Assembly: GCA_964649715.1 (NCBI GenBank)
Contig: CAZYTH010000005.1
Span: 1,765 to 65,764, forward strand
Length of the DNA stretch: 64,000 nucleotides
Origin: an uncultured Candidatus Saccharibacteria bacterium
GTDB taxonomy: Bacteria; Patescibacteriota; Minisyncoccia; Phycocordibacterales; UBA12445
Direction of reading: 5' to 3'
In this document: positions 1-64,000 of the stretch, one piece after another
Layout of the letters: every line of letters begins with the position of its first letter
Numbering within the stretch: position 1 is the first letter of the stretch
The notes under the pieces: model-generated
Seen by the model: the letters and a program-made list of their open reading frames with translations, nothing else
What the model was told of the DNA's origin: nothing
Database searches by the model: none
Program-made: the position numbers and the translations under genes

Positions 1-80
1 CATTATACTTATTACCGTAAACAATCTTAAATAATATTCTTTTCTAATTCTTGTTCTCTCTTTTTGAGTTATCAAATTTA

Positions 81-1187
81 TCATTTCTTTGAAAATTTTT
101 TACAAAAAAAACGTTCGCACCTCTCTTCTTCCTTCAGAGCAAGACCGATGGCTGTTGAAAACTCAAGTGATTTATTTAATTGCATATCAGGAATTTCATC
201 TTTAAAAAGAAAAAGATTCACCCATGGATTTCCAATATCAACAGATATTCCCAAGCTTGAAGATAAATATTCTGAAATACCAGGAATTGATGCCTGAGAA
301 CCACAGAGCAATATCTTACTTATATCTTTTTCGTTACCAGGACTCTTGTGTGCATTCCAGTACCAATAATGTTTTATTATCTCATCACGAAGACTGGAAA
401 TAGAGGGCGCGAGACAAAAAAGGAGTTCTTGATTTTCTGGAGTTCTTAATAGTCCTTTCGAAAATTTTAACTTATTCGCATCGTCTTCACTCAAATTCAT
501 ATTATCCATTATTGCTCTGGTGAAAAAATCACCACCCATTTTCATTGTATATCCAAACCAAACAACTCCTCTGCTAACAATAGACAAAACTGATGTCGTC
601 CTTCCTACACGCACAATCATCATTGTCCCATCGTAGTCTTTTGGAACAAGCGATCTGGCCATTGATTCTGCTTCAACCTCAAAAGAAAGCGGGGTTATCC
701 CAGAGAGATCCATTATTCTCTCGTATGATTCAACTACGGTTTTTGGTAAGACAGCAACACTTATATCAATATACCCCCCAACCCCAGATACTTCGGATAT
801 TACAGAATAGTCAAAAACAAGCTCATCGGGAGAGTAAGGAATATGTTCCTCCAACTGAAGCTCGACGCTTTCTCTAATTTCACTTTTTCTCATATAAGGT
901 AGCCTGAATTTCAAAAAATAAGATTTTTCTTCTGGGAGCGAAATATGTGCCATTCTTATGTTATATTCTTTTTGAATATCTGTAAGGGTCTTTATCATCG
1001 CCTCGTCTTGTCCTTCATTCTCAAAAGGTTGAACACTTCTCTTAAAATGTCTACCCAAGCGAAGACCATCCCTTGTCGGAATAATTTCGACAAACCTAAC
1101 TGAATGGGAACAAATATCCAAGCCCATCGAGGGAAAATCTAAATACTTTGGTACAGGAAAAAATTCCAAAAAAGATTTCTTTACCAT
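81..1187 (-). CDS. pilM: Type IV pilus assembly protein PilM (actin-like ATPase fold)
   Basis: 368 aa ORF. N-terminal GLDIxSHSVRFVEI motif and overall length are typical of PilM/FtsA-like pilus assembly proteins. Confidence 0.75.
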   Translation of the reverse strand: MVKKSFLEFFPVPKYLDFPSMGLDICSHSVRFVEIIPTRDGLRLGRHFKRSVQPFENEGQDEAMIKTLTDIQKEYNIRMAHISLPEEKSYFLKFRLPYMRKSEIRESVELQLEEHIPYSPDELVFDYSVISEVSGVGGYIDISVAVLPKTVVESYERIMDLSGITPLSFEVEAESMARSLVPKDYDGTMMIVRVGRTTSVLSIVSRGVVWFGYTMKMGGDFFTRAIMDNMNLSEDDANKLKFSKGLLRTPENQELLFCLAPSISSLRDEIIKHYWYWNAHKSPGNEKDISKILLCGSQASIPGISEYLSSSLGISVDIGNPWVNLFLFKDEIPDMQLNKSLEFSTAIGLALKEEERCERFFCKKFSKK

Positions 1188-1314
1188 TTATTTAATTATA
1201 ACACGACAAAGAATAGGAACCAATCAAAAAATGATTTTAATTCGATTCATTTTTTATATAGCGACGGCAGACTTATCCGCCAAAACAACAAGACAATTTA
1301 AAATAAATCTATTT

Positions 1315-1704
1315 TCACAAACTAAACTTTTGTTTGTCTATAAAACTTTTCAATATAATGGCAGCGGCGGAAGCATCAAGCATCTCCCCTTTTCCTTGGA
1401 TCCTCTCTGCCTCAGCAGAACTCATAGACTCGTTTTCATAGACAACGTTTAAACCAGTTTCTTTTTCCAAAATATTTTTAAAAACAGCAACCATTCTCAT
1501 AATGCTATTATCTTTACCTTTGTAGTCCAACGATTCTCCTAAAATTATTTTAACCACTTTTTCTCTTTTGCAAATTTCTGTAATTTTTTTTATTAAATCT
1601 TTATTATTCTTTAAAACTGAATGAGGAAATGCAAAAACCCCCGTCTCATCAGACAAAGCAATACCTACTCTTTTTGTACCATAATCTATGCCAAGCAATC
1701 TCAT
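1315..1704 (-). CDS. ruvX: Putative Holliday junction resolvase / pre-16S rRNA nuclease RuvX (YqgF)
   Basis: MRLLGIDYGTKRVGIALSD N-terminal motif is diagnostic of YqgF/RuvX. About 130 aa. Confidence 0.85.
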   Translation of the reverse strand: MRLLGIDYGTKRVGIALSDETGVFAFPHSVLKNNKDLIKKITEICKREKVVKIILGESLDYKGKDNSIMRMVAVFKNILEKETGLNVVYENESMSSAEAERIQGKGEMLDASAAAIILKSFIDKQKFSL

Positions 1705-1766
1705 CCTTTTAATATATAACACAAAAAGAATAAAGGCGAGAAAAAATAATTTCTTTTAAAATCCTT

Positions 1767-2258
1767 TTGTGGTATACTGGATTAGTGTCCGAGTATAAAA
1801 GAAATCCAAATAGTATATGCTCCGTTTGCTCAAAACCAATCTACAAGAGACCCTCACAAATTAAAAAAAATAAAGGAAAAATTTACTGTAGCTCCGTGTG
1901 CTATGGCATGTCCCTGAGAAAAGAAAAACCTTGCATAATTTGTGGTAAATTAATTTTAGCTGGCCTAAACAAAAAAACTTGTAGTAGGAAATGTTCAAAT
2001 AAAAACAGGGCGGGTATAAGATACAAAATTGGAAGACCAAAGGATAAGGTAAGTTCACTGCGAATTATAAAAAGAAGATTAATGAACGACAGAGGAGAAA
2101 AGTGTGAAAAATGTGGTTATGATAAATATGAAATACTACAAATTCATCACAAAAACAGAAACAATAAAGATAATAATTACAAAAATTTAGAAATTATTTG
2201 TCCTAATTGTCATTATGAAGAACATTATTTAGAAAACAGTTGGTTGAGAAAATATTAG
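1767..2258 (+). CDS. HNH endonuclease with N-terminal Cys-rich zinc-ribbon repeats
   Basis: C-terminal ILQIHHKNRNNKDNNYKNLEIICPNCH is an HNH motif. Two CxxC...C motifs lie N-terminal. TTG start assumed from the ORF track. Confidence 0.65.
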   Translation: MWYTGLVSEYKRNPNSICSVCSKPIYKRPSQIKKNKGKIYCSSVCYGMSLRKEKPCIICGKLILAGLNKKTCSRKCSNKNRAGIRYKIGRPKDKVSSLRIIKRRLMNDRGEKCEKCGYDKYEILQIHHKNRNNKDNNYKNLEIICPNCHYEEHYLENSWLRKY

Positions 2259-2312
2259 TTAGATGTTGAAAAATATATAAAAATCAATACACTTATCTAA
2301 TATAATAAAAAA

Positions 2313-2397
2313 GGAGGGTTGCGCCGAATGGTAAGGCACTAGTCTTGAAAACTAGCGGGTGAAAGCCCTTAGAGGTTCGAGTCCTCTACCCTCCGTA
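2313..2397 (+). tRNA. tRNA-Ser (anticodon UGA), class II with long variable arm
   Basis: Folds by hand as a cloverleaf. Acceptor GGAGGGT/ACCCTCC. Anticodon stem CTAGT/ACTAG with loop CTTGAAA. T-arm AGAGG-TTCGAGT-CCTCT. Long variable arm CGGGTGAAAGCCC. Confidence 0.8.
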
Positions 2398-2522
2398 GCG
2401 AAGCGAAGGAGTTTAAAACAAATTTCTTTGCTTTAAAAGAGGACGAGAAGACCTTTTGAGGGTTTTTGTGTTCCGTCGTCTGACGGAGAAATAAAAAATC
2501 CAAAAGGTGTACTGAACATGTA

Positions 2523-2600
2523 ATGTTCGAGTCCCTACCTCTACCTATCGGTAAATAGGTAGAGGTAGACAGGCCTGCCTGTCTGGTAGGCAGGCTCTAC
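2523..2600. repeat. Composite palindromic (MITE-like) element: 14 bp perfect inverted repeat ctacctctacctat/ataggtagaggtag, then GC-rich palindrome gcctgcctg...caggcaggc
   Basis: Seen directly. A related shorter copy lies at 17651-17690. The GC-rich half recurs at 3530-3550, 12466-12502 and 50047-50061. Confidence 0.55.
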
Positions 2601-2701
2601 TTTTCGTAATCAAAAAACAAAACTCACCAAATAGTATATTTTTTGTTTATGTTTACAATGAATATGCTATAATTTGTTAATAGTAAATATCTAATTCAAA
2701 A

Positions 2702-3211
2702 ATGTACAACCAACCAGAAATCATTAATCCAATACCAAGAACGGCTGAAATATCATGGGAGGCCTATGAACACAAGCATCATCATGTGACCAATGACTGG
2801 TTTTGGACTGTTGCTCTTTTGGGTTTTGTAACTTCTCTAGTTTCTATATATTACAGCAATTATCTTCTTGCTATCTTTGCTATTGTCTCAAGTTTTACAA
2901 TAATAATGCTAAAAATTAAAGGGCCTCAGATACTTACAATAAGACTTACACCAAAGGGTATAATCGTTAAAGATTCCCTATACCCATACAACAGAATAGA
3001 ATCATTTTGCATCTATGAACAAGGATGCCATGGCATAAAAAGAACCAACGAACTCTCAATAAAATCAGACAGAACATTCATGCCACAGATAATACTACCA
3101 CTAGGTGAAATAGAGACAGATCTTGTCCGAAACTATCTATCAAGATATTTAATTGAAGAGCATCATGAAATACAGATTGCCGACGTTTTGTCGGAATTTC
3201 TAAAATTTTAA
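2702..3211 (+). CDS. Hypothetical membrane protein (two hydrophobic helices)
   Basis: 169 aa ORF with hydrophobic segments WFWTVALLGFVTSLVSIYY and LLAIFAIVSSFTIIML. No recognisable motif. Confidence 0.45.
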   Translation: MYNQPEIINPIPRTAEISWEAYEHKHHHVTNDWFWTVALLGFVTSLVSIYYSNYLLAIFAIVSSFTIIMLKIKGPQILTIRLTPKGIIVKDSLYPYNRIESFCIYEQGCHGIKRTNELSIKSDRTFMPQIILPLGEIETDLVRNYLSRYLIEEHHEIQIADVLSEFLKF

Positions 3212-3259
3212 TTATTACAAAAAAACGATTGACGGAATCCTCACTTTATTCGAATAATC

Positions 3260-3292
3260 GCCCCGATTATCATCGGGACTTTTTTGTTTTTA
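3260..3292 (+). terminator. Rho-independent terminator (cccgat-tatc-atcggg stem plus T-run)
   Basis: Hairpin followed by acttttttgttttt, immediately downstream of ORF 2702-3211. Confidence 0.5.
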
Positions 3293-3457
3293 TACCCCTC
3301 AGTAGGATATCTTCCTCTACGAGGACTGTATAGCTTTCCCATTCCGATTTCGTTAAAACTCATCGGAATAAGGGAGAAGCTTTTCGATTCCTAACACAAT
3401 GCAAGCAGTTGCATTGTTCTGAGGGCATAATTAACATATGTTAATTTTATTAATTTA

Positions 3458-3529
3458 TGCCCTCAGTAGGAATCGAACCTACGTCAGAAGCTCCGCAAGC
3501 TCCTATTCTATCCATTAAACTATGAGGGC
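3458..3529 (-). tRNA. tRNA-Arg (apparent anticodon GCG)
   Basis: The reverse complement folds as a 72 nt cloverleaf. Acceptor GCCCTCA/TGAGGGC. T-arm GTAGG-TTCGATT-CCTAC. Anticodon loop TTGCGGA. The acceptor 3' side also pairs with an upstream inverted repeat (3420-3430). Confidence 0.6.
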
Positions 3530-3550
3530 GTCAGGCAAGTCAGGCAGGTC
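3530..3550. repeat. GC-rich repeat gtcaggcaagtcaggcaggtc (member of the ggcaggcagg family) abutting the 5' end of tRNA-Arg
   Basis: Seen directly. Shares caggcaggtct with the copy inside fpg. Confidence 0.45.
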
Positions 3551-3658
3551 TAAGAAAAGACTAACTAAATTTACCTCATTAAATATAGGATAATATGCAA
3601 AATAAGTAAAACTGCATTAAGCGCTTTATAGAAGATTAAAAAGTTATCTTTTCTAAAC

Positions 3659-6600
3659 TTATTTATATTCTCTTAGCCAGAAATGTTCATCTTTTATTTT
3701 AATCAAAACTTTTGATGCCCCCTCTGGTCTTAAAAAAGAAAGTGATGAATTTGAACCACTCTGTTGTTTAACCAAAAAGAAACCAATTGCATCTCCTTTA
3801 GAAAAAAGCAAATCATTTATCTTTCCATCATTACGCATACTAAAAGATATTAAGGTATCTGATTTCTCCATGCCAGGGGTATATCTATGTATTTTTGGCA
3901 ATGATTCAAATGTGCCATCACCTTTATTTAAATAAATAATAAGATAACCACGATTACATAATAAGACAATGTCCTTTTTGCCATCATTATTATAATCAAT
4001 TGTAGCGGAACCCAAAATATCTAGAACTAAATCGTCTATATACCTCGTTCCATAATCTTTTCTTTCCTCAAATTCACCGTTGTTTTTTCCTAAGAAAATA
4101 CTAAAAACAGGAGATTGGTAGTCATAATAGACCCCGTTACTTAAACCAGCAGAATATGACGCTACAGCTAAATCAGAAATTCCATCATTGTTAAAATCGG
4201 CAATGATTGGTTTTCCTGGATAAGGTAGCGTGTAATATGTATTTTTCTTTTCTAATTCACCATCTTCATTTCCGAGCATTATTGCAATCGTACTTGTATT
4301 AAAATCAGAAGCAACAACATCACCAAATGTATCATTATTTATTTTGCCCGCTGTTAAGTATGCTTGTGCGACAGAATTGGTTGAGAATTGTTCGTCAAAA
4401 TTTGGATTTCCGTCATTTTTCAAACCGCCATTTTTCAAAACAGTAATTCCTGGAGTCCCCGCCACGATATCAATCTTTCCATCTCCATTTATATCAATAA
4501 TATCCAAATATTGGAAATAAGGAGAGTCTGTTCCAAAATAGATAGGCTGTTTAAATGTATTATCACCCTTGTTCATAACAACCGAAACATTTCTGTCATC
4601 ACCGACAGCAACTATATCAGCCTTTCCGTCACCGTCCAAATCCCCTATTTTTACTTTGCGTAGTCTCCATCCAACTGAAAATTCAGATACATTGTATTTA
4701 AAACCATCGATATTTTCAGTCCCATTTTGATTACTCAAAAAAACAGAAATTGAGGAAGCCTTCTTATTTGCTGTCACAAAATCAGGTATGCTGTCATTGT
4801 TGAAATCATAAATATCAATACCCCATGTTTCAACATCAGTACCATTGCTTCTAATTAATTGTTTAAGTTCTTTATAGTCTAAAGAGCTAGTCGTTTCGCT
4901 ATTTGCCTTAATCAAAGAGACACCATACATAACAACATTATTACCTTCTTTTTTTGTCATTCGAAGCGGAGATGTAAGGACACCCTTTGGATCAAAAGCT
5001 ATCTTTATTTCTTTATCATCATGCTTAACACGAAATCCGATATCAACAAAATCGACAAAAGGCAAACTACAATCTTTTGTTCCTGTCATTAGTTTTGTTT
5101 TTTCACAATTGCTCGTTTGGGTAAAAGTTTCTGTGGTGCATTTTGTTGCAGGATCAGGAGTCCATGTTGTATCAACACAATCCCCAACATTCACGGTCAC
5201 GCTCTTTGAATCACTTCCCCCGGGACCTTCACAAGACAGTGTGAAGGTTTTGCTTTCTCTTAAGCTTCCTGTGGACTGAGAAGAGTCAAGGGTTCCTAAT
5301 GTTCCAGGAGCTAAAGTACCCGACCAACCAGTACCACTTCTTGTACAAGATGTGGCGTTTTTGGCGGTGTATCTGATTGTTGTGGCTGTGTTGTAATCAA
5401 CAAAACCGTGACCAACCGTCAGAGTGACTTCTGGTGGTTTTATGCTTACAGTTTTTGAATCTTCTACTTTTGCACCATTTATTCCAATACATTCAACCTT
5501 GTATGTTTTTGAGGTGGTGAGGTTGCCAGTAGAGAAACTTGATAAACTTGTGTAGCTACTTGACCAATCCCCTGACCAATCCCCAAGTCTCCTACAAGAA
5601 ATAACGTTTGTTGTCGTGTATGTTAGTGTTGCTGGCGTATTATAATCAACGAGTTCTTTGTCGACTGTGAAGTTTAAAGTTGGTGAATCTAAAGGCAAAC
5701 TACAATCTTTTGTTCCACTAATACCTGTTCTAGTCGAACCACACTCTGTACCCGTTTGGGTGAAAGTTTCTGTAGTGCATCTTGTTGCAGGGTCAGGAGT
5801 CCATGTTGTATCAACACAAGCCCCGACATTCACGGTCACGCTCTTTGAATCACTTCCCCCGGGACCTTCACAAGACAGTGTGAAGGTTTTGCTTTCTCTT
5901 AAGCTTCCTGTGGACTGAGAAGAGTCAAGGGTTCCTAATGTTCCAGGAGCTAAAGTACCCGACCAACCAGTACCACTTCTTGTACAAGATGTGGCGTTTT
6001 TGGCGGTGTATCTGATTGTTGTGGCTGTGTTGTAATCAACAAAACCGTGACCAACCGTCAGAGTGACTTCTGGTGGTTTTATGCTTACAGTTTTTGAATC
6101 TTCTACTTTTGCACCATTTATTCCAATACATTCAACCTTGTATGTTTTTGAGGTAAAAAGATTACCAGTAGGGAAACCTGATGCACTTGTGTAACTACCT
6201 GACCAATCCCCAAGTCTCCTACAAGAAGTAACGTTTGTTGTCGTGTATGTTAATTTTGTTGATGTATTGTAATCGACTGAATCGTTCTCGACTATGAAAT
6301 TTAGAGTTGGGGCTCCTGGTTCTGCAACAGAAACAACTACCTCTTTTTCAACATCACTACCTCCTGGGCCAGAACAATTCAGTCTGTAGGTTTTGCTTTC
6401 TGTTAAGCTTCCTGTGTCCCAAGAAGAGCTAAGTGCCCCTGATGATGCATTAGGAGGTAACGAGCCACTCCAATCTCCGCTTTTTGTACAGGATGTTGCG
6501 TTTTTAGCTGTATATTTAAGATTGGTTTTTTCTCCATAATTAAGATTTTGTTTAGTAGCCTCTAATGTAACAACTGGAGGGTTTATACCTATTATTACGT

Positions 6601-8455
6601 CCTTCTGCTCTTTATTATCCTTAGAATCTAAACAGACTAATACAAATTTATATTCGGCCTTTAAATCGCCCGTATATTTAGAATTAGGTGAGGTATGAGA
6701 ACCATTCGATAACGTTAGATAACCATCATTACTACCGTTCTTTGTAAAGTAACAGCTTTTGGCATTTTTAACAGTATACCTAAGGTATGTGGCTTTATTA
6801 AAATCAACCTTTTCTGCGTCAGTTGTTAACGTAACCTCTGGGGCGTTTGAATACAGAGTTACTTCCTGCTTCACATCTCTCCCCCCGGGACCATCACAAG
6901 TTAGTGTAAATGTTGTTTGTTCTTTTATTGAACCAACATTTGTACTTAGGTTTACAAAAGAACCAGTTGTTGCTGAAGGATTTAAAGAGCCTTTCCAAGA
7001 ATCGTTTCCAGTTCTTGTACAAGAGGTGGCATTTTTAACACTGTATGTAAGGGTTACGGTATCTTTATAATCATAATTTATTTTATTGTCTTTAGCGCTT
7101 AACGAAACCTCTGGAGCGTTTATGCTTATGGTCACTTCCTTTTCTCCAGCGTCTCCTCCTGGTCCTGAACAGTTTAATTTAAATGTTGTACCAACCTTTA
7201 AGTTTCCTGTGGTTATGCTTCCAATTGCAATAGAGCTAAGAATAAGATTATTGTATGTACCACCGCTTAGTTTACAGGATGTGGCGTTTTTGGATGTATA
7301 TTTAAGAGTGGTGGCTTTACCATATTCAACGCTACTATCAACAACCGTCAGTGTGGATTCTGGAGCGTTTATACTTACGGTTTTTGTATCTTCTACTTTA
7401 TTACCATTAATTCCAGTACATTCAACCTTGTATGTTTTTGAGGTGGTGAGGTTGCCAGTAGTTACATTCGTGGCGCTTATCCCAGAGCCAGTCCATCCGT
7501 CGCTTCTCTTACAAGAAGCAGCATTTGTTGTCTTGTATGATAACGTTGTTGATGTATTGTAATCGACTGAATCTTCCTCGACTGTGAAGTTTAGAGTTGG
7601 ATCATTTATCGTTACCGTGGTTTCTGCACTAATATCCTGATTTAAACTATTTTTACAATTTATTTTGAAGGTTTTTTGTTCTTTTATCTCTGGAGAAGGC
7701 CTCGATAATACGGTTTGGTTTGTCCCTATGACTTCACTCCAATTGCTTGTACAACTCTTCGCATTTTTTGTTTCCCAACTAAGATTCACTTTTTCCCCTG
7801 AATTGACTTTATCCCTGTCAGATTTAATTGTAACAGTCACTGGGTTTTGTACAGGACCTTCAAAAGGAGGATTTTCCTCTACGGGAGTATTTGTCGTCGC
7901 ACCATAAACATTGATAAGGAAATCTGGAATAGTTCCACAATTTCTCCACGCACAATCAATATAAGCGGAAGTATTAGGATAACAATAAGCTACTCTGTAA
8001 GAATTTGCAGATATTTTTCGAGAACCATTAATATTCTCTACTGTCCAAGTTTTCGTGTAAGTATTGGACTGATTAGCACTTCTCCCAACCCCCTCTCTGT
8101 TTGATCCGTTTGAGCACAAACTGGTTCCAAATACATCATAAAAACCATAGAGGTCGCTTCTAATGCCCTGAACAGGCGTAGACATAGGTATTACTCCTGT
8201 GGCTGATTCTGTAATGGTGCAAGTAATCTTACTAAGAGCCTTAACACTAGCACCCGATCGAATCACATTTTCATTTGCATCTTTGCAGGTAATTGACGCT
8301 ACAAAACCGTCACCACATTTATTTGTTTCGCCCGCAGAAGGATGTTTCTGCCCAACCTCTCTGCATTCCGCTGCTTCCCCTGTTGCTGGAAAAAAAATAA
8401 ACAAAAAACAAATAAAAGAAAAAAATAAGATAAGTTTTTTTAGATTAATTTTCAT
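3659..8455 (-). CDS. Giant secreted surface protein (1598 aa): signal peptide, several Ig-like ~100 aa repeats with conserved Cys pairs, C-terminal FG-GAP/VCBS-like repeats
   Basis: N-terminal MKINLKKLILFFSFICFLFIFFPATGEA signal peptide. Repeated LNFTV..VDYN..T.L.Y..NA.SC...W.G...K.Y.L.C.GPGG modules. C-terminal DGDGKADIV, INGDGKIDIV and NNDGKKDIV motifs typical of FG-GAP beta-propeller repeats. Confidence 0.7.
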   Translation of the reverse strand: MKINLKKLILFFSFICFLFIFFPATGEAAECREVGQKHPSAGETNKCGDGFVASITCKDANENVIRSGASVKALSKITCTITESATGVIPMSTPVQGIRSDLYGFYDVFGTSLCSNGSNREGVGRSANQSNTYTKTWTVENINGSRKISANSYRVAYCYPNTSAYIDCAWRNCGTIPDFLINVYGATTNTPVEENPPFEGPVQNPVTVTIKSDRDKVNSGEKVNLSWETKNAKSCTSNWSEVIGTNQTVLSRPSPEIKEQKTFKINCKNSLNQDISAETTVTINDPTLNFTVEEDSVDYNTSTTLSYKTTNAASCKRSDGWTGSGISATNVTTGNLTTSKTYKVECTGINGNKVEDTKTVSINAPESTLTVVDSSVEYGKATTLKYTSKNATSCKLSGGTYNNLILSSIAIGSITTGNLKVGTTFKLNCSGPGGDAGEKEVTISINAPEVSLSAKDNKINYDYKDTVTLTYSVKNATSCTRTGNDSWKGSLNPSATTGSFVNLSTNVGSIKEQTTFTLTCDGPGGRDVKQEVTLYSNAPEVTLTTDAEKVDFNKATYLRYTVKNAKSCYFTKNGSNDGYLTLSNGSHTSPNSKYTGDLKAEYKFVLVCLDSKDNKEQKDVIIGINPPVVTLEATKQNLNYGEKTNLKYTAKNATSCTKSGDWSGSLPPNASSGALSSSWDTGSLTESKTYRLNCSGPGGSDVEKEVVVSVAEPGAPTLNFIVENDSVDYNTSTKLTYTTTNVTSCRRLGDWSGSYTSASGFPTGNLFTSKTYKVECIGINGAKVEDSKTVSIKPPEVTLTVGHGFVDYNTATTIRYTAKNATSCTRSGTGWSGTLAPGTLGTLDSSQSTGSLRESKTFTLSCEGPGGSDSKSVTVNVGACVDTTWTPDPATRCTTETFTQTGTECGSTRTGISGTKDCSLPLDSPTLNFTVDKELVDYNTPATLTYTTTNVISCRRLGDWSGDWSSSYTSLSSFSTGNLTTSKTYKVECIGINGAKVEDSKTVSIKPPEVTLTVGHGFVDYNTATTIRYTAKNATSCTRSGTGWSGTLAPGTLGTLDSSQSTGSLRESKTFTLSCEGPGGSDSKSVTVNVGDCVDTTWTPDPATKCTTETFTQTSNCEKTKLMTGTKDCSLPFVDFVDIGFRVKHDDKEIKIAFDPKGVLTSPLRMTKKEGNNVVMYGVSLIKANSETTSSLDYKELKQLIRSNGTDVETWGIDIYDFNNDSIPDFVTANKKASSISVFLSNQNGTENIDGFKYNVSEFSVGWRLRKVKIGDLDGDGKADIVAVGDDRNVSVVMNKGDNTFKQPIYFGTDSPYFQYLDIIDINGDGKIDIVAGTPGITVLKNGGLKNDGNPNFDEQFSTNSVAQAYLTAGKINNDTFGDVVASDFNTSTIAIMLGNEDGELEKKNTYYTLPYPGKPIIADFNNDGISDLAVASYSAGLSNGVYYDYQSPVFSIFLGKNNGEFEERKDYGTRYIDDLVLDILGSATIDYNNDGKKDIVLLCNRGYLIIYLNKGDGTFESLPKIHRYTPGMEKSDTLISFSMRNDGKINDLLFSKGDAIGFFLVKQQSGSNSSLSFLRPEGASKVLIKIKDEHFWLREYK
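5061..6369. repeat. Intragenic tandem duplication (two units of about 640-655 bp) inside the giant surface protein gene. The core 5152-5515 and 5791-6154 is near-identical (364 bp, 2-3 mismatches).
   Basis: Direct comparison of the two stretches. A more divergent third copy of the repeat end lies near 7391-7462. Confidence 0.8.
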
Positions 8456-8505
8456 TTTTTATATGTTTTATTAAGGTTTGCAGAGAACGCATTGAGAACA
8501 CAAAA

Positions 8506-9327
8506 TTATAAATCAGTTACTAACCACAACCTTCCCTCCTCCATTGTCGGAAGATCAGCTTGTGTTTGTGCTTTTGTTTTTTTCTCTATTATTAATCCAC
8601 CTCGAGTATTGGTAACACCCAAAACATTAGCTGTCTTATTGACCAAAAGAGAACCTGCTTCTAAAATTTCTTTTATCAAAACGTTGCCTCCTGGATTTTT
8701 ATTTTCTATGTACTCGTAAACAACGCCGTTTGATAAAGTCTTTTCTTCCGATTCCCAAAAACCAGTTTCAGAACTACTGCATACCCAGCTTCCCGCTGTA
8801 CTGCCTGCAGGTTTCTGATACTTCAAGACTTGACCGTCTGAACAAGCAGCTTGAGGGAAACTCAATATTTTTTTTATTTCAACAGCCCAATTATTAACAG
8901 TGTCTCCTACTCCTGGTGTTATACTTATACAACTGTCCCCCAAACAAAAACCTTCTGCCTTAACCTTGCCACCGACTGTAAGTTTTTCAAACAAATTCTT
9001 CCAGTTATTTTTTGCTTTTGCTTCGTTTATAAACACATTACCTGTATTTTCATTTTTTATATTTGGTGTTGTGCTTATTTTTGACCAAAAACTAGATCCA
9101 CCTGGCGTAAAACTCTGAGTACAACTTACTTCAGCTCCAGCACTATCGTATATACAAAACTTAGTGGCACCTATCATAGCTTTCTTGATTTGGTCGCTTG
9201 TCCCCACATTTATTGGGGGCTCTGTGTTGCCTCCAGGAGGGACTTCTGTCGGTTGAGACCATGCAGCAAAGGATGTCCCTGAGAAGAACATCAGGGCTAA
9301 AATGATTAGAGTTTTTATTTTATTCAT
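8506..9327 (-). CDS. Hypothetical secreted protein (signal peptide)
   Basis: 273 aa. N-terminal MNKIKTLIILALMFFSGTSFA signal-peptide-like sequence. No recognisable domain. Confidence 0.45.
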   Translation of the reverse strand: MNKIKTLIILALMFFSGTSFAAWSQPTEVPPGGNTEPPINVGTSDQIKKAMIGATKFCIYDSAGAEVSCTQSFTPGGSSFWSKISTTPNIKNENTGNVFINEAKAKNNWKNLFEKLTVGGKVKAEGFCLGDSCISITPGVGDTVNNWAVEIKKILSFPQAACSDGQVLKYQKPAGSTAGSWVCSSSETGFWESEEKTLSNGVVYEYIENKNPGGNVLIKEILEAGSLLVNKTANVLGVTNTRGGLIIEKKTKAQTQADLPTMEEGRLWLVTDL

Positions 9328-9361
9328 TTTGATTATTCTACTAATTTAATAAATTTTTTAA

Positions 9362-9679
9362 TTATTGTAAGAGTGACTCTAGTATCTTTGCCCTTTCTTC
9401 CTCCTGGGCCTTCTTGTCTATATTGCTCACTGGGGTGTCTTCTTTGAGAAGCTCTTGGACAATATCGTTTCTTTCCTCTTCGGTTAATATTTGTGATGGA
9501 ACTCCTTCGTCTTTCAAGAGTTCTTCTATCAGAGCATCTCTTTCTTTCTCCTTTTGGAGTAGAGCGTCTTCTTCAGAAATCTTTGTGCTTTGTATGAAGT
9601 AAAAGAAAATGAATAATAGGGAGAGAGTTAACAGTAAAGCTAAAAATACCCACAATATTTTTTTGTTGTTTTCTTGCAT
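9362..9679 (-). CDS. Small membrane-anchored acidic coiled-coil protein
   Basis: 105 aa. One N-terminal TM segment (ILWVFLALLLTLSLLFIFFYF), then a Glu/Lys-rich tail. Confidence 0.4.
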   Translation of the reverse strand: MQENNKKILWVFLALLLTLSLLFIFFYFIQSTKISEEDALLQKEKERDALIEELLKDEGVPSQILTEEERNDIVQELLKEDTPVSNIDKKAQEEERAKILESLLQ

Positions 9680-9837
9680 ATGCGTTTATTGTACCACCCC
9701 CCCCCTCTATTGGCAAAGCAAGTTATCCACAGATTGGGGTTGATTATTTTTAGTTTAAAACATAGGAAAATATATCTGACGTAATGCAAAATCCCCCACA
9801 CCAATCTTTAGTGCGGGGGATTTTAAAGTTTCTTTAA

Positions 9838-10107
9838 TTACTTTGTAGAAACCCTTTTTATCATTTTTACAAGTTTGGATTTCTTTCGATTCGCGTTATT
9901 TTTCTTGATGACTCCCCTCTTGGCAGCTTTATCAATGGCCTTATAAGCTCCAGACAAAAGATTTCTAGCACCCTCGGCATCTTTCTTTGCTACAAGTTTC
10001 TTTATCTCTTTTATGGAATCTTTCATCACCCCAGTTCTCCTTAAATTAAAAACTCTCTTCTTAGAAGATGACTTAATCGCTTTCTTTGCTGACTTTGTTA
10101 TTGCCAT
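9838..10107 (-). CDS. rpsT: 30S ribosomal protein S20
   Basis: 89 aa Lys/Ala-rich protein. MAITKSAKKAIKSS...KAIDKAAKRGVIKKNNANRKKSKL matches the S20 pattern. Confidence 0.8.
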   Translation of the reverse strand: MAITKSAKKAIKSSSKKRVFNLRRTGVMKDSIKEIKKLVAKKDAEGARNLLSGAYKAIDKAAKRGVIKKNNANRKKSKLVKMIKRVSTK

Positions 10108-10268
10108 TTTTTTATGTTTTATGATTTAGGATTTATAATTTATGAACAAAAAACGCAAATCCAAACGTTTTTTAAGATATTATAATACATTTACGCAAAA
10201 AGCAAGGGTTTGTCTATCGGTGAAATAAATAAGTGCAAAAAAAGAAAAAATATGCGAAACTTAAAATT

Positions 10269-10841
10269 ATGATAAAACAGATTAGCGGTAAAATTTCCCA
10301 TATTGGCGATAAATTCATTGTAATAGATGTTTTGGGTATCGGATTTAAGGTTTTTGTCAGTTCAGACACTCTTTTTGAGATGGAAAACAAAACAGAACAA
10401 GAAATAAAACTTTGGACTTATTTATCTGTAAAAGAAGACTCTCTTGACCTATACGGATTCCTAAAGCAAGATGACCTCGATTTTTTTGAAAAAATAATAT
10501 CTGTGTCAGGGATTGGACCCAAAAAAGGAATTGCCATAATGGGAGTAGCTCCTGCAAAAACTCTCAAAAAGGCAATAGCGGAAAAAGATTTATCTTATTT
10601 AACTCAGGTTTCTGGCATAGGAAGGAAAAATGCCGAAAAAATAGTACTCGAACTAAGAGACAAAATTGGCGATATTTCTGAAGAGGGTACTTCCCTAAAA
10701 GACAGTAGCGATGTGATGCTTGCAATAAAATCTCTCGGATATGGATCTTCTGAAACAAGGGAGGCGATGAAAAATATTCCGACAAATATAAAAGGGGTTT
10801 CGGAAAAAATAAAATGGGTATTAAAGGAATTAGGAAAGTGA
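10269..10841 (+). CDS. ruvA: Holliday junction DNA helicase RuvA
   Basis: MIKQISGKISHIGDKFIVIDVLGIGFKVFVS N-terminal OB domain. Two HhH motifs (VSGIGPKKGIAIMG, VSGIGRKNAEKIVLELRDK). Start taken at the internal ATG at 10269. Confidence 0.8.
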   Translation: MIKQISGKISHIGDKFIVIDVLGIGFKVFVSSDTLFEMENKTEQEIKLWTYLSVKEDSLDLYGFLKQDDLDFFEKIISVSGIGPKKGIAIMGVAPAKTLKKAIAEKDLSYLTQVSGIGRKNAEKIVLELRDKIGDISEEGTSLKDSSDVMLAIKSLGYGSSETREAMKNIPTNIKGVSEKIKWVLKELGK

Positions 10842-10920
10842 GTTTAAAAGTTATAATTTTTAAACTTTCAAATTTAAAAACTTTATAACATTATAACTTT
10901 CAACTTTATAACCAAATATC

Positions 10921-12250
10921 ATGGATAAAATACTTTCTAAAATAAAAAATAAAATTCCGAAGAGCTTTCTTGAAAAAATTAGACCAGCTTATCATTACTC
11001 TCTAGCTCTACTGGGCAACACAATATACAACTCCCCCTCAAAAGAAATATTTGTGATCGGGATAACGGGAACAAAAGGAAAATCCACCACAGTTGAGATC
11101 TTGAGTGCGATATTAGAGGAAGCAGGTTACAAAACAGCGGTTGCTTCCACCGTCAGGTTCAAGATAGACAAAGACAGCAAGTCCAACCTCCTAAAAATGA
11201 CAATGCCTGGAAGATTTTTTATTCAAAAATTTTTAAGAGAAGCCGTTGTCGCTGGTTGTGAATACGCAATAATAGAAATGACCTCTGAGGGTGCGAAGAA
11301 CTTCAGACATAAATTTGTTGAACTTAATTCTCTGATATTTACAAATATATCACCCGAACACATTGAGTCTCACGGATCATATGAAAAATATCTTGGGGCA
11401 AAACTATCCATCGCCAAACAGCTAGAATCTTCTGGAAAACCAAGTCGCTCTATTATCGCAAACGGCGACGACGAGGAATCTGATAAATTCTTTAAAATAA
11501 ATGTTCCCAACAAAATAGCGTTTTCTCTTGCGGAAGCAAAACCATTTACCCTAGAAAAAGAATATTCTGATATAAACATCTTCGGAGAAAGAGTTATCAC
11601 AAAATTACCAGGAGAATTCAATGTGATGAACATACTTGCGGCATCCACCTTCGCAAGAAGCCAGGGAATATCGCCGACTATAATAAAAAATGCGATAGAA
11701 AAAATAAAAAATATTCCGGGAAGAGTTGAAAAAATTGAAATAAATTCTAAAGATAAAAGATGAAAGTGGCAAAGAAATTGGAATTGGAACATTTCCTGAT
11801 TTTAGCGTAATCGTTGATTATGCACACACGGCTGATTCATTAGAAAAACTTTATAAAGTTTTTAAGCGAGAAAAAAGAATCTGTGTCCTTGGGAGTTGTG
11901 GAGGAGGACGAGACAAATGGAAAAGACCTAAAATGGGATCCGTTGCAGAAAATTATTGTGATGAAATAATCTTAACCGACGAAGATCCTTACGACGAAGA
12001 TCCGGAGGAAATAATTAGAGAAGTTGCGAAAGGAATCAAAAACAAAAAACCAAAAATTATTTTAGATAGAAGAGAGGCAATCAGAGAAGCACTCTCATGT
12101 GCGAAAAAAGGTGATGTTGTTCTTATAACAGGTAAGGGAACCGATCCATGTATAATGAAAAAAAATGGAGAAAAAATTTCATGGAGCGACAAGGAAGTGA
12201 CAGAGGAAGAATTAGTTAAGCTGGCAATTGAGAGAACGGTGAACAAATAA
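10921..12250 (+). CDS. Mur ligase family protein (MurE-like UDP-N-acetylmuramoyl-tripeptide ligase), apparent frameshift near 11745-11765
   Basis: GITGTKGKSTT P-loop. Mur-ligase core ...FTNISPEHIESHGSYEKYLGAKLSIAKQ...IPGRVEKIEI. The conserved VIVDYAHTADSLEKL motif is only in the +1 frame (11765 onward), which continues into ORF 11933-12250 (C-terminal Mur ligase domain). The frame switch is at an A-rich tract aaagataaaagatgaaag. Confidence 0.65.
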
Positions 12251-12263
12251 ATTAAAAATTATC

Positions 12264-12280
12264 AATTACGAATTACGAAT
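12264..12280. repeat. Copy of dispersed AT-rich repeat caattacgaattacgaat
   Basis: Seen directly. Same motif at 43142-43160, 43510-43528 (inverted), 49474-49505, 49544-49555 (inverted), 49990-50023 and 58538-58556 (inverted, inside uvrD). Confidence 0.6.
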
Positions 12281-12379
12281 TTTTCAAAAAGAGAATAATG
12301 ATTGTGAGGAAATTATAAAAATAATAGGAAAAATTCGAACAACTGTCAGAGATAATTCTTAATTTTTAATTAAACTAAA

Positions 12380-13333
12380 TTGCCTGAACTTCCCGAAGTT
12401 ACAACAATAGTCTCCGGACTAAATAAAAGAGTAAAAGGTCTTATCATAAAAGACGTCTGGACTGACCTGCCTAAACGGCAGGCAGGTCTGCCTGCCGGCA
12501 GGAAAGTTGGGCTACGCAAGCAAGATCTTCTGACAATAAAAAATCCTGAATATTACAAAAATTTCAAAAAAGAAGTCGCAGGAAAAAAAATAATCGTTTG
12601 TGAAAGGATAGGAAAAAATATTTTAATGCACTTGTCCGGTAACACGACTATTCTCTTCCACATGAAAATGACAGGGCACTTGCTTTGCGGAAAATGGATT
12701 TCCGTCAAAGGTGAAAAAAATGCGTGGAAGCCAGAGAACAAAAACTCCCCTCTTTGTGATCCGTACAATAGATTTATTCATATAATTTTCTATCTAGATA
12801 ACGGCAAAATGCTCGCGCTTTCTGATATGAGAAAATTTGCTAAAGTGACATTGCTTAAAAAAGAAAATGAAAAAGAGTTTTCAGAAATAAAAAAAATTGG
12901 TCCTGACCCTTTAAAAATAAATTTAAAAAAATTTAGGGAACTTATAAGGAAAAAACCAACGGGAAAAATAAAACAGGTTTTAATGGATCAAGAATTAATT
13001 TCAGGCATAGGAAATATTTATTCAGACGAAATACTTTGGGCAACTGGAATACATCCGTTGGAGAAAATAAAAAAAATTACAGATGAAAAAATAAAAATGA
13101 TGTATGAAACAACTAAAAAAATTTTAACAGAATCAATAAATTATGGAGGAGATTCTATGTCTGATTTTAGAAACATTGACGGAGAAAAAGGAAATTACCA
13201 GAAACACCACAAGGCATACAGACAGACAGGAAAACCTTGTCCCAAAAGAGACGGGGGGAAAATTGTGAAAACAAAAGTTGGGGGAAGAAGCGCGCACTAT
13301 TGTAATGTGCACCAATCACTTCAGCATAAATAA
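12380..13333 (+). CDS. mutM: Formamidopyrimidine-DNA glycosylase (Fpg/MutM), TTG start, carrying an in-frame palindromic-repeat insertion
   Basis: N-terminal (M)PELPEVTTIV. C-terminal zinc finger CPKRDGGKIVKTKVGGRSAHYCNVHQ. H2TH region present. Residues ...DLPKRQAGLPAGRKVGLRK... are encoded by the GC-rich palindromic repeat at 12466-12502. Confidence 0.85.
   Translation: MPELPEVTTIVSGLNKRVKGLIIKDVWTDLPKRQAGLPAGRKVGLRKQDLLTIKNPEYYKNFKKEVAGKKIIVCERIGKNILMHLSGNTTILFHMKMTGHLLCGKWISVKGEKNAWKPENKNSPLCDPYNRFIHIIFYLDNGKMLALSDMRKFAKVTLLKKENEKEFSEIKKIGPDPLKINLKKFRELIRKKPTGKIKQVLMDQELISGIGNIYSDEILWATGIHPLEKIKKITDEKIKMMYETTKKILTESINYGGDSMSDFRNIDGEKGNYQKHHKAYRQTGKPCPKRDGGKIVKTKVGGRSAHYCNVHQSLQHK
12466..12502. 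repeat. GC-rich palindromic repeat (cctgcc-taaac-ggcagg, then cctgccggcagg) inserted in frame within fpg
   Basis: Seen directly. Member of the cctgcctgcc/ggcaggcagg family. Confidence 0.6.
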
Positions 13334-13421
13334 AATAACTGTGTAACATAAAAATTTGTGCTAATAATTTAAAAAAAGTTTTACATTTTTATCTATATTT
13401 TTTATCTTTGATATTTAATTT

Positions 13422-13946
13422 TTAAATTTTTAAAATTCTGAATAACGCCACTGCTGTAGCGACAGCCACATTAAGAGATTCTTTTTTGCCACTCATTGGT
13501 ATCTCTATTTTTTCATCAGAGATTTTTAATATTTTTTTTGAAACACCGTCCACCTCATTCCCTACAATAAGGGCAAGGGGGTATTTTGGTTTAAATTTTT
13601 TATAATCAATAGAATCCTCCGACTGTTCTAGTGAAACTATTTTTATTCCTTGTTTCTTCATTTTGGTAAGAAGGCGAGAAACTGAAAAAACTTTTTCCCA
13701 CAGGAGAAACTCATCTCCCCCCAAAGATACCTTTTTCAGTTCTTTATTCTCTCTCCCAAATTTATCAAGTGGAGCAGGTGTGTAACCGCACAGAAAAACT
13801 TTTGAAACACCGGCGCAGTCGGCTATGCGAAACAAAGAACCAACATTAAAATTGCTTCTTATGTTATCTAATATCAAATAGACCTCTCTTTTCCTTTTTT
13901 CCTTTTGCAATGAAGGCAAAAAACTTCTTTTGTTTTTGTTTGTCAT
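13422..13946 (-). CDS. SpoU/TrmH-family RNA 2'-O-methyltransferase
   Basis: C-terminal motifs LIVGNEVDGVS and ESLNVAVATAVALFRI are typical of SPOUT methyltransferases. Confidence 0.7.
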   Translation of the reverse strand: MTNKNKRSFLPSLQKEKRKREVYLILDNIRSNFNVGSLFRIADCAGVSKVFLCGYTPAPLDKFGRENKELKKVSLGGDEFLLWEKVFSVSRLLTKMKKQGIKIVSLEQSEDSIDYKKFKPKYPLALIVGNEVDGVSKKILKISDEKIEIPMSGKKESLNVAVATAVALFRILKI

Positions 13947-13996
13947 AATGGTAAAATGAAATTATAAATATATAAATATTAGATAATAAATAAAAC

Positions 13997-14395
13997 ATGC
14001 CAGAGATATTTTCACAAGTGTTAGGATATAAAAAAATTTTTAGTATCTTTCCCGAATTATATAACTATAAAGAATTCTCCCCTCTCCTTCTTAGGGTCAC
14101 CCTCGCTACCACACTAATTGTTGTCGGCTGGAAATTTTTTTCAAAAAAAACTGGTTGGCGTGGAGTTAACGTTGTTATAGGAATAGTTGAGATAGGAACA
14201 GGGGTCTTGCTCGTACTAGCAGCGTACACTCAACTCGCCGCTTTACTCTCTGTAATAATATCCATTATGAGCATAATCGCTGGCATAAGAAAGGGGGAAG
14301 GATATTTTTTTTGGCAACATCTACTAACGCTGGCAATTTCTATATCTCTGCTTCTTACCGGACCCGGGATTATGTCTCTGGACTTACCCCTTTAA
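13997..14395 (+). CDS. Small multi-pass membrane protein (DoxX-like)
   Basis: 132 aa, four hydrophobic helices. Assignment to DoxX is by topology only. Confidence 0.4.
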   Translation: MPEIFSQVLGYKKIFSIFPELYNYKEFSPLLLRVTLATTLIVVGWKFFSKKTGWRGVNVVIGIVEIGTGVLLVLAAYTQLAALLSVIISIMSIIAGIRKGEGYFFWQHLLTLAISISLLLTGPGIMSLDLPL

Positions 14396-14441
14396 CAATC
14401 TCCAAAATTCCACCAACATATGGTGGAATTTTTTTACCTGT

Positions 14442-15848
14442 TTGACACTCGCCACCAGCAAAGATAGGATAAAAAGAAATAGTTATTTGAAAATACTGAC
14501 AAACATCGAAAAGGAGGTTTTTGTGGATAACTGGTTAGAATTGGATTACAAAAGTCCAAGCGCTGAGGAAATCTTTTGCATAAAATTTTTTGACAGATTT
14601 ATTATTGGTCAACAAAGAGCGAAAGAAAAAATCGCTTCAAATTTAGCCACATGGAAACATGGACTTTCAGACAAAGACAAACCTGCTTCAATTCTCCTTC
14701 TTCCAGGACCTTCTGGCGTCGGAAAAACATATCTTGTCCGTGTCTTTGCAAAACTTCTTATCGGAGATATGAACGCCTTCACCAGAATAGACTGCTCAAA
14801 TCTTCAAGAAAGTCACACCATCTCTCGTCTCCTTGGTTCCCCTCCCGGATATGTTGGATACAGTGAGGAATCCGAGATTTCTCAAGAGAAACTTGACCGC
14901 CACTATGAAGACAGGCATCCACAAAAACCAACAGCGGAAGAAAAAAGAAAACTAGAAGAATTAAACGACAAACTTTTTGAGCTTGCTCAAGAAGTTGACG
15001 ATCTTCAGTTTAAACTCTCCGAAGAAAAAGATGTAATAAAAAAAAATGAGCTTTCCAAGCGGATAAAGGCTAAACAGAGAGAATTCTTAGATATTCACAA
15101 AAAGCAAGAAGAATTTATCAAAAGATCCGAAAAAAACAAAGCAAGATGTCCTTCTATCCTTCTATTCGACGAGATTGAAAAGATTCATCCAGCGATCACA
15201 AGAGCCCTGCTTCCTATCTTTGATACAGGTGAAACAAAACTTGCGAATGGGAAAATAGTTAACTTTAGGAATTGTTTCATCTTTATGACCTCCAATATCG
15301 GAGCAAGAAAACTTGCCGACATGCAAAGGGGCAAAGGAAAGATAGGAATCTTCACAGAAACAACTCAAAAAGAAAAAGAAGAAGATAAAAACATCTACCA
15401 AACGGTAATCGAAGAAATTACTCACTCCGAACACTTCCCGACAGAGCTTATTGGACGAATTGGCAAAGAGAATATTGTGATATTCCATTCTCTAAAAGAA
15501 TCTGGAATCAGAAATATCATTGAGCTTCAGATAAAAGAGATGGAGAGAAAAATTCAAATTGCCTCTCCCGGAACAAAGCTAATTTTTTCTCAACCATTAA
15601 AAGATTTTCTTTTTACAGAAACACAAGATCCCGTGAACAAAGCCCTCGGAGCCAGACCTATTGAAAATGTGATTAAGTCAAAGATACTAAATCCTCTAAT
15701 GAATCTGATTATTAAAGGTGAAGAAGGCGGAATCATTCCCGGAGACATAATAAAAATTGATATAAAAGAATTCACGAAAAACGGAGCAAAAAAGAGTAAG
15801 GTCGTTATTGAAAAAGTAAAAGATCAAAATAGAATTGACATCATTTGA
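14442..15848 (+). CDS. Stand-alone AAA+ ATPase related to the ClpA/ClpB second nucleotide-binding domain (D2), with an inserted coiled coil of about 85 aa
   Basis: IIGQQRAKEKIASNLATWKHGLSDKDKPASILLLPGPSGVGKTYL and LLGSPPGYVGYSEE match Clp D2. Walker B ILLFDEIEK lies about 100 residues later, versus about 17 in ClpB. Sensor region FMTSNIGA and C-terminal IGRIGKENIVIFHSL are conserved. TTG start per ORF track. Confidence 0.7.
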   Translation: MTLATSKDRIKRNSYLKILTNIEKEVFVDNWLELDYKSPSAEEIFCIKFFDRFIIGQQRAKEKIASNLATWKHGLSDKDKPASILLLPGPSGVGKTYLVRVFAKLLIGDMNAFTRIDCSNLQESHTISRLLGSPPGYVGYSEESEISQEKLDRHYEDRHPQKPTAEEKRKLEELNDKLFELAQEVDDLQFKLSEEKDVIKKNELSKRIKAKQREFLDIHKKQEEFIKRSEKNKARCPSILLFDEIEKIHPAITRALLPIFDTGETKLANGKIVNFRNCFIFMTSNIGARKLADMQRGKGKIGIFTETTQKEKEEDKNIYQTVIEEITHSEHFPTELIGRIGKENIVIFHSLKESGIRNIIELQIKEMERKIQIASPGTKLIFSQPLKDFLFTETQDPVNKALGARPIENVIKSKILNPLMNLIIKGEEGGIIPGDIIKIDIKEFTKNGAKKSKVVIEKVKDQNRIDII

Positions 15849-15851
15849 TGG

Positions 15852-15882
15852 CAAAAAGGAGACCAAAAGGTCTCCTTTTTTT
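15852..15882 (+). terminator. Rho-independent terminator (ggagacc-aaaa-ggtctcc plus T7)
   Basis: Perfect 7 bp stem and T-run directly after the AAA+ gene stop. Confidence 0.7.
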
Positions 15883-15966
15883 AATGCGTCCACCATCAAA
15901 GTCATTAGGTAAACTCAATCCAATTAAATAATCAAATCTTAAACCAAGAAGTAAATTTGGATATTT

Positions 15967-17490
15967 TTATTCTGTATATCTTATTCTTTTTTTGAGCTTC
16001 TCAAATAGCACATTTATTTTGACCTGAAAATATCTTTTTTCTTTTTCATAATCTGGATTGGTCTTCCTGTTTTCGTCTAGAATAAGATTATCCCCTAAAA
16101 TTTTTTCTATTTCAGACAATCTCCACAATAGTCTATAAATATTATCAATCTTTTTATTTAATTCCCTTTTTTTATTAATAGAAATTTCAGATAAATCGCT
16201 GTCCTTCAATTCCGCTTTCTGTGCTTTTAATTCTTCTAATGAATTACTTAGTCGTTCCCTTGGGTTTAGTGAATTAACCTCTTGCGCAATCTGTTCTATT
16301 GATAAATAATTCTGTTCTATCGATCCATTTTCCAAGGACTCTTGAATCCTTCTTTCTGTTTCCATGGTAATTTTATCCTTTTTGGTGGCGACGTCCTCTT
16401 GTTTGGGTGTTTCTTTCTTGTTTAGTTTTTTGCAATATTCTTCAATTTTTTCCGATGAGATGAGTTCTCTTAATACCCCTCTTATTATTCTTTTTTTCAT
16501 GTCAAAATTATCTGCTTCCGGACCTCCTGGAGGCATTCCCGCATTGACCCAATCTTTATATCTAGCCATCAAGTGACGCAGAGGTATTATGACCAAAACA
16601 AGATCGTCCACTTTTTTCTCTAAAGTAAGCGACATTTTCTGTTTGGACATTTCTGTTTGTTTGCCCTTTTTCTCCCCTACATCTTTGTTGGTATTTATCG
16701 TAAATTGTATACCTGTGCTTTTGGAATCAGATTCGACGTCAACTCCTCTTAGCCTATTTTTTGTTTCTACAATAAAATCTATTTTATATTCAACATCCTC
16801 AAAAAAATCTACATCTTTTACATCAAATTCCGCTTCATGATCGATTTCCAACTTCTTTAAAATTGTTTTAACAAGTTTTTCGGCTACAAATCCGCCTCTC
16901 TCTAGACTTTCTTTTTTATTTTCAGGTAGCCTTGTTCCGTATGCTTGCTTTTTTCCTTCATCAGTAAATCCGCTGCTGTGTTCGTTTATCGCTATTTGTT
17001 CGTCCAATAATTCTCCGATTAGAGACGAAGTTCTTTCTACGATATATCTCTTTCTTACATCGCGTGGAACAGTAAGAGGATCGAGATTATAATCATTGCC
17101 CCAATCATAATCTGTAAAAATTGTACCCAGAGTTACTCTTATGTCACCCACAAAATAAAAGTCTCCTTCTTTTTTAACATTTCGAACGTTTCTGCCCTCA
17201 ACCTCTTCTATTTCTACCAACTCATTGTTGTCTATTTTTCTAAGATTTTCCCTGAGACCTTTCATTATCTCTAATTTTTTTTCTTGAATCTCATATATTT
17301 CTGTCTGTTTTTCCGGGGTATTCAAAAAATACTCAGATCTGCTTTCGATGAGTTTAATTTTGTCTCTCAGTATCTCCGGGTCTTTCTCTCTAAATTCACC
17401 TTTTATATTTTTGCCATAATCTCTTAGAGCTATTTTTTCAAAAAATTCTCTCATATTTTTTATTAAATTTTTATTGTTATACTTTAGCAA
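15967..17490 (-). CDS. Hypothetical coiled-coil protein (507 aa)
   Basis: Long ORF with coherent, charged, Lys/Glu-rich composition and heptad-like segments. No recognisable catalytic motif. Confidence 0.45.
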   Translation of the reverse strand: MLKYNNKNLIKNMREFFEKIALRDYGKNIKGEFREKDPEILRDKIKLIESRSEYFLNTPEKQTEIYEIQEKKLEIMKGLRENLRKIDNNELVEIEEVEGRNVRNVKKEGDFYFVGDIRVTLGTIFTDYDWGNDYNLDPLTVPRDVRKRYIVERTSSLIGELLDEQIAINEHSSGFTDEGKKQAYGTRLPENKKESLERGGFVAEKLVKTILKKLEIDHEAEFDVKDVDFFEDVEYKIDFIVETKNRLRGVDVESDSKSTGIQFTINTNKDVGEKKGKQTEMSKQKMSLTLEKKVDDLVLVIIPLRHLMARYKDWVNAGMPPGGPEADNFDMKKRIIRGVLRELISSEKIEEYCKKLNKKETPKQEDVATKKDKITMETERRIQESLENGSIEQNYLSIEQIAQEVNSLNPRERLSNSLEELKAQKAELKDSDLSEISINKKRELNKKIDNIYRLLWRLSEIEKILGDNLILDENRKTNPDYEKEKRYFQVKINVLFEKLKKRIRYTE

Positions 17491-17650
17491 AAATAACTAA
17501 ATTTATAAATAAATTTAAAAAACACCCACAATTAAAATTTCAATATTATCTCCTGCGAGAAAGAATTTTTAAGCCCAGCAGAATTATTCCAATATATGGA
17601 CAGTCCAATCGTCGGATCCACCTTGGGTGGATACTCAGTCTGGTTTCGAA

Positions 17651-17690
17651 CTGCCTCTACCTATTGGTAGACAGGTTCCGGCAGGCAGGC
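17651..17690. repeat. Shorter copy of the composite palindromic element (ctgcctctacctattggtagacagg ... ggcaggcaggc)
   Basis: Aligns with 2535-2595. Preceded by a tRNA T-arm-like ggtttcgaact segment. Confidence 0.5.
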
Positions 17691-17727
17691 TAACGAAAGC
17701 TATGGGTAATGGCTTTCTCTGGGCAGA

Positions 17728-17752
17728 CAAAAATCCGCTCATCGCGGATTGT
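17728..17752 (-). terminator. Hairpin aatccgc-tcatc-gcggatt directly downstream of the tRNA-Lys 3' end
   Basis: 7 bp stem followed by a short T-run on the minus strand. Probable tRNA transcript terminator or processing hairpin. Confidence 0.35.
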
Positions 17753-17755
17753 TTG

Positions 17756-17828
17756 TGCGCCCAGCAGGATTCGAACCTGCGACCATTTGCTTAAAAGGCA
17801 ACTGCTCTACCAACTGAGCTATGGGCGC
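17756..17828 (-). tRNA. tRNA-Lys (anticodon UUU)
   Basis: Reverse complement GCGCCCATAGCTCAGTTGGTAGAGCAGTTGCCTTTTAAGCAAATGGTCGCAGGTTCGAATCCTGCTGGGCGCA is near-identical in architecture to E. coli tRNA-Lys. Anticodon loop CTTTTAA. Confidence 0.85.
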
Positions 17829-17891
17829 ATTTAATAACTAATGTGTAAAAAACAATAACAAAATTATCGCTACCTGTCCAATGACAACACG

Positions 17892-17916
17892 ATGAGCGAG
17901 GTTGAACCTCACTCAT
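17892..17916. repeat. REP-like 25 bp imperfect palindrome atgagcgaggttgaacctcactcat overlapping the RAYT stop codon
   Basis: Seen directly. Related copies at 18395-18419 (reverse complement) and 18627-18651 (direct). Confidence 0.7.
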
Positions 17917-18622
17917 CATTTTGTTCCATAATTAAATCTATGTCTCCATCATTCTTATTGTCCCTAATCCAATCTTCCATTTCTTTTTTATACTTCGCTT
18001 CCCCGCCAAGATAACCACTCATCCATTCTCGCGATGTAACAGATGGAAAATTTTTTATTCCTATATAATCTAAATAGCTACTCCATCTATAGTGATTCAA
18101 TTGTTCTATTTTTTCGGATGGCAATCCCTTGGATTTCTTTATGGGGTTATTGTGTATATAAAAAGGCAACCAACCAAAATGAGCTTCTTTTTTTATGTGG
18201 ACCGCCTTAAATCTTCCCTGAAACAAACCCCCCACTCTCTCATATTTTTGATTAAAATACATAGTATATCCAGTCCCCAGTTTCTGCATAAATTTTACGA
18301 TTCCATTCTCTTGTCTTTGTTTCAAAACCAAATGAAAATGATTGGGCATCAATGTAAAAATAATAACATCAACCAACCTTTTTCTATTCTTCACAAATGA
18401 GTGAGGTTCAACCTCGCTCATTGATCTATTATGTTCAATGTCACGACCTAAATTCTGAACTGGGGAATTATTATTAAATTCATAAAGACAGTGAATAAAT
18501 CTAAGATGGTCCTGCTTATCTAAAAAGATGTTTCTTTTTTCTACACCCCTATTATAAATGTGATAGAATTCATCTTCTATAAATTCCGGTTTTTTCTTTG
18601 CCATAAACAAGAATACTATCAT
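17909..18622 (-). mobile_element. REP-associated tyrosine transposase (RAYT; IS200-like Y1 HUH transposase)
   Basis: EFYHIYNRGVEKRNIFLD N-terminal motif. HUH motif MPNHFHLVL. Catalytic Tyr region GYTMYFNQKYERVGGLFQGRFK. Bracketed by REP palindromes in the RAYT arrangement. Confidence 0.75.
18395..18419. repeat. REP-like palindrome copy inside the RAYT coding sequence (encodes MSEVEPHS in frame)
   Basis: Exact reverse complement of the 17892-17916 copy. Confidence 0.7.
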
Positions 18623-18626
18623 CCTT

Positions 18627-18651
18627 ATGAGCGAGGTTCAACCTCACTCAT
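18627..18651. repeat. REP-like palindrome copy 5 bp upstream of the RAYT start codon
   Basis: Differs from the 17892-17916 copy only at the central base. Confidence 0.7.
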
Positions 18652-18730
18652 AAAATAGGAAAAGAAAAAAGGCGTTCGGTTTAAAACCGAAACGCCCTGT
18701 GTAGGCTTTCGCCCGATGTGTGTGTGAAGA

Positions 18731-19198
18731 CTACTTCTTCTTCTTGCCGCCCTTACCCTTGTTCTTCTTGTTCTTGCCCCCATCGGAGGAGCCGCCCTTC
18801 CCTTTCTTCTGCTTCGGGGGCTTCACCTTGGGATGCCAAGTGCCGTTGGCCTTCCCCGCTTCGATGCCGGCCCAACGAGCCGGCTTGGCCTTGGACTTTT
18901 TCTTCGACCCAACGCGGGAACGATTCAGGATTGACGGTCGATACTCCTCCTGAATCAAACCCTTGATGTAGGCCGAGTGGATTCGACGAACCTGAAAAGC
19001 CTCCCTTTCCTCGGCGTCGAAAATCGCGCCGTTCTGGACTTCGATGATGTTGCCGAGCGTGAAGTCCTTGTTGACGGTCTGAACCTTCCAGTCTCCTTCA
19101 TTGTCGGGAAGATTGGAGAGATTCTCGAGAATAATCCCGAGACCCTCAAACACCGAGAGGAAAAACTTGATTACCTCACCGACACGGAAGTTCACCAT
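18731..19198 (-). CDS. Hypothetical protein (155 aa) with GC3-rich codon usage and a Lys/Gly-rich C-terminal tail (KKKSKAKPA...KGKGGKKKK)
   Basis: Coherent ORF in a GC-rich segment. Consensus sigma70 promoter and AAAAGGAGGG ribosome-binding site upstream. Basic tail suggests nucleic-acid binding. No family recognised. Confidence 0.55.
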   Translation of the reverse strand: MVNFRVGEVIKFFLSVFEGLGIILENLSNLPDNEGDWKVQTVNKDFTLGNIIEVQNGAIFDAEEREAFQVRRIHSAYIKGLIQEEYRPSILNRSRVGSKKKSKAKPARWAGIEAGKANGTWHPKVKPPKQKKGKGGSSDGGKNKKNKGKGGKKKK

Positions 19199-19245
19199 AA
19201 AAATAGCCCTCCTTTTAAAATTTTGATGTTCTTAATTCTCTTTTA

Positions 19246-19274
19246 ATTATATACCTTTATTATGAATCTGTCAA
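19246..19274 (-). promoter_or_regulatory. Consensus sigma70 promoter TTGACA-17-TATAAT for the 155 aa gene
   Basis: Minus strand reads ggtggtgTTGACAgattcataataaaggtaTATAATtaaaag, about 45 nt upstream of ribosome-binding site AAAAGGAGGG and the ATG at 19198. Confidence 0.6.
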
Positions 19275-19435
19275 CACCACCAAATAAAATTGTCTAAAAT
19301 ACAGATAATCAACGACTATCATCCCTTTTGTCATTCCCGACTTGATCGGGAATCCAGAAATTGTCTTTGAAACTGGATCCCCGTTTTCACGGGGATGACA
19401 ACTAAAACCGAGTCGCACTAAGAAAAAACATGCAA

Positions 19436-19492
19436 CCCTGATTGGATAAAAATATATTCATCTAAAATGAATATATTTTTATCCAATCAGGG
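19436..19492 (-). terminator. 26 bp perfect inverted repeat with 5 nt loop, followed on the minus strand by ttgcatgtttttt
   Basis: ccctgattggataaaaatatattcat-ctaaa-atgaatatatttttatccaatcaggg. Unusually long stem. Could also be a protein-binding palindrome. Confidence 0.5.
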
Positions 19493-19502
19493 TAAAGAAA
19501 AA

Positions 19503-19529
19503 GGCGCTGAAGCTTGAGAGCTTAGCGCC
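19503..19529 (-). terminator. Rho-independent terminator (ggcgctaagctc-tcaa-gcttcagcgcc plus TTTTTCTTT) after the 292 aa gene
   Basis: Hairpin plus T-run on the minus strand, 50 nt after the stop at 19581. A smaller hairpin ggagatg-gac-atctcc (19540-19560) precedes it. Confidence 0.55.
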
Positions 19530-19580
19530 TGAAATGGACATTTTGTTGATGGAGATGTCCATCTCCGATTCTGCACTAGG

Positions 19581-20459
19581 TTACTTCTTGTTGGTCGGGC
19601 GGAGTTTGGATAGAAGGTTGGCAACCACCGGAACCTTCTCGATCTGTGCCCTGAATCCCTCATCCATCCACTTGAAGTGAGCGAACAGGAATCCGCCGTT
19701 ACCGTTCTGATTCTTGCGCCGTTCCAAGATCGGAACATCGCGCTCGAGACCGAGCTCCACCTTGCCTTCAACGAGCTGAAGAGTCCGGACCTTGGCCCAG
19801 ATCTCCCCATCGAAGCCTGACTTGGTGGAGATTACCGCACAGGGGCCCGCCGACCCGTGGATGTGGAGTTCTCCCCGAATGACACGAGGCCAGTCGAAGA
19901 TTTCCTTTCCGTCGGCGAGTTTCTTCTTCTTGGTGAAGCCACGGGAACCCCATTGCCAGCGAGCCTCGGAGATGGGCAGGGTGATCAGGATCTCGGAGAT
20001 CCGCTTGGCCAACTTCAGCTTAAGCTGGTCAGCGACGGCCTTGGGCAGGATCCGGAATTCGCTACGGGAAAGACTGACCGGAACGCCCTCGGAGGTCTCG
20101 GCCTCCATCTGACCATCGGCCTTGACCGAGATCAAGACCAGGTGACCGCACTTGACCGCAGCACCGACATAGCCGGACCGCGGATCGATGGGGGGCAGCT
20201 CCTTCAGAGTGCCGTCTTCCATCTTCTTCTGGCGGCGGATGTTGGCCATGCCGTAGAGACCGTTGAGCTCGAACTGCTCGATCGGGCGAAGGGAGGTCTT
20301 CTGGACCGCCTCCATGACCTGGTCGGTGCCGGCGATCTGAAGATCGACGAGATCTTCGGTTTCCTTGAGGATGAACATGGGCTTGGCGGATGGATCGTCC
20401 TTGAAGGCGACCCATTCCAACACGAACCGTGGTCTGCTGTTCTGATTCTTGTTCTCCAT
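19581..20459 (-). CDS. Hypothetical protein (292 aa) with GC3-rich codon usage
   Basis: Long ORF with protein-like composition. Opposite-strand ORFs are Asp/Gly/Leu-rich antisense artefacts. Ribosome-binding site AAAGGAGGG lies 8 nt before the ATG. No family recognised. Confidence 0.55.
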   Translation of the reverse strand: MENKNQNSRPRFVLEWVAFKDDPSAKPMFILKETEDLVDLQIAGTDQVMEAVQKTSLRPIEQFELNGLYGMANIRRQKKMEDGTLKELPPIDPRSGYVGAAVKCGHLVLISVKADGQMEAETSEGVPVSLSRSEFRILPKAVADQLKLKLAKRISEILITLPISEARWQWGSRGFTKKKKLADGKEIFDWPRVIRGELHIHGSAGPCAVISTKSGFDGEIWAKVRTLQLVEGKVELGLERDVPILERRKNQNGNGGFLFAHFKWMDEGFRAQIEKVPVVANLLSKLRPTNKK

Positions 20460-20763
20460 AACAATTGCCCTCCTTTGGGCTTCGAAATTCAGAATGTACC
20501 CTTTCGCTAAACTACCTCTTCCTCCAAAGAAGATTTGATTAAGCGAAGGACACGCGCACGGCCGGGTGAAATTCCACGGCCAATTTTTAGAACAGTTTCC
20601 CTTCCTCCTTTTTCATTTAACATAGAATTGACATCGCTTTCCTTGTGACGGAATTTCTCCCGCCCAAGATGGCAGTGCCGAGTCCGGATGTTGTTGTTGA
20701 CTTAATCCACCTCCTTCTTTTTGAAATAACCTTTATTGCAATGAACAAACTTGATTTTGGTTT

Positions 20764-20792
20764 ATAATACACAAAACTATATTTTTGTCAAG
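20764..20792 (-). promoter_or_regulatory. Near-consensus sigma70 promoter TTGACA-17-TATTAT that would give a ~300 nt GC-rich 5' leader for the 292 aa gene
   Basis: Minus strand reads gtcTTGACAaaaatatagttttgtgTATTATaaacc. Confidence 0.45.
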
Positions 20793-20840
20793 ACAAATTT
20801 GCGATAATCTAAAATAACGGCTTAAAATAAAAATTTTTAG

Positions 20841-20918
20841 GAAACCGGGTTAATTAAGGTTATAAATATAGAATTCTTTAGCCAAAAAAATTAGCAGTGG
20901 TAATTCATTAACCCGGTT
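20841..20918. repeat. 14 bp perfect inverted repeat gaaaccgggttaat ... attaacccggtttc separated by about 50 bp, abutting the holA stop
   Basis: Seen directly at 20841-20854 and 20905-20918. Confidence 0.5.
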
Positions 20919-20928
20919 TCTTCTTGTT

Positions 20929-21666
20929 TTACAGATTTAGGATAAAACCCTCAAGGGCGTTATCAAATTCAGCCACCCCTCTTCTTGAGTCGTGATACAA
21001 AGATACAAGGTCACCATATAATTTTTTTAATTCTTCTTCACTAAAATTTTTGGAGTATTTTTTGGCCTTCATCAAAACAAAAGGGGCTATCTTTAGTTTT
21101 TCCACCGCCCTATCGCCTTTGTCTTCAGCAATCTTTGCCAAAAGCATATTTTTCACCTGCCAAACAAACTTCCAAAAAACTTCCTCGGGAGCGATGTCTT
21201 CTCTAATGGCTTTCTGATACAAAACCCATATTTTCTTTTTATCTTTTTCTCCGAAAGCGTCTGATATAGAAAAAATATTAAAACCCCTATCTTCCTTTTC
21301 TAGCCCGATTGGCAAATCAAAAGTAAAAATTTTCTCCGCACCCTTGGCTAGTTTAATGAAATCACCCTTTTTTATATTATCTTCAACAAAAATAAAAATG
21401 TTCGGAGAAGATCTAATCTCGTCTAATCTATCCAAAACAACTTCCTTCGCTTCATCATTTTTAAAAATATCCTCACAAATAATGAGAAATTTATCGGAAA
21501 AAAGACTTTGGCTACCTAAATGACCCAAAAAAGAACCTTTATCAAAAACATCCTCTGTGAATCTAAAAATATTTGAGTGAGGATTTTTCTTAAAAAAAGA
21601 TTCAACCGTCGTCTTTAATTTGGCGTGACTTTTTATTGTATCTTTGCCGTGAAATAAATACAGCAT
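20929..21666 (-). CDS. holA: DNA polymerase III delta subunit (HolA)
   Basis: MLYLFHGKDTIKSHAKL N-terminus and 245 aa size. Sits upstream of polA in a replication gene context. Moderate similarity pattern to HolA. Confidence 0.6.
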   Translation of the reverse strand: MLYLFHGKDTIKSHAKLKTTVESFFKKNPHSNIFRFTEDVFDKGSFLGHLGSQSLFSDKFLIICEDIFKNDEAKEVVLDRLDEIRSSPNIFIFVEDNIKKGDFIKLAKGAEKIFTFDLPIGLEKEDRGFNIFSISDAFGEKDKKKIWVLYQKAIREDIAPEEVFWKFVWQVKNMLLAKIAEDKGDRAVEKLKIAPFVLMKAKKYSKNFSEEELKKLYGDLVSLYHDSRRGVAEFDNALEGFILNL

Positions 21667-21745
21667 GTTTATAATGTTATCAAGTTATCAAGTTCATAAA
21701 GTTGTCGAGTTCACCGAAGGCGAAACTTTATAACATTATAACTTT

Positions 21746-24181
21746 TTAGCTTTCAACTTCTTTTAAATCTCCCCAGTTGTCCCCTACCGAAGCATCCACA
21801 AGTAACGGTAAATTAATTGAAACAGCATTTTCCATTGCGTGCTTTATCAAAGCAACGTTGTTGTTCAAGTGCTCGTCATCCTTAACCTCAAAAAGGAGCT
21901 CATCATGGACCTGAAGCAATAAGTGAACGCTGTCTTTTAACTTTTTCTCCTCAAGTTTTTTGTCCACATGAGAGATGGCGAGCTTGATTATATCACCCGT
22001 CGCACTCCCCTGAATAGGTGCATTCATAGCCATTCTCTCCGCCTCGCTTCTGATATATGGCAAGTGCGAATTAATCTCGGGAAAATATCTTCGCCTCCCA
22101 AAGTAGGTGGTTGTATAACCCCGACTTCTTGCCTCCGATTTAATTCTTTCAAAATATTCACGAACTCTTGGAAATTTATTGAAATATTCGTTGTAAAATT
22201 TCTCAGCCTCCTCTGTGGTGGTTCCAAGATTTTTCTTTAATGCCCTAACACCCATCCCGTATATAATACCAAAATTTATAACTTTGGCCTGCCTCCTCAT
22301 TTCTTTTGTGACGTCGCCCTCCGCAACACCAAATACTTTCGAAGCCACGCTTGCATGAATGTCTTTTCCATCCCTGAACGTCTGAATAAGCACCTCGTCC
22401 TCAGTGAGCCAGGCAAGAACCCTCATCTCTATTTGAGAATAGTCAAAAGCGCATATTTTATAACCTTTGGACGAGATAAATGCACGTCTCACCTCAGAAC
22501 CAAACTCTCCTCTCGCCGGAATGTTTTGCAAATTCGGATCGGTTGAAGACATTCTTCCTGTGGTTGTTCCCGTCTGATTTAAATGTGTATGAAGACGGCC
22601 ATTCTCGTCGACTTTTTCGGGGAGATTGTCTACATAAGTTGAAAGCAATTTTTGAAGGCCCCTATATTCAAGGATATCGGCAATTATCGGATGAACATCT
22701 TTTAGTTTTTCAAGCTCTGACTCTCTCGTCGATATCGAACCGCCTGCCGTTTTTTTTATTCCCTTTTTTGACAAAGCCATCTTTACAAAAAGTATTTCCC
22801 CTAACTGTTTTGGTGAATTTATGTTAAATTCCACACCTGCGTGCTTCCATATCTTAGCTTCGTAATCTGAAAGTCTCTTGTGATAGTCAACCGAAATATC
22901 TTTCAAATATTTTGTATCAAGAAGTATCCCTCTGTTTTCCGCATCTTCAATTATTTTTATTAAAGGTAACTCTATTTCATCATAAACCCTCCCAAGTCCA
23001 TCCTCTTTCATCCTTTCCAACAGTTTCTTTTCAACAACGTCAAAATCCTTACTGTCGGCAAATACATAGAGGTCTTCTGTCTTCGGATCGGTCTTGCTTG
23101 AGTCTATGAGCCAAAGAGCAATAAAGGCTTTTTTGAGACGAATGGGGTTTATTTCTATTTCATTTATATCTGAATTCACAGTTTCTGTGTTAGAACTCTC
23201 ACTTGGACTCCCGGAGTCCAAGTGATCAAACTTGCCAAGAAGCTCGTCCAAACGGCCAGGCAAAGTGCGGAACTCAAGATCAGTAAATATCTGTTTTGCA
23301 CTAGATACAACGAGAGACTCTTTCCATGTTTTTTGGGGTATTTCAAAATCTAAAGGCACGTCTCTTTTTATGGTCGCAAGTTTTTTTGAAAAAAATGCTT
23401 CTTCTTCACCATTTTTTAAGAGTTCTATCATTCGGGTCTTTATTCCAGCCTGCTCAAATTTTTTCTCACCATCTTTTTTGTTCAGAATCTCATAAATATT
23501 TTCAATAGTTCCAAAACTTTTTATAAGATTCTCAGCAGTTTTTTCTCCTATTCCCTTTATGCCGATAATATTATCCGACGGATCACCACGAAGACCCTTG
23601 AAATCACTCATGTATTTCGGAGAAAAACCGTACCTCTCCTCTATTCCCTTTTCGTCGTAAATAATTGTATCTTTTATTCCTTTATGAAGTGTATAGACAA
23701 CAACTTCATCATCTTCAATAAGTTGAGTGGTATCCAAGTCTCCGGAAGCGATAACAATCTGCACCTTACCACCATCAACCTTCATGTCTTTTACGTTCTC
23801 AGCAATCGTACCAATAAGATCGTCTGCCTCAAAACCCTCTTTCTCGTAATAAGGAATATTAAAAGCTTTAAATACTTCTCTTGATCTAATTATTTGCTCT
23901 ATAAGTGCGTCATCGGTCTTTTTTCTTCCAGCTTTATATCCATCGTACATTTCTTTTCTAAATGTAGGCTTGGGAAGATCGTAACAAGCTATAATATAAT
24001 CCGGTTTAAGATCACCGATAATCTTTATAATCATTAAAGACAACCCATAAAGCGCACCAGTGGGTTCACCTTTTGAAGTCGTAAAATCAGGAAGAGCGTG
24101 GTATGCACGATGAAGTATGGCATGAACATCCAACAACACCAGACGTTTCTTGTATTGTTTTTTAATTACCTTATGTTCCAT
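21746..24181 (-). CDS. polA: DNA polymerase I
   Basis: N-terminal 5'-3' exonuclease motifs (LLDVHAILHRAYHAL, GIKGIGEKTA). Polymerase motifs RRQAKVINFGIIYGMG and LLQVHDELLFEV. Confidence 0.9.
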   Translation of the reverse strand: MEHKVIKKQYKKRLVLLDVHAILHRAYHALPDFTTSKGEPTGALYGLSLMIIKIIGDLKPDYIIACYDLPKPTFRKEMYDGYKAGRKKTDDALIEQIIRSREVFKAFNIPYYEKEGFEADDLIGTIAENVKDMKVDGGKVQIVIASGDLDTTQLIEDDEVVVYTLHKGIKDTIIYDEKGIEERYGFSPKYMSDFKGLRGDPSDNIIGIKGIGEKTAENLIKSFGTIENIYEILNKKDGEKKFEQAGIKTRMIELLKNGEEEAFFSKKLATIKRDVPLDFEIPQKTWKESLVVSSAKQIFTDLEFRTLPGRLDELLGKFDHLDSGSPSESSNTETVNSDINEIEINPIRLKKAFIALWLIDSSKTDPKTEDLYVFADSKDFDVVEKKLLERMKEDGLGRVYDEIELPLIKIIEDAENRGILLDTKYLKDISVDYHKRLSDYEAKIWKHAGVEFNINSPKQLGEILFVKMALSKKGIKKTAGGSISTRESELEKLKDVHPIIADILEYRGLQKLLSTYVDNLPEKVDENGRLHTHLNQTGTTTGRMSSTDPNLQNIPARGEFGSEVRRAFISSKGYKICAFDYSQIEMRVLAWLTEDEVLIQTFRDGKDIHASVASKVFGVAEGDVTKEMRRQAKVINFGIIYGMGVRALKKNLGTTTEEAEKFYNEYFNKFPRVREYFERIKSEARSRGYTTTYFGRRRYFPEINSHLPYIRSEAERMAMNAPIQGSATGDIIKLAISHVDKKLEEKKLKDSVHLLLQVHDELLFEVKDDEHLNNNVALIKHAMENAVSINLPLLVDASVGDNWGDLKEVES

Positions 24182-24243
24182 AGAAATAAATCAAAATTTA
24201 AAATTATTTTTCCCTTTAATATTTTTATTTGTCATTTTGATTT

Positions 24244-24699
24244 TTAGATGACTTCCAGTCTTCTTGTCTCCGAGTCCACAAATTCAAACAGTATCTTTCT
24301 ATGTCCCTTTGGCATATGACCGCCAATCTTCTCCGGCCACTCAATAAAAATTATATTTTTTCTATCTGAAATAATATTTTTCCAGTCCAAAGGAATTATC
24401 TCATCGGGAGTTTCAAGACGATAAGCGTCGATGTGTATCATATTTTTAAAGTGAAAGTGGTCTTTCAGGGGATATCTTTTTTGTAAGACAAAAGTTGGAC
24501 TTATTATATTATCCTTAACCCCAAAAGTCTTTGCTATCCCTTGAACAAAAGATGTTTTTCCTGATCCCAAATCCCCATGAAGACCAATTACCGTAGCTCC
24601 TGAAGGCATTTGTCCATTTTTCAAAAGCGCATTCAAAGAAAAAACGAATTCCTCCGCAACCTTTTGTGTTTCTCCAAGATTTTTTGTGGTTATCTTCAT
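24244..24699 (-). CDS. tsaE: tRNA threonylcarbamoyladenosine biosynthesis protein TsaE
   Basis: LHGDLGSGKTSFVQGIAKTFGV ... ISPTFVL ... HIDAYRL matches the TsaE/YjeE signature. Confidence 0.8.
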   Translation of the reverse strand: MKITTKNLGETQKVAEEFVFSLNALLKNGQMPSGATVIGLHGDLGSGKTSFVQGIAKTFGVKDNIISPTFVLQKRYPLKDHFHFKNMIHIDAYRLETPDEIIPLDWKNIISDRKNIIFIEWPEKIGGHMPKGHRKILFEFVDSETRRLEVI

Positions 24700-24887
24700 T
24701 AAAATTAATACTATCATTTTTTAAACAAATTCAAAGCAGAAAATAATTGTGAAATTTTTAAACAAAAGTGATAAAATAGTAACTGTCAAGACTTTACATT
24801 ATTTTTTGTTTTTGTCCTGTTAGTAAAAAATTTGTTAATTAAGATAAAATGAGTAGGATGTAATTAAGAGTAAGAAAAAAAATAAAA

Positions 24888-26585
24888 ATGAGTGATTTTG
24901 ACGACATACAAGGACAAAAGAAATTAGAGGATATAAAAATTCGGGAAGCCGAAGAGTTGGCTCAAATTCTATCAGGAAGATATAGCATCCCTTATGTTGA
25001 CCTAAGCTCTATCTCAATAAACACTGATGCTCTCAGAATAATAGAAGAACCCATTGCCAGAGACTCAAAAATAGCTGGATTTCAAATGACCGGCAAAAAG
25101 ATAAGTCTAGCTGTACTATCCCCCGCAAATCCAAAAGTTGATACTGTTTTAAACAATGTTCGAGAAAGAGGTTTTGAACCCGTGCTTTTTATAAGCTCAG
25201 AAAAAAGCCTTGAAAGAGCGTGGGAAAGATATAGCGAGATATCAAAAGCGGCTGAAACAAAAGCTGGACTTATTGATGTCTCAAAAGAATTGCTTACCGA
25301 AATACTTGAAAAAACAAAAGGGGTTGAGGACATAAAGAAACAAATAGAAGAACTAACTAAAGACAATAAAACCCAAGGAGTATCTAGAATACTTGAAATC
25401 ATCATTGCTGGTGCTCTCGCAACAAAAGCCTCAGATATTCACATGGAACCCCAAGAAGAATCAGTGAGATTAAGATATCGACTGGACGGTATTCTTCATG
25501 ATATAGATTTTTTCAGTCATCATGTATATAAACTTATCGTTTCAAGAATAAAATTAATTTCTGCACTCAAGCTTAATGTTAAAAAAAGCTCTCAAGATGG
25601 AAGGTTTACGATAGGAACACAAAACAAAGACATTGAAGTAAGAACATCCGTTCTTCCCGGGGTCTATGGCGAGACCATTGTTATGAGACTTCTTGATCCA
25701 GACTCTATATCAATAGATCTTGAAATGATGGGAATTGAAGAAAAACTTCTTCGAATATTCAACGACGAAATAAAAAAACCAAACGGTCTTATTCTAACAA
25801 CAGGACCAACCGGTTCCGGAAAAACCACGACTCTTTATGCTTTTTTAAGAAAGGTCAATGATCCAGGTAATAAAATAATCACAATCGAAGATCCTGTGGA
25901 ATATCACATGAAAGGAGTTTCTCAGACTCAAGTCAGTGAAGATGGCGGATACACTTTCCTTGAAGGTCTTCGAGCGGCTCTTCGTCAAGATCCCGATATC
26001 ATTATGGTAGGAGAAATAAGGGACTCAGAAACGGCAAAAATCGCCATAAACTCAGCTTTAACAGGACATCTGGTATTCTCTACCCTTCACACAAATGACG
26101 CAGCTGGAGCGATTCCAAGACTAGTGGACCTTGGAATAAATTCAAAAATCATTGGCTCGGCCCTTACTCTTGCAATAGCACAAAGACTTGTAAGAAAACT
26201 TTGCGCTAACTGTAAAAAAGCAGTTCCACCAAATCCCGAAGAAAGTAAAATAATCAACATTGTATCCAAATTGATAAAAGAAAAAAGACCAGAGATTGAA
26301 GTTCCAGAAGGGAAAGAAATATGGGTCGCAGGAGATGGATGTGAAATATGCAATGGGGTCGGATATAAGGGCAGGACTGGTGTCTTTGAGGCAATAATGG
26401 TTGATCCTGATGTCACAAGAGTTATTACAGATAAAGTTAACGACAGAGAAATTAAAGATGCTTCAAAAAAACAGGGAATCTTGGATATGAGGGAACACGG
26501 AATACTAAAAGTATTGCAAGGAATAACATCAATAGAAGAATTAGAAAGAGTCGTCCAGTTAAAGTTAGCAGAAGAAAGTTATTAG
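24888..26585 (+). CDS. pilB: Type IV pilus / type II secretion ATPase (PilB/GspE family)
   Basis: Walker A LILTTGPTGSGKTTTLYAF. Motif GEIRDSETAKIAINSALTGHLVFSTLHTNDAAGAIPRL. C-terminal CxxC...CxxC zinc motif. Confidence 0.85.
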   Translation: MSDFDDIQGQKKLEDIKIREAEELAQILSGRYSIPYVDLSSISINTDALRIIEEPIARDSKIAGFQMTGKKISLAVLSPANPKVDTVLNNVRERGFEPVLFISSEKSLERAWERYSEISKAAETKAGLIDVSKELLTEILEKTKGVEDIKKQIEELTKDNKTQGVSRILEIIIAGALATKASDIHMEPQEESVRLRYRLDGILHDIDFFSHHVYKLIVSRIKLISALKLNVKKSSQDGRFTIGTQNKDIEVRTSVLPGVYGETIVMRLLDPDSISIDLEMMGIEEKLLRIFNDEIKKPNGLILTTGPTGSGKTTTLYAFLRKVNDPGNKIITIEDPVEYHMKGVSQTQVSEDGGYTFLEGLRAALRQDPDIIMVGEIRDSETAKIAINSALTGHLVFSTLHTNDAAGAIPRLVDLGINSKIIGSALTLAIAQRLVRKLCANCKKAVPPNPEESKIINIVSKLIKEKRPEIEVPEGKEIWVAGDGCEICNGVGYKGRTGVFEAIMVDPDVTRVITDKVNDREIKDASKKQGILDMREHGILKVLQGITSIEELERVVQLKLAEESY

Positions 26586-26932
26586 TTTTTTTACAAAATT
26601 AATAAAACCCGCCGAGTGGCAGGTTTTATTACACAGAATTTATAGAGAATTTGATTCTCTAAGCAATTCTTTTAATATAGAATTAAAAGTTAGATAATTT
26701 TTGAAGGATGGTCTCAGTAATTTCACTCAAAAGGTGAGTACCAAGGCGTCCTCCTCAAAAAATCATTTAAACCTGGAGGTTTTATTGCTTAGAGAATCAA
26801 GGTCTCTATTTGTAAAATATCAAAATTTTGCAAATTACAGGAATTACAGGCAAGATATGTTAATAACAGATAAAAGTATTTTTGTAAACCTTTATCCAAC
26901 CTGTTCGGGAATCCTATCATAATAAAATAAAA

Positions 26933-27994
26933 ATGTCAAGTAAATCATCAAAATCTGGCCCAAATAAAGATTATTTTGATGGAGAAGAAAAAGATAAAGT
27001 TGTGTCCTCTGATTTTAAAAATGAGGTCTTTTTAGACAGCACCCTAAGACCTGAAAAATGGGATGAATACATAGGACAAAACCCTATAAAAGAAAATCTA
27101 AAAATACTTCTCGATGCTGCAAAAGCCAGAAAACACCCTCCCGAGCACCTACTCTTCTATGGTCCTCCTGGTCTTGGAAAAACAACCTTGGCTCACCTAA
27201 TCTCAAAAGAAAACAATTCTCAACTAAAAATAACGTCAGGACCTGCAATAGAAAAAGTAGGAGACCTGGCCTCCTTGCTTACAAATCTTTCTGCAGGAGA
27301 CATACTATTTGTCGACGAGATACACAGATTAAATAAAATGATAGAAGAAGTTCTTTATCCTGCAATGGAATCTGGGGTTTTGAATATAATAATTGGTAAG
27401 GGTCCTTCTGCCAGAACAATACAACTTGAGCTACCTCCTTTCACACTGGTGGCTGCCACAACAAAAATAGCGCTACTGTCCTCCCCTCTACGATCACGAT
27501 TCTCTGGAGGAACTTTTAGACTTGAATTCTACACCAACGAAGAAGTAGAGAAGATAATCACAAGATCTGCTAATATCCTTGAGGTAGAAATAGAAAAAGA
27601 AGCTACCGAGGAGATAGCAAAAAGAAGCAGGTTTACGCCACGCATAGCGAATCATTTGCTTAAGAGGTGTCGTGATTTTGCACAAGTCAAAGGAACTATT
27701 TTGAATAAAAATACCGTAAAAGAAGCACTTTCTCTTTTGGGAATCGATCATGCGGGATTGAATACAACCGATAAAAAAATACTTGAAACGATTATAAATA
27801 AATTTGCAGGTGGCCCCGTTGGGCTTAGTACTATTGGAGCAGCCATATCCGAAGAAACTGATACAATAGAAGAAGTTAATGAACCATATCTTATACAATT
27901 GGGATTTATCGAAAGAACACCAAGAGGTCGTTCCGCGACAAGAAAAGCATACGAACACATAGGAGCTGATTTCCCCAAAAATAAACTGTTTTAA
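26933..27994 (+). CDS. ruvB: Holliday junction branch-migration helicase RuvB
   Basis: LLFYGPPGLGKTTLAHLIS Walker A. DEIHRL Walker B. RuvB C-terminal winged-helix region. Confidence 0.9.
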   Translation: MSSKSSKSGPNKDYFDGEEKDKVVSSDFKNEVFLDSTLRPEKWDEYIGQNPIKENLKILLDAAKARKHPPEHLLFYGPPGLGKTTLAHLISKENNSQLKITSGPAIEKVGDLASLLTNLSAGDILFVDEIHRLNKMIEEVLYPAMESGVLNIIIGKGPSARTIQLELPPFTLVAATTKIALLSSPLRSRFSGGTFRLEFYTNEEVEKIITRSANILEVEIEKEATEEIAKRSRFTPRIANHLLKRCRDFAQVKGTILNKNTVKEALSLLGIDHAGLNTTDKKILETIINKFAGGPVGLSTIGAAISEETDTIEEVNEPYLIQLGFIERTPRGRSATRKAYEHIGADFPKNKLF

Positions 27995-28229
27995 ACAATT
28001 TATTCGATTTATGATTTATGAAAAATCCCTCACGATTATTCGCAAGGGATAATTTTCCGCTCGTGGCGGAAAAGAATTAAAGAAAAAAGGTAAAAGGATT
28101 AGTAGGAAACTGCTTGCCCTCTCACCAACCTCTCCACTGAGAGTTTTTAGTGAATGCGGGAAGCCGTAGGCGAGTTCGGATACCTAACTCGGCCAATCAT
28201 GAACTCTAATCGAGATTGGTGACTGGGGA

Positions 28230-29021
28230 TTAGGAAACTACTGCACGAGCCCGCAAGCGCGAGAACGAATCGCTGGTGCGGCACCAATCCACGTAGAACT
28301 TGCCAGCGCTCCAGCCCGCGCCCGGGACGCTGCCATCGGAATAGCGGGAGCCGCTACAGAGGGTAGTGCTGTTGATGTCCAAGTGGTGTTTGGTAAGCCG
28401 GAAGTAGAAGAGCTCGAGAAGACGGCGCTCGAGGAGGGTCATGGTCTGGATCTTTTGTTTCTCGATATCGAGAGCCGAAAGATTCTTGAGATCTTTGGGC
28501 ACTTCGATGGAGTCTTTGATCCAGATGGCATAGGACTTCGTGATGTTTCTCTCTTCCTTGCCCTGGTCCATGTCCTTGTCGAGATCGTCGCCGTACTTCC
28601 AGGTGGACATACCGAGCTTCTTCTCGCCGTCAGAGATCATTTTGTGTGTCAGTGACTTGGTGATGAACATCAGGAAGTCGAAACCTTGTTTGTAGTCCGG
28701 GATATCCTCCCTTTCTTTCAGGTCCAAGCCGAGAACTTCCTTATAGAATTTCTTCCAGATCCACTGGAATTCGTCAGGAACATTGACCATCTGTCCACCA
28801 AGGATGGCAGACATCTTGGGTGTGAAAGTGGCCAGCACTTTCTTGCCGAGAATCGCCTCTCGAAGTCGGGCAATCCTTTCGGGTTGTTTCATACCAATGA
28901 AGGCTTGCAGTTCTTCGGGTGTGACCTCATTGTAGACAACCGAGAGAGCTTTTAGAACTGCGCAGTCAACTTCTCGCGCGAGTCCTCCTTGCTTTTGGAC
29001 ATTCCCGTTTTGCTTGGGCAT
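28230..29021 (-). CDS. Unknown-family protein P1 (263 aa), paralog of the two downstream genes, with foreign GC3-rich codon usage
   Basis: Shares W.KFY.K.LG.D, acidic cluster ... K.YAIW(I/V)(K/R)D, TLLE and TLC.GS.Y motifs with ORFs 29315-30142 and 30139-31035. The coding sequence is about 55% GC while its flanks are AT-rich. Confidence 0.6.
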   Translation of the reverse strand: MPKQNGNVQKQGGLAREVDCAVLKALSVVYNEVTPEELQAFIGMKQPERIARLREAILGKKVLATFTPKMSAILGGQMVNVPDEFQWIWKKFYKEVLGLDLKEREDIPDYKQGFDFLMFITKSLTHKMISDGEKKLGMSTWKYGDDLDKDMDQGKEERNITKSYAIWIKDSIEVPKDLKNLSALDIEKQKIQTMTLLERRLLELFYFRLTKHHLDINSTTLCSGSRYSDGSVPGAGWSAGKFYVDWCRTSDSFSRLRARAVVS

Positions 29022-29096
29022 TTCCTTTCTCCTTTTTAAAAGAACTTACTTGGGTCTCGCCAAGTCAATCGCGAAAAACACTTTCGCTTTATCGGA

Positions 29097-29125
29097 AGAT
29101 TACAGTAGATTGGTCGGTCTGTCAA
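29097..29125 (-). promoter_or_regulatory. Sigma70-like promoter TTGACA-17-TAATCT for P1
   Basis: Minus strand reads aaggTTGACAgaccgaccaatctactgTAATCTtccg, about 75 nt upstream of the ATG at 29021. Confidence 0.5.
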
Positions 29126-29146
29126 CCTTTGTCCTCCACTCATACT

Positions 29147-29162
29147 TAATGTAGTATAGAAA
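29147..29162. promoter_or_regulatory. Candidate operator: palindrome tacta-atg-tagta within shared 16-mer taatgtagtatagaaa upstream of P1
   Basis: Identical 16-mer at 31124-31139 upstream of the P3-P2 operon. 5 bp inverted repeat with 3 nt spacer. Confidence 0.45.
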
Positions 29163-29276
29163 AGTAGTCGTTAGTTTTTAGTTGATAGTTTTTAGAAAAA
29201 CAGACAATTTTTTACTGTCGCAATACCACTGAGGTTTTTTAAAATACGCACATTCATAAATATAGGTTTAATATAG

Positions 29277-29302
29277 AAAACCCCGCAATTAATGCGGGGT
29301 TT
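29277..29302 (-). terminator. Terminator hairpin aaaccccgc-aattaat-gcggggttt after the P3-P2 operon
   Basis: Perfect 9 bp stem. T-rich tract follows on the minus strand. Confidence 0.6.
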
Positions 29303-29314
29303 CAGACCTAAAAA

Positions 29315-30142
29315 TCACTTAGAAACAACTTCTCGTATCCTAAGACGGTGATCTTTTGTGTCTAGTTTAAAAGGATGAATAACAAGTAGATTAGTTCTTG
29401 TGAGCATCATTGGACAAAATTCTTGATAACTCACAGTAGGAACAAATTCTCTCTTTGTCTCTTTGTCGTAGTAAACACTACCAACACAAAAAGTTTGTGA
29501 ATCAACATCTAAATGTTCCCCTGTTTCTTCAAAATACTTAAGATGGAAAATAAGTCTTTCCAAAAGATTGATGCTGTTTATTCCAAGACTCAGCGACATT
29601 TCAGGGCTTAGTTGACGATGTGCACTATCAGACCATTCACAATCCCTAACCCAAATTGCATAAGCTGATGTTGGTTTTCTTACACTAACGCAATCAATAT
29701 CAACTTCAGCAGGAATTCTATTTTCATAACTAAACAGGCTGATATTTTTAAACAACCCAACATTGTTTCCTCTAAAAACTCGAAAAACATGTTCAAGAAT
29801 TAAATCCTTTGGAATGATAATAAGCCTATCAAATCCCTTTCTTAGTTCAGGTATGTTCTCTTTTAAAAAAACAAGATCAATTCCAAAATATTTCCTATAA
29901 AACCTTTTCCAATCTTCAATCAAAATTTCTATTTCATCGAGTATTTTTGTTCCGACGCAACAAGTAATGAGAAATTCTCTAAAACTTTTACGAAAAGACT
30001 CCGGGTTATTTCTTGCTCTTGTTAAAACTTTTTCAATAATATCCTCTTCTTTTGGTAGAGATTTCAATATTGTGATATCAAAATCTCTAAAATTTTTGAT
30101 ACACTTAGACACAAAGGCACCAATATTTTCACTTACCTTCAT
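29315..30142 (-). CDS. Unknown-family protein P2 (275 aa), tandem paralog
   Basis: Motifs EDWKRFYRKYFGIDL, VDIDCVSVRKPTSAYAIWVRD, NLLERLIF, TFCVGSVYYD. Its start overlaps the P3 stop by 4 bp (operon). Confidence 0.6.
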   Translation of the reverse strand: MKVSENIGAFVSKCIKNFRDFDITILKSLPKEEDIIEKVLTRARNNPESFRKSFREFLITCCVGTKILDEIEILIEDWKRFYRKYFGIDLVFLKENIPELRKGFDRLIIIPKDLILEHVFRVFRGNNVGLFKNISLFSYENRIPAEVDIDCVSVRKPTSAYAIWVRDCEWSDSAHRQLSPEMSLSLGINSINLLERLIFHLKYFEETGEHLDVDSQTFCVGSVYYDKETKREFVPTVSYQEFCPMMLTRTNLLVIHPFKLDTKDHRLRIREVVSK

Positions 30143-31035
30143 TTGTCAATCTCCTTAAATTCAATTACAGAGCGTGCTCGTATCTTTATTTGATATGCCT
30201 CATCAAGAGAAATAATTATACTTTGATTAGACTCGTCAAACTGTTTGTATTGAACTCCTTTTATAGTGAGACGGGTTCCATTCATATATACGATAGGAAC
30301 AAAAACATTCCACAAAGGAATATTTGAAACATTTTCTATATCCTTCTTGTAAACGGTACCCAAACACAATGTGGCTCCATTGCAATCAAGAATATTTTTT
30401 TTATTCTCGTCTAAACATTTCGCAAACAAAACAAAGTATTCCAAAAGAGTTATTCCATTTATTCCTATCCGACTTAGCAAATCTGGATAACCCTGAAGAC
30501 TGTTTTCTGCATCTAACTCATCTTTAACCCAAACAGCATAACCTTTTTGCTTGGAATTTCTAACATTTTCTGTGATTTCATCAAAATCATCTGTCTTTGT
30601 ACTCATACTCCACCTAAAACAAGGGATAAACTCCACCAAAAAAGAATACATTCTTTCTGTTGTCATCCCCTTGGGAATCATCAGAAGCCTACTGTAGCCA
30701 GGATTTTTTTTTGGAATAAGAATATCGGAAAGAAATTCTGGTCTTATACCAAAATATTTTTGATAAAACATCTTCCAATCCAATACGATATACTCTATGT
30801 CACGTTCCGTAAAAGGAATAAAGGTTTTTTGGATAATAGAAATTATTTCTATTATCCTAGAAACTTCACCTGGAGAAATCTTTTGATTACAATTTATCTC
30901 TTTCTTCAAAACAATCAAGGATTCCTTTATTATTAGTAAGGTGGTGTCTGAAACCTGAATTTTCTCGTTCATTTGTACATCCTTATTTTCAAGGTTCTTT
31001 TTTATAACAAAAGCAAAAATAAGACTTTTAAGCAA
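30139..31035 (-). CDS. Unknown-family protein P3 (298 aa), tandem paralog
   Basis: Motifs LDWKMFYQKYFGIRP, DDFDEITENVRNSKQKGYAVWVKDE, TLLEYFVLF, TLCLGTVYKKD. Confidence 0.6.
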   Translation of the reverse strand: MLKSLIFAFVIKKNLENKDVQMNEKIQVSDTTLLIIKESLIVLKKEINCNQKISPGEVSRIIEIISIIQKTFIPFTERDIEYIVLDWKMFYQKYFGIRPEFLSDILIPKKNPGYSRLLMIPKGMTTERMYSFLVEFIPCFRWSMSTKTDDFDEITENVRNSKQKGYAVWVKDELDAENSLQGYPDLLSRIGINGITLLEYFVLFAKCLDENKKNILDCNGATLCLGTVYKKDIENVSNIPLWNVFVPIVYMNGTRLTIKGVQYKQFDESNQSIIISLDEAYQIKIRARSVIEFKEIDK

Positions 31036-31123
31036 GGGAAAAGAATAATATCTAAATTATCGGTAATTAAAAGTTAATGTATATAAAATTAAATAATTTA
31101 ATACTTGATTAGCCTTACCGTAC

Positions 31124-31139
31124 TAATGTAGTATAGAAA
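31124..31139. promoter_or_regulatory. Second copy of the operator-like 16-mer taatgtagtatagaaa, between divergent P3 and yebC
   Basis: Identical to 29147-29162. Lies about 90 nt upstream of the P3 start. Confidence 0.45.
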
Positions 31140-31169
31140 GACAGTCAAATTAAAAGCTTAAAAAATTTT

Positions 31170-31709
31170 ATGAGTGGTCATAACAAATTTTCAAAAATAA
31201 AACACAAAAAAGGTGCAGAAGATGCAAAAAAAAGCAAAGCTTTCGCAATGATGTCCAAGAAGATAACAGTTGAGTCTCGTATTGCTAAGGGCGATAAAAA
31301 CTCTCCAGGTCTTAGAAAGGTGATCGAGAATGCACGCAAAATTAACATGCCGAACGACAAAATTGATACTGCCATAGCCAAGGGAATTGGCGCAGGTGGA
31401 GCAGAAATGCAAAATGTAATGTATGAAGCCTATGGGCCAGGAGGATCTGCTATAATAATTACGGGCATAACCGACAACAAAAACAGAATGACTCCAGAAA
31501 TTAAGCACTTACTTTCTGCAAACGGGGGAACATTGGGAGGAGAAGGATCGGTTATCTGGGCATTTCAAAAGAAAGAAGATGAGTGGGAATCAACGATGCC
31601 ATTAGAATTACCCGAGAAAGACAGAGGGTCCTTAATTAATTTGTTAGAAATAATTGACGAACACGAAGACGTAGAAAGTATATATACAAACATCTCCAAT
31701 TTAGAATAA
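31170..31709 (+). CDS. yebC: YebC/PmpR-family probable transcriptional regulator (short form, 179 aa)
   Basis: MSGHNKFSKIKHKKGAEDAKKSKAF ... MYEAYGPGGSAIIITGITDNKNRMTPEIKHLLSANGGTLGGEGSV matches the YebC N-terminal and middle domains. Gene order yebC-ruvC as in many bacteria. Confidence 0.75.
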   Translation: MSGHNKFSKIKHKKGAEDAKKSKAFAMMSKKITVESRIAKGDKNSPGLRKVIENARKINMPNDKIDTAIAKGIGAGGAEMQNVMYEAYGPGGSAIIITGITDNKNRMTPEIKHLLSANGGTLGGEGSVIWAFQKKEDEWESTMPLELPEKDRGSLINLLEIIDEHEDVESIYTNISNLE

Positions 31710-31820
31710 ATTGGAGATGGATTTATGGTTCATGGTTAAAGATTTATGAAAAAAATCCCAAGTAAACAATGCGTAATTCTCGCGGAGGCGGAGATAACAG
31801 AAAAATTAGTTTAATGTTTT

Positions 31821-32309
31821 ATGAAAATTATTGGTGTTGATCCTGGCTATGATAAATTTGGAGTGGCTATTATAGAAAAAAAAACGGGAAAAGAATTTCT
31901 TATTTATTCTAATTGTATAAGAACATCACCCAAACTACCTTTAAACGACCGTATCTATGAAATAGGAAAACAATTTAACGAACTAATCAAAAAATATAGC
32001 CCGGATGTACTTGCAATAGAAAAGCTATTTTTCACTACCAATCAAAAAACAGCCATGGGAGTATCAGAAGCCAAGGGTGTTGCTACTTATATAGCGAAAA
32101 ACAACGGTTTAGAAGTCTTTGAGTTCACTCCCCTTCAAATAAAAATCGCAGTAGTCGGATATGGAAAAGCGGAAAAGAACCAAGTTTCAAAAATGATCCC
32201 ATTTCTAATAAAAAATTGGACTGATATAAACAAAAAGAAAATTGAGGATGATGAATATGATGCGATAGCAGTCGCACTTACGTGTTCGGCAACAAACAGA
32301 CAAACTTGA
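31821..32309 (+). CDS. ruvC: Crossover junction endodeoxyribonuclease RuvC
   Basis: MKIIGVDPGYDKFGVAIIE N-terminal catalytic Asp motif. 162 aa. Located after yebC. Confidence 0.8.
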   Translation: MKIIGVDPGYDKFGVAIIEKKTGKEFLIYSNCIRTSPKLPLNDRIYEIGKQFNELIKKYSPDVLAIEKLFFTTNQKTAMGVSEAKGVATYIAKNNGLEVFEFTPLQIKIAVVGYGKAEKNQVSKMIPFLIKNWTDINKKKIEDDEYDAIAVALTCSATNRQT

Positions 32310-32443
32310 CATAATCGTTTATTTTTAATTTTATCTTGTTTTTCTATGTTTTACTTTTTGACTTTTTTTAAAAAAAATTATTATTATGTAGTGAAGAAGA
32401 TAAATTTTAATTTAGAAAATTATTTTTGGTCATTAAAATAACC

Positions 32444-32662
32444 ATGCCAAAATCAAATAACAAAAAAAAAGACGATGGGGACGAGGAGAAAAAACAAACA
32501 ACAGAAGAAGAAGTTGACGAATATGAAGGAAGTAATGATCCAGAATTAGTAGAAGCAGTGTTAGACGAAGTGTTTCCCGAAGAAGACTTAGGATTAGGAT
32601 GTGATCTCGATAGGCTAGGATTAGGCCTCGATAACGGGATCAAAGAAAGTGATTATATTTAA
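32444..32662 (+). CDS. Small acidic hypothetical protein
   Basis: ORF with MPKSNNKKK start, Asp/Glu-rich, followed by a strong terminator. Coding status uncertain. Confidence 0.3.
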   Translation: MPKSNNKKKDDGDEEKKQTTEEEVDEYEGSNDPELVEAVLDEVFPEEDLGLGCDLDRLGLGLDNGIKESDYI

Positions 32663-32672
32663 AATCAAAAAA

Positions 32673-32702
32673 ATACCCGCAAAAAAGCGGGTATTTTTTA
32701 TT
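32673..32702. terminator. Bidirectional terminator atacccgc-aaaaaa-gcgggtat flanked by A-run and T-run
   Basis: Perfect 8 bp stem between convergent ORFs 32444-32662 (+) and 32710-33294 (-). Confidence 0.65.
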
Positions 32703-32709
32703 TCTAAAA

Positions 32710-33294
32710 TTATATATAAACTTTAACTTTTTTAAATCTATCGTCGCTATTTAAAACATCGCGTATCGCATCAGCAATATCTTTTAACTTCTTTTCATAA
32801 TCTTTTTCGGAAGGATCTGGGGCGCCCTCTTTCATAACAATTAAAACATTGGCTTTTTGAAATTCTTTGTCCTTCATTGAAACATCTATTGTTATCAAAA
32901 AACTATCCCCCTCTTTCCTTTTTATTTCAAAAAAAGCATCGACTCCATGTTTTAAATCAAGAGGAGTTTTAACAGAAGAATAAAAATAAACATCTTCACT
33001 GTCCTCTATATCTAATTCTTCCATCAAAGTTGCGTGGAGGTCATTTGCAAATCTTTCTTTGGGATTTGTCGGACCAACCTCCTCATCTTCCGGATATTCT
33101 TTTTGAACTTTCTTTGCAAAATTAACCGAATCATGATAATTCAAATATCCGCTCTCCTCATATTCGTAGATTTCCTCTTGGGTCAGCTTAAGGCCACTAA
33201 GAGCCTCTTTTATTCTACCCGCTTCTATCTCCCCAAAAACCTCAGACTCAAGAAGTCCTCCTGTATATCCACTAATTTTATTTGGATCAAACAT
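32710..33294 (-). CDS. Hypothetical acidic protein (194 aa)
   Basis: Coherent ORF. No recognisable motifs. Confidence 0.4.
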   Translation of the reverse strand: MFDPNKISGYTGGLLESEVFGEIEAGRIKEALSGLKLTQEEIYEYEESGYLNYHDSVNFAKKVQKEYPEDEEVGPTNPKERFANDLHATLMEELDIEDSEDVYFYSSVKTPLDLKHGVDAFFEIKRKEGDSFLITIDVSMKDKEFQKANVLIVMKEGAPDPSEKDYEKKLKDIADAIRDVLNSDDRFKKVKVYI

Positions 33295-33398
33295 TTTTTA
33301 TTACAATCTAGTATAATAATCCATTATAAACAAAGAACATAAATAATTCTAACAATATAAATTTAGACAACCCTCCACAAAACACGACAAAAAAGGAA

Positions 33399-33818
33399 GT
33401 GGTAAAAACAGCTGAAAAAATTAAGCCTCTTTATACGGCACTGTTTGTAAATGATATTTCATCCCTGCTCAATAAATATCCTCCAAAACACGGAAAAAAA
33501 TTCGGCCACCACTCCACGATTGCTTTCAAACCCGGCTCTCTCGATGGCATAAGCGTAGGCGAAAAATTAACAATGAAAATAATAGGACGTGTTTCCGATG
33601 AGAAAGGAGATGCTCTCTTGGTTGAAAATCCAAAATCAACGAATAATCATCCACACATAACACTATCATGCGCCGAAGGTGTCTCCCCTGTGTACTCAAA
33701 TGAATTAATTGAAAAAGCGATCACATCAAATACAGTAGAATATTTTGATAACCCTGAAGAAATTGACGTAACGGAAGGTTATTTTGACGGCAAAAAAGAT
33801 GTTTTGGAGACCAAATAA
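33399..33818 (+). CDS. Putative 2H phosphoesterase superfamily protein (LigT-like minimal fold)
   Basis: Two H-x-[ST]-x motifs (GHHSTIAF and HPHITLS) about 57 residues apart. Small size leaves the assignment tentative. Confidence 0.4.
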   Translation: MVKTAEKIKPLYTALFVNDISSLLNKYPPKHGKKFGHHSTIAFKPGSLDGISVGEKLTMKIIGRVSDEKGDALLVENPKSTNNHPHITLSCAEGVSPVYSNELIEKAITSNTVEYFDNPEEIDVTEGYFDGKKDVLETK

Positions 33819-33893
33819 AGGTGATTACTAACAGATTATCTTGTGCCATAAAGCACAACAATCCAGACCTCTCCTTTTCTACTCTGTTTTCAT

Positions 33894-34496
33894 TTATTTT
33901 ATTATCTCAATAATTTTATGACCAACATGATAAGGACCGAATCCTTTAATTAAAACAGCGTCAGCTTCTTCTTTAATAAGTAACTTGTCCGGCCATTCAT
34001 GGACAAAGTTCATCTCAAAAGGGGTGTTTCCAATAGTATATTCCGCTTTTTTTAAAACAACTTCTCCTTCTGTGGCTCCTTCAAGGAGGTGCTCTTTCGT
34101 GATTCTATAAACATCATCGTCTTTTATCATTATTACATTACCCATAACAGGCTGCGGTTTTATTTCAAAATAATCTGAACCAATCTTTTGCCTCTTAAAT
34201 CTTAAACACTCTCCCGTCTTAAGAATGAAATAAGTGGAACCGTTTTCCGTTTTAAAAATCCTCGACAGAGACTCTTTCGATTCCATTAGTTTTTCAATAA
34301 ACTCAGCCAAGACTTGTTCTTTTTTATTTTGTAACAGACTAAAGTCTATTTTTTTATTAAAATAGTCTTCCTCTACCTGTTCCATATCAGTCTCATACTG
34401 TTCATAAAGACTATTTACATCGTCTAAAGAGAGGGGTTTCTTTTCCTCTTCAGTCTTTCTTGTTTCTGTTTTTTGAAAATTCTCTTCTTTTCTCAT
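33894..34496 (-). CDS. Hypothetical protein (200 aa)
   Basis: Coherent ORF. No recognisable motifs. Confidence 0.4.
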   Translation of the reverse strand: MRKEENFQKTETRKTEEEKKPLSLDDVNSLYEQYETDMEQVEEDYFNKKIDFSLLQNKKEQVLAEFIEKLMESKESLSRIFKTENGSTYFILKTGECLRFKRQKIGSDYFEIKPQPVMGNVIMIKDDDVYRITKEHLLEGATEGEVVLKKAEYTIGNTPFEMNFVHEWPDKLLIKEEADAVLIKGFGPYHVGHKIIEIIK

Positions 34497-34498
34497 TT

Positions 34499-35671
34499 TT
34501 ACACAATTCGCACAAACTTCTTTTTGCCAACTTTAACGATTATCGGTAATTTTTCAATCTTCATATTAAAGTCTGTGATTTTTTGGCCGTCTATTGAGAT
34601 TGCCCCCTCCCCCACAAGCCTTCTAAAGTCTGATTTTGAAGAAACAAGGCTCTTCAGAAGCAACATTTCCGACAAAAGGTCCCCCATCTCACCTTTTATC
34701 TCATCCATCTCGTCGGGAGTCTCTTTCTTTTGAAAAGTTTTCACGAATTCTTTTTCCGCCCTTTTTGCTTTTTTGTCACCATAATAAACTTTTACTATTT
34801 CATATGCCAACCTCATTTTTATATCTCTCGGATTCTTTCCTTCATTTATTTCTTTTCTCATTATTCCTACTTCATCTAAAGAAATATCTGTGCAAAGCTC
34901 AAAACCATTCCACATCATACTGTCCTCCCAACTCATTATTTTTCCATACATCATACTCGGCTCATCCATAAGGGTTATCATATTCCCCTCTGTTTTTCCC
35001 ATTTTTTTACCTGAATTGTCCGTCAAAAGCTTCATTGTTAACACAAACTTTTCCTTGTTTTTAATTTCTTTAAGCAAATTTCTGCCAACAAGCATATTAA
35101 ATGTTTGATCGTTTCCGCCTATCTCTCCATCTACTTCCATAAAAACACTGTCATAACCCTGCATAAGAGGATAAAGAAATTCATGCAAAAATATCGGCTT
35201 TCCTTCTCTCATCCTCGTCTCAAACATATCTCTTTCAAGCATCTGACTAACCGTCATTTTTGAAGCTAAAGAAAGAACCTCCTCAAAATTCATTTTAGAA
35301 AGCCATTTTGAATTAAATTTTAATTCCGCGGGATTTTCTCCTTTAAAATTCAAGAAAACTGATGCTTGTTTTTTGTATCTTTTGCAATTTTGAAGAACCT
35401 CTCCTCTTGTGAGCTGATGTCTCACGGCAGATTTATCAGTAGGGTCTCCTATCATCGCTGTAAAATCACCAATGAGAAGAATTACCTTGTGTCCTAAATC
35501 CTGAAATTGTTTTAGTTTCTTAAGAGCAATCGCATGACCCATGTGTAAAGTAGGGCCTGTAGGGTCTATTCCCAGATAAACAGTCAATCTTTCTCTCCCA
35601 CTGAGCCTTGATTTCAAAAAATCTTCCGATGGAAAGATTGCCTCAACTCCTCTTTTTAATAAATTATCCAT
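34499..35671 (-). CDS. tyrS: Tyrosyl-tRNA synthetase
   Basis: HIGH motif (PTGPTLHMGHAIAL). KMSKS motif (KMGKTEGN). C-terminal S4-like domain. Confidence 0.9.
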   Translation of the reverse strand: MDNLLKRGVEAIFPSEDFLKSRLSGRERLTVYLGIDPTGPTLHMGHAIALKKLKQFQDLGHKVILLIGDFTAMIGDPTDKSAVRHQLTRGEVLQNCKRYKKQASVFLNFKGENPAELKFNSKWLSKMNFEEVLSLASKMTVSQMLERDMFETRMREGKPIFLHEFLYPLMQGYDSVFMEVDGEIGGNDQTFNMLVGRNLLKEIKNKEKFVLTMKLLTDNSGKKMGKTEGNMITLMDEPSMMYGKIMSWEDSMMWNGFELCTDISLDEVGIMRKEINEGKNPRDIKMRLAYEIVKVYYGDKKAKRAEKEFVKTFQKKETPDEMDEIKGEMGDLLSEMLLLKSLVSSKSDFRRLVGEGAISIDGQKITDFNMKIEKLPIIVKVGKKKFVRIV

Positions 35672-35866
35672 AATTTTATTATTTTTATATATATTTAACT
35701 ATCTAAATTTAACATAAATTAAAACCGTTCGCATTTTGTCATAATGAAATAAATGTGTTATTGTTACCCAAATCTTATTTAAGTTATCATTTAAAAACAA
35801 TCTCAAAAAGGCTGTGTATAACTTTTTAAAAATAATAAACAAAAAGTGCTAGAATATTAAGAAAAC

Positions 35867-38413
35867 ATGAACAAAAGAAAAAAATATTCAATCTATATTA
35901 AAAAACTTTTCAAAGAGCTTCTAAAAAAATCAATAATTGTTGGAGCTATTATGTTTTTTACCTTTTCAGGAGGGGTAATAATATGGATAGCTAATTTAAA
36001 AATACCTGATTTTAATGCTTTTGAGAGTAGAAAAATTTCGCAATCCACAAAAATATACGACAAAACGGGAAAAATACTCCTCTATGATATTCACCAAAAC
36101 ATAAAAAGAACCATTGTGTCGTACGAGAACATTTCAAAGGATATAAAAAATGCCACCGTGGCAATAGAAGACTCTGATTTTTATAACCATAAAGGAATAA
36201 AAATTAATGCGATTTTAAGGGCGGTTTATGTAAACCTAACATCAGGTTCCGCAAAGCAAGGCGGTTCTACAATTACTCAACAAGTTGTTAAAAATACTCT
36301 TTTAACAACCGAAAAAAGCATAACAAGAAAAATAAAAGAATGGTTCCTTGCGTTAAAACTAGAGAAAGTGATGAACAAAGAACAAATACTCTCTTTGTAT
36401 TTAAATGAATCACCTTACGGAGGAACAATATATGGAGTTGAAGAGGCAACAATGAGGTTTTTCAACAAAAAATCGAATGAAGTTACTTTGGCTGAATCTG
36501 CTTACATAGCGGCTTTGCCTCAAGCTCCTACCTATTACTCCCCCTATGGATCAAACAAAAAAGATCTAGACAAAAGAAAGGATCTTGTTTTAGACAGAAT
36601 GGCAGAACTTGGTTTTATAACAAAAAAAGAAGGAGAAGAAGCAAAAAAAGAAGAAGTAAAATTTATACCAAAAGAAGATCAAGGAACAATAAAAGCACCA
36701 CATTTCGTTGAATATGTAAGAGCTTATCTTGAAAAAAAATATGGAAAAGAAGAGCTAGAAACTGCTGGATTAAATATAGTCACAACTCTTGATTGGGAAC
36801 TTCAAAAACAAGCTGAGGAAATTTTGGTTAAATATGGAAAAGAAAATGAAGAAAAATTCAACGCAAAAAATGCAGGAATGGTGGCAATGGATCCAAAAAC
36901 AGGGCAAATTTTAGTTATGATTGGTTCAAGAGATTACTTTGATACCGAAAACGACGGAAATTTTAATGTTGCGCTCGGACACAGACAACCTGGTTCTTCT
37001 TTTAAACCTTTTGTTTATGCAACCGCCTTCAAAAAAGGCTATACACCAGAAACAGTTTTATTTGACCTTGAAACTGAATTCCAAACAACCTGTTCCCCTG
37101 AAGGAGAACCGCTTTATCCCAGTGTTAAACAAGAAGATTGCTATATGCCAAAAAACTATGACGATACTTTCAGAGGACCAATTTCTTTAAAAAACGCACT
37201 CGCACAATCAATAAATATTCCCGCAATAAAACTTTTGTACCTCGCGGGAATAAATGATTCAATAAAAACAGCAAGAGATATGGGTATAACAGGATTAACA
37301 GATGCAAGACAGTATGGACTAACACTGGTTTTGGGGGGAGGAGAAGTAACTTTACTTGATATGACTGGAGCATATTCTGTTTTTGCAAATGACGGCATTA
37401 AAAATCCAACAACACCAATATTAAAAATAACTAATTCAGCAGGAAAAGTAATAGAAGAATACACAGATAATGGAAGAAGGGTTATAGATGCAAACGTTGC
37501 AAGAAATATATCAGATATTCTTTCTGATGTAGAGGCAAAAATACCAGCATACAGTGAAAGCTCCCCTGTTATATTTAAAGACCGCCAGGTGGCCGTAAAG
37601 ACGGGTACAACGAACGATACCAGGGATGCTTGGGTCATGGGCTATACCCCAAACTTTGTTTTAGGTGTATGGGTTGGAAACAACGACAACTCACCAATGG
37701 TTAAAAAAGTAGCAGGTATGATAACAGCTCCAATGTGGAGAGCTTTTTTTGATAAAGCAACAGAAAAATTACCAGAAGAAAAATTCCAAAAAGCTGAATC
37801 TGTTGATGAAACAAAATTAAAACCTGTTTTAAAGGGTATTTGGAAAGGGGGAATAGAATACACCATAGACAAAGCATCTCAAAAAATAGCCACGGAATTC
37901 ACTCCGGAAGAATTAAAAGAAAAAAAAGTAATGACTGATGTTCATTCTATACTTTACTGGGTTAACAAAAACGATCCCTTAGGAGAAAAACCATCTGATC
38001 CAAAACAAGATCCTCAATTTACTCTCTGGGAAACACCAATAACAAGATGGGCTTCTATGCAAGGTATTTTAAATGAAACATCTTTCATTATTCCCCAAGA
38101 GGTTGACGACATGCATGGACCTGATTTTGCACCAAAAAGTTTCATTATTTCGCCCAACACAAACATTGAATACAGTATTGACCAACCCTTAAACATCTAT
38201 TTTCAAACCACTCAAGGAAAATTTCCTGTGGCACAAGCAGATTTTTTTATAAATAATACTTACATTGGATCTTCAAATAGCCAACCATTCAACCTACTGA
38301 TTCTTCCTTCAGAAATACCTAACATTAAAGAGAATAATGAACTAAAAATAACCATTTATGATAGCGTAAGGAACTCCAACGAAATCTCTCTTATCTTTAA
38401 AGTAGCTATTTAA
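35867..38413 (+). CDS. Class A penicillin-binding protein (transglycosylase + transpeptidase, PBP1A-type)
   Basis: N-terminal TM. Glycosyltransferase motifs EDSDFYNHKGI and QGGSTITQQVVKN. Transpeptidase SxxK region (GSSFKPFVY), SxN and KTG(T) motifs. Confidence 0.85.
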   Translation: MNKRKKYSIYIKKLFKELLKKSIIVGAIMFFTFSGGVIIWIANLKIPDFNAFESRKISQSTKIYDKTGKILLYDIHQNIKRTIVSYENISKDIKNATVAIEDSDFYNHKGIKINAILRAVYVNLTSGSAKQGGSTITQQVVKNTLLTTEKSITRKIKEWFLALKLEKVMNKEQILSLYLNESPYGGTIYGVEEATMRFFNKKSNEVTLAESAYIAALPQAPTYYSPYGSNKKDLDKRKDLVLDRMAELGFITKKEGEEAKKEEVKFIPKEDQGTIKAPHFVEYVRAYLEKKYGKEELETAGLNIVTTLDWELQKQAEEILVKYGKENEEKFNAKNAGMVAMDPKTGQILVMIGSRDYFDTENDGNFNVALGHRQPGSSFKPFVYATAFKKGYTPETVLFDLETEFQTTCSPEGEPLYPSVKQEDCYMPKNYDDTFRGPISLKNALAQSINIPAIKLLYLAGINDSIKTARDMGITGLTDARQYGLTLVLGGGEVTLLDMTGAYSVFANDGIKNPTTPILKITNSAGKVIEEYTDNGRRVIDANVARNISDILSDVEAKIPAYSESSPVIFKDRQVAVKTGTTNDTRDAWVMGYTPNFVLGVWVGNNDNSPMVKKVAGMITAPMWRAFFDKATEKLPEEKFQKAESVDETKLKPVLKGIWKGGIEYTIDKASQKIATEFTPEELKEKKVMTDVHSILYWVNKNDPLGEKPSDPKQDPQFTLWETPITRWASMQGILNETSFIIPQEVDDMHGPDFAPKSFIISPNTNIEYSIDQPLNIYFQTTQGKFPVAQADFFINNTYIGSSNSQPFNLLILPSEIPNIKENNELKITIYDSVRNSNEISLIFKVAI

Positions 38414-38672
38414 AACGAATATCTTTTATCGTTTTGTCTTTTGAAATATTTATTATTTTATCTATTATTCTGTCTCTTTTTATAAATATTTCACTCTTAA
38501 CGACTGGGGGTGGATTTTTAAGATAAACAATCCCGTTTTTTATTGAAATATCTTTTGGTGTTATTTCAAAACCTATATATTCTTTTATAACAGAGGAGGA
38601 TGCTTCTCTTGTTGCGATATCCGGTCTACCAAATCTTTGAAATTTTTTAAGAAAAGATGATATTTGCAACAT
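38406..38672 (-). CDS. Small DUF721-like protein downstream of dnaN
   Basis: 88 aa basic protein at the usual position of DUF721/DciA-like genes in dnaA-dnaN loci. Motif-level match is weak. Confidence 0.4.
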   Translation of the reverse strand: MLQISSFLKKFQRFGRPDIATREASSSVIKEYIGFEITPKDISIKNGIVYLKNPPPVVKSEIFIKRDRIIDKIINISKDKTIKDIRFK

Positions 38673-38702
38673 TTTTTATAAATTAATTACCGTTTTATAT
38701 CT

Positions 38703-39803
38703 TTACTTTATCATTGGCATCAAAAGGTACATAAAAGAATCATTGCCTACTGGTTTTATTATTACAGGCCTCTGGTGTCCATTGAAAGTAATAACAACAC
38801 TATCTTCCTTAATACTACTGAGACATTCCAATATAAATTTGGCGTTGAAACTCATATCTATCTCTTCACCCTCTAAAGTAGCATCAACCCTTGTAACGCT
38901 TTCTCCTTTGTCTTGATTCTTTGAACTAACTTCAAACAGAGAATCAGATGGTATTATTTTAAAATTAACTTGGTTGAATTTATCGGAAAAAATGTTTGAT
39001 ATTTTTATAGAATCTATCAGTTCTTCTTTCAAAATAACTACTTCTGTTTTCTTTCCTTTTGGGATTATTTGTCTATAATCAGGAAAAATACCCCCGACAA
39101 CCCTTGATGTAAAATAAAGGCCTGAGGAGACAACCGACATTTGATTTTTGTTAAAAATAAGTTCTATATCCTCATTGTGGTTTTCTAAAATTCTAACCAA
39201 CTCATTTGCATTTTTTATAGGTATTATTGAAGATGAAAAACCTGTAGTATTACCTATATCTATTCTTTTTTCAGCTAACCTTGAAGAATCTGTTGATACA
39301 AAATAAAGGTAACCACCGTCAAAATAAATATAAACACTTGATATTTCAGGTTTTATGTCTGAAACCAGTGCTGAATAAGAAACCGATTTTATTCCCTCTA
39401 TTAGCTTGAAAGGACTTAATTTTAAAGATTCTTCTTTTTCTATCCTAGGAATAAGAGGAAATTCATCTGAAGGAAAACTCTTTATTAAGGTTGAATTTCT
39501 TTTTGTTGATACAGATAAATTATTGTTTAGAGATTCCATCTTAACAGTATCGTCACCATCCAACATCTGCAAAAATCCGCTCAATAAGTAAGCTGGAACA
39601 GCAACACTTCCTGGTTTTTCCACTCTTGAAGAAATATTAACCTCAAGACCAATATCAAGATTGGTTGCTTTAAGTGTAAGTGTTTTTTCTTTTGCTTCCA
39701 GAAGTATTGATTCTAGTATAGGTAAAGAGAGATTTTTACCAGAAATCTTTCCTACTTGAAAAACAGCTTCTTTTAATTTTTCTTTTGAACAATCAATTTT
39801 CAT
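38703..39803 (-). CDS. dnaN: DNA polymerase III beta subunit (sliding clamp)
   Basis: MKIDCSKEKLKEAVFQVGKISGKNLSLPILESILLEA matches the DnaN N-terminus. 366 aa. Immediately downstream of dnaA. Confidence 0.85.
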   Translation of the reverse strand: MKIDCSKEKLKEAVFQVGKISGKNLSLPILESILLEAKEKTLTLKATNLDIGLEVNISSRVEKPGSVAVPAYLLSGFLQMLDGDDTVKMESLNNNLSVSTKRNSTLIKSFPSDEFPLIPRIEKEESLKLSPFKLIEGIKSVSYSALVSDIKPEISSVYIYFDGGYLYFVSTDSSRLAEKRIDIGNTTGFSSSIIPIKNANELVRILENHNEDIELIFNKNQMSVVSSGLYFTSRVVGGIFPDYRQIIPKGKKTEVVILKEELIDSIKISNIFSDKFNQVNFKIIPSDSLFEVSSKNQDKGESVTRVDATLEGEEIDMSFNAKFILECLSSIKEDSVVITFNGHQRPVIIKPVGNDSFMYLLMPMIK

Positions 39804-40178
39804 TTTTTATAGATAGTAATGTGTTTATAATTCATCAAGCACTTTCTACTAATTTATATTAAATTATTTATTATATATAAAACTACTATTATTATTAGAA
39901 CTGTTGATATGTTGATAAATCGATTAAGTTATTACTGCTAAACGTTTTTTTTGAAGAACAACTGTGGAATAACAGGGCAAAAGGTTACATATAAAAAGTG
40001 GAGAAGAAAAAGATAAAATATTTGTTAAAAGTTTTAAACAACTTTTCCACTCTTTTGTCGTCAGGTAATACATACAAAATTCACATCTTTTTCCACAAAG
40101 TTATCAACAGAAAGAATACAGTTTGATAAAGAACAACGAACCCAAACGTTTACATATCCACTATTTGTTTTTGGTATT
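39804..40178. promoter_or_regulatory. Candidate oriC: AT-rich dnaA-dnaN intergenic region with degenerate DnaA boxes and an AT-rich unwinding tract
   Basis: Box-like 9-mers ttatcaaca (40101), tgttgataa (39910), atatccact (40154), tgtggaata (39963). Very AT-rich tract 39860-39900. Position between dnaA and dnaN. Confidence 0.5.
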
Positions 40179-41615
40179 TTAAATAGAGGCGGATAAAGAC
40201 ATCTTATTATCTGAACCAAAAAGAAGAGTCTTTATTTGTTCTATTTCTCCCAAAAGCGTATCGTTGTTTTTTATCTCTTCTTTTATTTTTTCACATGCGT
40301 GGATAACAGTTGTATGATCTCTACCCCCCATTTTTTGTCCTATATGAGGGTAAGAATAATTCATATCCTCCCTTAAAATATACATTCCAATTTGTCTTGG
40401 TTTAACAACCTCCCTTCTTCTTGTTTTTTCGTATAAGAATTTTTCTTCGATATTGTAAAACTCAGAGATTGCTTTCATAATTTCGCTAATAGAAACGGTT
40501 TTTTGTCTTTTGACGTTGTTTTTTATGAGACCCCTTACGTCGCTTATTGTTAATTCTTTATTTTTTAATTGAGACTGACAAATAACAGTATTTAAAACAC
40601 CCTCAAGCTCTCTTATACTTTCTTGTATATTGACGGCAATAAAATCTATCAGATCGTTTGATAGCGATTTGTTCATTTGTTTTAGTTTTGTTTTTAGGAT
40701 AGCAACCCTTGATTCATATTCGGGTTTAGAGATATCAACAGTCATTCCACCCTCAAATCTTGATTTCAGTCTTTCCTCTAGATTTTGTATTAATTTTGGC
40801 GGTTTATCGGAAGAGTATATTATTTGTTTGTTGCTGTTATAGAAATCATTAAAAAGATGAAAAACTTCTTCTTGTGTTTTATCTTTTCCACCAAAAAATT
40901 GAACATCGTCTATTATTAATGCGTCGTATTTTCTGTATTTTTCCTTGAATTGGTTTATGGTGTTGTTTTGCATTGCGCTAACAAGTTCTACGGTGTACCT
41001 TTCTGATGTCATATAAAAAACGGTTTTCCCATCTTTTTTTAAGGAATTACCGACAGCTTGTATGAGATGAGTCTTACCTAGTCCTGTTCCACCATAAATA
41101 TAGAGAGGGTTGTAGTCCATTCCCGGTCTTTTTATTACTGTTTGGGCGGCAGCAAAAGCTAGTTCGTTGAAAGGTCCTATTATAAAGTTATCAAAGATGT
41201 ATTTTGGGTTCAGATTGTCTTCTCTGTTTACATAAGGTTCATTTAGCTTTAATTGAGGGACATCTTTTTTTTGAGATTCCTCGGGGGTTTCTCTTTGGTT
41301 GGTTTTTATTGTTTCGTCTTTGCTTATTATGTACTCCACCCCTCTTGTATGTGGAGAAACATCCCTCAATGCTTTTACTATAAATTTATGATATTTGTTT
41401 GATAACCAATCTTTTACAAAAGCATTTGGGACGGCGAGGAAAATGGTTCCATCTTCCTGTTTTATTATATAGGTGTTTTTAAACCAAGTACTAAAATTGG
41501 CTTTAGATACTATTGTCTCTATCTCAACAAGAGCATCATTCCAGATTTTCTTGTTCTCGTCCTCACAGACAATATTATTGGTTTCATTCATAAGGTAAAT
41601 TATATTCTTGCCCAC
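40179..41615 (-). CDS. dnaA: Chromosomal replication initiator protein DnaA
   Basis: Walker A NPLYIYGGTGLGKTHLIQAVGN. AAA+ and C-terminal DNA-binding domain (...DHTTVIHACEKI...). Confidence 0.9.
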   Translation of the reverse strand: MGKNIIYLMNETNNIVCEDENKKIWNDALVEIETIVSKANFSTWFKNTYIIKQEDGTIFLAVPNAFVKDWLSNKYHKFIVKALRDVSPHTRGVEYIISKDETIKTNQRETPEESQKKDVPQLKLNEPYVNREDNLNPKYIFDNFIIGPFNELAFAAAQTVIKRPGMDYNPLYIYGGTGLGKTHLIQAVGNSLKKDGKTVFYMTSERYTVELVSAMQNNTINQFKEKYRKYDALIIDDVQFFGGKDKTQEEVFHLFNDFYNSNKQIIYSSDKPPKLIQNLEERLKSRFEGGMTVDISKPEYESRVAILKTKLKQMNKSLSNDLIDFIAVNIQESIRELEGVLNTVICQSQLKNKELTISDVRGLIKNNVKRQKTVSISEIMKAISEFYNIEEKFLYEKTRRREVVKPRQIGMYILREDMNYSYPHIGQKMGGRDHTTVIHACEKIKEEIKNNDTLLGEIEQIKTLLFGSDNKMSLSASI

Positions 41616-41648
41616 AAAAAAAGAAACTAGACTTTTCTGTTAATAGCA

Positions 41649-41668
41649 TGTGGATTATGTGTGGATAA
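41649..41668. promoter_or_regulatory. Two adjacent DnaA boxes upstream of dnaA (tgtggatta and consensus tgtggataa)
   Basis: Seen directly. atgtggattatgtgtggataac lies about 35 bp upstream of the dnaA start. Confidence 0.6.
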
Positions 41669-41793
41669 CCCTCAAGAACTGTTGATATCTATCCCATTGC
41701 TTTTTTTCTGTTTTTCTGCTAACTCAGAAAAAACAGAAAAATATCATTATTTAGAGGGTCCTTAAAAAATATTTTTTTTGTTATTTTTTAACA

Positions 41794-41822
41794 TTGATTA
41801 TTTTAAATTTTTGTTTTATACT
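41794..41822 (+). promoter_or_regulatory. Sigma70-like promoter TTGATT-17-TATACT upstream of rpmH
   Basis: acaTTGATTattttaaatttttgtttTATACTacaaccc ATG. Confidence 0.45.
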
Positions 41823-41829
41823 ACAACCC

Positions 41830-41964
41830 ATGTCAAAAACATACAATCCAAAGAAACTTAAGAGGAGTAAAACCCACGGTTTTTTAAAGAGAAAAAGTTC
41901 TGTTGGGGGGAAGAAGACTCTTTTGAGGAGAAGAAGAAAAGGCAGAAGTAAGATTGCGCTTTAA
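41830..41964 (+). CDS. rpmH: 50S ribosomal protein L34
   Basis: 44 aa MSKTYNPKKLKRSKTHGFLKRKSSVGGKKTLLRRRRKGRSKIAL matches L34. Below the ORF-track length cutoff, so found by hand. Confidence 0.85.
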   Translation: MSKTYNPKKLKRSKTHGFLKRKSSVGGKKTLLRRRRKGRSKIAL

Positions 41965-42048
41965 TTTGTCTTACCTAAGAATCAAGTGAAAATTACGAGC
42001 CAAATGGTTCGTAGTTTTGTTTTTTGATATAATTAAGCAACCAATAAT

Positions 42049-42372
42049 ATGGATTTTAAAACAAACAAAGAACTTTTTGATTATGTTTTCAAAAAAGGCG
42101 GTGGTGTCTACTCCCCTTTTTTATCCTTAAAGTTTTTTAACTCAACTGTTTCTAAGAAAAATAAATTTTTTTTTGTGGTATCTTCAAAAATTTCTAAGAA
42201 AGCGACTGTAAGAAATCTGTTTAAGAGAAGGGGTCGGAATATCATTGCTAAAAACATAAAAGGAGGTGTTTCTGGTATATTTTTTGCAAAGAAAGGTATT
42301 TCAGAGCTTACTTTTTCTCAACTTGAGAGCGAAATGATCTCTTTATTAAAAAGAGCGAAAGTGTTAGGATAA
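42049..42372 (+). CDS. rnpA: Ribonuclease P protein component
   Basis: Basic 107 aa protein with ...FFVVSSKISKKATVRNLFKRRGRNI... (RNR motif region) between rpmH and yidC. Confidence 0.75.
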   Translation: MDFKTNKELFDYVFKKGGGVYSPFLSLKFFNSTVSKKNKFFFVVSSKISKKATVRNLFKRRGRNIIAKNIKGGVSGIFFAKKGISELTFSQLESEMISLLKRAKVLG

Positions 42373-42410
42373 GCAAATCGTTATTTTTTTTATTAAAATA
42401 ATACTTTTAA

Positions 42411-43130
42411 ATGCTTGATTTTATATTTAATATCTTTTATTACCCTCTTTATAATGGACTCATATTTCTTACCGCTATTGTTCCTGGAAATGACATTGGT
42501 ATTGCTATTATATTTTTAACGATATTCACGAAGGTTGCTATACTCCCTCTTTCTCATAGTTCCATAAAAACGCAGAAAAAAATGAAAGAAATAGAGCCTC
42601 ATATAAAAAAGATAAAAGAAGAACACAAAGATGACCAAGAAAAGCAAGCTTTAAAAATAATGAATCTATACAAAGAACATGGAGTGAATCCTTTCTCAAG
42701 TATTTTGATGCTTTTTATACAGCTCCCGATGTTCATTGCTCTTTATTATACCTTTAGCCATGACATAGACATCGCATCTCCCGTAATTTTTTCTTTTAAT
42801 CTTGTTCCACCAGCGATAAACACACTTTTTCTTGGTTTTTTAGAATTATCTAAAAGCAATCTCCTTCTAGCTTTGTTTGTTGGTATTACTCAGTTTATTC
42901 AAACACAACTTTCTGTTCCTAAAATACCAAAAAGCCAAGAAAAAAACCCATCTTTTGCTGATGATTTTGCAAAAAGTATGAATTGGCAGGTTAAATACTT
43001 TCTTCCCTTTTTTATAACTTATATTGCTAGTAAACTAAACGCAGGTGTTTCCTTGTTTTGGATAACGAGTAATCTTTTTGGAATAGCGCACGAGCTGTTT
43101 GTGAAGAAAAAAGCGGAAGATCTAAAATAA
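42411..43130 (+). CDS. yidC: Membrane protein insertase YidC (short form)
   Basis: Multi-TM 239 aa protein with the conserved YidC core (...VNPFSSILMLFIQLPMFIALYYTF...). Canonical rpmH-rnpA-yidC order. Confidence 0.8.
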   Translation: MLDFIFNIFYYPLYNGLIFLTAIVPGNDIGIAIIFLTIFTKVAILPLSHSSIKTQKKMKEIEPHIKKIKEEHKDDQEKQALKIMNLYKEHGVNPFSSILMLFIQLPMFIALYYTFSHDIDIASPVIFSFNLVPPAINTLFLGFLELSKSNLLLALFVGITQFIQTQLSVPKIPKSQEKNPSFADDFAKSMNWQVKYFLPFFITYIASKLNAGVSLFWITSNLFGIAHELFVKKKAEDLK

Positions 43131-43141
43131 ATTAGAAATTG

Positions 43142-43160
43142 CCAATTACGAATTACGAAT
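43142..43160. repeat. Left arm of perfect 19 bp inverted repeat ccaattacgaattacgaat flanking the four-helix-bundle gene
   Basis: Reverse complement is found at 43510-43528. Confidence 0.75.
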
Positions 43161-43518
43161 GAAGGAAAATATTATTCAAAAGAAGAGTTACGATTTTGCA
43201 TTAAAAATAGTCGGTATATATCAAAATTTAGTAAAAAACAACAAAGAATTTGTTCTTTCGAAGCAATTACTGAGAAGCGGAACCTCAATCGGTGCTAATA
43301 TTGAAGAGGCAATCGGAGCTCAATCTAGAAAAGATTTTTATTCAAAGCTCAGTATAGCCTATAAAGAAGCAAGGGAAACCAAATATTGGGTAAGAATACT
43401 TTGTGATAGCGACATGTTGTCTACCAATGAGGCTGGTTTGTTGTTGAATGATCTCGAAGAGATACTAAAAATCATAGGAAAAATTCAAAAAACCGTTAAA
43501 GATGGTTTTAATTCGTAA
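43159..43518 (+). CDS. Four-helix-bundle protein (23S rRNA intervening-sequence protein / DGR Avd-like family)
   Basis: 119 aa. KKSYDFALKIVGIY ... SGTSIGANIEEA ... KDFYSKLSIAYKEARETKYWV matches the TIGR02436-type four-helix-bundle family. Confidence 0.7.
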   Translation: MKENIIQKKSYDFALKIVGIYQNLVKNNKEFVLSKQLLRSGTSIGANIEEAIGAQSRKDFYSKLSIAYKEARETKYWVRILCDSDMLSTNEAGLLLNDLEEILKIIGKIQKTVKDGFNS

Positions 43519-43528
43519 TTCGTAATTG
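43510..43528. repeat. Right arm (attcgtaattcgtaattgg) of the 19 bp inverted repeat
   Basis: Perfect reverse complement of 43142-43160. Confidence 0.75.
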
Positions 43529-43540
43529 GTAATTTCTAAT

Positions 43541-44830
43541 TTATTTCAGCTTCACGACCCAAGCAGTGCCGTCTTTTTTGTTTATGAATGCAAAAAAGTC
43601 TTCGTTTTCGCTTAAAATTGGTTCTATAATATCTATCTCTACTCCCCCTAGCTTCTCTTTGTCTATAATTATCCTAGCGGTAGCACTGCTGGTGTCTATT
43701 TGCCAAATTGTATCTGAGAAAGATGAGATTCCCTGATACCATGATTCGGGATATTTTGAACCTAATACTACATTAGGAACTCCACAATAAATTATATTTT
43801 CATCACCTTTACTAAAGACGCATTTTTCAGGAAGAGTTTTTAAAGGGAAAGAATTGGTTGCACCATCCACTTGATTAAAAAAGTATGTCATAAAACCTGT
43901 CCCTACGGTTTCGGAATAGATAACGTTATTATTTTTTGGGCTTATTTTTGTAGTAAGGCCAGAAATATCCCCGATAACCTTTTGGAAATTATTTGTTCCG
44001 TTCACAGATAAAGAATAAAGTTGCCCTAAGGCAGAAGAAGAAGGTTTTGTCGCCAAGGAAATTATTTTGTCTGATTCCCAAGACACACTCCACTCTTTAA
44101 GAGGAGAACTCCATATTTGAGTTTTCGGACTAGAAAGTGGGTCTGAATTAAATTCTCCTATAGTACCAACCACAGAGCCTCCATTGTTTATTAAGTAAAA
44201 TACTTTGTCTTTGTCTGGAGAAACAGCGAAACCAAGTGTATTTGAAGGAAGAATGGTTCCGTTTAGTTTGCCTACACCTGACTCAACAGTTACCTCTGTT
44301 TCAGAAGATGGTTCTATTGTGCCATATATCGTTTGAAGGATGTTGTTTATTCCCTCAAGTCTTCTTAATATTAAATTCTGGCCGTTTTTCCCCCACGAAG
44401 TATCTACTATCCCCGTGATAGTTGTGTTTGTTATTTTTGTTGGAATATTTTCACTAAAAGACATATCTTTTATGTGTCCTGTTCCTTTCTCTATAAAACG
44501 AAGCGAAGGCTCTCCTTCGTTTTTGTTCACAAAAGTTATTCCTGCCACAGAGACACTTGTCATTTTTTTAATACTGCCAGGAATTCTTGTTTCATAGTCG
44601 TCTATTGTTTGATCGTTCTGATTTATAAAATCTGAACTTTCATTTTTTGTTGTATTTCCGTTTATTTTTCCGCTACTTGGAAAATAGTTCGTGTCTTCAT
44701 TTGTCGGCGGTTGAGGTTCTCCTGAAGAAGGAAATTGTTCCCCTCTTTGAAGATACCAAACAGTCCCTCCTACAGAGGCAACTATTAAAAGAGAAATTAT
44801 TACCACAAAGATAGTTGTCCTTTTGTTCAT
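43541..44830 (-). CDS. Membrane-anchored extracytoplasmic hypothetical protein
   Basis: Likely start MNKRTTIFVVIISLLIVASVGG (one TM), then a Ser/Thr/Gly/Asn-rich beta-rich domain. The upstream His/Gln-rich extension in the ORF track is probably non-coding. Confidence 0.45.
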   Translation of the reverse strand: MNKRTTIFVVIISLLIVASVGGTVWYLQRGEQFPSSGEPQPPTNEDTNYFPSSGKINGNTTKNESSDFINQNDQTIDDYETRIPGSIKKMTSVSVAGITFVNKNEGEPSLRFIEKGTGHIKDMSFSENIPTKITNTTITGIVDTSWGKNGQNLILRRLEGINNILQTIYGTIEPSSETEVTVESGVGKLNGTILPSNTLGFAVSPDKDKVFYLINNGGSVVGTIGEFNSDPLSSPKTQIWSSPLKEWSVSWESDKIISLATKPSSSALGQLYSLSVNGTNNFQKVIGDISGLTTKISPKNNNVIYSETVGTGFMTYFFNQVDGATNSFPLKTLPEKCVFSKGDENIIYCGVPNVVLGSKYPESWYQGISSFSDTIWQIDTSSATARIIIDKEKLGGVEIDIIEPILSENEDFFAFINKKDGTAWVVKLK

Positions 44831-44849
44831 CTTTTTAAATTTTAATTTA

Positions 44850-45305
44850 TTAAAAAGCACCAGTACTCCCTCCACCTGCAGGTGCTCCTGGTGTTGGTTG
44901 TGGATTTGATGTTCCTGGTGTTGTGGCTGTTTCACAATTAGCATCTGACGCACTTAAATCCATCTTAACCAAATTAGGATTTACTGTATTTAAGATAAGA
45001 TAGCCTGTAAGAGCTATAACAAGCCCTATTATTGCGTTGGTGATTCTTTCTTTTGCCTTGCCTTTATTACTATCACTTGCCCACGATGTAGTGTACTCAA
45101 CTCCTCCTATGACTATCATTAGTATTGCAGACAAAACAGCAAAGCCAAGAGCATACCAATAGATAGCTTGTATGTATTTACCTGGGTTTGTGACTGTCTC
45201 CCCTGTAAACCCTTTTATCGGTTCCAGAAGCTTATATGATGATTGAGCAAGAGAAAAAGATGTCGGTATTGTCATTAGGATTGAAAATAAAAAAAGTTTT
45301 GTCAT
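44850..45305 (-). CDS. Putative type IV secretion pilin-like protein (VirB2/TrbC-like topology)
   Basis: 151 aa. Signal peptide plus two hydrophobic helices (YWYALGFAVLSAILMIVIGG and AIIGLVIALTGYLILN). Gly/Pro-rich tail. Located in the type IV secretion-like cluster. Confidence 0.4.
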   Translation of the reverse strand: MTKLFLFSILMTIPTSFSLAQSSYKLLEPIKGFTGETVTNPGKYIQAIYWYALGFAVLSAILMIVIGGVEYTTSWASDSNKGKAKERITNAIIGLVIALTGYLILNTVNPNLVKMDLSASDANCETATTPGTSNPQPTPGAPAGGGSTGAF

Positions 45306-45315
45306 TTTTTTGACA

Positions 45316-46320
45316 TTAAAATTTAAATAAATTCGGTGACGATTTTACCATAAGGGAATTGTTCGTCGACTGGAACAACCTTTTTATGTTTTTTATTGAA
45401 ACGTTTATTAAGGATGTTGTTTCCTCTGAAGACTCGCTTCTTAGTGTTATTATTTTTGGTGTTCCTTCGTTTGGGGTTATGCCTTTTTCATTCATTGTCC
45501 AAGTGAACTCAAGATTTTTGTCGGTCGGTGTGTCGGGGTAAGAGAAGAAATAAGGTTCAGCTCTTATGTTAATCTCTCTTTCAGATAAATTTGTTTGTAG
45601 GTTTAAGGCATTTAGATAGTTTGTCCCATCGGCTGGCTTGTCTTCGTAAAAAATTATTAAAGGTTCTTCTGGCTTTATTTTTATTTCTTTTTCCGCCACA
45701 ATATCTCCTTTGGAATTTGTTGCAATAACAGAGACTTTGGTATCACCAAAAGGACTTCCCATTGTAATCTTTTCGCTAGTTTTTCCATATCCCTTGCTTA
45801 TTCTTGATGAGTTTGCAAACCATTCATAGGTAAGATCATCAGGTGAAATCCTTGTGCCTTTTTCCGATAGGAAAAAAGGGACAGCAACAACTTTTACAGT
45901 GCTTTTTGGGGATGCGCCAGCCTTTCCCTTGTAAAGTGGTGGAACATAGGTATCTGCTTCCCACACAATATCAACATCAGCAGGATTTACAGACATTGTT
46001 TTTTCGATTTCTTTTCCATCTCCTTTAAAAACCCCACGGACGACAGTGTTTGAGCCGTTTTTTCCCGTTTGAAAAGAAAATTCTTTTCTGCCAACCCCCT
46101 CTTTCTCAAGTGAGCCGTTAATGTACCAATAAATATGAGCGTTATTGAGGTCCATTTCGTAACTTATGGCACTTACTTTTACATTCGTGAAACTTCCCGG
46201 ATTTTTTGGAGTAATGTTAAAGCCCACTTCACCTCCAATACTCCTGTTTACAACTAAGGCGTTTGAAAAGAATGGAACGAGGGCAAATATTATTGATGCT
46301 ATTTTTATATATTTTTTCAT
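45316..46320 (-). CDS. Secreted hypothetical protein (signal peptide, 334 aa)
   Basis: MKKYIKIASIIFALVPFFSNA signal peptide. Beta-rich composition. Confidence 0.45.
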   Translation of the reverse strand: MKKYIKIASIIFALVPFFSNALVVNRSIGGEVGFNITPKNPGSFTNVKVSAISYEMDLNNAHIYWYINGSLEKEGVGRKEFSFQTGKNGSNTVVRGVFKGDGKEIEKTMSVNPADVDIVWEADTYVPPLYKGKAGASPKSTVKVVAVPFFLSEKGTRISPDDLTYEWFANSSRISKGYGKTSEKITMGSPFGDTKVSVIATNSKGDIVAEKEIKIKPEEPLIIFYEDKPADGTNYLNALNLQTNLSEREINIRAEPYFFSYPDTPTDKNLEFTWTMNEKGITPNEGTPKIITLRSESSEETTSLINVSIKNIKRLFQSTNNSLMVKSSPNLFKF

Positions 46321-46371
46321 ATACCCTCTTAAATTTTAATAATAAAACTTTTAAATTATCTGTTTCAAAGA

Positions 46372-46965
46372 TTAAGCTGTTTCTGTTTGAAGGTTTGTTT
46401 CTGGGATTTCGTTTGTTTGCGTTTGTGGAACTCGTGAAAGTGAATTTTCGTATTGAGGATAACCACTTACGGCCCCAAGTGCCCTGTTTGCCCACATTTT
46501 TTGATTTACGCTTAGATTTGAACCTGCTATTTTTCCGCCTAGTTTACCTGAGATCGCCCCTGTTAAACTACTACCTCTTTCATAATTTAATTTTGCCCGA
46601 TATATCATAAATGTCCATGTGGGGAGAATACTTCCAACTATTGGTATCGTCTCTACAAACCAGCTTATCATCAGTGTGACAAAAAACTTAGCTCCAAGTC
46701 CTTTGTTTGACCAAATAATTGCCCACATAACGAAAGTTAACCCTGCAAATATATTTAAGGTAATTGTAGCCCCCCCAAGAAGAAAGAAATCAACGATCAA
46801 ACAAAGAAAACCGCAAAAATCAAAAAAATAGGATGCCAGGAAAAGAAGAACCCAATCTCCTTTATTCATTTTGCCTTTTGATTCGTTCATTATCCCTAAT
46901 TTATTAACTTTTTGGTTCTCATTCCCACCCCCGATTAAGATGACATCCACAAATTTATAAACCAA
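46372..46965 (-). CDS. Multi-pass membrane protein, type IV secretion-associated by context
   Basis: Four or more hydrophobic helices. Gly-rich C-terminal region. Function unknown. Confidence 0.4.
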   Translation of the reverse strand: MVYKFVDVILIGGGNENQKVNKLGIMNESKGKMNKGDWVLLFLASYFFDFCGFLCLIVDFFLLGGATITLNIFAGLTFVMWAIIWSNKGLGAKFFVTLMISWFVETIPIVGSILPTWTFMIYRAKLNYERGSSLTGAISGKLGGKIAGSNLSVNQKMWANRALGAVSGYPQYENSLSRVPQTQTNEIPETNLQTETA

Positions 46966-46980
46966 ACTTGATAACTCGTC

Positions 46981-48780
46981 TTACTCACTTGCCTTCAACT
47001 CCGCTTTTGCCTTCTTTATCGCCAGAAGTTGTGATGGATCGGATGTAATGATTTGATCCTCTGTATAAGAAGAAATGACTTTAATCGCCACGTGTTTAAG
47101 ACCAGCAAAGAATATCCCCTCCCCGACATTTGATTCAAGCAAGAGATATTTTTCTTCATCTGTTAGGTTGAAAGTTTTTTTGACTATATCTATTGAAGCT
47201 GGTGATTGTTTGAAAAGTATTTGCATTGAAGAGTTGGTAATAATAGGGACTCCGTATGGAGATTCAAGAAAATCTTTCACGTCCTGGGTTATTGTGGTAA
47301 GACCAAGGAAATATTTTCTTCCTCTTTTTGCAAGACTGAAAAGGAAAGATGCTGTGTCGGGGGATTTCATCATCCACCACGCCTCATCTATAATAAGCAT
47401 TCTTTTTCTAAGTTCTCTTCTTACTGATCCCCAGATATTATTCATGACAATATGCATTGCTACCGGTTTTAGTTCATCTTCCATATCCCTAACTGAAAAA
47501 ACGACAAATTTTTTGTTTATATCAACGTTTGTTGGTCTGTTTAAAAATCCTGCCCATGTTCCTTGTGTGAATTTTAGAAGTCTTTGTGCAAGAGAAGCTC
47601 CTCCTTCCATTCCAGCCAATACCAGCTCTAAGTCGGAAAGAAGCGGAGGTGTGGTGCCTGAAAAATCACTGTCGGCTGTTATGTCTTTGAGCGCGTATGT
47701 TTCCCTTATCGCATTATCCATTATCGCATCTTCTTCGGGCGTCATACCAGAAAGCATTATTCGAAAGAGACCGACAAGGTTTATGATATGGGAACGTAGT
47801 ACATCGGAAGATGATTCGTCTTCTCTCACAAATGGCAGGTCAAAAGGATTTATGTGGTGTTCTGATGTTAAAGAAATATTGAAATATCTTCCACCCACCG
47901 CTTCTGCCAGGAATTCATACTCCCTCTCAGGGTCAATAACAATAACATCAACATCAAACATAAGCGATCTAAGTATTTCAAGTTTTGTGAAATAAGATTT
48001 TCCTGATCCTGACTTTGCAAAAATTACGGAATTGTAGTTTTCCAGAGAGAATCTATCAAAAAGTATTAAACCTGAATTGTGTCTGTTTATTCCATAAAGG
48101 ATTCCTTTGTTTGATGTGAGGTCAAAAGAAATAAATGGAAAAACGCTAGATAATGGAGAGGAGTTTAGTTTCGTGTTTACTTGAAGCCTGTCTGACGCTA
48201 TCGGAATTACACTATTGAATCCTTCTTCTTGCTGAAAAAGAGCGGGTTTTATATAAACAAGACGAGATTCCATCATTGTTTTCACTTCTGCTTCTACTTT
48301 ATTCAATTCCTCTTCGTTACTTGCGTATAGCGTTATATAAAGCCCGACATCAAATATTTTTTCTCTTGCTTGTTGGAGTAGGTCTCGGAGAGTTTCAATA
48401 TCTTGAAAAGCTGTATCTAAGATAGGGTCTCTTACCATACCCTTTGCCTCGTTTGCGTGTATTTGGCTCTGTACTTCAGCCAGTTTTTTCTGGAGTTGTC
48501 TCAAAACAAGAGAGGTATCTATCGGATGAATGATTACAGAAACATCAAATATTTTGTCTAAATTTATTATCGGAGAGAACCAATTTTCGGAAAGAAAACG
48601 AGGATAAGAAATAACATAAAATGTTCTAGCCACTTTCTCCCCTATTTTTATGTTGTTTGATCCAACCTCAAGAGCAGATGGAGAGATGACATCCCTTAAC
48701 TCTAAAACTCCGCTTGAATAAATATCTTGTGGTAAGATGGCTTCTATTTTATTATCTTTATTTTTTCCAAAAAAATCCAT
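46981..48780 (-). CDS. Type IV secretion ATPase VirB4/TrbE/TraE family, ATPase part (599 aa)
   Basis: Walker A IFAKSGSGKSYFTK. Walker B MLIIDEAWWMM. Conserved VirB4 middle region (...ILPQDIYSSGVLELRD...FYVISYPRF...). Confidence 0.8.
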   Translation of the reverse strand: MDFFGKNKDNKIEAILPQDIYSSGVLELRDVISPSALEVGSNNIKIGEKVARTFYVISYPRFLSENWFSPIINLDKIFDVSVIIHPIDTSLVLRQLQKKLAEVQSQIHANEAKGMVRDPILDTAFQDIETLRDLLQQAREKIFDVGLYITLYASNEEELNKVEAEVKTMMESRLVYIKPALFQQEEGFNSVIPIASDRLQVNTKLNSSPLSSVFPFISFDLTSNKGILYGINRHNSGLILFDRFSLENYNSVIFAKSGSGKSYFTKLEILRSLMFDVDVIVIDPEREYEFLAEAVGGRYFNISLTSEHHINPFDLPFVREDESSSDVLRSHIINLVGLFRIMLSGMTPEEDAIMDNAIRETYALKDITADSDFSGTTPPLLSDLELVLAGMEGGASLAQRLLKFTQGTWAGFLNRPTNVDINKKFVVFSVRDMEDELKPVAMHIVMNNIWGSVRRELRKRMLIIDEAWWMMKSPDTASFLFSLAKRGRKYFLGLTTITQDVKDFLESPYGVPIITNSSMQILFKQSPASIDIVKKTFNLTDEEKYLLLESNVGEGIFFAGLKHVAIKVISSYTEDQIITSDPSQLLAIKKAKAELKASE

Positions 48781-48819
48781 GTTTCAAAATTAAAATTTAA
48801 AAATCAAAAGGTTATAAAA

Positions 48820-49467
48820 TTATACCTTGGGAACACCGCCTTGTTCATCGGGATTGAATATTTTGTAAAATAGTTCTATCAACTCCTCTGTTCCTAAAGG
48901 GACCGATCTTACACCGCTTCTACTTAATCCTTGTGTAACAACGCTAACTCTTTGCTCTATCTGTGTCCTGTTTTCTTCGAAAGTAAGTAATTCTTGCCTT
49001 TTTTCTTCTCTTGAATCTTTTCCTCCACCAAAGATGCTGAAGATTTTAGAAGAAGCTCCGCTTGCAGATTGCATCACAGGTGGTGAATATGGAACGACAA
49101 CATAGAAAGATTTTTCCATTATGTTTACTCCTTCTGTAAAACCCCTGATGAAATTTATATATTCTCTTAATTGTATTTTGAGAAGCTCGCTTGGTTGAGA
49201 GCTCATTTTTTCTGACATTGAAGATAGATATGGTCTTATGTCCAATCTTCTTGATTGGATTAGTATTTGAACGGTAAAATCAAGTGAGTTAAGGAAGTTT
49301 TGGTATTGCATTATTATCGCTTGTTGTTCGTCGGATGATTTGAGAGCGAAGTTCAGTGAAGAGCACATAAATATCATAAGCATAGTTCCATCTTTCAGGA
49401 CGACTATCCCATCTCTTATTTCTTTTATTGGAACGAAATCTTGTGTGCTTTTATTATTATCGGCCAT
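48820..49467 (-). CDS. Separate ORF encoding a VirB4-type N-terminal domain (215 aa)
   Basis: IPIKEIRDGIVVLKDGTMLMIFMCSSLNFALKSSDEQQAIIMQYQNFLNSLDF matches the N-terminal domain of Gram-positive-type VirB4/TraE proteins. Lies 39 nt upstream of the ATPase ORF on the same strand. Confidence 0.6.
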   Translation of the reverse strand: MADNNKSTQDFVPIKEIRDGIVVLKDGTMLMIFMCSSLNFALKSSDEQQAIIMQYQNFLNSLDFTVQILIQSRRLDIRPYLSSMSEKMSSQPSELLKIQLREYINFIRGFTEGVNIMEKSFYVVVPYSPPVMQSASGASSKIFSIFGGGKDSREEKRQELLTFEENRTQIEQRVSVVTQGLSRSGVRSVPLGTEELIELFYKIFNPDEQGGVPKV

Positions 49468-49473
49468 ATATTC

Positions 49474-49555
49474 AATTACGAATTTTTAATTACTAATTAC
49501 GAATTAAACTTTTTCTTTTCTTTATTTTATCATCAATCATTATTAATTCGTAATT
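49474..49555. repeat. Cluster of aattacgaat-family repeats (two direct, one inverted) in the spacer between the VirB4 N-domain ORF and the PrgI-like gene
   Basis: caattacgaat 49474-49484, ctaattacgaatt 49493-49505, aattcgtaatta 49544-49555. Confidence 0.6.
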
Positions 49556-49982
49556 ATTTTATTTTCTCCTGTATATCTAAACTCCATGCGATGTCTTTAA
49601 GTTTGCCTGATGTAAGTTTTGGCGTTGCGGTCTTTGGTGATGACGCTTTCCCTATAAGTTGATCAAGGTCGTCAGCTTCTTTTTTTATAACCGTTGCTTC
49701 TTTTTTCCAGAGGTATCTCTTTCCCGAAAGGGTGAAGCTAAACCACGCTTGGACTATGTCTATAAACGGTCTATCGTTCACTTTATAGTAAGCCAGAGCA
49801 ACAGCAAATGCGATAAAAGGAAGAACGATTATATATGATATAGATCCAATATACGGTTCAAGTATTCTGTACAGCCCATAACCACCACCAAAACCACCCA
49901 AAAGATAAAGGAATTGTTTGAAGGTGAAAGGTCCTACGACCTTATCCTCTACTTCTATGAATTGTGGGACTTGGAACTGCAT
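49554..49982 (-). CDS. PrgI-family protein (VirB3-like type IV secretion component)
   Basis: MQFQVPQFIEVEDKVVGPFTFKQFLYLLGG N-terminus typical of the PrgI family, followed by two TM helices. Confidence 0.6.
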   Translation of the reverse strand: MQFQVPQFIEVEDKVVGPFTFKQFLYLLGGFGGGYGLYRILEPYIGSISYIIVLPFIAFAVALAYYKVNDRPFIDIVQAWFSFTLSGKRYLWKKEATVIKKEADDLDQLIGKASSPKTATPKLTSGKLKDIAWSLDIQEKIK

Positions 49983-49989
49983 ATATAAT

Positions 49990-50061
49990 CAATTATGAAT
50001 TAATAATTACGAATTACGAATTTTCTTGTACCATTGCTTTATATTTCCTGCCTGCCGGCAG
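49990..50061. repeat. Spacer containing both repeat families: aattatgaattaataattacgaattacgaat (49990-50023) and cctgcctgccggcag (50047-50061)
   Basis: Seen directly. Confidence 0.6.
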
Positions 50062-50084
50062 TTCGTTTTTTTTGTTCTACGCTT

Positions 50085-50762
50085 TTACATCATTTCCCTA
50101 TAGGGATCTGGTGCAATTCCTCCTCCTCCCACCCTTACATCTGTCTCTGTTTTTGGTATTTCTGTCGGTTCGTTTATCTTCTTCTCTAAAATATCCATTC
50201 CGCTAGTTGCTTGAAATCCGAGAATGCTCGTGTCTTGTTTTTTTGTTTCGGTTATTTTGCCTTCTAAGATATCCATCGTTTTTCTGGGCACATTTAAACT
50301 CTCTCTTTCTACTTTTTTCATAATGTTTGATTGTGTCTCTGTCTTCTCTCCTACTGTAAAAACTTTTTGTCCTGCGTGTATGGCTCGCAAAGATTCCTTA
50401 ACTTTGGCGAATATTTTTTCGTTTATTTCCATAACGATATTGCTTGCTTTATTTTTGTCTATACCGAGTCTGGCTACTATACTGCCAACAAATTCCATTG
50501 GGTCGGATACTCCGAGAAGGACAAGTCCTGTCTCCTGCCCTAAAATTGCTGTTTGGTCGACGTGGAGATTGTATTTCTTGCTTGTTTCAAATATCGCTTC
50601 GGCTGAATCAACAGAAGCTATGGCGTCTTTCAGATCTTCGGGCAAGTTATCAAAAATATCGTTCAGCTTATTCCTGTCGTGATTTAAAACAGGCCCACCT
50701 TTATTTAAGGCGATAGTCGGTCCTGATTTGTAAATATTTAATTCATCGTTTTTGAGAATCAT
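50085..50762 (-). CDS. Hypothetical protein (225 aa), type IV secretion locus
   Basis: Coherent ORF. No motifs recognised. Confidence 0.4.
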   Translation of the reverse strand: MILKNDELNIYKSGPTIALNKGGPVLNHDRNKLNDIFDNLPEDLKDAIASVDSAEAIFETSKKYNLHVDQTAILGQETGLVLLGVSDPMEFVGSIVARLGIDKNKASNIVMEINEKIFAKVKESLRAIHAGQKVFTVGEKTETQSNIMKKVERESLNVPRKTMDILEGKITETKKQDTSILGFQATSGMDILEKKINEPTEIPKTETDVRVGGGGIAPDPYREMM

Positions 50763-53291
50763 TTATGGATTGTTTATTATTGATTCTAATTCTGCCACCT
50801 TTGTTCTTAATTCATCCCTTTTTGAAATAAGAGATGGATCTGATCCGCCAGCGACAATAAGATCAGATTCGGCTTTGGTAAGCTGTCTTTTTGTGTCTGG
50901 AAGATTTTTTCTCGCCTCTATTTTATCTGCCATCTTTTTCCTACCTACTTCTTTAAGTTTTTTCAAATCATCCTTGTCAAATGCTTCTGCAGCCTCATCT
51001 GTATCTAGTATCGAGTCCTCTAATTCGGCAGCATTCTTAGCACTCATGGATTTTAGGGCTTTAATTTTCTTATCTTTCGTGTCATAAGAATTCCAATTTC
51101 CTTGAACAACATCCAACTCTACGTGTTTTCTCCCTCTGTAGTTTCTTTCGTTTGAATGAACTGTATTCTTAAGTGCAATTAACTGATCTGGTTTAAGATT
51201 GCCTTTTTCTTCTAAAGCCTTGATTTGGGCCTCGTCAAGCCACTGTGCTATTTTCCCGTTGTTTTCCATCAGTTTCTTTATACCAAGATCAAGTATTTTG
51301 TCACCCCTGAACAGTGAAAGACCTTCTCTGATTTCTTTTTCTATTCCCTTTTTTGCATTATCCAAATTTCCGTTATGCTTTTCGTCAGCATATTCTTTAA
51401 ATTCTTTTCTTGCTTTTTCCTCGGCTTTGACTAATCCCAGATTATTATCTCTTGCATAATTATCTTTTTGTTCTTGCGTCATATTATCCCAGTCGACCAA
51501 ACTAGAAACTCTTTGCATTTCTTTTTTCTTTTGTTCTATTTCCTGTTTCGCTTTATACGCTTTTTCGGCTTTTTCTCCTGCTTCTCTTTCACCTTTTGTT
51601 TCCATAATTTCAAAACCTGTTCCGGTTTTTACTAGTTCGGAAATTGTTGAACCAGGAGAAGTGACTTTTTCTTTGATTGATTCTCCAAGCATTCCAGCTT
51701 TCGTGCTTATTTTTTCAGCAACGGGTTTGCCTATATTTTTACTCCAATCATTTTGGATATTTGCCCAAGCACCTGATGTGACTCTGCCTTCTTTATCTTT
51801 TACCTCTTCATCTCTATCTCTTATGCCCCTATAAACACTTCTTGCCGAACCTGCACCCACCATAGCCGCACCAGTTGCAAGACCAATAGTCGCGCCTGTG
51901 GCCCATTTGCCGAATTTTTCAGCACCTGACGCGCCAGTGGCTCCCATCTTTTTTGCCATTATGATTGAGGAGAATAGGAAGCCCAAGATTATTATGTGGG
52001 AAAAAATAGTATCAACAGAACCACCCAAGATAGGTATTTTCCAACCTTTATTTATTGATGATATTAAATCACCACAGACAATAAGTTTCATTGTTATGTA
52101 TATTCCAAGCATAAAGGCTGGAGCGAAAAACGCCTGATTGATGAGATTTTCCCAATAACCGCTACTTATTTTTCCTGAAATAGACTTGGGGGCGACCATT
52201 GCTATCCACGGAAGCGGAGACAGTATAAGTGCAATAATTAGACTTATAATTCTCACAATAAAAAGTGCAGAGGCAAAAAACAACACAAAAAGGAAAACAA
52301 TCATAAAGACGGTGGTCATTAGTGCATTTATAGAGATGGCTCCAACAGAGGGAACATCTTTTAACTCAGAGTCTCCTTTTTCCGCAGCAGCCTGACCTGA
52401 TGCAAGTTGTTGTTTTAAGCTTAGTCTCTCTATAAATACGCTAGTAAGATTGCCATTTGGTCCACCTCGTGCTTTGTCGTAGAAATACACAGCAAAAACG
52501 TTTGAAACATCTATTATGATGCCTGTTATTGCCATGCTAAAATTTATCATAACAACAGCGAATATTAGTGTGCTGATCATTTTTTTCCAATTTACACTGT
52601 CAAGACTTAAAATTGTTCCAATCGCAATATACATCATAATCATGAGGGCAAACATATTTACGAGGTCCCTCAACACTTTCCATGCAGATATAACCACATC
52701 CTTTTGTGCAAAACTAGCCATTTCGTTTATTGAGACCTCGACCACAAAGGTGAAAATTTCTGATACAACCCACGTTACCCCAGAAAGTATGTAGAGGAAA
52801 AAGCCCAAGATTCTGGCAAAAGCTTCTCGAAGACAAGCCATTGAAAACGACCCTTCTCCAAACCAGCCTGGTTCGCAGGTGTCTGGCAATTTACCCCCAG
52901 AAGAGACTATTGCCTTTTTTGCTTTCAGTAATTCATCTATTTCAGCTATTCTTTCGTCAATACCTCCACGAGCTCTAACTTTTAAATCCAAGTCAACTCT
53001 TTCTTCTTTTAATTTATCAATCTCTTTTTGAATAGTAGCCTTCTGTAATTTCTCTGTAATTTCTTGTTGCTTCTTTTTTATTTCATCCTTTTCTTTTATT
53101 AATTCATCTCTCTTTTTTTCATTGGATGTTATCTGACTCTTTGCTGTTACAACCTCTTCTCCAGCACTTGTATCTATATAAACATCTGCGCTTACAAAAT
53201 TTGAGCTTAAAGAGAGCAAAAGCAATAAAAACAAAACAGCAAAAGACGTTGATGCTATTTTCTTTATTTTATTGTTTCCGAAAAAGTTCAT
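50763..53291 (-). CDS. VirB6-like polytopic membrane protein with N- and C-terminal coiled-coil extensions (842 aa)
   Basis: Signal/TM at the N-terminus. At least six hydrophobic helices centrally (for example VFMIVFLFVLFFASALFIVRIISLIIALILSPLPWIAMVAP). Long charged coiled-coil regions. Position next to PrgI and VirB4. Confidence 0.55.
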   Translation of the reverse strand: MNFFGNNKIKKIASTSFAVLFLLLLLSLSSNFVSADVYIDTSAGEEVVTAKSQITSNEKKRDELIKEKDEIKKKQQEITEKLQKATIQKEIDKLKEERVDLDLKVRARGGIDERIAEIDELLKAKKAIVSSGGKLPDTCEPGWFGEGSFSMACLREAFARILGFFLYILSGVTWVVSEIFTFVVEVSINEMASFAQKDVVISAWKVLRDLVNMFALMIMMYIAIGTILSLDSVNWKKMISTLIFAVVMINFSMAITGIIIDVSNVFAVYFYDKARGGPNGNLTSVFIERLSLKQQLASGQAAAEKGDSELKDVPSVGAISINALMTTVFMIVFLFVLFFASALFIVRIISLIIALILSPLPWIAMVAPKSISGKISSGYWENLINQAFFAPAFMLGIYITMKLIVCGDLISSINKGWKIPILGGSVDTIFSHIIILGFLFSSIIMAKKMGATGASGAEKFGKWATGATIGLATGAAMVGAGSARSVYRGIRDRDEEVKDKEGRVTSGAWANIQNDWSKNIGKPVAEKISTKAGMLGESIKEKVTSPGSTISELVKTGTGFEIMETKGEREAGEKAEKAYKAKQEIEQKKKEMQRVSSLVDWDNMTQEQKDNYARDNNLGLVKAEEKARKEFKEYADEKHNGNLDNAKKGIEKEIREGLSLFRGDKILDLGIKKLMENNGKIAQWLDEAQIKALEEKGNLKPDQLIALKNTVHSNERNYRGRKHVELDVVQGNWNSYDTKDKKIKALKSMSAKNAAELEDSILDTDEAAEAFDKDDLKKLKEVGRKKMADKIEARKNLPDTKRQLTKAESDLIVAGGSDPSLISKRDELRTKVAELESIINNP

Positions 53292-53294
53292 TTT

Positions 53295-55964
53295 TTATGG
53301 CAAAAGATTTATTGTTGTAAACTTTGAGATTTGTTCTCCCGCTTCGTTTATGCAACTCATTCTATATGTATAGTTTCTGTCAAAGGTGCCCGTTGTTCTT
53401 TTTATGGTTAAGGTGTCGCCAGATGAACTCACTGTATATTTTTTAAATTCTTCTTTTTTGATGTGGTCGGTCTCACTGGTGATAGCCACCCAGAGTCTGT
53501 TTACAATATCTGATCCATCGGGTGTTTCGTCGGTTAAGTTCGCTTGGATATTTAAACTATAACCATTAAGAGTTAGAAATATTGAGTCGTTTGCACTAAG
53601 TCCAGTGATATTTGGTTTGTAGGTGAGGGTCTGTGTTAAGGTGTTCTGACCTATTGTAAATGTATTAGTAGGGATTTGCACTATTGTTCCACCTTCACCA
53701 CTTGCACTTATTTCATATGTAAATATTGAAGGGTGATAGATATCAAAGGTGCCAATTATATTGCTTTCAAAATCCTCATCTTTTTGTATGAGTATTGTTT
53801 TTGTGGTGGAGGCGATATGTTTTCCATTTTCTAAGGTGCTCCATGTCGGCCAGTCCGTCTTGGTCATGCAAGAAATACTGTTTTCGGCCTCATAAAATAT
53901 TTCCGTCTTTTTTATTCCGTTTTTTAGGTCTTCGGTATTGCTTTCAATTTTTAACGTTGGTGCTTCTGGTTCATAATATATTTCTTCGTCACCATAAGAT
54001 TGATCTGGCTCGTCATTGTCAGCACCCGAAAGTCCTGAAAAAAGTTGACTTAAGTAGGAGAGCCAATCTGTGCCACCACTTGTGCCACCAGCACTTCCAC
54101 CACCTCCAGAGGTAGCACCCCCTCCTCCGCCAGATGTTTGTCCGCCACTTGTTTCCATTGTTACTCCCGAGACAGATGAACCACCGCTTCCACTAGATAA
54201 TGGAGAGACACCATCCTTTCTTTTGTCTTCTTCGCTCTCATCAGTGTTTAGAGTTACGTGTATTGGTGCGTCATTCAGAAGAGACGCTCTGTCGGCGACT
54301 AGTTTTGCGGCAATCAATATGGATTCATCGGTGCAGTGTTTTTTGCCATCATATTCAAAAGAATTTATGCATTCAGTCACCGCTGTTATCCCCCCAAATG
54401 GAGCCCAAGTTTGTTCCGCTCGACTCTTATATTCTTCTTCAAATTTATTCTTTATGTCTAAATTAATAAAGAATTGTCCTGGTCCATTGTTTCTGGAATC
54501 AGCTATTTCAAATAAATTACTAAAATTTTGAGATGGGTCTTGGGGAGGATTTTGGATAGAAGCTTTTGTGTCGATGGTAGGTTTTGTTGAGGCCAGATAG
54601 AAAGCTTCTTCATCTTTTTTTATTTCCACCTGTTCCCCAATGGCTTGGGCAATGAGTGTTTTATTTCCTTCGGGTATTTGGGATTTATTTGAATCTAGGA
54701 GATATAATAAAAGGTTGTTGGCAACTTCTTTTGACTCTTGAACCCATTCTTTTAGGGTCACAACCATATTTTTTGTTGGCCCTTGACCTATATCGTTTGA
54801 AGGAGTTCTTCCCTCTTTCATGAATTTTTGATAGTCATCTCTTTCTTTTTTTATGGCCTCCCTTGCCTCTTTAGCTGCTTCTGGATCGTCCTCCCTCTCC
54901 TTCTTTAGAAGGTCTTTTTGTATCGCTAAGATTTTTTCTGTATCCTCGCATATTTTTTGGGTAATGTGTCTGGTTTGTGTGGTCATATTTGCGAGTTGTT
55001 TGGTATAACCAAGAAGAGCTCCTGCTTGCTCTATTACGGGAACACCGTTACTCCCGCTGTCTCCTTGCGAATTTTGTGAGTTATTGCAGACGTTTTGTCC
55101 TGTTTCTTGTCCGTCTTTGATAATATTGTTGTTTTCACTCATTTGTTCAGAAGCACTGTTTACTGTTTCAACGGACTTAACCCCTTGTCCGCCTGCTCCT
55201 ACAACTTCTGCCATCATTCCGCTAGCTCCAGCGCTTGCTCCTGTAATTTGGGATGGAACTCTGTTGCTGTTTGCAAAACCTCCAAGTACGCCCTGAAGAG
55301 AGGAGGCTGAATTCATTATTCCGTTTCCCATCCCAGAAATCATCCCAATTCCCTGTTTGAATTCTGAGGGAATTGTAAAGCCAACCAAACTACCCACTCT
55401 TTCTAGCGTTTGTATTATTTGGGCAGGATTTGCATCTCCCTTACCAAGATTTTTGATGTCGTCAATTAACCCCAAAACAGCTGGAATTTTTCCCACTGTA
55501 TTCATTAAACCGTACACACTTTCAGCTTTATTTATTTGGCCTAAAGTATTATCGATTTTTTCAAATGTTTGTTTTTCTGCTGTGCTAAGCTGGTCGAGTG
55601 CTTCTCGCGCTTTTCTTTTTTTGTCTGCTATTCCTGGTATGTCATAATCAAATAATTTATCAGGACCGTTTATTATTGTTTCGAGCCCTGTCTTTGTAAC
55701 TTCAAATCCTTGTTTTGCAGTAACTCTAACGTTTTTATCTAAATACTCTTTTATTTTTGTTGTGGAGCTTAAATCAATACCAGCATTTTTCCCAGCATTT
55801 AAATAACCTTCTATCGTGCTTGTGTCATAGCCGAAGCTTTTTGCTGCGGATAATATTGAATTGGTATTGTAAGCAAATGTAAAAAGTGGGAAAAGAAAAG
55901 ATATGAACAATATCAGAACAACTGTGAGTCTTATTTTTCTAATTTTTAAAATTCCCCTTTTCAT
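53295..55964 (-). CDS. Large secreted protein (889 aa) with Gly-rich linker, type IV secretion-associated
   Basis: N-terminal TM/signal. Helical N-terminal half. SGGGGGATSGGGGSAGGTSGG linker. Beta-rich C-terminal domain. Candidate surface or adhesin component. Confidence 0.45.
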   Translation of the reverse strand: MKRGILKIRKIRLTVVLILFISFLFPLFTFAYNTNSILSAAKSFGYDTSTIEGYLNAGKNAGIDLSSTTKIKEYLDKNVRVTAKQGFEVTKTGLETIINGPDKLFDYDIPGIADKKRKAREALDQLSTAEKQTFEKIDNTLGQINKAESVYGLMNTVGKIPAVLGLIDDIKNLGKGDANPAQIIQTLERVGSLVGFTIPSEFKQGIGMISGMGNGIMNSASSLQGVLGGFANSNRVPSQITGASAGASGMMAEVVGAGGQGVKSVETVNSASEQMSENNNIIKDGQETGQNVCNNSQNSQGDSGSNGVPVIEQAGALLGYTKQLANMTTQTRHITQKICEDTEKILAIQKDLLKKEREDDPEAAKEAREAIKKERDDYQKFMKEGRTPSNDIGQGPTKNMVVTLKEWVQESKEVANNLLLYLLDSNKSQIPEGNKTLIAQAIGEQVEIKKDEEAFYLASTKPTIDTKASIQNPPQDPSQNFSNLFEIADSRNNGPGQFFINLDIKNKFEEEYKSRAEQTWAPFGGITAVTECINSFEYDGKKHCTDESILIAAKLVADRASLLNDAPIHVTLNTDESEEDKRKDGVSPLSSGSGGSSVSGVTMETSGGQTSGGGGGATSGGGGSAGGTSGGTDWLSYLSQLFSGLSGADNDEPDQSYGDEEIYYEPEAPTLKIESNTEDLKNGIKKTEIFYEAENSISCMTKTDWPTWSTLENGKHIASTTKTILIQKDEDFESNIIGTFDIYHPSIFTYEISASGEGGTIVQIPTNTFTIGQNTLTQTLTYKPNITGLSANDSIFLTLNGYSLNIQANLTDETPDGSDIVNRLWVAITSETDHIKKEEFKKYTVSSSGDTLTIKRTTGTFDRNYTYRMSCINEAGEQISKFTTINLLP

Positions 55965-56792
55965 TTATTTTATCAAATTTATATACAAATTGATTTGTTC
56001 TTCCGGGCCGAATTCTATCTTTTTTTCAGAAAAGAATTTGTTGATCTGGTTTATATTTAAAACAAGTTCATCCGTTTCCCTCTTGAAGTCGTTTACGGTT
56101 GCGATTACGGTATCTGGACTTTCGAGTGCAAGGGATAACAATAGGTCTATATATGATATTTTTGCGCAATTATTCACCAGTTTTAAATGTTGTGATGATA
56201 TTTCGTTTGGAACTTGCATTCCCAAGAGGGTTTCTGCAACGACTTTATGAAGCTCGCTCATAATTCTTATTTTTTCAAAGTCTTGAGAGTTGCCTGTTTG
56301 TATAGCCTGCATCACGAGATAACCTTCGTTTGGGAGGTTTGTTAGGGAGTAGGGTTTTAATGCTGTAACAAGGTCTTTTGCATACTTTTTGTAAACAGCA
56401 TCGTTTTTATCGTAAACGATGTTAAGATTAGAGAATTTATAGGAAATAAAACCCTTTTTGGTGACTGAGTTTGATATTGAAGCAGTATTATCTGACGTTT
56501 GCCTTGTGTAGGTTGGCTCGCTTTTTTTTGTTGTTTCTTCTTCTTCCTCTTCTATCCAATGCCATTTATTTGTCGTTTCTTGATCGTTTTCTTTAGATAA
56601 TGATGTATTTTCCCTTGAGAAAACAAGTACATTTCCCCTTTTTTCAATTTTTTCTATCGCGTCCACCTCTTTATCTATTGCTATGTTTTTGTCTGCAGTT
56701 CCATTTTCAGAAAAGACAAACCACGCTCCAAACAAAAGGAGAATTATTCCTGCTCTCTTCGCAAATTTGTTACTTGGTAGATATTCCATCAA
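55965..56792 (-). CDS. Membrane-anchored hypothetical protein (275 aa)
   Basis: One N-terminal TM (AGIILLLFGAWFVF), then an acidic stretch EEEEEE. Confidence 0.4.
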   Translation of the reverse strand: MMEYLPSNKFAKRAGIILLLFGAWFVFSENGTADKNIAIDKEVDAIEKIEKRGNVLVFSRENTSLSKENDQETTNKWHWIEEEEEETTKKSEPTYTRQTSDNTASISNSVTKKGFISYKFSNLNIVYDKNDAVYKKYAKDLVTALKPYSLTNLPNEGYLVMQAIQTGNSQDFEKIRIMSELHKVVAETLLGMQVPNEISSQHLKLVNNCAKISYIDLLLSLALESPDTVIATVNDFKRETDELVLNINQINKFFSEKKIEFGPEEQINLYINLIK

Positions 56793-56969
56793 AATTGGGA
56801 ACAGTTAGAAACATCCCCAATTTATTATACCACCTTCTCTGAATGAATAGTATAGTCTTTTTTTAAAAAACTGTGGATAAGTCTGTAATTGAAGATAGAC
56901 GGTTTAAATTTAAACTTGGACTCCGGGTTTCCAAGTATTTTGCTTGGAAACCCGGAGTCCAAGTACCCG

Positions 56970-57776
56970 CTACTGAGAAGACAAACAGAGCCAGTCTTCT
57001 AGTTTCATATCCTCGGCTCTTTTTTTTGGATCTATGTTGCAATTTTTGAGTGCATTTTCGGCTTCCCCCCTACTTTCAAAAACATTTTCTAGGTTTCCTA
57101 ATATCATTTTTCTTTTTTGGCCGAATCCTGCATGTAATATTTTAAAAAATCTAGCCTCTGTTTCTCCTTCAATCTTAGGATCTAAATTTTTTTGCGAAAG
57201 GTCAATTAAGAGTATGGCGGAATCTACATTTGGAGATGGAAAAAAAGAACCTCTTTTAACGGTTTCTATTAATTTTGGATTACCATAGGCTTTTACACTT
57301 ATAGAAAGGATGCTTTCTTTATTATTTCTGGCCACAATCCTCTCAGCTACTTCTTTTTGGACAAGAAGTATCATTTTTTGAGGTTTATTTTTGGTTGTAA
57401 GAAATTTTTTGATGAAATGTCCTGTAATATAGTATGGAATGTTGGCAACTATTTTATACCCATTTTTAAGTTCAACATGGTTTTCTGGAGAAAAATAAAG
57501 AATGTCGCCATTTATTATTTCTAGTTGTCTCGTTTCTAGATTTTTTGAGAAATTTTCATTCAAAAAATCCACAAGGGTGGAATCTTTTTCTATCGCTATT
57601 ATTTTCTTAGGGTTTTTCTTTAAAAGGAATCTTGTTAAGGCGCCTTTTCCTGGTCCAACCTCAAGAACAATGTCCTCTGTATTTATTTCTGCTGTTTCGG
57701 TAATCTTCTGTAGGGCGCTCTCTGAAGTGAGAAAATTCTGCCCTAGCGACTTTTTTGGTCTTATTTTTTCTTCCAT
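56970..57776 (-). CDS. rsmA: 16S rRNA (adenine1518-N6/adenine1519-N6)-dimethyltransferase RsmA/KsgA
   Basis: SLGQNFL motif. SAM-binding VLEVGPGKGALT. Confidence 0.85.
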   Translation of the reverse strand: MEEKIRPKKSLGQNFLTSESALQKITETAEINTEDIVLEVGPGKGALTRFLLKKNPKKIIAIEKDSTLVDFLNENFSKNLETRQLEIINGDILYFSPENHVELKNGYKIVANIPYYITGHFIKKFLTTKNKPQKMILLVQKEVAERIVARNNKESILSISVKAYGNPKLIETVKRGSFFPSPNVDSAILLIDLSQKNLDPKIEGETEARFFKILHAGFGQKRKMILGNLENVFESRGEAENALKNCNIDPKKRAEDMKLEDWLCLSSQ

Positions 57777-57840
57777 ATTTGGTATTTTAGCATTTATTTA
57801 CAGTGATATAAAATTAGAATAAAAATTCCCACTTTGGTTT

Positions 57841-59862
57841 TTATTTTAAGCAGTCCCAAATTATGTCATCTTCTGAAGTATTTTTATAGATATTTCCTCC
57901 ATAATTTCTAGAGTCAAAACATTTTTCATTTTTTTCTACAGAAACAATAGAGTCGTCTAGATCAGGCAAAAATTCAGAGGGCAGGTTCATTTGTCTGGTT
58001 CCAAATATCATTCGTGACGAGGAATAAGACAAGAAAAGTTTTTCCTTTGCCCTTGTAACAGCAACGTAAAAAAGTCGTCTTTCTTCTTCTGGGTCGCTTG
58101 AATCATCATCTCCAAAGCTTCTGTGCGGAAAAAGGTTGTCTTCGAGACCAACGATAAAAACATTTTTGAATTCAAGCCCCTTTGATGCATGAACAGTCAT
58201 TAATCGTACTCCCTCTTTCTTTTTTTTGTCCATAATGGCATCTTGGTCAGACATAAGAGATGTATCGGTTAAGAATTTATCAAGTGCTTCTTCAATTGGA
58301 AGATTGTCATATTTTGTGGCAATGTTTGCCAACTCCAAGATGTTTCCTAAACGGTCTATTCCCTCTTCTTTGCCATCTTCTTTAAGCATCACATCCATTC
58401 CTGTTTCTTTTACAATAAATTTTATCGCTTGAGGCAGTTTTTCTTTTAATATTGTTTCGCGAATTTTTTCCATTTTTCTAGCAAAATCAATCACTTTCTC
58501 TCTCATTTTTTCCGGAAGAGAGGCCTCATTCTTTAATAATTCGTAATTCGTAATTGATAATTGATAATTCAACCCGAGAATTTTTTCGAGGGATGTTTTC
58601 CCTATACCTCGTGGAGGAACATTTATGATTCTCCCAAACGATTCTTTGTCTTTTGGATTTAGAGAAAACTTTATAAAAGCAATTATATCTTTTACTTCTT
58701 TTCTTTCATAAAATCGCGTGCCAAGAATTTGATAAGGAGTCCCTGTTTTTAAAAAATTTTCTTCAAGAATGCGAGACTGGAAGTTCGCTCTATAAAGGAC
58801 GGCTATTTCTTCCGGTTTCACGTTGCCTTTTGAGATTATCTCTTTGCATTTTTTTACAACGAAACCTGCTTCATCGTATTCGTCTATGGCTTCAAATAAA
58901 GTTATTTTCTCACCATCTTCGTTTCTCGTGAATAAATTCTTTTCTTTGCGTAACTTGTTTCTTTGAATAACACGATTTGCTAGATCGAGTATTGTCTTGG
59001 TTGAGCGGTAATTCTCTTCCAAAAGGACGGTTTTAGCTCCCGGGAAATTATTTTCAAAATCAAGAATATTTTTGAAGTCGGCATATCTCCAGCTGTATAT
59101 CGCTTGATCACTATCACCCACAACACAAATATTCCCGTGTTTCTCGGCAAGCAGTCGCGAGAGTTCATATTGTGAGGTGTTGGTATCTTGATATTCATCT
59201 ATATGGATATATTTCCAGAGGTCTTGATAACGATCTAATATTTCTTTTTTATTTTTTAGAAGAAGGACACTTTTTTGTATTAGGTCATCAAAATCGTAAG
59301 ATTCATTTTCGGTAAGCATATCCTCGTATTTTCTCCATATTTTTGCGACCATGTCTTTGAAATAACCACTTTTTGATTCGTTTTGGTAGTTTTCAATGCT
59401 TTGCATTTTGTTTTTGCCTCTGGAAATTGCATTGCGAATTGATTTTATATTGATTTCTTTTGGATCAAAACCAAGATCTTTTGCGGATCTCTTGAGAAAA
59501 GAGATTGTTCCATCGTCGTCTAAAATTGAAAAATACCTACTCCTCCCGATTGTGGATGCGTTCTCTTTTAATATTCGGACACCTAAAGAGTGGAAAGTAC
59601 TTATAAAAGGAATATTGCTAAAACCTGTGTTCATTGGAAGGAGTATTCTTACGCGGTCGGACATTTCTTTTGCTGCTTTGTTTGTGAAAGTTACTGCAAG
59701 AATATTTTTCGGTTCCACTCCCGAATTTATTAGATTTGCTATTCTGTGAACTATTGTTTTTGTTTTCCCTGCTCCTGCCCCTGCGACAATAAGAAGAGGA
59801 CCGTTTTTGTGTAAAACGGCTTCTTTTTGTCTCTCGTTTAGATTATTTGAGTGTTCCTGCAT
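57841..59862 (-). CDS. uvrD: ATP-dependent DNA helicase UvrD/PcrA, containing an in-frame aattacgaat-repeat insertion
   Basis: LNERQKEAVLHKNGPLLIVAGAGAGKTKTIVHRIANL (motifs Q and I). Helicase motifs through to VTRAKEKLFLSY. Residues ...LGLNYQLSITNYELLKNE... are encoded by the repeat at 58538-58556. Confidence 0.85.
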   Translation of the reverse strand: MQEHSNNLNERQKEAVLHKNGPLLIVAGAGAGKTKTIVHRIANLINSGVEPKNILAVTFTNKAAKEMSDRVRILLPMNTGFSNIPFISTFHSLGVRILKENASTIGRSRYFSILDDDGTISFLKRSAKDLGFDPKEINIKSIRNAISRGKNKMQSIENYQNESKSGYFKDMVAKIWRKYEDMLTENESYDFDDLIQKSVLLLKNKKEILDRYQDLWKYIHIDEYQDTNTSQYELSRLLAEKHGNICVVGDSDQAIYSWRYADFKNILDFENNFPGAKTVLLEENYRSTKTILDLANRVIQRNKLRKEKNLFTRNEDGEKITLFEAIDEYDEAGFVVKKCKEIISKGNVKPEEIAVLYRANFQSRILEENFLKTGTPYQILGTRFYERKEVKDIIAFIKFSLNPKDKESFGRIINVPPRGIGKTSLEKILGLNYQLSITNYELLKNEASLPEKMREKVIDFARKMEKIRETILKEKLPQAIKFIVKETGMDVMLKEDGKEEGIDRLGNILELANIATKYDNLPIEEALDKFLTDTSLMSDQDAIMDKKKKEGVRLMTVHASKGLEFKNVFIVGLEDNLFPHRSFGDDDSSDPEEERRLFYVAVTRAKEKLFLSYSSSRMIFGTRQMNLPSEFLPDLDDSIVSVEKNEKCFDSRNYGGNIYKNTSEDDIIWDCLK
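58538..58556. repeat. aattcgtaattcgtaattg repeat copy inside the uvrD coding sequence
   Basis: Translates in frame as SITNYEL on the minus strand. Confidence 0.6.
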
Positions 59863-59864
59863 TT

Positions 59865-60089
59865 TTAATTGGCCTCAGAATTTTTTTTTGATTCTATCTC
59901 TTGTTCAACACTCTCTAATTCGCTCTTTTTATTCTCTATCTCTTTATTTATTTCCTCAAGTTTTGTTTTTGAGTTTTCGCTTGCCTCACTTATTGTTTCG
60001 AAGTCTCTTATTAGTTCTTCTATTTTTGGCAACAATTCTTTTGTCTGTCTTATTGTTTCTTTCATTTTATATATTATGTCTGCGTTCAT
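59865..60089 (-). CDS. Small coiled-coil hypothetical protein (74 aa)
   Basis: Glu/Lys-rich heptad pattern. Its stop abuts the uvrD start. Coding status uncertain. Confidence 0.3.
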   Translation of the reverse strand: MNADIIYKMKETIRQTKELLPKIEELIRDFETISEASENSKTKLEEINKEIENKKSELESVEQEIESKKNSEAN

Positions 60090-60221
60090 ATTTTATATAT
60101 TTTATCCTATTAATTTGTTTTGATGTTATCACACAAATCATTTCCAGAGAAATTTTTACAATGTTGTGGTATTTTTCTAAAAAAGATATTATTTAGGTAT
60201 AAAAATATTAATGAATTTTAA

Positions 60222-61907
60222 ATGAAAAATCCCGAAGAATTTATTCGAAAAACAAGAGAGGAGAAAAGTTTCAAAGGCTCTACTAAAGATGATTTTTTGA
60301 ATGGACTACTGGTTCGGGCGAAGGGCGCGGAAGGTGCAGACAGAAAAGAAGTTGAAAAAAAGCAAAAAAACGTACATTTTTCAAATGATCCAAAGGATAT
60401 GGAAGCGGTGTTTGAAGGAGTAGAGCCTGCATTAGATGATTCTGGTGGTGGAGATGGCGTCTCTAAAGTGGCAGAAACTGAAAAAGATGATAATTTGACG
60501 AAAAACAAGGAATTAGAAGATTTTGATGCCGATAAAGTAGCGGATAGACTCTTTGAGATACAAAAGATATTGAAAGATCAGGAAGGTTTGGTCGCCTGGG
60601 CTCCAGAAGATAGAAAAAAAATGATCGGTTTTTTTGAAAAGAATAAATTGATAAAAGAAGAAAAAGAATTAAAAGATAAGATTGATATGCTTGCTGGATT
60701 GATTCCAAATGTTCCAGTTGATCGTTCTGAGCCTCCTGCTCCCTTGAGAAAAAGAGGTCGGCCAAAAAAACCAAATCTCACTGATAAGGAAAAAGAGGAA
60801 ATAGCACAGAAATGGGATTCACAGGACAAAAAGGAGGCAGAGATACTTGAGTATAGAAAAAAAATTGATGAAAAGATTAAAAAGAAATTAAATCTAACAG
60901 AAGAACAAATAAAAATACTTGAAGATGGAGGGAGCGTCACTGTTGAAAATGAAGATAATTTTTCTGAGAATGAGGAAGAAACGAATGATATAAATAACGA
61001 AAGAATTGAATCAGGAATAAGGAGTAAAAAAGGGAAAAAACAAGAAAATAATAAAAGAGTTAAAGAAACTGCTACTCAAAAGATTGAAACAGGCAAGGAA
61101 AATGTTTCTCAAAAAATAGAAGAAATAAAAGGTGTTATTAATAAAGAGTTTGGAGGGGAACCAAAAGAGCCAAAAACGCGAAAAGAACAAATAGAAGTAA
61201 AGGAGAAAGAGTTGATTGAATTGAACAGCACAGAACAGGAGTTGGGTGGCGAGATAAGTTCTAGAAAAGATAAATATAAAGAATTGTTTGAGAGCGACAA
61301 TGTTTGGCGAAATCTTATTAATGGTTGGTGGTTTGAGACTGATACCAAAGAGCAATTAGAAAATGAGATATCTGTTTTAGAAAACGAAAAGAAGGTAATT
61401 AAAGAGGTTATTTCTAGTTTGAAGTCTGAAATAAAGGATTTAAAAAAAGATTATATTGATTCAAGATTGAAAGATATTAAAAATAACGAAAAAGACAGAG
61501 GAGATTCTGGGTACGTTGAACAGGTTTCTGGTGGATATGAGGCAAAAACAGAAGAACTTAGTGGTGTAAATCGTGAGATAGCTTCTTCTGCGGAAGGAAT
61601 TTTTTCTTCAGTTAATGAAAAAAAAGATTTTTTAAATAAGCTAAAAGATAAAAAGAGCAAAATTGAGGAAGAAATTATTATATATGAGATAGAAAATTCT
61701 GATAGTAAAGAAATTTTAGAAAAGATAGAAAAAAAAGAGGATGAGACGTTGAATGAAATTGATGGTTTGAAAATGAATAAAGGCAAAATAAAGAGTGGAG
61801 ATATAGAGCATTCCGAATATGAAAAAAGCATCAAGAGACTTGAGGATAGAATGAAGAAATTGGGTGAGTTAAAGGGTAAAATTTATAAGGAAGCAGGAAT
61901 TATTTAA
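60222..61907 (+). CDS. Coiled-coil protein with AT-hook-like RKRGRPKKP motif (561 aa)
   Basis: Highly charged Glu/Lys-rich sequence with long heptad stretches. GRP-containing basic motif. Possibly DNA-binding. Confidence 0.45.
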   Translation: MKNPEEFIRKTREEKSFKGSTKDDFLNGLLVRAKGAEGADRKEVEKKQKNVHFSNDPKDMEAVFEGVEPALDDSGGGDGVSKVAETEKDDNLTKNKELEDFDADKVADRLFEIQKILKDQEGLVAWAPEDRKKMIGFFEKNKLIKEEKELKDKIDMLAGLIPNVPVDRSEPPAPLRKRGRPKKPNLTDKEKEEIAQKWDSQDKKEAEILEYRKKIDEKIKKKLNLTEEQIKILEDGGSVTVENEDNFSENEEETNDINNERIESGIRSKKGKKQENNKRVKETATQKIETGKENVSQKIEEIKGVINKEFGGEPKEPKTRKEQIEVKEKELIELNSTEQELGGEISSRKDKYKELFESDNVWRNLINGWWFETDTKEQLENEISVLENEKKVIKEVISSLKSEIKDLKKDYIDSRLKDIKNNEKDRGDSGYVEQVSGGYEAKTEELSGVNREIASSAEGIFSSVNEKKDFLNKLKDKKSKIEEEIIIYEIENSDSKEILEKIEKKEDETLNEIDGLKMNKGKIKSGDIEHSEYEKSIKRLEDRMKKLGELKGKIYKEAGII

Positions 61908-61917
61908 TAATAAAAAG

Positions 61918-62133
61918 ATGGGAAGTAATGAAAATGCACTAAGGGGCAAAGTTTTTAATCAAGAACATCGATTGAAACAAATAGATGTAGCTCTTAGGGA
62001 AATCAATAATGAAATAAAGAAGAATGAGGAATCTGCGAGGGAAAATTTGACAGATGCTCTCATCGCCAAAAATGCTCATTTAAATTCTTTAAAAAGAAAA
62101 TTGATTTCAGAAAGGAGCGAAATTCCAAAATAA
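61918..62133 (+). CDS. Small coiled-coil hypothetical protein
   Basis: 71 aa ORF immediately after the previous gene. Coding status uncertain. Confidence 0.3.
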   Translation: MGSNENALRGKVFNQEHRLKQIDVALREINNEIKKNEESARENLTDALIAKNAHLNSLKRKLISERSEIPK

Positions 62134-62242
62134 TTTTTAAAAACCATTCTTTTAATTTAAAGAGTGGTTTTTTTATTGACTATCTTTTTAGTTCAAAGAT
62201 ATGTTATTATTTATGCATTAGTATATTTAAGGAAATTATAAA

Positions 62243-62641
62243 ATGGAGGGAGACCCACAAAATAAAATAGAATCGGAGATTGCGGAACTAACAAAACAGA
62301 TTGAAGAAAAAAGAAGGATTTTGGAATCTAATAAAGGGATAATCGAAGAGAAAGAGATCGTGAGACAAGCCATAGGAGAGAAGATAGCAGAATCTACATC
62401 GGCACCACGTTCTTCTTCTGTAAAACCGATAACTCTTAGCGGTACATCTAGTTATCTTGATAGTGTTGATAAGGAAACTGAGGAGAAAGTTAACTCTCTT
62501 TTGCAGATTTTTACCAAAAAAGGTCTAAAAGCAGCCATAAAAGAACTTGAAGGAGCTGATTTTTTTGTTGTTGATGCTTTCCACGATGCTCTTACCGACA
62601 AAATGTATGAACAACTAAAAGAAAAAGGCTTAGTCGCATAA
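62243..62641 (+). CDS. Hypothetical protein (132 aa)
   Basis: Coherent ORF upstream of the coupling-protein gene. Confidence 0.35.
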   Translation: MEGDPQNKIESEIAELTKQIEEKRRILESNKGIIEEKEIVRQAIGEKIAESTSAPRSSSVKPITLSGTSSYLDSVDKETEEKVNSLLQIFTKKGLKAAIKELEGADFFVVDAFHDALTDKMYEQLKEKGLVA

Positions 62642-62651
62642 TTTTATAATA

Positions 62652-64000
62652 ATGTTTAATTTTTACTATATTTTAATTGCATTGGTCGCGGTTATTGTTG
62701 TTTATCTTCTTTTGAAAAAGAGAACAACTTTTAATTCTTTAAATTTAGTTCTTCTTTCTGTTCGGTTGCCGAGGAATAAAGATGCGGAAGGAAAAGAAGA
62801 TAAGAATTTTTTGAGTCAGATAAACCTTTCTGAACAGCTTTTTTCTGCTCTTGCATCAATATCGGAACCTTTTGTTTTTGAAGCTTCCGTAAAAAATGCC
62901 GAACAACAGATATATTTTTATGTTGCAGTTCCTAAGAGGTCTGTTGATTTTGCCTCAAGACAGATACAAGGGCTTTTCCCTGAGGCGAAAGTAGAAAAGG
63001 TGCCCGATTATTCCATATTTGGTCCTAATTGTTCTGTTGTTGGTGGTGAATTACAACTTCGTGATAGCTATATCTTGCCACTAAGAACATATAAAGAGGC
63101 CGAAGTAGATACTTTCTCCCCTATCATAAGCACGTTGTCTAAACTTGATGAGGTTGGGCAAGGGGCGTCCATACAACTTGTTTTCAGACCGGCAGAAAGG
63201 GGAATAAAAGAAAATATTGTGAGTGCTCTAAAAGAAATAAAGAACGGAAAGACAATTGATAAAATATTGAGAGAGAGGTCCGCAACTTTTGTAGATGACA
63301 TAAAAGTAGGTTTTAAGGAACTGATATTTGGGAAACCGTCAAAGAGTGAAGATGAACAATCCAAACCAAAGACGATAGATGAAGAAGCTTTAAAGGCTGT
63401 TCAATCAAAAACGAACAAGCAACTTTATCGCTTAAACATAAGATTATTGGCTTCTGCGAACTCCAATGACTCTGCTGAGGATATTTTGCTTTCTATGGCC
63501 GGATCTTTTTCGCAATTTTCTGCACCAAACAGGAACGAATTAAGGCTTTTAAAAGCCTCTACCAAGGGTCTTAGGAAGTTGGTTTATAAATACACTTTTC
63601 GTGAATTTGATATTGGTAGTTCAGTCATATTGAATACAGAGGAGATCGCAAGTATTTTACACTTACCGACATCATCTACAGATGTCCCGAGGATCTGGTG
63701 GCTTAGATCAAAGGAGGCTCCTCCGCCGGAAAACTTACCGACAGAAGGTGTCGTGCTTGGGGAAAGTGTTTTTAGGGGTGATATCCGTCAGGTGAGGATG
63801 ACGGACGATGACAGAAGAAGGCACCTATATGTAATAGGACAAACAGGAACAGGTAAGTCTGTATTTCAACAAAATCTTATTGTCCAGGACATGAAGGCAG
63901 GAAAAGGTCTCTGTGCTATAGATCCACACGGGACACTAATCGCCGATATACTAGAAAGAGTTCCAAAGGAGAGGATAAACGATGTGATTGTCTTTGACCC
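62652..64000 (+). CDS. Type IV secretion coupling protein (VirD4/TraG/TraD family), 3' end outside the window
   Basis: ORF found by hand, open to the window end. N-terminal TM (YYILIALVAVIVVYLLL). Walker A HLYVIGQTGTGKSVF. Motif CAIDPHGTL, typical of TraG/VirD4 coupling ATPases. Confidence 0.65.
   Translation, partial: MFNFYYILIALVAVIVVYLLLKKRTTFNSLNLVLLSVRLPRNKDAEGKEDKNFLSQINLSEQLFSALASISEPFVFEASVKNAEQQIYFYVAVPKRSVDFASRQIQGLFPEAKVEKVPDYSIFGPNCSVVGGELQLRDSYILPLRTYKEAEVDTFSPIISTLSKLDEVGQGASIQLVFRPAERGIKENIVSALKEIKNGKTIDKILRERSATFVDDIKVGFKELIFGKPSKSEDEQSKPKTIDEEALKAVQSKTNKQLYRLNIRLLASANSNDSAEDILLSMAGSFSQFSAPNRNELRLLKASTKGLRKLVYKYTFREFDIGSSVILNTEEIASILHLPTSSTDVPRIWWLRSKEAPPPENLPTEGVVLGESVFRGDIRQVRMTDDDRRRHLYVIGQTGTGKSVFQQNLIVQDMKAGKGLCAIDPHGTLIADILERVPKERINDVIVFD

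Follow-up and report, generated by a model that had tools for sequence, protein, structure and literature searches.

The window analysed here (the whole 64-kb stretch of DNA) contains one Y1/HUH single-stranded DNA transposase-like gene on the minus strand (17909..18622), recognized from a Pfam Y1_Tnp match, its motifs and its predicted fold. This gene is accompanied by three copies of a 25-nt palindrome, ATGAGYGAGGTTSAACCTCRCTCAT, one of which is translated as part of the protein. A pattern search of the window returned exactly three sites, 17892-17916, 18397-18421 and 18627-18651, as the earlier note had claimed, and each of 100 dinucleotide-preserving shuffles of the window gave 0 matches to the 25-nt pattern (0 expected). 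No copy was found outside the gene unit, and a search of the 64 kb for the 13-nt core of the palindrome, allowing up to two mismatches, revealed no further degenerate copies. The upstream copy (18627..18651; like the other two, listed without a strand) reads ATGAGTGAGGTTGAACCTCGCTCAT in the sense of the gene. It does lie near the ATG, albeit at 4 nt from the first in-frame ATG (18622) and not at the 5 bp previously given. All homologues aligned begin at the position of M7 (MAKKKPEF, ATG 18604); consequently the true start is probably 18604 and the gap probably 22 nt, which is also the family median. The protein comprises 237 aa when counted from the first ATG and 231 aa from ATG 18604. The internal copy, INT1 (18397..18421), lies between HUH and the N-terminal YHIYNRG motif, where the reading frame runs through it as MSEVEPHS (aa 71-78); it is the exact reverse complement (100%) of the downstream copy. 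The latter (17892..17916) contains the TGA stop codon of the gene (17909-17911), bearing out the proposed bracketing of the gene by palindromes.

Folded as single-stranded DNA, all three copies are predicted to form hairpins with a 12-14 bp stem and a 3-nt loop, with energies from -7.5 to -13.2 kcal/mol and z-scores from -3.5 to -7 (upstream copy, -10.6 kcal/mol, z -6.95; downstream copy, -13.2 kcal/mol, z -6.6). The gene thus has one hairpin-forming repeat on both sides (18627-18651 and 17892-17916), the arrangement that defines a REPtron. The palindrome is near-perfect, unlike a classical REP, so that direct and inverted orientations of the flanking copies look alike. The canonical REP is an imperfect palindrome with a 5' GT[AG]G head, and neither GTAG nor GTGG heads the window unit, (A)ATGAGYGAGGTTSAACCTCRCTCAT(T).

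The protein matches Pfam Y1_Tnp (PF01797) with 30.8 bits (cutoff 23), placing it among the HUH/Y1 endonucleases. Codons 18340-18332 encode the HUH residues H95-F-H97; Tyr155 (18160-18158), which is presumably catalytic, lies within the motif YIHNNP. Across 25 homologues H95, H97, Y155, H157, N159 and the YxWSS motif do not vary, and P160 reaches at least 90% conservation. YIHNNP shows the Y---NP signature given for class-2 TnpAY1 in Table 1 of PMC6006769. The best PDB match of the model is 4er8_A, the complex of E. coli TnpAREP and a REP hairpin (E 6.9e-5; ~14% sequence identity across the aligned fold), followed by ISDra2 and IS608 TnpA. The gene product belongs to class-2 TnpAY1 and is RAYT-like, which supports the Y1/HUH, RAYT-related character claimed for it. 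The label RAYT itself applies in this broader sense only, as the NCBIfam RAYT equivalog NF047646 (REP_Tyr_transpos) gave 36.7 bits where the curated cutoff is 80, over residues 80-163 only. By the definition quoted from Nunvar 2010, the residues specific to RAYTs are a fully conserved N-terminal Thr and NP(L/V)(R/K)xG beside the catalytic Tyr; the corresponding N-terminal stretch in this protein, YHIYNRGVEKR, lacks the conserved Thr, and NP is followed by L/I-x-L-x, with no conserved R/K-x-G. Bertels 2017 characterizes RAYTs as vertically inherited genes present once per genome; the 64 kb contain one copy of this gene, syntenic in a relative of 97.7% identity. In the AlphaFold model the INT1 loop lies between helix 36-48 and the strand running into HUH, and residues 57-78 have pLDDT <50 and are flanked by ordered elements.

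The surroundings of the unit were searched for further associations. A tRNA-Lys lies 63 nt from the downstream copy, both in the window and in the homologous locus L105, and was the only match in an RNA-family search. Linkage of the unit to tRNAs by integration was rejected, as just one (L003) of the 47 further loci scanned has a close tRNA; two more (L041, L053) have tRNAs ~2 kb from the unit, and the adjacency is treated as incidental. No PHROGs match was obtained for the Y1 gene or its neighbours. A promoter role for the upstream palindrome was likewise discarded: its centre TTGAAC together with TAGTAT 17 nt downstream gives 8/12 matches when read by hand, below the scanner threshold of 9, and no TTGAAC/TAGTAT-type motif occurs in the palindromes of other loci. 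The earlier suggestion that copies of the repeat delimit the adjacent GC-rich module failed, since one copy abuts its left edge near 18.65 kb and there is none at its right edge (20.5-20.9 kb).

The arrangement was compared with that of 80 metagenomic homologues (36-58% identity, mostly from Patescibacteria), giving 81 loci in total for the layout counts; the clade as a whole yielded more than 7,900 matches scored. Each locus has its own palindrome, often quite different from those of other loci. De novo detection in the 80 metagenome loci placed the palindrome of each locus near -300, -75, +210 and +450 nt relative to the HUH codon. The sites occupied are upstream of the gene, the loop before HUH (INT1), downstream of the gene and, in some loci, another loop that follows the catalytic Tyr (INT2). 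The palindromes are near-perfect, 23-39 nt long and without a GTAG head. The upstream copy is present in 59 of the 81 loci, at a median of 22 nt ahead of the start codon, and the downstream copy in 56, at a median of 2 nt past the stop and overlapping the ORF end in 16/54. INT1 is present in 34 loci. The commonest layout combines upstream, INT1 and downstream copies (28/81); upstream and downstream copies without an internal one were observed in 18/81 and all four copies in 3/81. The internal copy is thus the usual layout in a large family and not private to the window gene. An insertion confined to this gene is thereby ruled out, as is the view that the MSEVEPHS segment might stand out as its peculiarity on alignment, the homologues having an internal copy too.

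What is conserved at INT1 is the DNA and not the peptide, as both its frame and its translation differ between loci. The own flank palindrome recurs ahead of HUH with ≤3/21 mismatches in 33/58 loci, whereas the flank palindromes of other loci match at the same site in 53/3306 comparisons (1.6%) and a control gene stretch gave 1/58. The centre of INT1 falls on codon position 1 in 20 loci, position 2 in 14 and position 3 in 1, and the resulting peptides are unrelated (EVEP, GGPTS, EAKP, EVGL, RGFAS, DLRN and others); conservation at the peptide level was accordingly ruled out. Six of the eight binned INT2 copies have a GAGGTT/GAAGTT-SAAC core, in the frame of which a central G would create a TGA stop, and 6/6 carry a central C; the flank copies, unlike these, use central G or C freely.

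Several observations bear on the turnover of the internal copies. In the close relatives L004, L005 and L008-L010 the flanks are intact, and the sequence at INT1 has lost its match to the palindrome, reading like a decayed copy (e.g. SMNVEFRS in L009 vs SMSEVEPHS in the window), so that the internal copy appears dispensable. Pairs of filled and empty sites displaying a clean insertion could not be resolved, the available sequences being too diverged. Against a ~98%-identical relative, 2 of 12 gene substitutions fall within the palindrome vs 0.42 expected, a mild excess only, and a clean inversion is unsupported, as no more than 2 of the 3 positions altered by an inversion differ. Excision in frame from INT1 to INT2 was also rejected: the centre distances of 292-298 nt are all congruent to 1 modulo 3, and deletion between equivalent points would consequently shift the frame. 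G-T and C-A mismatches in the palindromes showed no bias, singling out neither the sense RNA nor a particular DNA strand.

The palindrome of the window also occurs in another MAG. The MAG JAHIYV01, from a different member of the Patescibacteria, holds at least 19 copies of the window's 21-mer palindrome on 12 contigs. At least 18 of these are extragenic, some forming doublets, and a single copy is genic, namely INT1 in the MAG's Y1 gene; the flanks of the dispersed copies share no common tag. The palindrome thus shows REP-like behaviour in at least one genome, although it is not a REP in the classical sense of a headed, imperfect repeat. Within the window itself the three copies are all at the gene and give no sign of spread.

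The closest precedent is provided by the TnpAY1 of subclass 2.4, which correspond to the group 4 RAYTs of Bertels and occur in Cyanobacteria, Bacteroidetes and others (PMC6006769). For this subclass, Quentin, Siguier, Chandler and Fichant 2018 (PMC6006769) described REPs inserted in frame into tnpAREP genes and modelled them as peripheral loops. An in-frame REP in its own transposase gene is thus already known and the window layout resembles that precedent, so that the claim that a coding REP is unusual is overstated, given also its frequency in the present family. Subclass 2.4 REPtrons and the window family share a class-2 Y1/HUH gene, cognate hairpin flanks and frame-preserving copies inside the gene. 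They differ in the position of the insertions, generally between HuH and Y in subclass 2.4 (PMC6006769) and before HuH (INT1) or just after the Y motif (INT2) here, and in the repeats, with long REPs bearing a GT[AG]G head or a 'double foot' in subclass 2.4 and headless near-perfect palindromes in the window family. Membership of subclass 2.4, characterized by NH[IFV]H, WQ, YIxNNP and ~194 aa (PMC6006769), is further contradicted by FQ in place of WQ and by the C-terminal WSS tail. Conversely, the family motifs NHFH, FQ (LFQGRF), YIHxNP and YRWSS / C-terminal WSS tail, in a protein of ~235 aa, fit subclass 2.1 (TIRYT), for which NH[YF]H, FQ, Y[IV]HLNP, an SS-containing proximal tail and a median of 238 aa are given (PMC6006769), a tentative assignment made by comparing motifs with the published table. 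Subclass 2.1 is described as having no REP-like structures nearby (PMC6006769), and its TIRs typically contain GGGGWSAS (Di Nocera et al. 2013, PMC3733652). Self-complementary repeats do border some TIRYT genes; they make up small families of dimers or clusters and may reach into the ends of the ORF (PMC3733652, PMC6006769). The window family, by comparison, has hairpin palindromes tightly flanking the gene and inside it, without GGGGWSAS. Its hosts, Patescibacteria, were unsampled in the Quentin 2018 survey (PMC6006769).

Two better-known systems share part of this arrangement. E. coli TnpAREP (RAYT, YafM; PDB 4ER8) resembles the window gene in combining HUH with a single catalytic Tyr and in being bracketed by cognate hairpins. 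The enzyme and its REP/BIME repeats are treated in Ton-Hoang et al. 2012 and Messing et al. 2012. Unlike the window palindrome, E. coli REPs are imperfect and bulged, have a GTAG head, occur in hundreds of copies and are absent from the inside of the gene; E. coli-type TnpAREP requires a GT[AG]G guide head, which the window-family palindromes lack. In vitro, E. coli TnpAREP processes folded single-stranded REPs (Corneloup et al. 2021, PMC8266576). Rickettsia palindromic elements (RPEs) and intragenic REPs are found in frame in protein genes, in loops or linkers, where they encode passenger peptides (Di Nocera et al. 2013, PMC3733652), and like INT1 they represent in-frame palindromic repeats tolerated in a loop. 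RPEs are longer, however, are spread across many unrelated genes and are not linked to a cognate Y1 gene, whereas the window family prefers the transposase gene itself.

On balance we consider it reasonably likely that 17892-18651 is a compact REPtron-like unit and that the internal copy is an in-frame passenger insertion, recurrent or renewed across the family. Such a unit would consist of a class-2 Y1/HUH gene enclosed by two copies of the hairpin-forming palindrome cognate to it. If the enzyme works like E. coli TnpAREP and IS200/IS605 TnpA, it would bind to the palindrome once this is folded on single-stranded DNA, and would cut and rejoin next to it. The third copy would have arisen by in-frame insertion of the palindrome into a disordered loop on the protein surface that precedes the HUH strand, a location that would leave the catalytic core intact, making MSEVEPHS a passenger peptide set by the DNA. 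Across the family such internal insertions may have been repeated, or may be continually renewed. The most likely cause would be a preference of the enzyme for acting near its own gene and at existing hairpins, with selection letting only in-frame, stop-free insertions in two tolerant loops survive. In this stretch of the genome the unit looks quiescent, with three copies, none dispersed in the 64 kb, and the gene unit syntenic, at the same locus, in a 97.7%-identical relative.

Alternatively, the internal hairpin could be a functional cis element, to which the enzyme or some host factor binds, either on the mRNA or on DNA that is single-stranded while being replicated or transcribed, so as to throttle expression or mark the gene, with selection keeping its match to the flanks. 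We judge this unlikely, although the placement of the own palindrome in the same loop in 34 of 81 loci, despite very different sequences, could equally mean function, as so many lineages hit one loop. Internal pairing is also near the level of the flanks (~1.9 vs 1.6-1.7 mismatches per 12-nt arm), and in JAHIYV01 the transposase gene is the sole gene hit among the at least 19 copies. On the other hand, 18 loci have the flanks and do without the internal copy, the INT1 site looks decayed in close relatives with intact flanks, and its reading frame varies between lineages. The excess of G-T over C-A on the sense strand predicted for an mRNA hairpin is absent, and the differences between INT1 and the flanks are non-compensatory.

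It is rather improbable that the ~760-bp upstream-gene-downstream unit is instead an autonomous IS200-like insertion sequence whose two ends, left and right, are the flanking hairpins and in which the internal copy is incidental. The hairpins do hug the ORF, with family medians recalling the subterminal hairpins of IS200/IS605, and both the IS200/IS605 fold and the Pfam Y1_Tnp match agree with such an origin. TnpAIS200 (subclass 1.1), however, has Y---Q and not Y---NP (PMC6006769 Table 1), measures ~150 aa vs ~230 aa with a C-terminal tail here, and occurs in high copy number, often with tnpB, whereas the window has a single gene copy in 64 kb and no tnpB-like ORF adjoining it. Moreover, the unit occupies the same locus in the relative 2.3% diverged, and JAHIYV01 disperses solo palindromes and doublets, not gene copies. 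Still more doubtful is a bolder proposal, that the internal hairpins are a working part by which the enzyme uses its own gene as substrate or sensor, binding or nicking the ORF hairpins when they are single-stranded; expression or survival would then be coupled to the state of the REP population, and constant re-copying would keep gene-internal and dispersed copies identical. If true, this would be a self-referential control loop undescribed for any HUH transposase, in thousands of Patescibacteria lineages. The remaining reading, in which the internal palindrome merely reflects a conserved peptide EVEP and is unrelated in DNA to the flanks, is refuted: close homologues do share (M)(S)EV(E/Q)P(R/H/Q) at the site, but this peptide is the exact translation of the palindrome core GAGGTT(G/C)AACCTC, lineages with other palindromes give unrelated peptides in other frames at the same site, own-flank matches far exceed those to the flanks of other loci, three pattern matches stand against none expected, and the homologues with the same peptide also have the palindrome in their DNA, which makes it non-coincidental, counter to the refuting condition that the earlier note had set.

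Work on REPs and RAYTs has so far been carried out mainly in Proteobacteria. The survey of the enzyme superfamily was based on complete genomes and found the genes enriched in large genomes (PMC6006769); the present analysis shows a very large RAYT-like clade in the tiny-genome Patescibacteria. The present result also explains the odd conserved 'EVEP' and 'YGGSTSI' motifs in annotated 'transposase' entries, one palindrome giving EVEP in one frame and GGSTS in another. With a locus-specific palindrome at each gene, the clade constitutes a natural data set of enzyme-hairpin pairs for the co-evolution of Y1 enzymes and DNA hairpins, and it can address how the identity of a repeat is kept up across sites and how a coding sequence accommodates an element that exists at the level of DNA.

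The 25-nt palindrome ATGAGYGAGGTTSAACCTCRCTCAT was found by pattern search exactly three times in the 64-kb window, and all three copies are tied to a single ORF (17909-18622, minus strand) encoding the RAYT-like Y1/HUH transposase. The downstream copy (17892-17916) contains the TGA stop codon of the gene; the internal copy ahead of the HUH codon, denoted INT1 (18397-18421), is its exact reverse complement and encodes MSEVEPHS (aa 71-78) in the frame of the gene; and the upstream copy is located at 18627-18651. No match was obtained in any of 100 dinucleotide-preserving shuffles of the window, which supports the earlier note in its description of a RAYT gene bracketed by palindromes, with a third copy in its own frame. 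The upstream copy had been placed 5 bp before the ATG; it is indeed upstream, but with 4 nt between its end and the first ATG, and as all homologues aligned start at the M7 position (MAKKKPEF) a true gap of 22 nt is probable. Allowing up to two mismatches revealed no degenerate copy of the 13-nt core elsewhere in the 64 kb, and there was no evidence of spread of the palindrome within the window. Folded as ssDNA, each copy is predicted to form a hairpin with a stem of 12-14 bp and a 3-nt loop (-7.5 to -13.2 kcal/mol; z-scores -3.5 to -7).

The protein matches Pfam Y1_Tnp above threshold (30.8 bits vs a cutoff of 23), over residues 82-159 only, and scores 36.7 bits with the NCBIfam RAYT equivalog, far under the cutoff of 80. 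Alignment with 24 homologues revealed invariant residues including H95 and H97 (HUH), Y155/H157/N159 (YIHxNP) and Y178/W180/S181/S182. The sole match in a PDB-sequence profile search was ISDra2 TnpA, weak and at the HUH strand. The best fold match of the AlphaFold model (mean pLDDT 63.6) was 4er8_A, E. coli TnpAREP with a bound REP (repetitive extragenic palindrome) hairpin (E 6.9e-5, TM 0.65 on target), followed by ISDra2 TnpA and IS608 TnpA. Residues 57-78, which include the palindrome-encoded peptide, are modelled with pLDDT <50 between helix 36-48 and strand 84-91, the latter preceding the HUH strand 96-102.

At least 7,912 homologues (E ≤1e-5) were found among 8,000 candidates scored; they are ~230 aa long and, where named, mostly from Patescibacteria. 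At the place of INT1, close homologues have the peptide (M)(S)EV(E/Q)P(R/H/Q), the exact translation of the core GAGGTT(G/C)AACCTC. A set of 80 loci from metagenomes, each encoding a relative at 36-58% identity, was searched first for this core and then de novo for any palindrome, the window being added to give 81 loci. Most of the 80 have a palindrome of their own, with very different sequences (e.g. GGAGGCTAAGCCTCC, GAAGTCGGACTTC, GGGAGCTAAGCTCCC, AAGGTTCAACCTT). Relative to the HUH codon, the upstream copy is found at about -300 nt, just before the start; INT1 at about -75 nt, the site of the window's internal copy; INT2, a second internal copy just past the catalytic Tyr motif, at about +210 nt; and the downstream copy at about +450 nt, at or beyond the stop. 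The arrangement seen in the window, upstream plus INT1 plus downstream, is present at 28/81 loci, and upstream plus downstream at 18; three loci have all four copies, three have upstream, INT2 and downstream, and no palindrome family was detected at 17. The window gene itself shows an alignment gap at the INT2 site. The upstream copy is positioned a median of 22 nt ahead of the start codon, and the downstream copy starts a median of 2 nt past the stop, overlapping the ORF end in 16/54 cases. INT1-type motifs were recognized in 39-48, and INT2-type motifs in 92, of the 120 best protein matches. The use of a REP as coding sequence, called unusual in the earlier note, is a family-wide layout.

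Locus L014 has three upstream copies of its own palindrome (-391, -346 and -301 from the HUH codon; 45-nt period) and L037 a downstream run of own-palindrome matches from +487 to +606 (17-nt period), of which only the first is close and the others have 4/21 mismatches; these tandem arrays beside the gene resemble BIME-like clusters. In L054 the whole unit lies between copies of a second palindrome, the perfect and unrelated-looking 37-nt TTGGACGCCAGGCTTCCATTGGAAGCCTGGCGTCCAA, ~1 kb away on each side (-688 and +1213 from the HUH codon), and in L025 several inverted doublets of GGAAGTCCGACTTCC are found downstream (+899 to +3400). Some genomes seem to contain several coexisting palindrome families.

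Within the 130 nt ahead of the HUH codon, a locus's own flank palindrome recurs (≤3/21 mismatches) at 33/58 loci, as compared to 53/3306 comparisons using the flank palindromes of other loci and 1/58 loci in a control stretch of the gene. INT1 is centred on codon position 1 at 20 loci, on position 2 at 14 and on position 3 at a single locus, and the resulting peptides are unrelated among loci (EVEP, GGPTS, EAKP, EVGL, RGFAS, DLRN, KEPPY and others). At INT2 the same palindrome is read in another frame, giving the family motif YGGSTSI/YRGSTSI (TAT GGA GGT TCA ACC TCA ATA), in which a G at the centre would produce the stop codon TGA; the central base is C in 6/6 INT2 copies with this core, whereas flank copies vary freely between G and C. 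Of the loci binned to INT2, the remaining two (L064, L065) have an AT-rich palindrome of unrelated sequence. Neither strand showed an excess of G-T over C-A among the stem mismatches. It is the DNA of the internal copies that is conserved, not the peptide.

The internal copy is also subject to turnover. In some close relatives the flanks are intact and the INT1 site, which no longer matches the palindrome, resembles a decayed copy (SMNVEFRS in L009 and ASIENRYLK in L004 vs SMSEVEPHS in the window), and more distant subfamilies have a short loop without insertion. Reading frame and presence have a patchy distribution in a rough neighbour-joining tree built from the catalytic core; no clean pair of filled and empty sites was resolved among the compared loci. 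We favour, as moderately probable, a passenger model, in which palindrome insertion would be biased towards the enzyme's own gene and selection would then retain tolerated, in-frame copies. That the internal copy is a functional cis element, a reading favoured by its recurrence at one site and disfavoured by its patchy presence, appears rather unlikely. Less probable again is that the unit is an autonomous IS. The window's unit shows no sign of current activity.

The palindrome is not restricted to the gene in all genomes. Scanning one genome per species, other than the window's own, for GAGYGAGGTTSAACCTCRCTC returned 24 loci. Contig JAQUYY010000195.1 (4 kb) is 97.7% identical to and syntenic with window positions 15231-19251 and has the same three copies; 2/12 gene substitutions fall in INT1 vs 0.42 expected, a mild excess only. 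The Patescibacteria MAG JAHIYV01 contains at least 19 copies on 12 contigs, 18 of them extragenic and some in doublets spaced by 29-41 nt; INT1 of its own Y1 gene is the single genic copy. These dispersed copies indicate that in at least one genome the palindrome acts as a REP. No asymmetric tag was visible in their flanks, and the repeat unit lacks a GT[AG]G head. The REP/RAYT reading of the earlier note is broadly right, albeit for atypical repeats (no GTAG head, near-perfect palindromes). The same 21-nt palindrome occurs on contigs binned outside Patescibacteria: L081, labelled Gastranaerophilales, is likely mis-binned, as this 4-kb contig is 97.7% identical to the Patescibacteria-type window, and the copies in L085 (Pseudomonas sp. 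MAG), L094 and L104 (Omnitrophota MAG) could reflect mis-binning, chance or transfer.

Homologues of polA place the organism among Parcubacteria/Paceibacteria-type Patescibacteria. A further palindrome, the perfect 27-nt TCACTTGGACTCCCGGAGTCCAAGTGA, lies within polA itself (23199-23225; gene 21746-24181, minus strand) and has no second copy in the window; unrelated in sequence to that of the transposase, it encodes HLDSGSPSE (aa 320-328) in frame in a DNA polymerase I linker. Homologues at 73-75% identity have an 11-aa gap at this site, and an 81%-identical one has the diverged HVDSINLTE. This comparison suggests that the lineage has acquired a second palindromic insertion in frame, in a replication gene, as noted for REPs by Di Nocera et al. 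2013 (PMC3733652). A tRNA-Lys lies 63 nt past the downstream transposase copy, an adjacency not general across family loci, and the RNA-family search of the window returned no known families besides tRNA. The GC-rich module at 18690-20520 (48-50% GC vs ~33% around) is not bounded by palindrome copies, a point that the earlier note had suggested checking, and its presence in the 97.7%-identical relative shows that it is not an assembly chimera. Its two minus-strand ORFs (18731-19198, 155 aa with a Lys/Gly-rich tail; 19581-20459, 292 aa) had no match in Pfam, NCBIfam or PHROG, and the 292-aa protein had five matches in 5.8 billion proteins, itself and four at 62-65% identity. The ORFs have in common a 26-nt ribosome-binding and start region (19190-19215 vs 20451-20476, 88% identical), and the spacer between them holds an AT-rich 59-nt hairpin (19435-19493; perfect 27-bp stem, 5-nt loop), found once in the window and with only sub-threshold miRNA-like Rfam matches. 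Two identical 22-nt imperfect palindromes, CCACTTCTTGTACAAGATGTGG, lie 639 nt apart in a higher-GC region (5334-5355 and 5973-5994).

Nunvar et al. 2010 describe RAYTs as enzymes of the HUH/Y type that invariably lie between two inverted REPs and possess both a conserved N-terminal Thr and the motif NP(L/V)(R/K)xG; the window family lacks both of these sequence features. Bertels et al. 2017 emphasize that copy number is one and that flanking 16-mers are abundant. Di Nocera et al. 2013 report that REPs can lie within genes and that TIRYT genes have flanking repeats, sometimes self-complementary ones, and Corneloup et al. 2021 (PMC8266576) found that folded single-stranded REPs, perfect palindromes included, are processed by TnpAREP enzymes. 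Quentin et al. 2018 (PMC6006769) split the superfamily into classes, class 2 being defined by Y---NP, and the protein motifs of the window family match their published table for subclass 2.1 (NH[YF]H, FQ, Y[IV]HLNP, SS tail, median 238 aa), a subclass that they describe as having no REP. In-frame REP insertion has a precedent in their subclass 2.4 tnpAREP genes, 'a remarkable and unique feature'; those insertions mostly fall in a peripheral loop located between HuH and Y, whereas those of the window clade are before HuH and after Y. Their survey covered complete genomes, with class-2 genes enriched in large ones, and no account of REP/RAYT systems in Patescibacteria or CPR turned up in literature text searches. 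The clade itself appears to be new: it is very large, belongs to Patescibacteria and has subclass-2.1-like protein motifs and two insertion sites, before HuH and after Y, and its internal copies co-vary closely with the flanks over dozens of unrelated palindrome sequences.

Follow-up and report, generated by a model that had tools for sequence, protein, structure and literature searches.

A GC-rich, apparently resident gene module next to holA in an AT-rich Patescibacteria clade

Downstream of holA in an AT-rich patescibacterial genome lies a compact module whose two principal genes, X and Y, are extremely rich in G and C. As delimited by their sequence signals within a contiguous stretch of 64 kb (the window), the genes form two transcription units, each autonomous and encoded on the minus strand. 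The first comprises a near-consensus promoter, a short open reading frame (sORF), X and three hairpins that include two terminators, and the second comprises a consensus promoter, Y and a terminator. The GC excess appears to be a persistent oddity of resident genes at a fixed position and not the mark of freshly captured foreign cargo. The fuller reading favored here, which is tentative and is given slightly less than an even chance, is that this is a resident, very highly expressed and lineage-restricted module of a small Patescibacteria (CPR) clade, in which GC-rich coding is maintained in place. Four module-bearing lineages are known in total (the window and its relatives L001, L010 and L013), a thin sampling. 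The features under discussion, in window positions, are:

20929-21666, minus strand: holA, DNA polymerase III delta (Pfam DNA_pol3_delta_C, E 1.4e-12)
20791..20764, minus strand: promoter of the sORF-X unit, TTGACA-16-TATTAT (11/12 in a consensus scan)
20708-20717, minus strand: extended Shine-Dalgarno-like sequence GAAGGAGGTG ahead of the sORF
20507-20698, minus strand: sORF, ~63 aa, pI 10.5, conserved in four lineages
20468-20476, minus strand: X ribosome-binding site AAAGGAGGG, 8 nt before the ATG
19581-20459, minus strand: gene X, 292 aa, 32.8 kDa, pI 9.4, predicted soluble orphan protein
19435-19565, minus strand: three stacked hairpins after X (fold -78.6 kcal/mol, z-score -10.2)
19565-19531, minus strand: first hairpin after the X stop codon
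19530-19502, minus strand: X terminator hairpin and U-tract
19493-19435, minus strand: perfect 27-28 bp stem and U-tract (inverted repeat I2: 27 nt, 100% complementary)
19320-19420: X-Y spacer with two short GC-cored hairpin repeats, variable between strains
19274..19246, minus strand: Y promoter, TTGACA-17-TATAAT (12/12 in the consensus scan)
19207-19215, minus strand: Y ribosome-binding site AAAGGAGGG, 8 nt before the ATG
18731-19198, minus strand: gene Y, 155 aa, acidic N-terminal domain and Lys/Gly-rich tail
18698-18669, minus strand: Y intrinsic terminator
17892-17916, 18397-18421 and 18627-18651: three 25-nt palindromes at the Y1 transposase, the middle one inside its ORF
17909-18622, minus strand: Y1 (IS200/RAYT-like) transposase (Pfam Y1_Tnp), a neighbor outside the module
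17755-17828, minus strand: tRNA-Lys(UUU), conserved backbone, 88% match to L013
28230-29021, minus strand: g263, 263 aa, GC 0.52, GC3 0.67, C-type-lectin/FGE-like fold

The compositional difference is steep. GC3 reaches 0.775 in X and 0.744 in Y (overall GC 0.584 and 0.543), against 0.29-0.36 in the neighboring genes, and 58 of the 62 long ORFs of the window fall within 0.21-0.40; the four above 0.40 are X, Y, g263 and one short ORF that overlaps a longer gene. The GC3-rich codon usage reported in a preliminary description of this DNA is more extreme than described, and its figure of about 32% GC for the rest of the window is replaced by a measured 35.7% for the whole. In the module, AAG is used at 92%, ATC at 83% and AGA at 4%, with ATA and TTA at zero, versus AAA at 79%, ATA at 50% and AGA at 61% in the background. 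The favored codons are G-ending (AAG, CAG, GAG) and also include CGC and CGG, and the GARP amino-acid share is shifted (0.26 vs 0.19). Two GC-rich out-of-frame ORFs are nested inside X. The GC peak coincides with the X and Y coding sequences: the sORF is only moderately enriched (GC3 0.44), and the spacers are AT-rich, as had been claimed, with a GC of 0.356 in the X-Y spacer and 0.369 in the one ahead of X. The AT-rich spacer consists mostly of functional signals, however, so that this coincidence of composition with coding boundaries is a weaker argument than it first appears. Expression-linked codon bias was considered as a general rule of this genome and rejected: the gene for ribosomal protein S20 has a GC3 of 0.37 and is not GC-rich, which argues against a general link between expression and GC here.

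Sharp composition steps of this kind might reflect an assembly or binning artefact in which GC-rich fragments of another organism were joined to an AT-rich contig, and a 'Gastranaerophilales' MAG includes one of the related contigs (L009). The probability of such an artefact is negligible. From 19198 to 20647, both X junctions included, the window is matched at 100% identity by a Logan contig; from 15231 to 19251, Y junctions included, it is matched at 97.6% by a contig of another NCBI MAG; and the same architecture recurs in divergent relatives from other samples. The possibility of a chimeric assembly, for which the preliminary description had proposed a check, is thus countered by independent assemblies.

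Around these compositionally alien coding sequences, the expression signals are indeed very strong and native in appearance. Textbook promoters had been claimed for both genes; the Y promoter is a perfect match with a spacer of 17, whereas the element ahead of the sORF and X departs at one consensus position and has a spacer of 16, which becomes 17 when the -10 element is shifted by one base. The ribosome-binding sites are identical and correctly spaced, as described, and a 26-nt stretch around the X start is 88% identical to its counterpart at the Y start (repeat family D5). The two stacked terminators reported after X are present, but within a series of three hairpins, and the perfect stem is longer than the 26 bp first given. 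This long terminator hairpin is kept in L001 (86.7%), the promoter region of the sORF-X unit is ~76% identical to the matching L001 stretch, and the Y promoter with its 5′ UTR is 85% identical to L001, while the Y proteins share only 45%. The hairpin repeats of the X-Y spacer, read from the sequence as gtcattcccga...tcgggaatcc and ggatccccg...cggggatgac, lie in a segment whose L001 counterpart (2300-2399) is unalignable with L002. Rfam at gathering thresholds returns only tRNAs; its below-threshold 'miRNA' matches are just the long terminator hairpin and were dismissed.

The 270-nt 'leader' of X harbors the conserved sORF, which the first analysis overlooked. Its substitutions across the four lineages cluster at third codon positions, a JGI gene call covers it in L010, and the C-terminal half of its product is HTH-like ('...VLKIGRGISPGRARVLRLIKSSLEEE'); searches against Pfam and PDB gave no match, with only noise in the PDB profile search. 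The counterpart of GAAGGAGGTG in L001, L010 and L013 is AAAGGAGGTGA, and in these three lineages an in-frame GTG follows immediately after GGAG, at zero spacing. At the same place the window reads GTG GAT TAA, an in-frame stop, and its sORF copy has no canonical start codon. The GC3 of the sORF broadly follows that of X, the two lineages highest in the one also being highest in the other.

Both X and Y are genuine coding sequences under purifying selection, as judged from codon-position divergence, which in X runs in the order position 3 > position 1 > position 2. Their relatives are few. Only five X homologues emerged from a search of 5.8-billion clusters, and one further, remote homologue (P0007) from an exhaustive HMM search of 1.84 billion representatives; the only relatives of Y are P0006 (96% identity) and a 145-aa protein of L001/L002 (45% identity). 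In agreement with the preliminary description, neither protein falls into a recognizable family: there was no match in Pfam, PHROGs, NCBIfam, PADLOC (defense models, at E <= 0.1) or PDB sequences, and PDB profile searches gave only noise. The AF2 model of X reaches a pLDDT of only 40. No relative was detected for X in phages and plasmids (tblastn) or IMG/VR, nor for Y in phages (tblastn) or IMG/VR; scans of GTDB species genomes with X patterns and with holA patterns gave no match, and a JGI metagenome scan recovered L010 again and nothing further. Altogether, no homologue outside the small Patescibacteria clade was found among ~15 billion proteins, GTDB species genomes, phages, plasmids and IMG/VR.

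The products of the sORF, X and Y are all basic, predicted to be soluble, devoid of a signal and without family. Y is composed of an acidic N-terminal domain (residues 1-92, pI 4.75) and the Lys/Gly-rich tail that had been reported (residues 93-155, pI 11.5, a stretch of 63 residues that includes 21 K and 12 G), which is kept in L001 at variable length. Small domains joined to basic tails are known from nucleoid proteins of the histone-H1/HU-tail type, such as chlamydial Hc1/Hc2 and the tail of mycobacterial HupB. Y resembles these in its small domain, its long, low-complexity, Lys/Gly/Pro-rich basic tail and, if its signals are a guide, its strong expression. Unlike them, it has no HU, H1, Hc1 or other NAP domain detectable by Pfam, NCBIfam, PHROGs or PDB profile search, and its N-terminal domain is acidic. 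We infer that the module genes are highly expressed and, more tentatively, that their products bind nucleic acids; conceivably, all three proteins are abundant in the cytoplasm and associated there with nucleic acids, to which Y would attach by its H1/HU-like tail.

The surroundings of the module carry several hallmarks of acquisition. As first reported, it adjoins a RAYT transposase (Y1_Tnp PF01797, E 3.4e-7, 30.8 bits, above the 23-bit cut-off), whose REP-like palindromes occur nowhere else within the 64 kb window, and a tRNA-Lys gene, with no integrase among the tested neighboring ORFs. Like compositionally atypical, tRNA-associated genomic islands, it combines codon usage and GC unlike those of its host (as measured by GC3) with a nearby tRNA and transposase and with orphan genes. 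In addition, L013 has two incomplete extra copies of the 3′ end of tRNA-Lys, which marks this tRNA gene as an integration hot spot in the clade. The preliminary description saw a classic acquisition context and suggested a captured cargo or selfish module. Such a reading, with a recent capture and mobilization by the RAYT or integration at tRNA-Lys, is largely refuted and now appears very improbable.

The presence of the module is not patchy among the four lineages known. Its address, polA-holA / module / tRNA-Lys, is the same in every relative with enough flank, namely L001 (holA-leader-X-Y) and L013 (polA-holA-leader/sORF-X, then tRNA-Lys-SpoU-Fpg-Mur ligase-RuvA-S20, co-linear with the window), and this synteny is kept at holA identities to the window of 64% and 59%, respectively. 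The RAYT is missing beside the module in both, its place being taken by a SurA_N gene in L001 and, in L013, by an unrelated ORF of 112 aa, and so the module does not travel with it, a question that the first analysis had posed. Classical islands integrated at a tRNA lie on its 3′ side, whereas here the module is found 5′ of tRNA-Lys and shares its strand, which puts it on the wrong side of a gene that is itself backbone. In L013, X is situated outside the interval between the two tRNA scars. A search of the window around the module yielded no flanking direct repeats, att-like or otherwise, and no further copy of the 3′ end of tRNA-Lys. Most ORFan islands are AT-rich, whereas this module is GC-rich inside an AT-rich genome; also unlike islands, its anomaly outlasts synonymous saturation and peaks in X and Y.

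This saturation is evident between the window and L001, where 61% of the X codons that specify the same amino acid differ and full randomization would give 62%. Given that synonymous sites have reached saturation between lineages, the GC3 of the module represents a present-day equilibrium and not what an old transfer left behind. Between the window and L001, X has diverged as far as holA (0.64 for each), in keeping with vertical co-descent. The X genes have GC3 values of 0.775 in the window, 0.63 in L010, 0.49 in L001 and 0.66 in L013, while flanking genes, where known, have 0.29-0.36 (window), 0.22-0.29 and 0.28-0.41, and all known module flanks are AT-rich. The preliminary description had allowed for housekeeping proteins that are GC-rich in relatives too; the relatives do show raised GC in the module, but neither X nor Y is an ordinary housekeeping protein.

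At the strain level, X is mobile. A cassette of promoter, sORF, X and terminators differs at a single position out of 882 nt among strains that are ~2.6-5% apart in their Y and SurA flanks, and unalignable segments lie at its bounds; this tract of recent recombination or sweep indicates that, within one strain group, X alleles have been swapped between strains by homologous recombination. The strains that take part in this exchange are AT-rich relatives. Y is located outside the near-identical tract and is equally GC-rich.

Such exchange bears on the main rival explanation, xenologous allele replacement, in which the locus is old but its GC-rich alleles arrived not long ago, by homologous recombination through the conserved flanks, and have not yet ameliorated. 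They would have come either from a Patescibacteria relative, unsampled and richer in GC, or from a mobile element that had long hosted the genes. Several observations favor this rival, and some of them weigh directly against maintenance in place. Codon and amino-acid usage, with its CGN and G-ending codons and GARP shift, resembles that of a whole 55-60% GC genome and not classic translational optimization; the near-identity of the X cassette across differing strains, with its unalignable junctions, means that alleles move; and L013 X (31% identical to the window copy) is out of step with L013 holA (59%), being much more diverged, whereas L001 X is 64% identical. Between close strains, Y diverges 2-4 times as fast as its neighbors, as decaying foreign DNA would, and its third-position divergence is raised rather than lowered, which is unexpected under strong synonymous constraint. 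The spread of X GC3 between lineages (0.49-0.78) and the membership of g263 in a mobile family point the same way. Nevertheless, neither the ~15 billion proteins nor the collections of viruses and plasmids yielded a homologue in any GC-rich context, AT-richness extends to every known flank, X divergence between the window and L001 exactly equals that of holA, the sORF on the same transcript shows no more than a moderate enrichment, and the observed exchange among strains involves no GC-rich donor. Replacement is thus considered somewhat unlikely.

The recombining tract also raises the prospect of GC-biased gene conversion, by which repeated tracts at a recombination hot spot would raise GC whatever the function of the genes; the concerted shift of G- and C-ending codons and of amino-acid composition is in keeping with this. 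The non-coding parts of the tract are AT-rich, however, including the 27-bp hairpin, whose only constraint is base pairing and whose AT-richness within the exchanged block argues against a blanket GC-biased process, and Y attains its GC content outside the tract. Moreover, the shift in GC3 from 0.30 to 0.77 is far above the effect sizes known from bacteria. Conversion is therefore viewed as a quite improbable cause, even though a recombination-GC3 association has been reported for bacteria (PMC4450053). More generally, selection for, or conversion toward, higher G+C is known in bacterial genes (PMC4478552; PMC4450053), and the module resembles those cases in having synonymous GC above an AT-biased background and in the link of X to recombination; it differs in that those effects are genome-wide and modest, whereas the present shift is gene-specific, very large and limited to a few orphan genes in a streamlined genome of the symbiont type. 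A literature search on GC-rich gene classes in CPR genomes found nothing relevant.

Under maintenance in place, the reading preferred here, the codons of these very-high-output genes would be kept GC-rich by selection that acts on their coding sequence or on their mRNA. Candidate benefits might include stability of the transcript against AU-directed RNases, fewer A-runs and spurious AT-rich signals, or the use of a low-demand subset of tRNAs.

A separate locus with the same compositional anomaly, g263, was likewise overlooked by the first analysis. It belongs to the DGR-type family of variable proteins with a C-type-lectin fold, having a C-type-lectin/FGE-like fold with a variable region at its C-terminus, as in the DGR variable proteins Mtd, TvpA and TaqVP (PMC8144416, PMC11661182). 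Its family is demonstrably mobile and occurs in genomes of 36-48% GC, and a homologue in L018 is accompanied by both a template repeat and a reverse transcriptase. Unlike known DGRs, the 64 kb window has no cognate TR-like template repeat for g263 and no reverse transcriptase (RVT) among its tested ORFs. A DGR was for that reason rejected as the cause of its GC richness; adenine-only mutagenesis was also discarded, as it would spare T, whereas third positions have lost T as well as A. The likeness to DGR proteins concerns g263 alone: X and Y are unrelated to its family, as a profile-profile comparison showed for X.

A bolder, rather improbable extension of maintained GC is that selection keeps X, Y and g263-type genes GC-rich as a 'second codon dialect', a codon-partitioned emergency or high-output regulon that draws on low-demand tRNAs and resists RNases. 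If so, the dialect and the strong signals would together keep expression maximal and robust while the AT-coded proteome stalls, as during starvation off the host or attack on tRNA or RNA, and this regulon of a streamlined symbiont would encode undescribed basic nucleic-acid-binding proteins.

Compositional outliers are routinely taken as recent horizontal transfers, and the module is a very strong outlier (GC3 0.77 in a 36% GC genome) at a conserved address, with no visible donor among ~15 billion proteins. If its GC excess is maintained in place, then gene-specific selection or a biased process is able to keep synonymous sites well away from mutational equilibrium, even where the genome is small and of the symbiont type, and composition-based calls of horizontal transfer in CPR genomes would need caution. 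The three basic orphan proteins, apparently highly expressed, are candidates for undescribed core biology of this Patescibacteria clade, and the module itself could serve as a natural maximal-output expression cassette for hard-to-engineer Patescibacteria.

Two adjacent genes, X and Y, depart sharply from the composition of the window, and they form a module together with a short reading frame (sORF) ahead of X.

18731-19198, minus strand: gene Y, 155 aa; GC 0.543, GC3 0.744
19581-20459, minus strand: gene X, 292 aa; GC 0.584, GC3 0.775
20698-20507, minus strand: sORF, about 63 aa, pI 10.5, occupying the "leader" of X

GC across the entire window is 35.7%, and GC3 lies at 0.29-0.36 in the adjacent Y1 transposase gene (the RAYT), holA, polA and a 507-aa ORF, which confirms X and Y as GC-rich genes in AT-rich surroundings, as the preliminary description had it. 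The spacers of the module are themselves AT-rich (GC 0.356 and 0.369). Codon usage in X and Y combined is the inverse of the background: AAG accounts for 92% of Lys codons (background, 21%), ATC for 83% of Ile codons (13%), ATA for 0% of Ile codons (50%), TTA for 0% of Leu codons (24%) and AGA for 4% of Arg codons (61%). The bias spans G-ending and C-ending codons alike, plus CGN arginine codons, and amino-acid content is shifted as well (GARP 0.26 versus 0.19), so that the combined codon and amino-acid shift differs from classic translational optimisation. GC3 of the S20 ribosomal protein gene is only 0.37. Divergence by codon position follows the order 3 > 1 > 2 in X and in Y, marking both as genuine coding sequences subject to purifying selection.

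The promoter of Y matches the consensus at 12 of 12 positions (TTGACA-17-TATAAT), and that of X, about 330 nt ahead of the gene, at 11 of 12 (TTGACA-16-TATTAT). The ribosome-binding site AAAGGAGGG lies 8 nt upstream of the start codon in both genes. With the spacer and first codons it makes up 26 nt over which the start regions of Y and X (19190-19215 and 20451-20476; AAAGGAGGGC-ATT-TTATGG-GAAC) share 88% identity, a hint that the two genes have an element of translational control in common or that one start region arose by duplication. Three hairpins follow X (z = -10.2); one is a canonical terminator and another forms a perfect stem of 27-28 bp. Y has a terminator of its own. The native expression signals previously ascribed to these compositionally alien genes are thus borne out. 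It is exceedingly improbable that the composition of the module is an assembly artefact, as the X and Y junctions recur in independent contigs: 19198-20647 is reproduced at 100% in a Logan contig, and 15231-19251 at 97.6% in a contig of another MAG (L009), so the GC/AT junctions are not assembly chimeras. L009 itself (GCA_028691575.1, JAQUYY010000195.1) is a 4-kb contig in a MAG named Candidatus Gastranaerophilales, though 97.6% identical to a Patescibacteria-type region; its placement there is probably mis-binning.

The "leader" of X is coding, not non-coding. The sORF is kept in 4/4 lineages with upstream sequence, changes mostly at third codon positions and, in the related contig L010, is called as a gene by the JGI gene caller. 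Its C-terminal half (VLKIGRGISPGRARVLRLIKSSLEEE) resembles a helix-turn-helix, and it has no match in Pfam or PDB. A workable canonical start is missing from the sORF. An extended SD (AAAGGAGGTGA) precedes it in all copies (start regions: window 20698-20717, minus strand; L001 ~950-975; L010 ~15-40; L013 ~2215-2240), and in the related contigs L001, L010 and L013 this overlaps an in-frame GTG placed directly after GGAG with zero spacing. The window copy has GTG followed by GAT TAA, with the in-frame stop TAA at 20702-20704 and no canonical start downstream in frame, which could mean that initiation is non-canonical, that the start is pseudogenised or that a sequencing error is present. In L013 the spacer between the sORF and holA, the upstream anchor gene of the module, is about 600 nt longer (1650-2250, especially 2045-2124) and has a promoter-like site of its own, with a match to hammerhead type III that, at 28.7 bits (E 7e-4), stays below the gathering score of 48.5; nothing comparable occurs in the window.

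The GC excess is a property of the genes, not of one genome, and the GC3 of the sORF tracks that of X in roughly the same lineage order at lower amplitude.

GC3 of module genes and neighbours in the window and related contigs
Window: X 0.775; sORF 0.44; neighbouring genes 0.29-0.36
L010: X 0.63; sORF 0.38
L001: X 0.49; sORF 0.28; neighbouring genes 0.22-0.29
L013: X 0.66; sORF 0.45; neighbouring genes 0.28-0.41

Between the window and L001, 61% of the same-amino-acid codons of X differ, against 62% for complete randomisation, so turnover at the synonymous sites of X is complete; holA has diverged as far as X in this comparison (0.64 each). Given this turnover, the GC3 of 0.775 is no remnant of a transfer older than these lineages: either the gene has retained it in situ, or the window has taken up its allele anew from a source where high GC is the equilibrium. 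Tentatively, and with a little less than even confidence, we take X, Y and the sORF to be a resident, high-output, lineage-specific module, the GC-rich coding sequence of which would be maintained in place while strains exchange alleles.

The chromosomal address of the module is the same in every contig with enough flank. Gene order in L001 is holA-leader/sORF-X-Y-SurA_N, and that in L013 (polA-holA-long leader/sORF-X, an unrelated 112-aa ORF, tRNA-Lys, SpoU, Fpg, Mur ligase, RuvA, S20) is co-linear with the window, which is origin-proximal core chromosome containing dnaA, dnaN, yidC, ruvB, ruvC and tyrS. In the window the module neighbours tRNA-Lys(UUU) and the Y1_Tnp protein with three 25-nt palindromes. 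The preliminary description had interpreted X and Y as captured cargo or a selfish module beside these two elements; the alien composition and native signals in that account stand, but cargo status relative to the RAYT or tRNA-Lys does not, and is now very unlikely. The Y1 transposase is absent at the module in L001 and L013, the module lies 5′ of tRNA-Lys, opposite to the side expected of an island integrated at a tRNA, no direct repeats flank the module, and no integrase occurs among the neighbouring ORFs tested.

All three REP-like palindromes of the 64-kb window cluster at the Y1 transposase gene, one of them (18397-18421) inside its ORF. L013 has the real tRNA-Lys 3′ end and two partial duplicates downstream (3845-3863, 4095-4113 and 4289-4307), and the duplicates resemble the traces that successive integrations at tRNA-Lys would leave; X of L013 lies outside the interval that they bracket, and the tRNA-Lys gene there is inverted relative to the window. 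On the tRNA 3′ side, about 3.8 kb of the window between tRNA-Lys and SpoU (13997-17490) is missing from L013. This AT-rich stretch comprises a 132-aa ORF, a ClpX-like AAA protein (PADLOC matches to DolB, E 4e-19, and PDC-M37B, E 2e-17) and an orphan of 507 aa; it is more plausible as a tRNA-linked insertion than the GC-rich module is. Elsewhere in the window, a T4SS-like cluster (46981-49982 and 38703-43130; TraG P-loop/VirB4-like protein, PrgI family protein) adjoins the dnaA-dnaN-yidC origin region.

Comparison of three flank haplotypes from the L001 group gives 0-2 differences over the 882 positions of the X coding sequence. Between L001 and L002, another contig carrying module parts, the promoter-sORF-X-terminators block (L001 900-2290) has 8 differences in ~1,390 nt and none over 1274-2200 (L001 positions), as against 22/438 in Y and 17/651 in SurA outside the block (~2.6-5%), and the block edges (800-899 and 2300-2399) are unalignable. 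These alignments point either to recent replacement of the X cassette between strains or to a gene-specific sweep. Recurrent conversion tracts could in principle push GC upward through gBGC, but blanket GC-biased conversion sits poorly with the 27-bp hairpin, which stays AT-rich and conserved within the exchanged block, and with Y, which is equally GC-rich though outside it; this explanation is considered improbable. In two independent close-strain pairs (window 18731-19198 versus L009; L001 2473-2910 versus L002), the divergence of Y runs at 2-4 times that of its neighbours and falls mostly at third positions; the Lys/Gly tail of Y varies in length via in-frame indels. In L013, identity to the counterparts elsewhere is 31% for X and 59% for holA.

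A second GC-rich locus in the window bears on the origin of such alleles.

28230-29021, minus strand: g263, 263 aa, GC3 0.67
28230-31035, minus strand: three tandem paralogues including g263, C-type-lectin/FGE-like fold

The model of g263 (pLDDT 81.7) derives from a 37-sequence alignment, and its two adjoining paralogues (34% and 29% identity) are AT-rich (GC3 0.22 and 0.29). The family has 35 members, and those with a taxon-level source name are all Patescibacteria (Paceibacterota, Uhrbacteria, Falkowbacteria), which assigns the organism of the window to the CPR. GC excess is frequent in it, not universal: homologues in L015, L017, L018 and L019 have GC3 of 0.56, 0.70, 0.59 and 0.36, with neighbours at about 0.3, 0.45, 0.57 and 0.31, respectively. 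The L018 homologue adjoins an RVT_1 gene and carries a VR/TR pair of 122 nt, with A in the template at 17/17 mismatches, making it a textbook DGR target with TR and RT (PMC8144416, PMC11661182); for g263, neither a template repeat nor a reverse transcriptase was found in the window. Neighbourhoods differ between loci, so the family is mobile, and mobility in a family with a similar GC anomaly keeps alive the main rival, in which X and Y alleles were replaced from a GC-richer, unsampled relative, a possibility that is unlikely but deserves weight. For the resident module preferred here, a simple appeal to selection is complicated by the bias toward both G- and C-ending codons, the GC3 of S20, the divergence of X in L013, the cassette exchange and the fast evolution of Y.

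The three proteins are soluble and basic (X, 32.8 kDa, pI 9.4; Y, 17.2 kDa, pI 10.2; sORF, 7.2 kDa, pI 10.5), and have neither signal peptides nor transmembrane segments. Y consists of an acidic 92-residue domain and a 63-residue Lys/Gly tail, and the structure prediction for X reaches a pLDDT of 40, at which fold matches are meaningless. Charge, architecture and strength of the expression signals weakly suggest that all three may be abundant cytoplasmic nucleic-acid-associated proteins. X is rare: 5.8 billion protein clusters yield only five members of its family, and profile searching carried out exhaustively over 1.84 billion representatives turns up a single further, remote homologue (P0007; 28% identity over 265 residues). 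For Y, two relatives are known, one near-identical and the other, 45% identical, adjoining X in L001/L002. Phages and IMG/VR contain no relatives of either protein, PHROGs gives no match to either, and searches with X in plasmids and GTDB species genomes were also negative. Compositional outliers made of ORFan genes are a known kind, to which this module likewise belongs, and it is unusual among them in three ways: it is GC-rich in an AT-rich genome, it is positionally conserved, and it has persisted past synonymous saturation.

What the first reader, a model, noticed from the sequence alone, without database searches (positions are those of the whole stretch)
19199..19580. Hairpin-dense spacer with a 26 bp perfect palindrome and a 70 nt cloverleaf-like double hairpin
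The roughly 380 bp between the two GC-rich genes holds five or more strong hairpins. There are two terminators. A 70 nt element (minus strand) reads gtcatccccgtgaaaacggggatccag ... ctggattcccgatcaagtcgggaatgac. It is itself an imperfect palindrome and can form a three-way structure: outer stem gtcat/atgac, two GC hairpins, and a central stem ggatccag/ctggatcc. Then comes the consensus promoter. The two GC hairpins resemble CRISPR-repeat-like stems but differ from each other. The arrangement suggests a structured RNA, a processing or regulatory element, or a recombination site rather than plain spacer.
Basis: seen in the sequence. Interest (0 to 1): 0.55.

Follow-up and report, generated by a model that had tools for sequence, protein, structure and literature searches.

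The report
Known REP-type palindrome pair in spacer
The "cloverleaf-like double hairpin" is an inverted pair of a short DNA palindrome already known from many bacteria (Neisseria dRS3/NTS, the "CGTC-tagged REP" family), sitting as a dispensable passenger between two terminators and a strong promoter, so it is not a new structured RNA.

Summary
The 382-bp spacer folds far better than shuffles (z = -8.9). On the minus strand it holds a lineage-specific hairpin, a classic GC-rich terminator, a perfect palindrome with 27-bp arms followed by a T-run, a 75-nt double hairpin, and a 12/12 consensus promoter.

The double hairpin is not a new RNA. Each half reads TGTC, an 8-bp stem starting AT, a 4- or 5-nt loop, then CCAG. 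That is the published anatomy of CGTC/TGTC-tagged REPs (Neisseria dRS3/NTS, "Ssn-related motif"), arranged as the usual inverted dimer.

Its stem covaries perfectly: 133 T-A, 25 C-G and no mismatches in 158 units.

In homologous loci the dimer is either decayed or deleted. The terminator/palindrome block and the promoter are retained.

The window holds only this one pair and no Ssn-type GIY-YIG gene. The neighbouring RAYT-like gene has different hairpins of its own.

Verdict: a new member of a known kind, of low interest. The side observations are odder: an intergenic block 92% conserved next to coding sequences 51-68% identical, and two orphan genes with GC3 near 0.75 in a genome near 0.32.

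The parts
19531..19565 (-). Hairpin H1 just after the stop codon (11-bp stem, 13-nt loop). It is lineage-specific.
   Evidence: Inverted repeat I8. RNA fold -13.4 kcal/mol, z -3.1. Absent from L001/L002 in alignment A1.
19493..19530 (-). Intrinsic terminator T1: GC-rich stem 19502-19530 (AGGCGCU...AGCGCCU) plus U-tract 19493-19501.
   Evidence: RNA fold -17.4 kcal/mol, z -6.0. The GGCGC/GCGCC stem and the TTTTTCTTT tract are conserved in L001, L002, L005 and L010.
19420..19493 (-). Perfect palindrome with 27-bp arms (19435-19461 and 19467-19493) followed by TGCATGTTTTTTCTT. Read as a second, AT-rich terminator or insulator hairpin. The right arm and T-run are invariant in relatives; the left arm is variable.
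   Evidence: I1, 100% complementary. (-39 kcal/mol, z -12.2); relatives have an imperfect version (-25.7 kcal/mol) with the same right arm.
19403..19434 (-). Conserved linker (TGCATGTTTTTTCTTAGTGCGACTCGGTTTTAGT). It is part of the ~115-nt block that is 92% identical to relatives. Function unknown.
19373..19400 (-). REP unit A: TGTC tag, 8-bp stem ATCCCCGT/ACGGGGAT, loop GAAA, tail CCAG (CGTC-1 type; matches the published SRM pattern).
   Evidence: DNA hairpin -8.6 kcal/mol.
19358..19372 (.). AT-rich spacer between the two units.
19329..19357 (+). REP unit B in inverted orientation: TGTC tag, 8-bp stem ATTCCCGA/TCGGGAAT, loop CTTGA, tail CCAG (CGTC-2-like). 28-32 nt are identical to sequences in unrelated MAGs.
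   Evidence: 100% over 32 nt to L108 and over 31 nt to L015. DNA hairpin -7.6 kcal/mol.
19318..19325 (+). ATCATCCC, a probable relic of a further half-unit. It is shared with L002 and absent from L001.
19246..19274 (-). Consensus sigma-70-type promoter TTGACA-17-TATAAT for the 155-aa gene.
   Evidence: 12 of 12. Both hexamers are conserved in L001 and L002.
19196..19214 (-). Shine-Dalgarno AAGGAGG (19208-19214) and ATG (19196-19198) of the 155-aa gene.
   Evidence: Read directly from the sequence. Conserved in L001/L002.

Best explanation
The spacer is made of ordinary parts plus one passenger.

Transcription of the 292-aa gene ends at two tandem hairpin-plus-T-run terminators. The 155-aa gene restarts from its own consensus promoter.

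Between them, in a gap that is probably not transcribed, sits one inverted dimer of a TGTC-tagged REP. This is the same repeat family as Neisseria dRS3/NTS, the CGTC-REPs of Di Nocera 2013 and the Ssn-related motifs of Chenal 2025.

Such units act as hairpins in single-stranded DNA. In species that encode the small GIY-YIG nuclease Ssn, they are bound and cut as ssDNA.

Here the dimer appears to be a solitary, dispensable copy. It was present in the common ancestor of this locus family, is intact in this genome, and has decayed or been deleted in sister lineages. It has no demonstrable role in expressing the flanking genes.

Shown: the anatomy, family membership by sequence and structure, cross-phylum distribution, stem covariation, and the presence/absence polymorphism. 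Inferred: the lack of transcription, the ssDNA-level mode of action, and loss by slippage across the palindrome.
For: - Both units meet the published CGTC-REP definition: tag TGTC, 8-bp stem starting AT, loop of 4 or 5 nt, tail CCA (PMC3733652). They are the only such structures in 64 kb, against 0.0 expected from shuffles.
- Unit A matches the published SRM search pattern. It is the only hit in the window, against 0.12 in shuffles (pattern from PMC11893778).
The hits span Proteobacteria (including Neisseria), Chloroflexi, Planctomycetes, Nitrospirae, several CPR groups and a Nanoarchaeota MAG. It also hit the limit in viral contigs.
- 45 dimers with tags outward and tails inward were found among the fetched loci and the window. 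The window's loop combination recurs in a Thermodesulfobacteriota MAG, L046.
- A 74%-PolA relative carries another such dimer at an unrelated locus, between ruvC and yebC.
- Stem position 3 covaries perfectly: T-A 133, C-G 25, mismatches 0 of 158. Position 8 is C-G 140, T-A 9, A-T 7.
- Among homologous spacers, L002/L003 carry the dimer at the same site. There it has mutated tags, one stem G-T and a 22-nt insert in a loop. L001, L004, L005, L006 and L010 lack it, with TGT microhomology at the junction. Terminators, palindrome right arm and promoter are kept in all of them.
- GIY-YIG genes lie next to units in L038, L130 and L023, which reproduces the published Ssn association.
Against: - The family is defined as a multi-copy repeat, but only one dimer occurs in this 64-kb window.
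- No Ssn-like GIY-YIG gene is in the window. The best E-value was 1.3, using an HMM that detects a Parcubacterial GIY-YIG at 4e-17. A cognate enzyme in this organism is therefore unproven.
- Unit B fails the strict SRM pattern, and unit A differs from the Neisseria NTS consensus at 5 of 28 positions.
- The units in this genome are pristine: perfect stems, tags and tails. That could mean recent activity or selection rather than passive carriage.
- Lack of transcription is inferred from terminator anatomy only.
Confidence: 0.8

Rival explanations
1. The double hairpin is a structured RNA. It could be a small RNA, a processing site, or a 3'-UTR stabiliser of the upstream mRNA (the classical REP role), made by read-through of the terminators.
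For: As RNA it folds strongly (-34.2 kcal/mol, z -5.8). REPs lying between genes of the same orientation are often proposed to act as RNA (PMC3733652). In L002 one stem change is C to T, which would keep a G-U pair.
Against: It lies after two terminators and before the next promoter. No Rfam match was found. It is deleted in five homologous contigs whose upstream protein is the same or about 99% identical. Across the family, none of 158 units shows a G-T at stem position 3 although the search pattern allowed it. Published SsnA acts on ssDNA and not on RNA (PMC11893778).
Confidence: 0.08
2. It is a REPIN, a non-autonomous element mobilised by the RAYT-like Y1 (HUH) transposase encoded about 700 bp away at 17909-18622.
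For: The architecture is REPIN-like: two inverted REPs with a short spacer. A Y1_Tnp/RAYT-like gene is nearby (Pfam 3.4e-07; NCBIfam REP_Tyr_transpos 36.7 bits, below its cut-off of 80).
Against: That gene is bracketed by a different hairpin, ATGAGYGAGGTTSAACCTCRCTCAT, and also contains one copy. The three copies are at 18627-18649, 18397-18421 and 17892-17914. The tag is TGTC, not GT[AG]G. CGTC REPs are reported to lack a dedicated transposase (PMC3733652). None of the 120 genome loci carrying the motif has a homologue of this protein. L002 has the dimer but a SurA-like gene, not the RAYT, downstream.
Confidence: 0.04
3. The hairpin region is a functional DNA site for recombination or integration. 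This would parallel dRS3 serving as the attachment site of Neisseria filamentous phages, or NTS-gene-NTS cassettes. It would promote exchange of the flanking orphan genes.
For: L001 and L002 share a 937-nt tract with no differences over the 293-aa gene. The tract ends inside the left arm of the quasi-palindrome, while the flanks are 4-14% diverged. The two genes form a variable islet between holA and tRNA-Lys that is missing from relatives L374 and L373. dRS3 is a known recombinase target and NTS modulates transformation (PMC11893778).
Against: Only one junction was observed. It lies in the palindrome, not in the REP dimer. No integrase, IS110-type recombinase or Ssn gene was identified near the site. 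The synteny break with L001/L002 is downstream of the 155-aa gene, not at the spacer.
Confidence: 0.08

Closest known systems
Neisseria dRS3 / NTS (Neisseria Transformation Sequence) and Ssn-related motifs (Chenal et al. 2025, PMC11893778)
   Same: Same core, ATYCCCG...CGGGRAT. Same oriented flanks: (C/T)GTC tag on the 5' side and a CCAG-type tail (NTS: CYRG) on the 3' side. Hairpin-forming, mostly intergenic, often in inverted pairs. Unit A matches the published SRM pattern.
   Different: Five mismatches to the strict NTS consensus (tag T for C, C-G instead of T-A at stem pair 3, T-A instead of C-G at pair 8). Unit B has a 5-nt loop and fails the SRM pattern. There is one dimer rather than hundreds of copies. 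No ssnA-like gene is found in 64 kb. The host is a Parcubacteria-type CPR bacterium.
CGTC-tagged REP families CGTC-1 and CGTC-2 (Di Nocera et al. 2013, PMC3733652)
   Same: TGTC variant of the tag, 8-bp stems beginning AT, loops of 4 and 5 nt, CCA tail, inverted heterodimer, and a position between genes of the same orientation.
   Different: The spacer between units (15 nt) is at the short end of the reported 20-100 bp. Copy number here is minimal. CPR phyla were not among the five phyla reported in that paper.
REPINs and their RAYTs (Bertels and Rainey 2011, PMC3116915)
   Same: Two inverted REPs that can fold into one long hairpin, with a Y1 transposase gene in the neighbourhood.
   Different: The tag is not GTAG, and the neighbouring RAYT-like gene has its own unrelated hairpins.
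Tandem intrinsic terminators followed by a consensus sigma-70 promoter
   Same: A GC-rich stem plus U-tract, a second long hairpin plus U-tract, and TTGACA-17-TATAAT.
   Different: The second hairpin is unusually long (27-28 bp), AT-rich and perfectly palindromic only in this lineage. The block around it is more conserved than the neighbouring genes.

Membership tests
CGTC-tagged REP (Di Nocera 2013) | Unpaired 5' tag CGTC (variants TGTC, CCTC) | tested here: met
   Both units start with TGTC. In 158 family units the base before GTC is C in 103 and T in 47.
CGTC-tagged REP (Di Nocera 2013) | 8-9 bp stem whose first two pairs are A-T and T-A; loop of 4 nt (family 1) or 5 nt (families 2-4) | tested here: met
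   Unit A: ATCCCCGT/ACGGGGAT with loop GAAA. Unit B: ATTCCCGA/TCGGGAAT with loop CTTGA.
CGTC-tagged REP (Di Nocera 2013) | Short unpaired 3' tail fitting CCA | tested here: met
   Both units end in CCAG.
CGTC-tagged REP (Di Nocera 2013) | Predominantly organised as inverted dimers | tested here: met
   Tags face outward and tails inward, with a 15-nt spacer. 45 dimers of the same arrangement were found among the fetched loci and the window.
CGTC-tagged REP (Di Nocera 2013) | Repeated many times in the same genome | tested here: inconclusive
   There is only one dimer in the 64-kb window. The rest of the genome is not available. Relative L374 has one dimer elsewhere in 18 kb, and L373 has none.
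NTS / Ssn-related motif (Chenal 2025) | Match to HGTCWYN(0-2)YYVSBRHN(0-5)WNVSBRGN(0-2)RNCYNB | tested here: met
   Unit A matches and is the single hit in the window, against a shuffle mean of 0.12. Unit B does not match.
NTS / Ssn-related motif (Chenal 2025) | Match to the strict NTS CGTCATTCCCGCGMAVGCGGGAATCYRG with at most 1 mismatch | tested here: not met
   Unit A has 5 mismatches. Unit B is not alignable without a gap.
NTS / Ssn-related motif (Chenal 2025) | A cognate small GIY-YIG (cd10448) ssn gene in the genome, often flanked by the motif | tested here: inconclusive
   None in the window (best E-value 1.3). It detects the 85-aa GIY-YIG of relative L373 at 3.7e-17. The rest of the genome is unavailable. 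GIY-YIG ORFs are adjacent to units in L038, L130 and L023.
NTS / Ssn-related motif (Chenal 2025) | Bound and cleaved as ssDNA by Ssn | not testable with these tools
   This needs a biochemical assay.
REPIN-RAYT system | GT[AG]G tetranucleotide at the hairpin foot, and a RAYT gene flanked by the same REP | tested here: not met
   The tag is TGTC. The RAYT-like gene is flanked by ATGAGYGAGGTTSAACCTCRCTCAT.
CRISPR repeat | Array of direct repeats separated by unique spacers | tested here: not met
   There are two units, inverted relative to each other. CRISPR-DR35 scores 15 bits against a gathering score of 35.
tRNA / tmRNA-like cloverleaf or any Rfam family | Covariance-model or ARAGORN match | tested here: not met
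   No tRNA or tmRNA in the spacer. No Rfam hit at gathering score.
Intrinsic (Rho-independent) terminator | Stable stem-loop followed directly by a U-tract, downstream of a stop codon on the coding strand | tested here: met
   T1 is -17.4 kcal/mol followed by UUUUUCUUU, and T2 is -39 kcal/mol with U6 after 6 nt. Both are conserved in relatives. Function was not tested experimentally.

The most novel reading that the evidence does not exclude
The spacer may be more than terminators plus a passenger repeat.

A block of about 115 nt is kept at 92% identity between lineages whose flanking coding sequences are only 51-68% identical. The block runs from the 3' half of T1, through the palindrome's right arm and T-run, to the 28 nt leading up to the REP tag.

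A 937-nt tract of zero divergence ends inside the palindrome. The two flanking orphan genes have GC3 of 0.74-0.78 in a genome of about 0.32.

Together these would fit a sequence-specific DNA or RNA element, with the NTS-type dimer beside it, that drives frequent exchange or gene conversion of this two-gene islet among Parcubacteria. GC-biased conversion could then explain the composition anomaly.
Probability: 0.08. Interest if true: 0.55.

Novelty: new member of a known kind. Interest (0 to 1): 0.22.

Why it matters
Mostly this is a correction: a striking "cloverleaf" turns out to be a copy of one of the most widespread bacterial palindromic repeats. Similar findings in other windows can be recognised from the signature (C/T)GTC-AT(Y)CCCG...CGGG(R)AT-CCAG.

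The scans here also modestly extend the known range of the CGTC-REP/NTS family. It occurs in several CPR groups, many other phyla and viral contigs, usually as a tag-outward dimer with perfect stem covariation. That is relevant to the open question of what spreads and maintains these units (Ssn nucleases or something else).

The side observations may deserve their own look. They are the ultra-conserved intergenic block, the GC3-rich orphan gene pair and the recombination junction in the palindrome.

Tried and rejected
- **Rfam.** An E-value scan of 19000-19800, a gathering scan of the whole window and an E-value scan of the upstream leader 20380-20960 gave only generic long-hairpin miRNA models and tRNAs elsewhere.
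- **tRNA-like cloverleaf.** ARAGORN finds nothing in the spacer.
- **CRISPR-like repeat.** Rejected: the two units are inverted, there is no array, and the CM score is sub-threshold.
- **More copies in the window.** An exact pattern, up to 4 mismatches and a purely structural definition all return only the two units.
- **More homologous spacers.** The 155-aa protein has a single homologue, whose contig starts 52 nt upstream of the gene. A metagenome scan with the conserved 17-mer TTTTATCCAATCAGGGT returned 120 loci that proved to be chance matches. A viral scan with a longer conserved pattern returned nothing.
- **RAYT link.** Rejected.
- **Ssn gene in the window.** Not found.
- **Identity of the flanking genes.** No hits in Pfam, NCBIfam or PHROGs. 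Only 5 family members exist among 5.8 billion proteins. A profile search of 1.84 billion representatives gave one weak hit (P0012) and one low-complexity false positive. The AlphaFold model has pLDDT 40 and is unusable, so no fold search was run.
- **Small ORF in the conserved block.** An 18-19 codon ORF has no Shine-Dalgarno sequence and is frame-shifted in L002. It was rejected by reading the sequence.

Full report
**1. What is there**

The finding's coordinates are exactly the spacer between two minus-strand genes. Upstream is a 292-aa ORF (19581-20459). Downstream is a 155-aa ORF with a Lys/Gly-rich tail (18731-19198).

Read on the minus strand, the spacer contains, in order:
- H1, an 11-bp hairpin (19531-19565).
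- T1, a GC-rich stem (19502-19530, -17.4 kcal/mol, z -6.0) followed directly by UUUUUCUUU.
- T2, a perfect palindrome with 27-bp arms (19435-19461 and 19467-19493, -39 kcal/mol, z -12.2), followed by TGCATGTTTTTTCTT.
- A 32-nt linker.
- The 75-nt double hairpin (19328-19402).
- A 12/12 TTGACA-17-TATAAT promoter (19274-19246).
- AAGGAGG and the ATG.

The whole spacer folds at -132 kcal/mol against -82.7 +/- 5.5 for shuffles (z -8.9). The palindrome arms are 27 bp, not 26. The three-way "cloverleaf" is the minimum-energy form only with DNA parameters (-20.2 kcal/mol); as RNA the element prefers one long imperfect hairpin (-34.2 kcal/mol).

**2. What the double hairpin is**

Its two halves are inverted copies of one unit type:
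- Unit A (minus strand): TGTC-ATCCCCGT-GAAA-ACGGGGAT-CCAG.
- Unit B (plus strand): TGTC-ATTCCCGA-CTTGA-TCGGGAAT-CCAG.

[quoted passage not shown] CGTC-1 in Neisseria is the dRS3 repeat (PMC3733652).

In 2025 the oriented 28-nt version was named NTS (CGTCATTCCCGCGMAVGCGGGAATCYRG). It was shown to be bound and cut, only as single-stranded DNA, by the small GIY-YIG nuclease SsnA. A degenerate "Ssn-related motif" (SRM) pattern was defined for distant relatives (PMC11893778).

Unit A matches that SRM pattern. It is the only match in the window, against a shuffle mean of 0.12. Unit B has the same tag, stem and tail, but its 5-nt loop fails the pattern. Unit A has 5 mismatches to the strict Neisseria NTS.

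A purely structural scan (tag, 8-9-bp AT-initiated stem, CC tail) finds exactly these two units in 64 kb, where shuffles give 0.0.

**3. Distribution**

Hits came from Neisseria lactamica and N. dentiae, many other Proteobacteria, Dehalococcoidia, Planctomycetes, Nitrospirae, Zixibacteria, a Nanoarchaeota MAG and several CPR groups (Doudna-, Pacei-, Parcu-, Sacchari-, Uhr-, Magasanik- and Peribacteria). It hit the limit again in IMG/VR viral contigs.

Among 158 units from the genome loci, stem pair 3 is T-A 133 times, C-G 25 times and never mismatched, although the search pattern allowed all four combinations. Pair 8 is C-G 140, T-A 9, A-T 7, with 2 exceptions. The hairpin is therefore maintained by compensatory change, with no G-T wobble at pair 3. 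That pattern favours a DNA-level constraint.

I found 45 dimers with tags outward and tails inward among the fetched loci and the window: 24 homodimers and 21 heterodimers. The window's loop combination (TGAAAA with ACYTGAT) recurs in a Thermodesulfobacteriota MAG, L046.

Thirty-two nucleotides around unit B are 100% identical to a deltaproteobacterial MAG (L108), and 31 nt to a Sulfuricurvum MAG (L015). No other part of the spacer matches anything outside its own locus family.

GIY-YIG ORFs lie next to units in L038 and L130, and about 0.5 kb from the unit in L023. This reproduces the published association.

**4. Homologous loci**

The 292-aa protein has only four relatives (62-65% identity) among 5.8 billion proteins. 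Their contigs are syntenic upstream, where holA also precedes the gene.

The spacer alignment shows the following:
- The T1 stem and U-tract, the outer stem, right arm and T-run of T2, the linker and the promoter are retained in all of them.
- The dimer is present at the same site only in L002/L003.
- There it is degraded. The unit A tag reads TATC and one stem pair is G-T. Unit B is separated from its tag by a 21-22-nt segment. Its loop carries a 22-nt insert resembling another small palindrome family of these genomes. The outer stem GTCAT/ATGAC does not exist.
- L001, L004, L005, L006 and L010 lack the dimer altogether, with TGT microhomology at the junction. Yet L001 encodes exactly the same 293-aa protein as L002.

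Since the window (the outgroup) and L002 share the insertion site and a downstream relic (GGGATGNTAGTCG), the simplest history is ancestral presence followed by decay and deletion. This part is inference.

So does the position of the element, which is after two terminators and before the next promoter. No Rfam family and no tRNA-like gene is found.

**5. Partner enzymes**

The window has no Ssn-like GIY-YIG ORF. That HMM scores the 85-aa GIY-YIG of a 75%-PolA relative (L373) at 3.7e-17. The rest of the genome is not available, so this feature is inconclusive.

The adjacent RAYT-like Y1 transposase gene (17909-18622; Pfam Y1_Tnp 3.4e-07) is not the partner, for three reasons:
- It is bracketed by, and even contains, three copies of a different hairpin, ATGAGYGAGGTTSAACCTCRCTCAT.
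- No homologue of it occurs in the 120 motif-bearing genome loci.
- L002 has the dimer without this gene nearby.

**6. Mechanism, committed**

- With about 0.8 confidence, the spacer is two tandem terminators, a solitary and dispensable TGTC-REP (dRS3/NTS/SRM-type) inverted dimer lying in the probably untranscribed gap, and a strong promoter.
- Units of this family work as ssDNA hairpins. Whether this organism has an enzyme that uses them is unknown.
- Rivals: an RNA element (0.08), a RAYT-mobilised REPIN (0.04), and a functional recombination site (0.08).

**7. Context and oddities (outside the finding)**

- By PolA, the organism is a Parcubacteria/Paceibacteria-type CPR bacterium.
- The two genes form an islet between holA and tRNA-Lys that is absent from relatives L374 and L373.
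- Their GC3 is 0.775 and 0.744, against about 0.32 for neighbouring genes. The orthologues are also elevated: 0.49 and 0.41 in L001, and 0.63 for the 297-aa homologue in L009.
- A spacer block of about 115 nt is 92% identical between the window and L001/L002. The coding sequences are 64% (292-aa gene), 51% (155-aa gene) and 68% (holA) identical.
- L001 and L002 share a 937-nt tract with zero differences that ends inside the left arm of the quasi-palindrome. The flanks are 4-14% diverged.
- In relatives the palindrome's left arm is variable and imperfect while the right arm is invariant. The perfect 27-bp palindrome in the window therefore looks like lineage-specific "correction" of a quasi-palindrome (inference).

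These points are unexplained. They form the basis of the low-probability novel reading.

**8. Verdict**

This is a new member of a known kind. The interest of the finding as stated is low (0.22).

Noticed in passing
window 18731-19198 and 19581-20459 (minus strand): The two flanking orphan genes have GC3 of 0.744 and 0.775 (GC 54-58%) in a genome where holA, polA and the RAYT-like gene have GC3 of 0.32-0.36. Orthologues are also elevated over their neighbours (L001 0.49 and 0.41 against 0.22-0.29; the 297-aa homologue in L009 0.63). The AT-rich spacer between them stays conserved. The protein family has only 5 members among 5.8 billion proteins and no Pfam, NCBIfam or PHROG match.
   Followed up: partly
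window 19390-19516 (minus strand); L001 2182-2314: An intergenic block of about 115 aligned nt is 92% identical to relatives whose coding sequences are only 51-68% identical. It covers the 3' half of T1, its U-tract, the palindrome's outer stem and right arm, the T-run and a 28-nt linker. Its function is unknown.
   Followed up: partly
L001 1274-2210 versus L002 518-1454: A 937-nt tract with zero differences covers the 293-aa gene and ends inside the left arm of the quasi-palindrome. The flanks are 4-14% diverged. This looks like a recent recombination tract with a junction in the hairpin region (a single case).
   Followed up: partly
window 17892-17914, 18397-18421, 18627-18649: The RAYT-like Y1 transposase gene (17909-18622) is bracketed by two copies of the hairpin ATGAGYGAGGTTSAACCTCRCTCAT. 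A third, inverted copy lies inside its own coding sequence (peptide MSEVEPHS). The arrangement is REPtron-like. The gene is kept at the same place in the near-identical relative L132 (155-aa protein 96% identical).
   Followed up: partly
window 17755-20928; L374 10404-11500; L373 10560-13200: The two GC-rich genes plus the RAYT-like gene form an islet between holA and tRNA-Lys. In relative L374, holA is followed directly by the tRNA and then SpoU methylase. L373 has different small ORFs there.
   Followed up: partly
window 2535-2595, 12464-12497, 17680-17722; L001 3832-3874; L002 1608-1629: There is another family of small palindromes (GCCTGCCTG... / CTACCTCTACC...). The copy at 17680-17722 is 95% identical to a non-syntenic site in L001. 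A related 22-nt piece sits inside the loop of REP unit B in L002.
   Followed up: no
L374 1184-1268: A relative with 74% PolA identity carries another TGTC-tagged inverted dimer, between ruvC and yebC: TGTCATCCCGGACTCGATCCGGGATCCAG, 30 nt, then an inverted partner. Its stem sequence differs, so such dimers occur at several loci in this lineage.
   Followed up: partly
L373 6481-6738; window 24718-24887: A relative with 75% PolA identity has an 85-aa GIY-YIG gene inserted between pilB and tsaE, where the window has only 170 nt. No SRM units flank it.
   Followed up: partly
window 5225-5248 and 5864-5887; 23199-23225 and 56914-56964: Two further repeated hairpins occur in the window: ACCTTCACAAGACAGTGTGAAGGT (two copies) and ACTTGGACTCC...GGAGTCCAAGT (two sites, one inside polA).
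   Followed up: no
L132 (GCA_028691575.1, JAQUYY010000195.1): A 4-kb contig that is nearly identical to the window (155-aa protein 96% identical, same gene order) is labelled Candidatus Gastranaerophilales. PolA places the window's organism in the Parcubacteria group, so that label is probably a binning error.
   Followed up: partly
window 20460-20928: A long leader (about 470 nt) lies between holA and the 292-aa gene. It has a good promoter-like site (TTGACA...TATTATAA, near 20790) and a GC-richer 3' half. It is 68% identical to L001 and has no Rfam match.
   Followed up: partly
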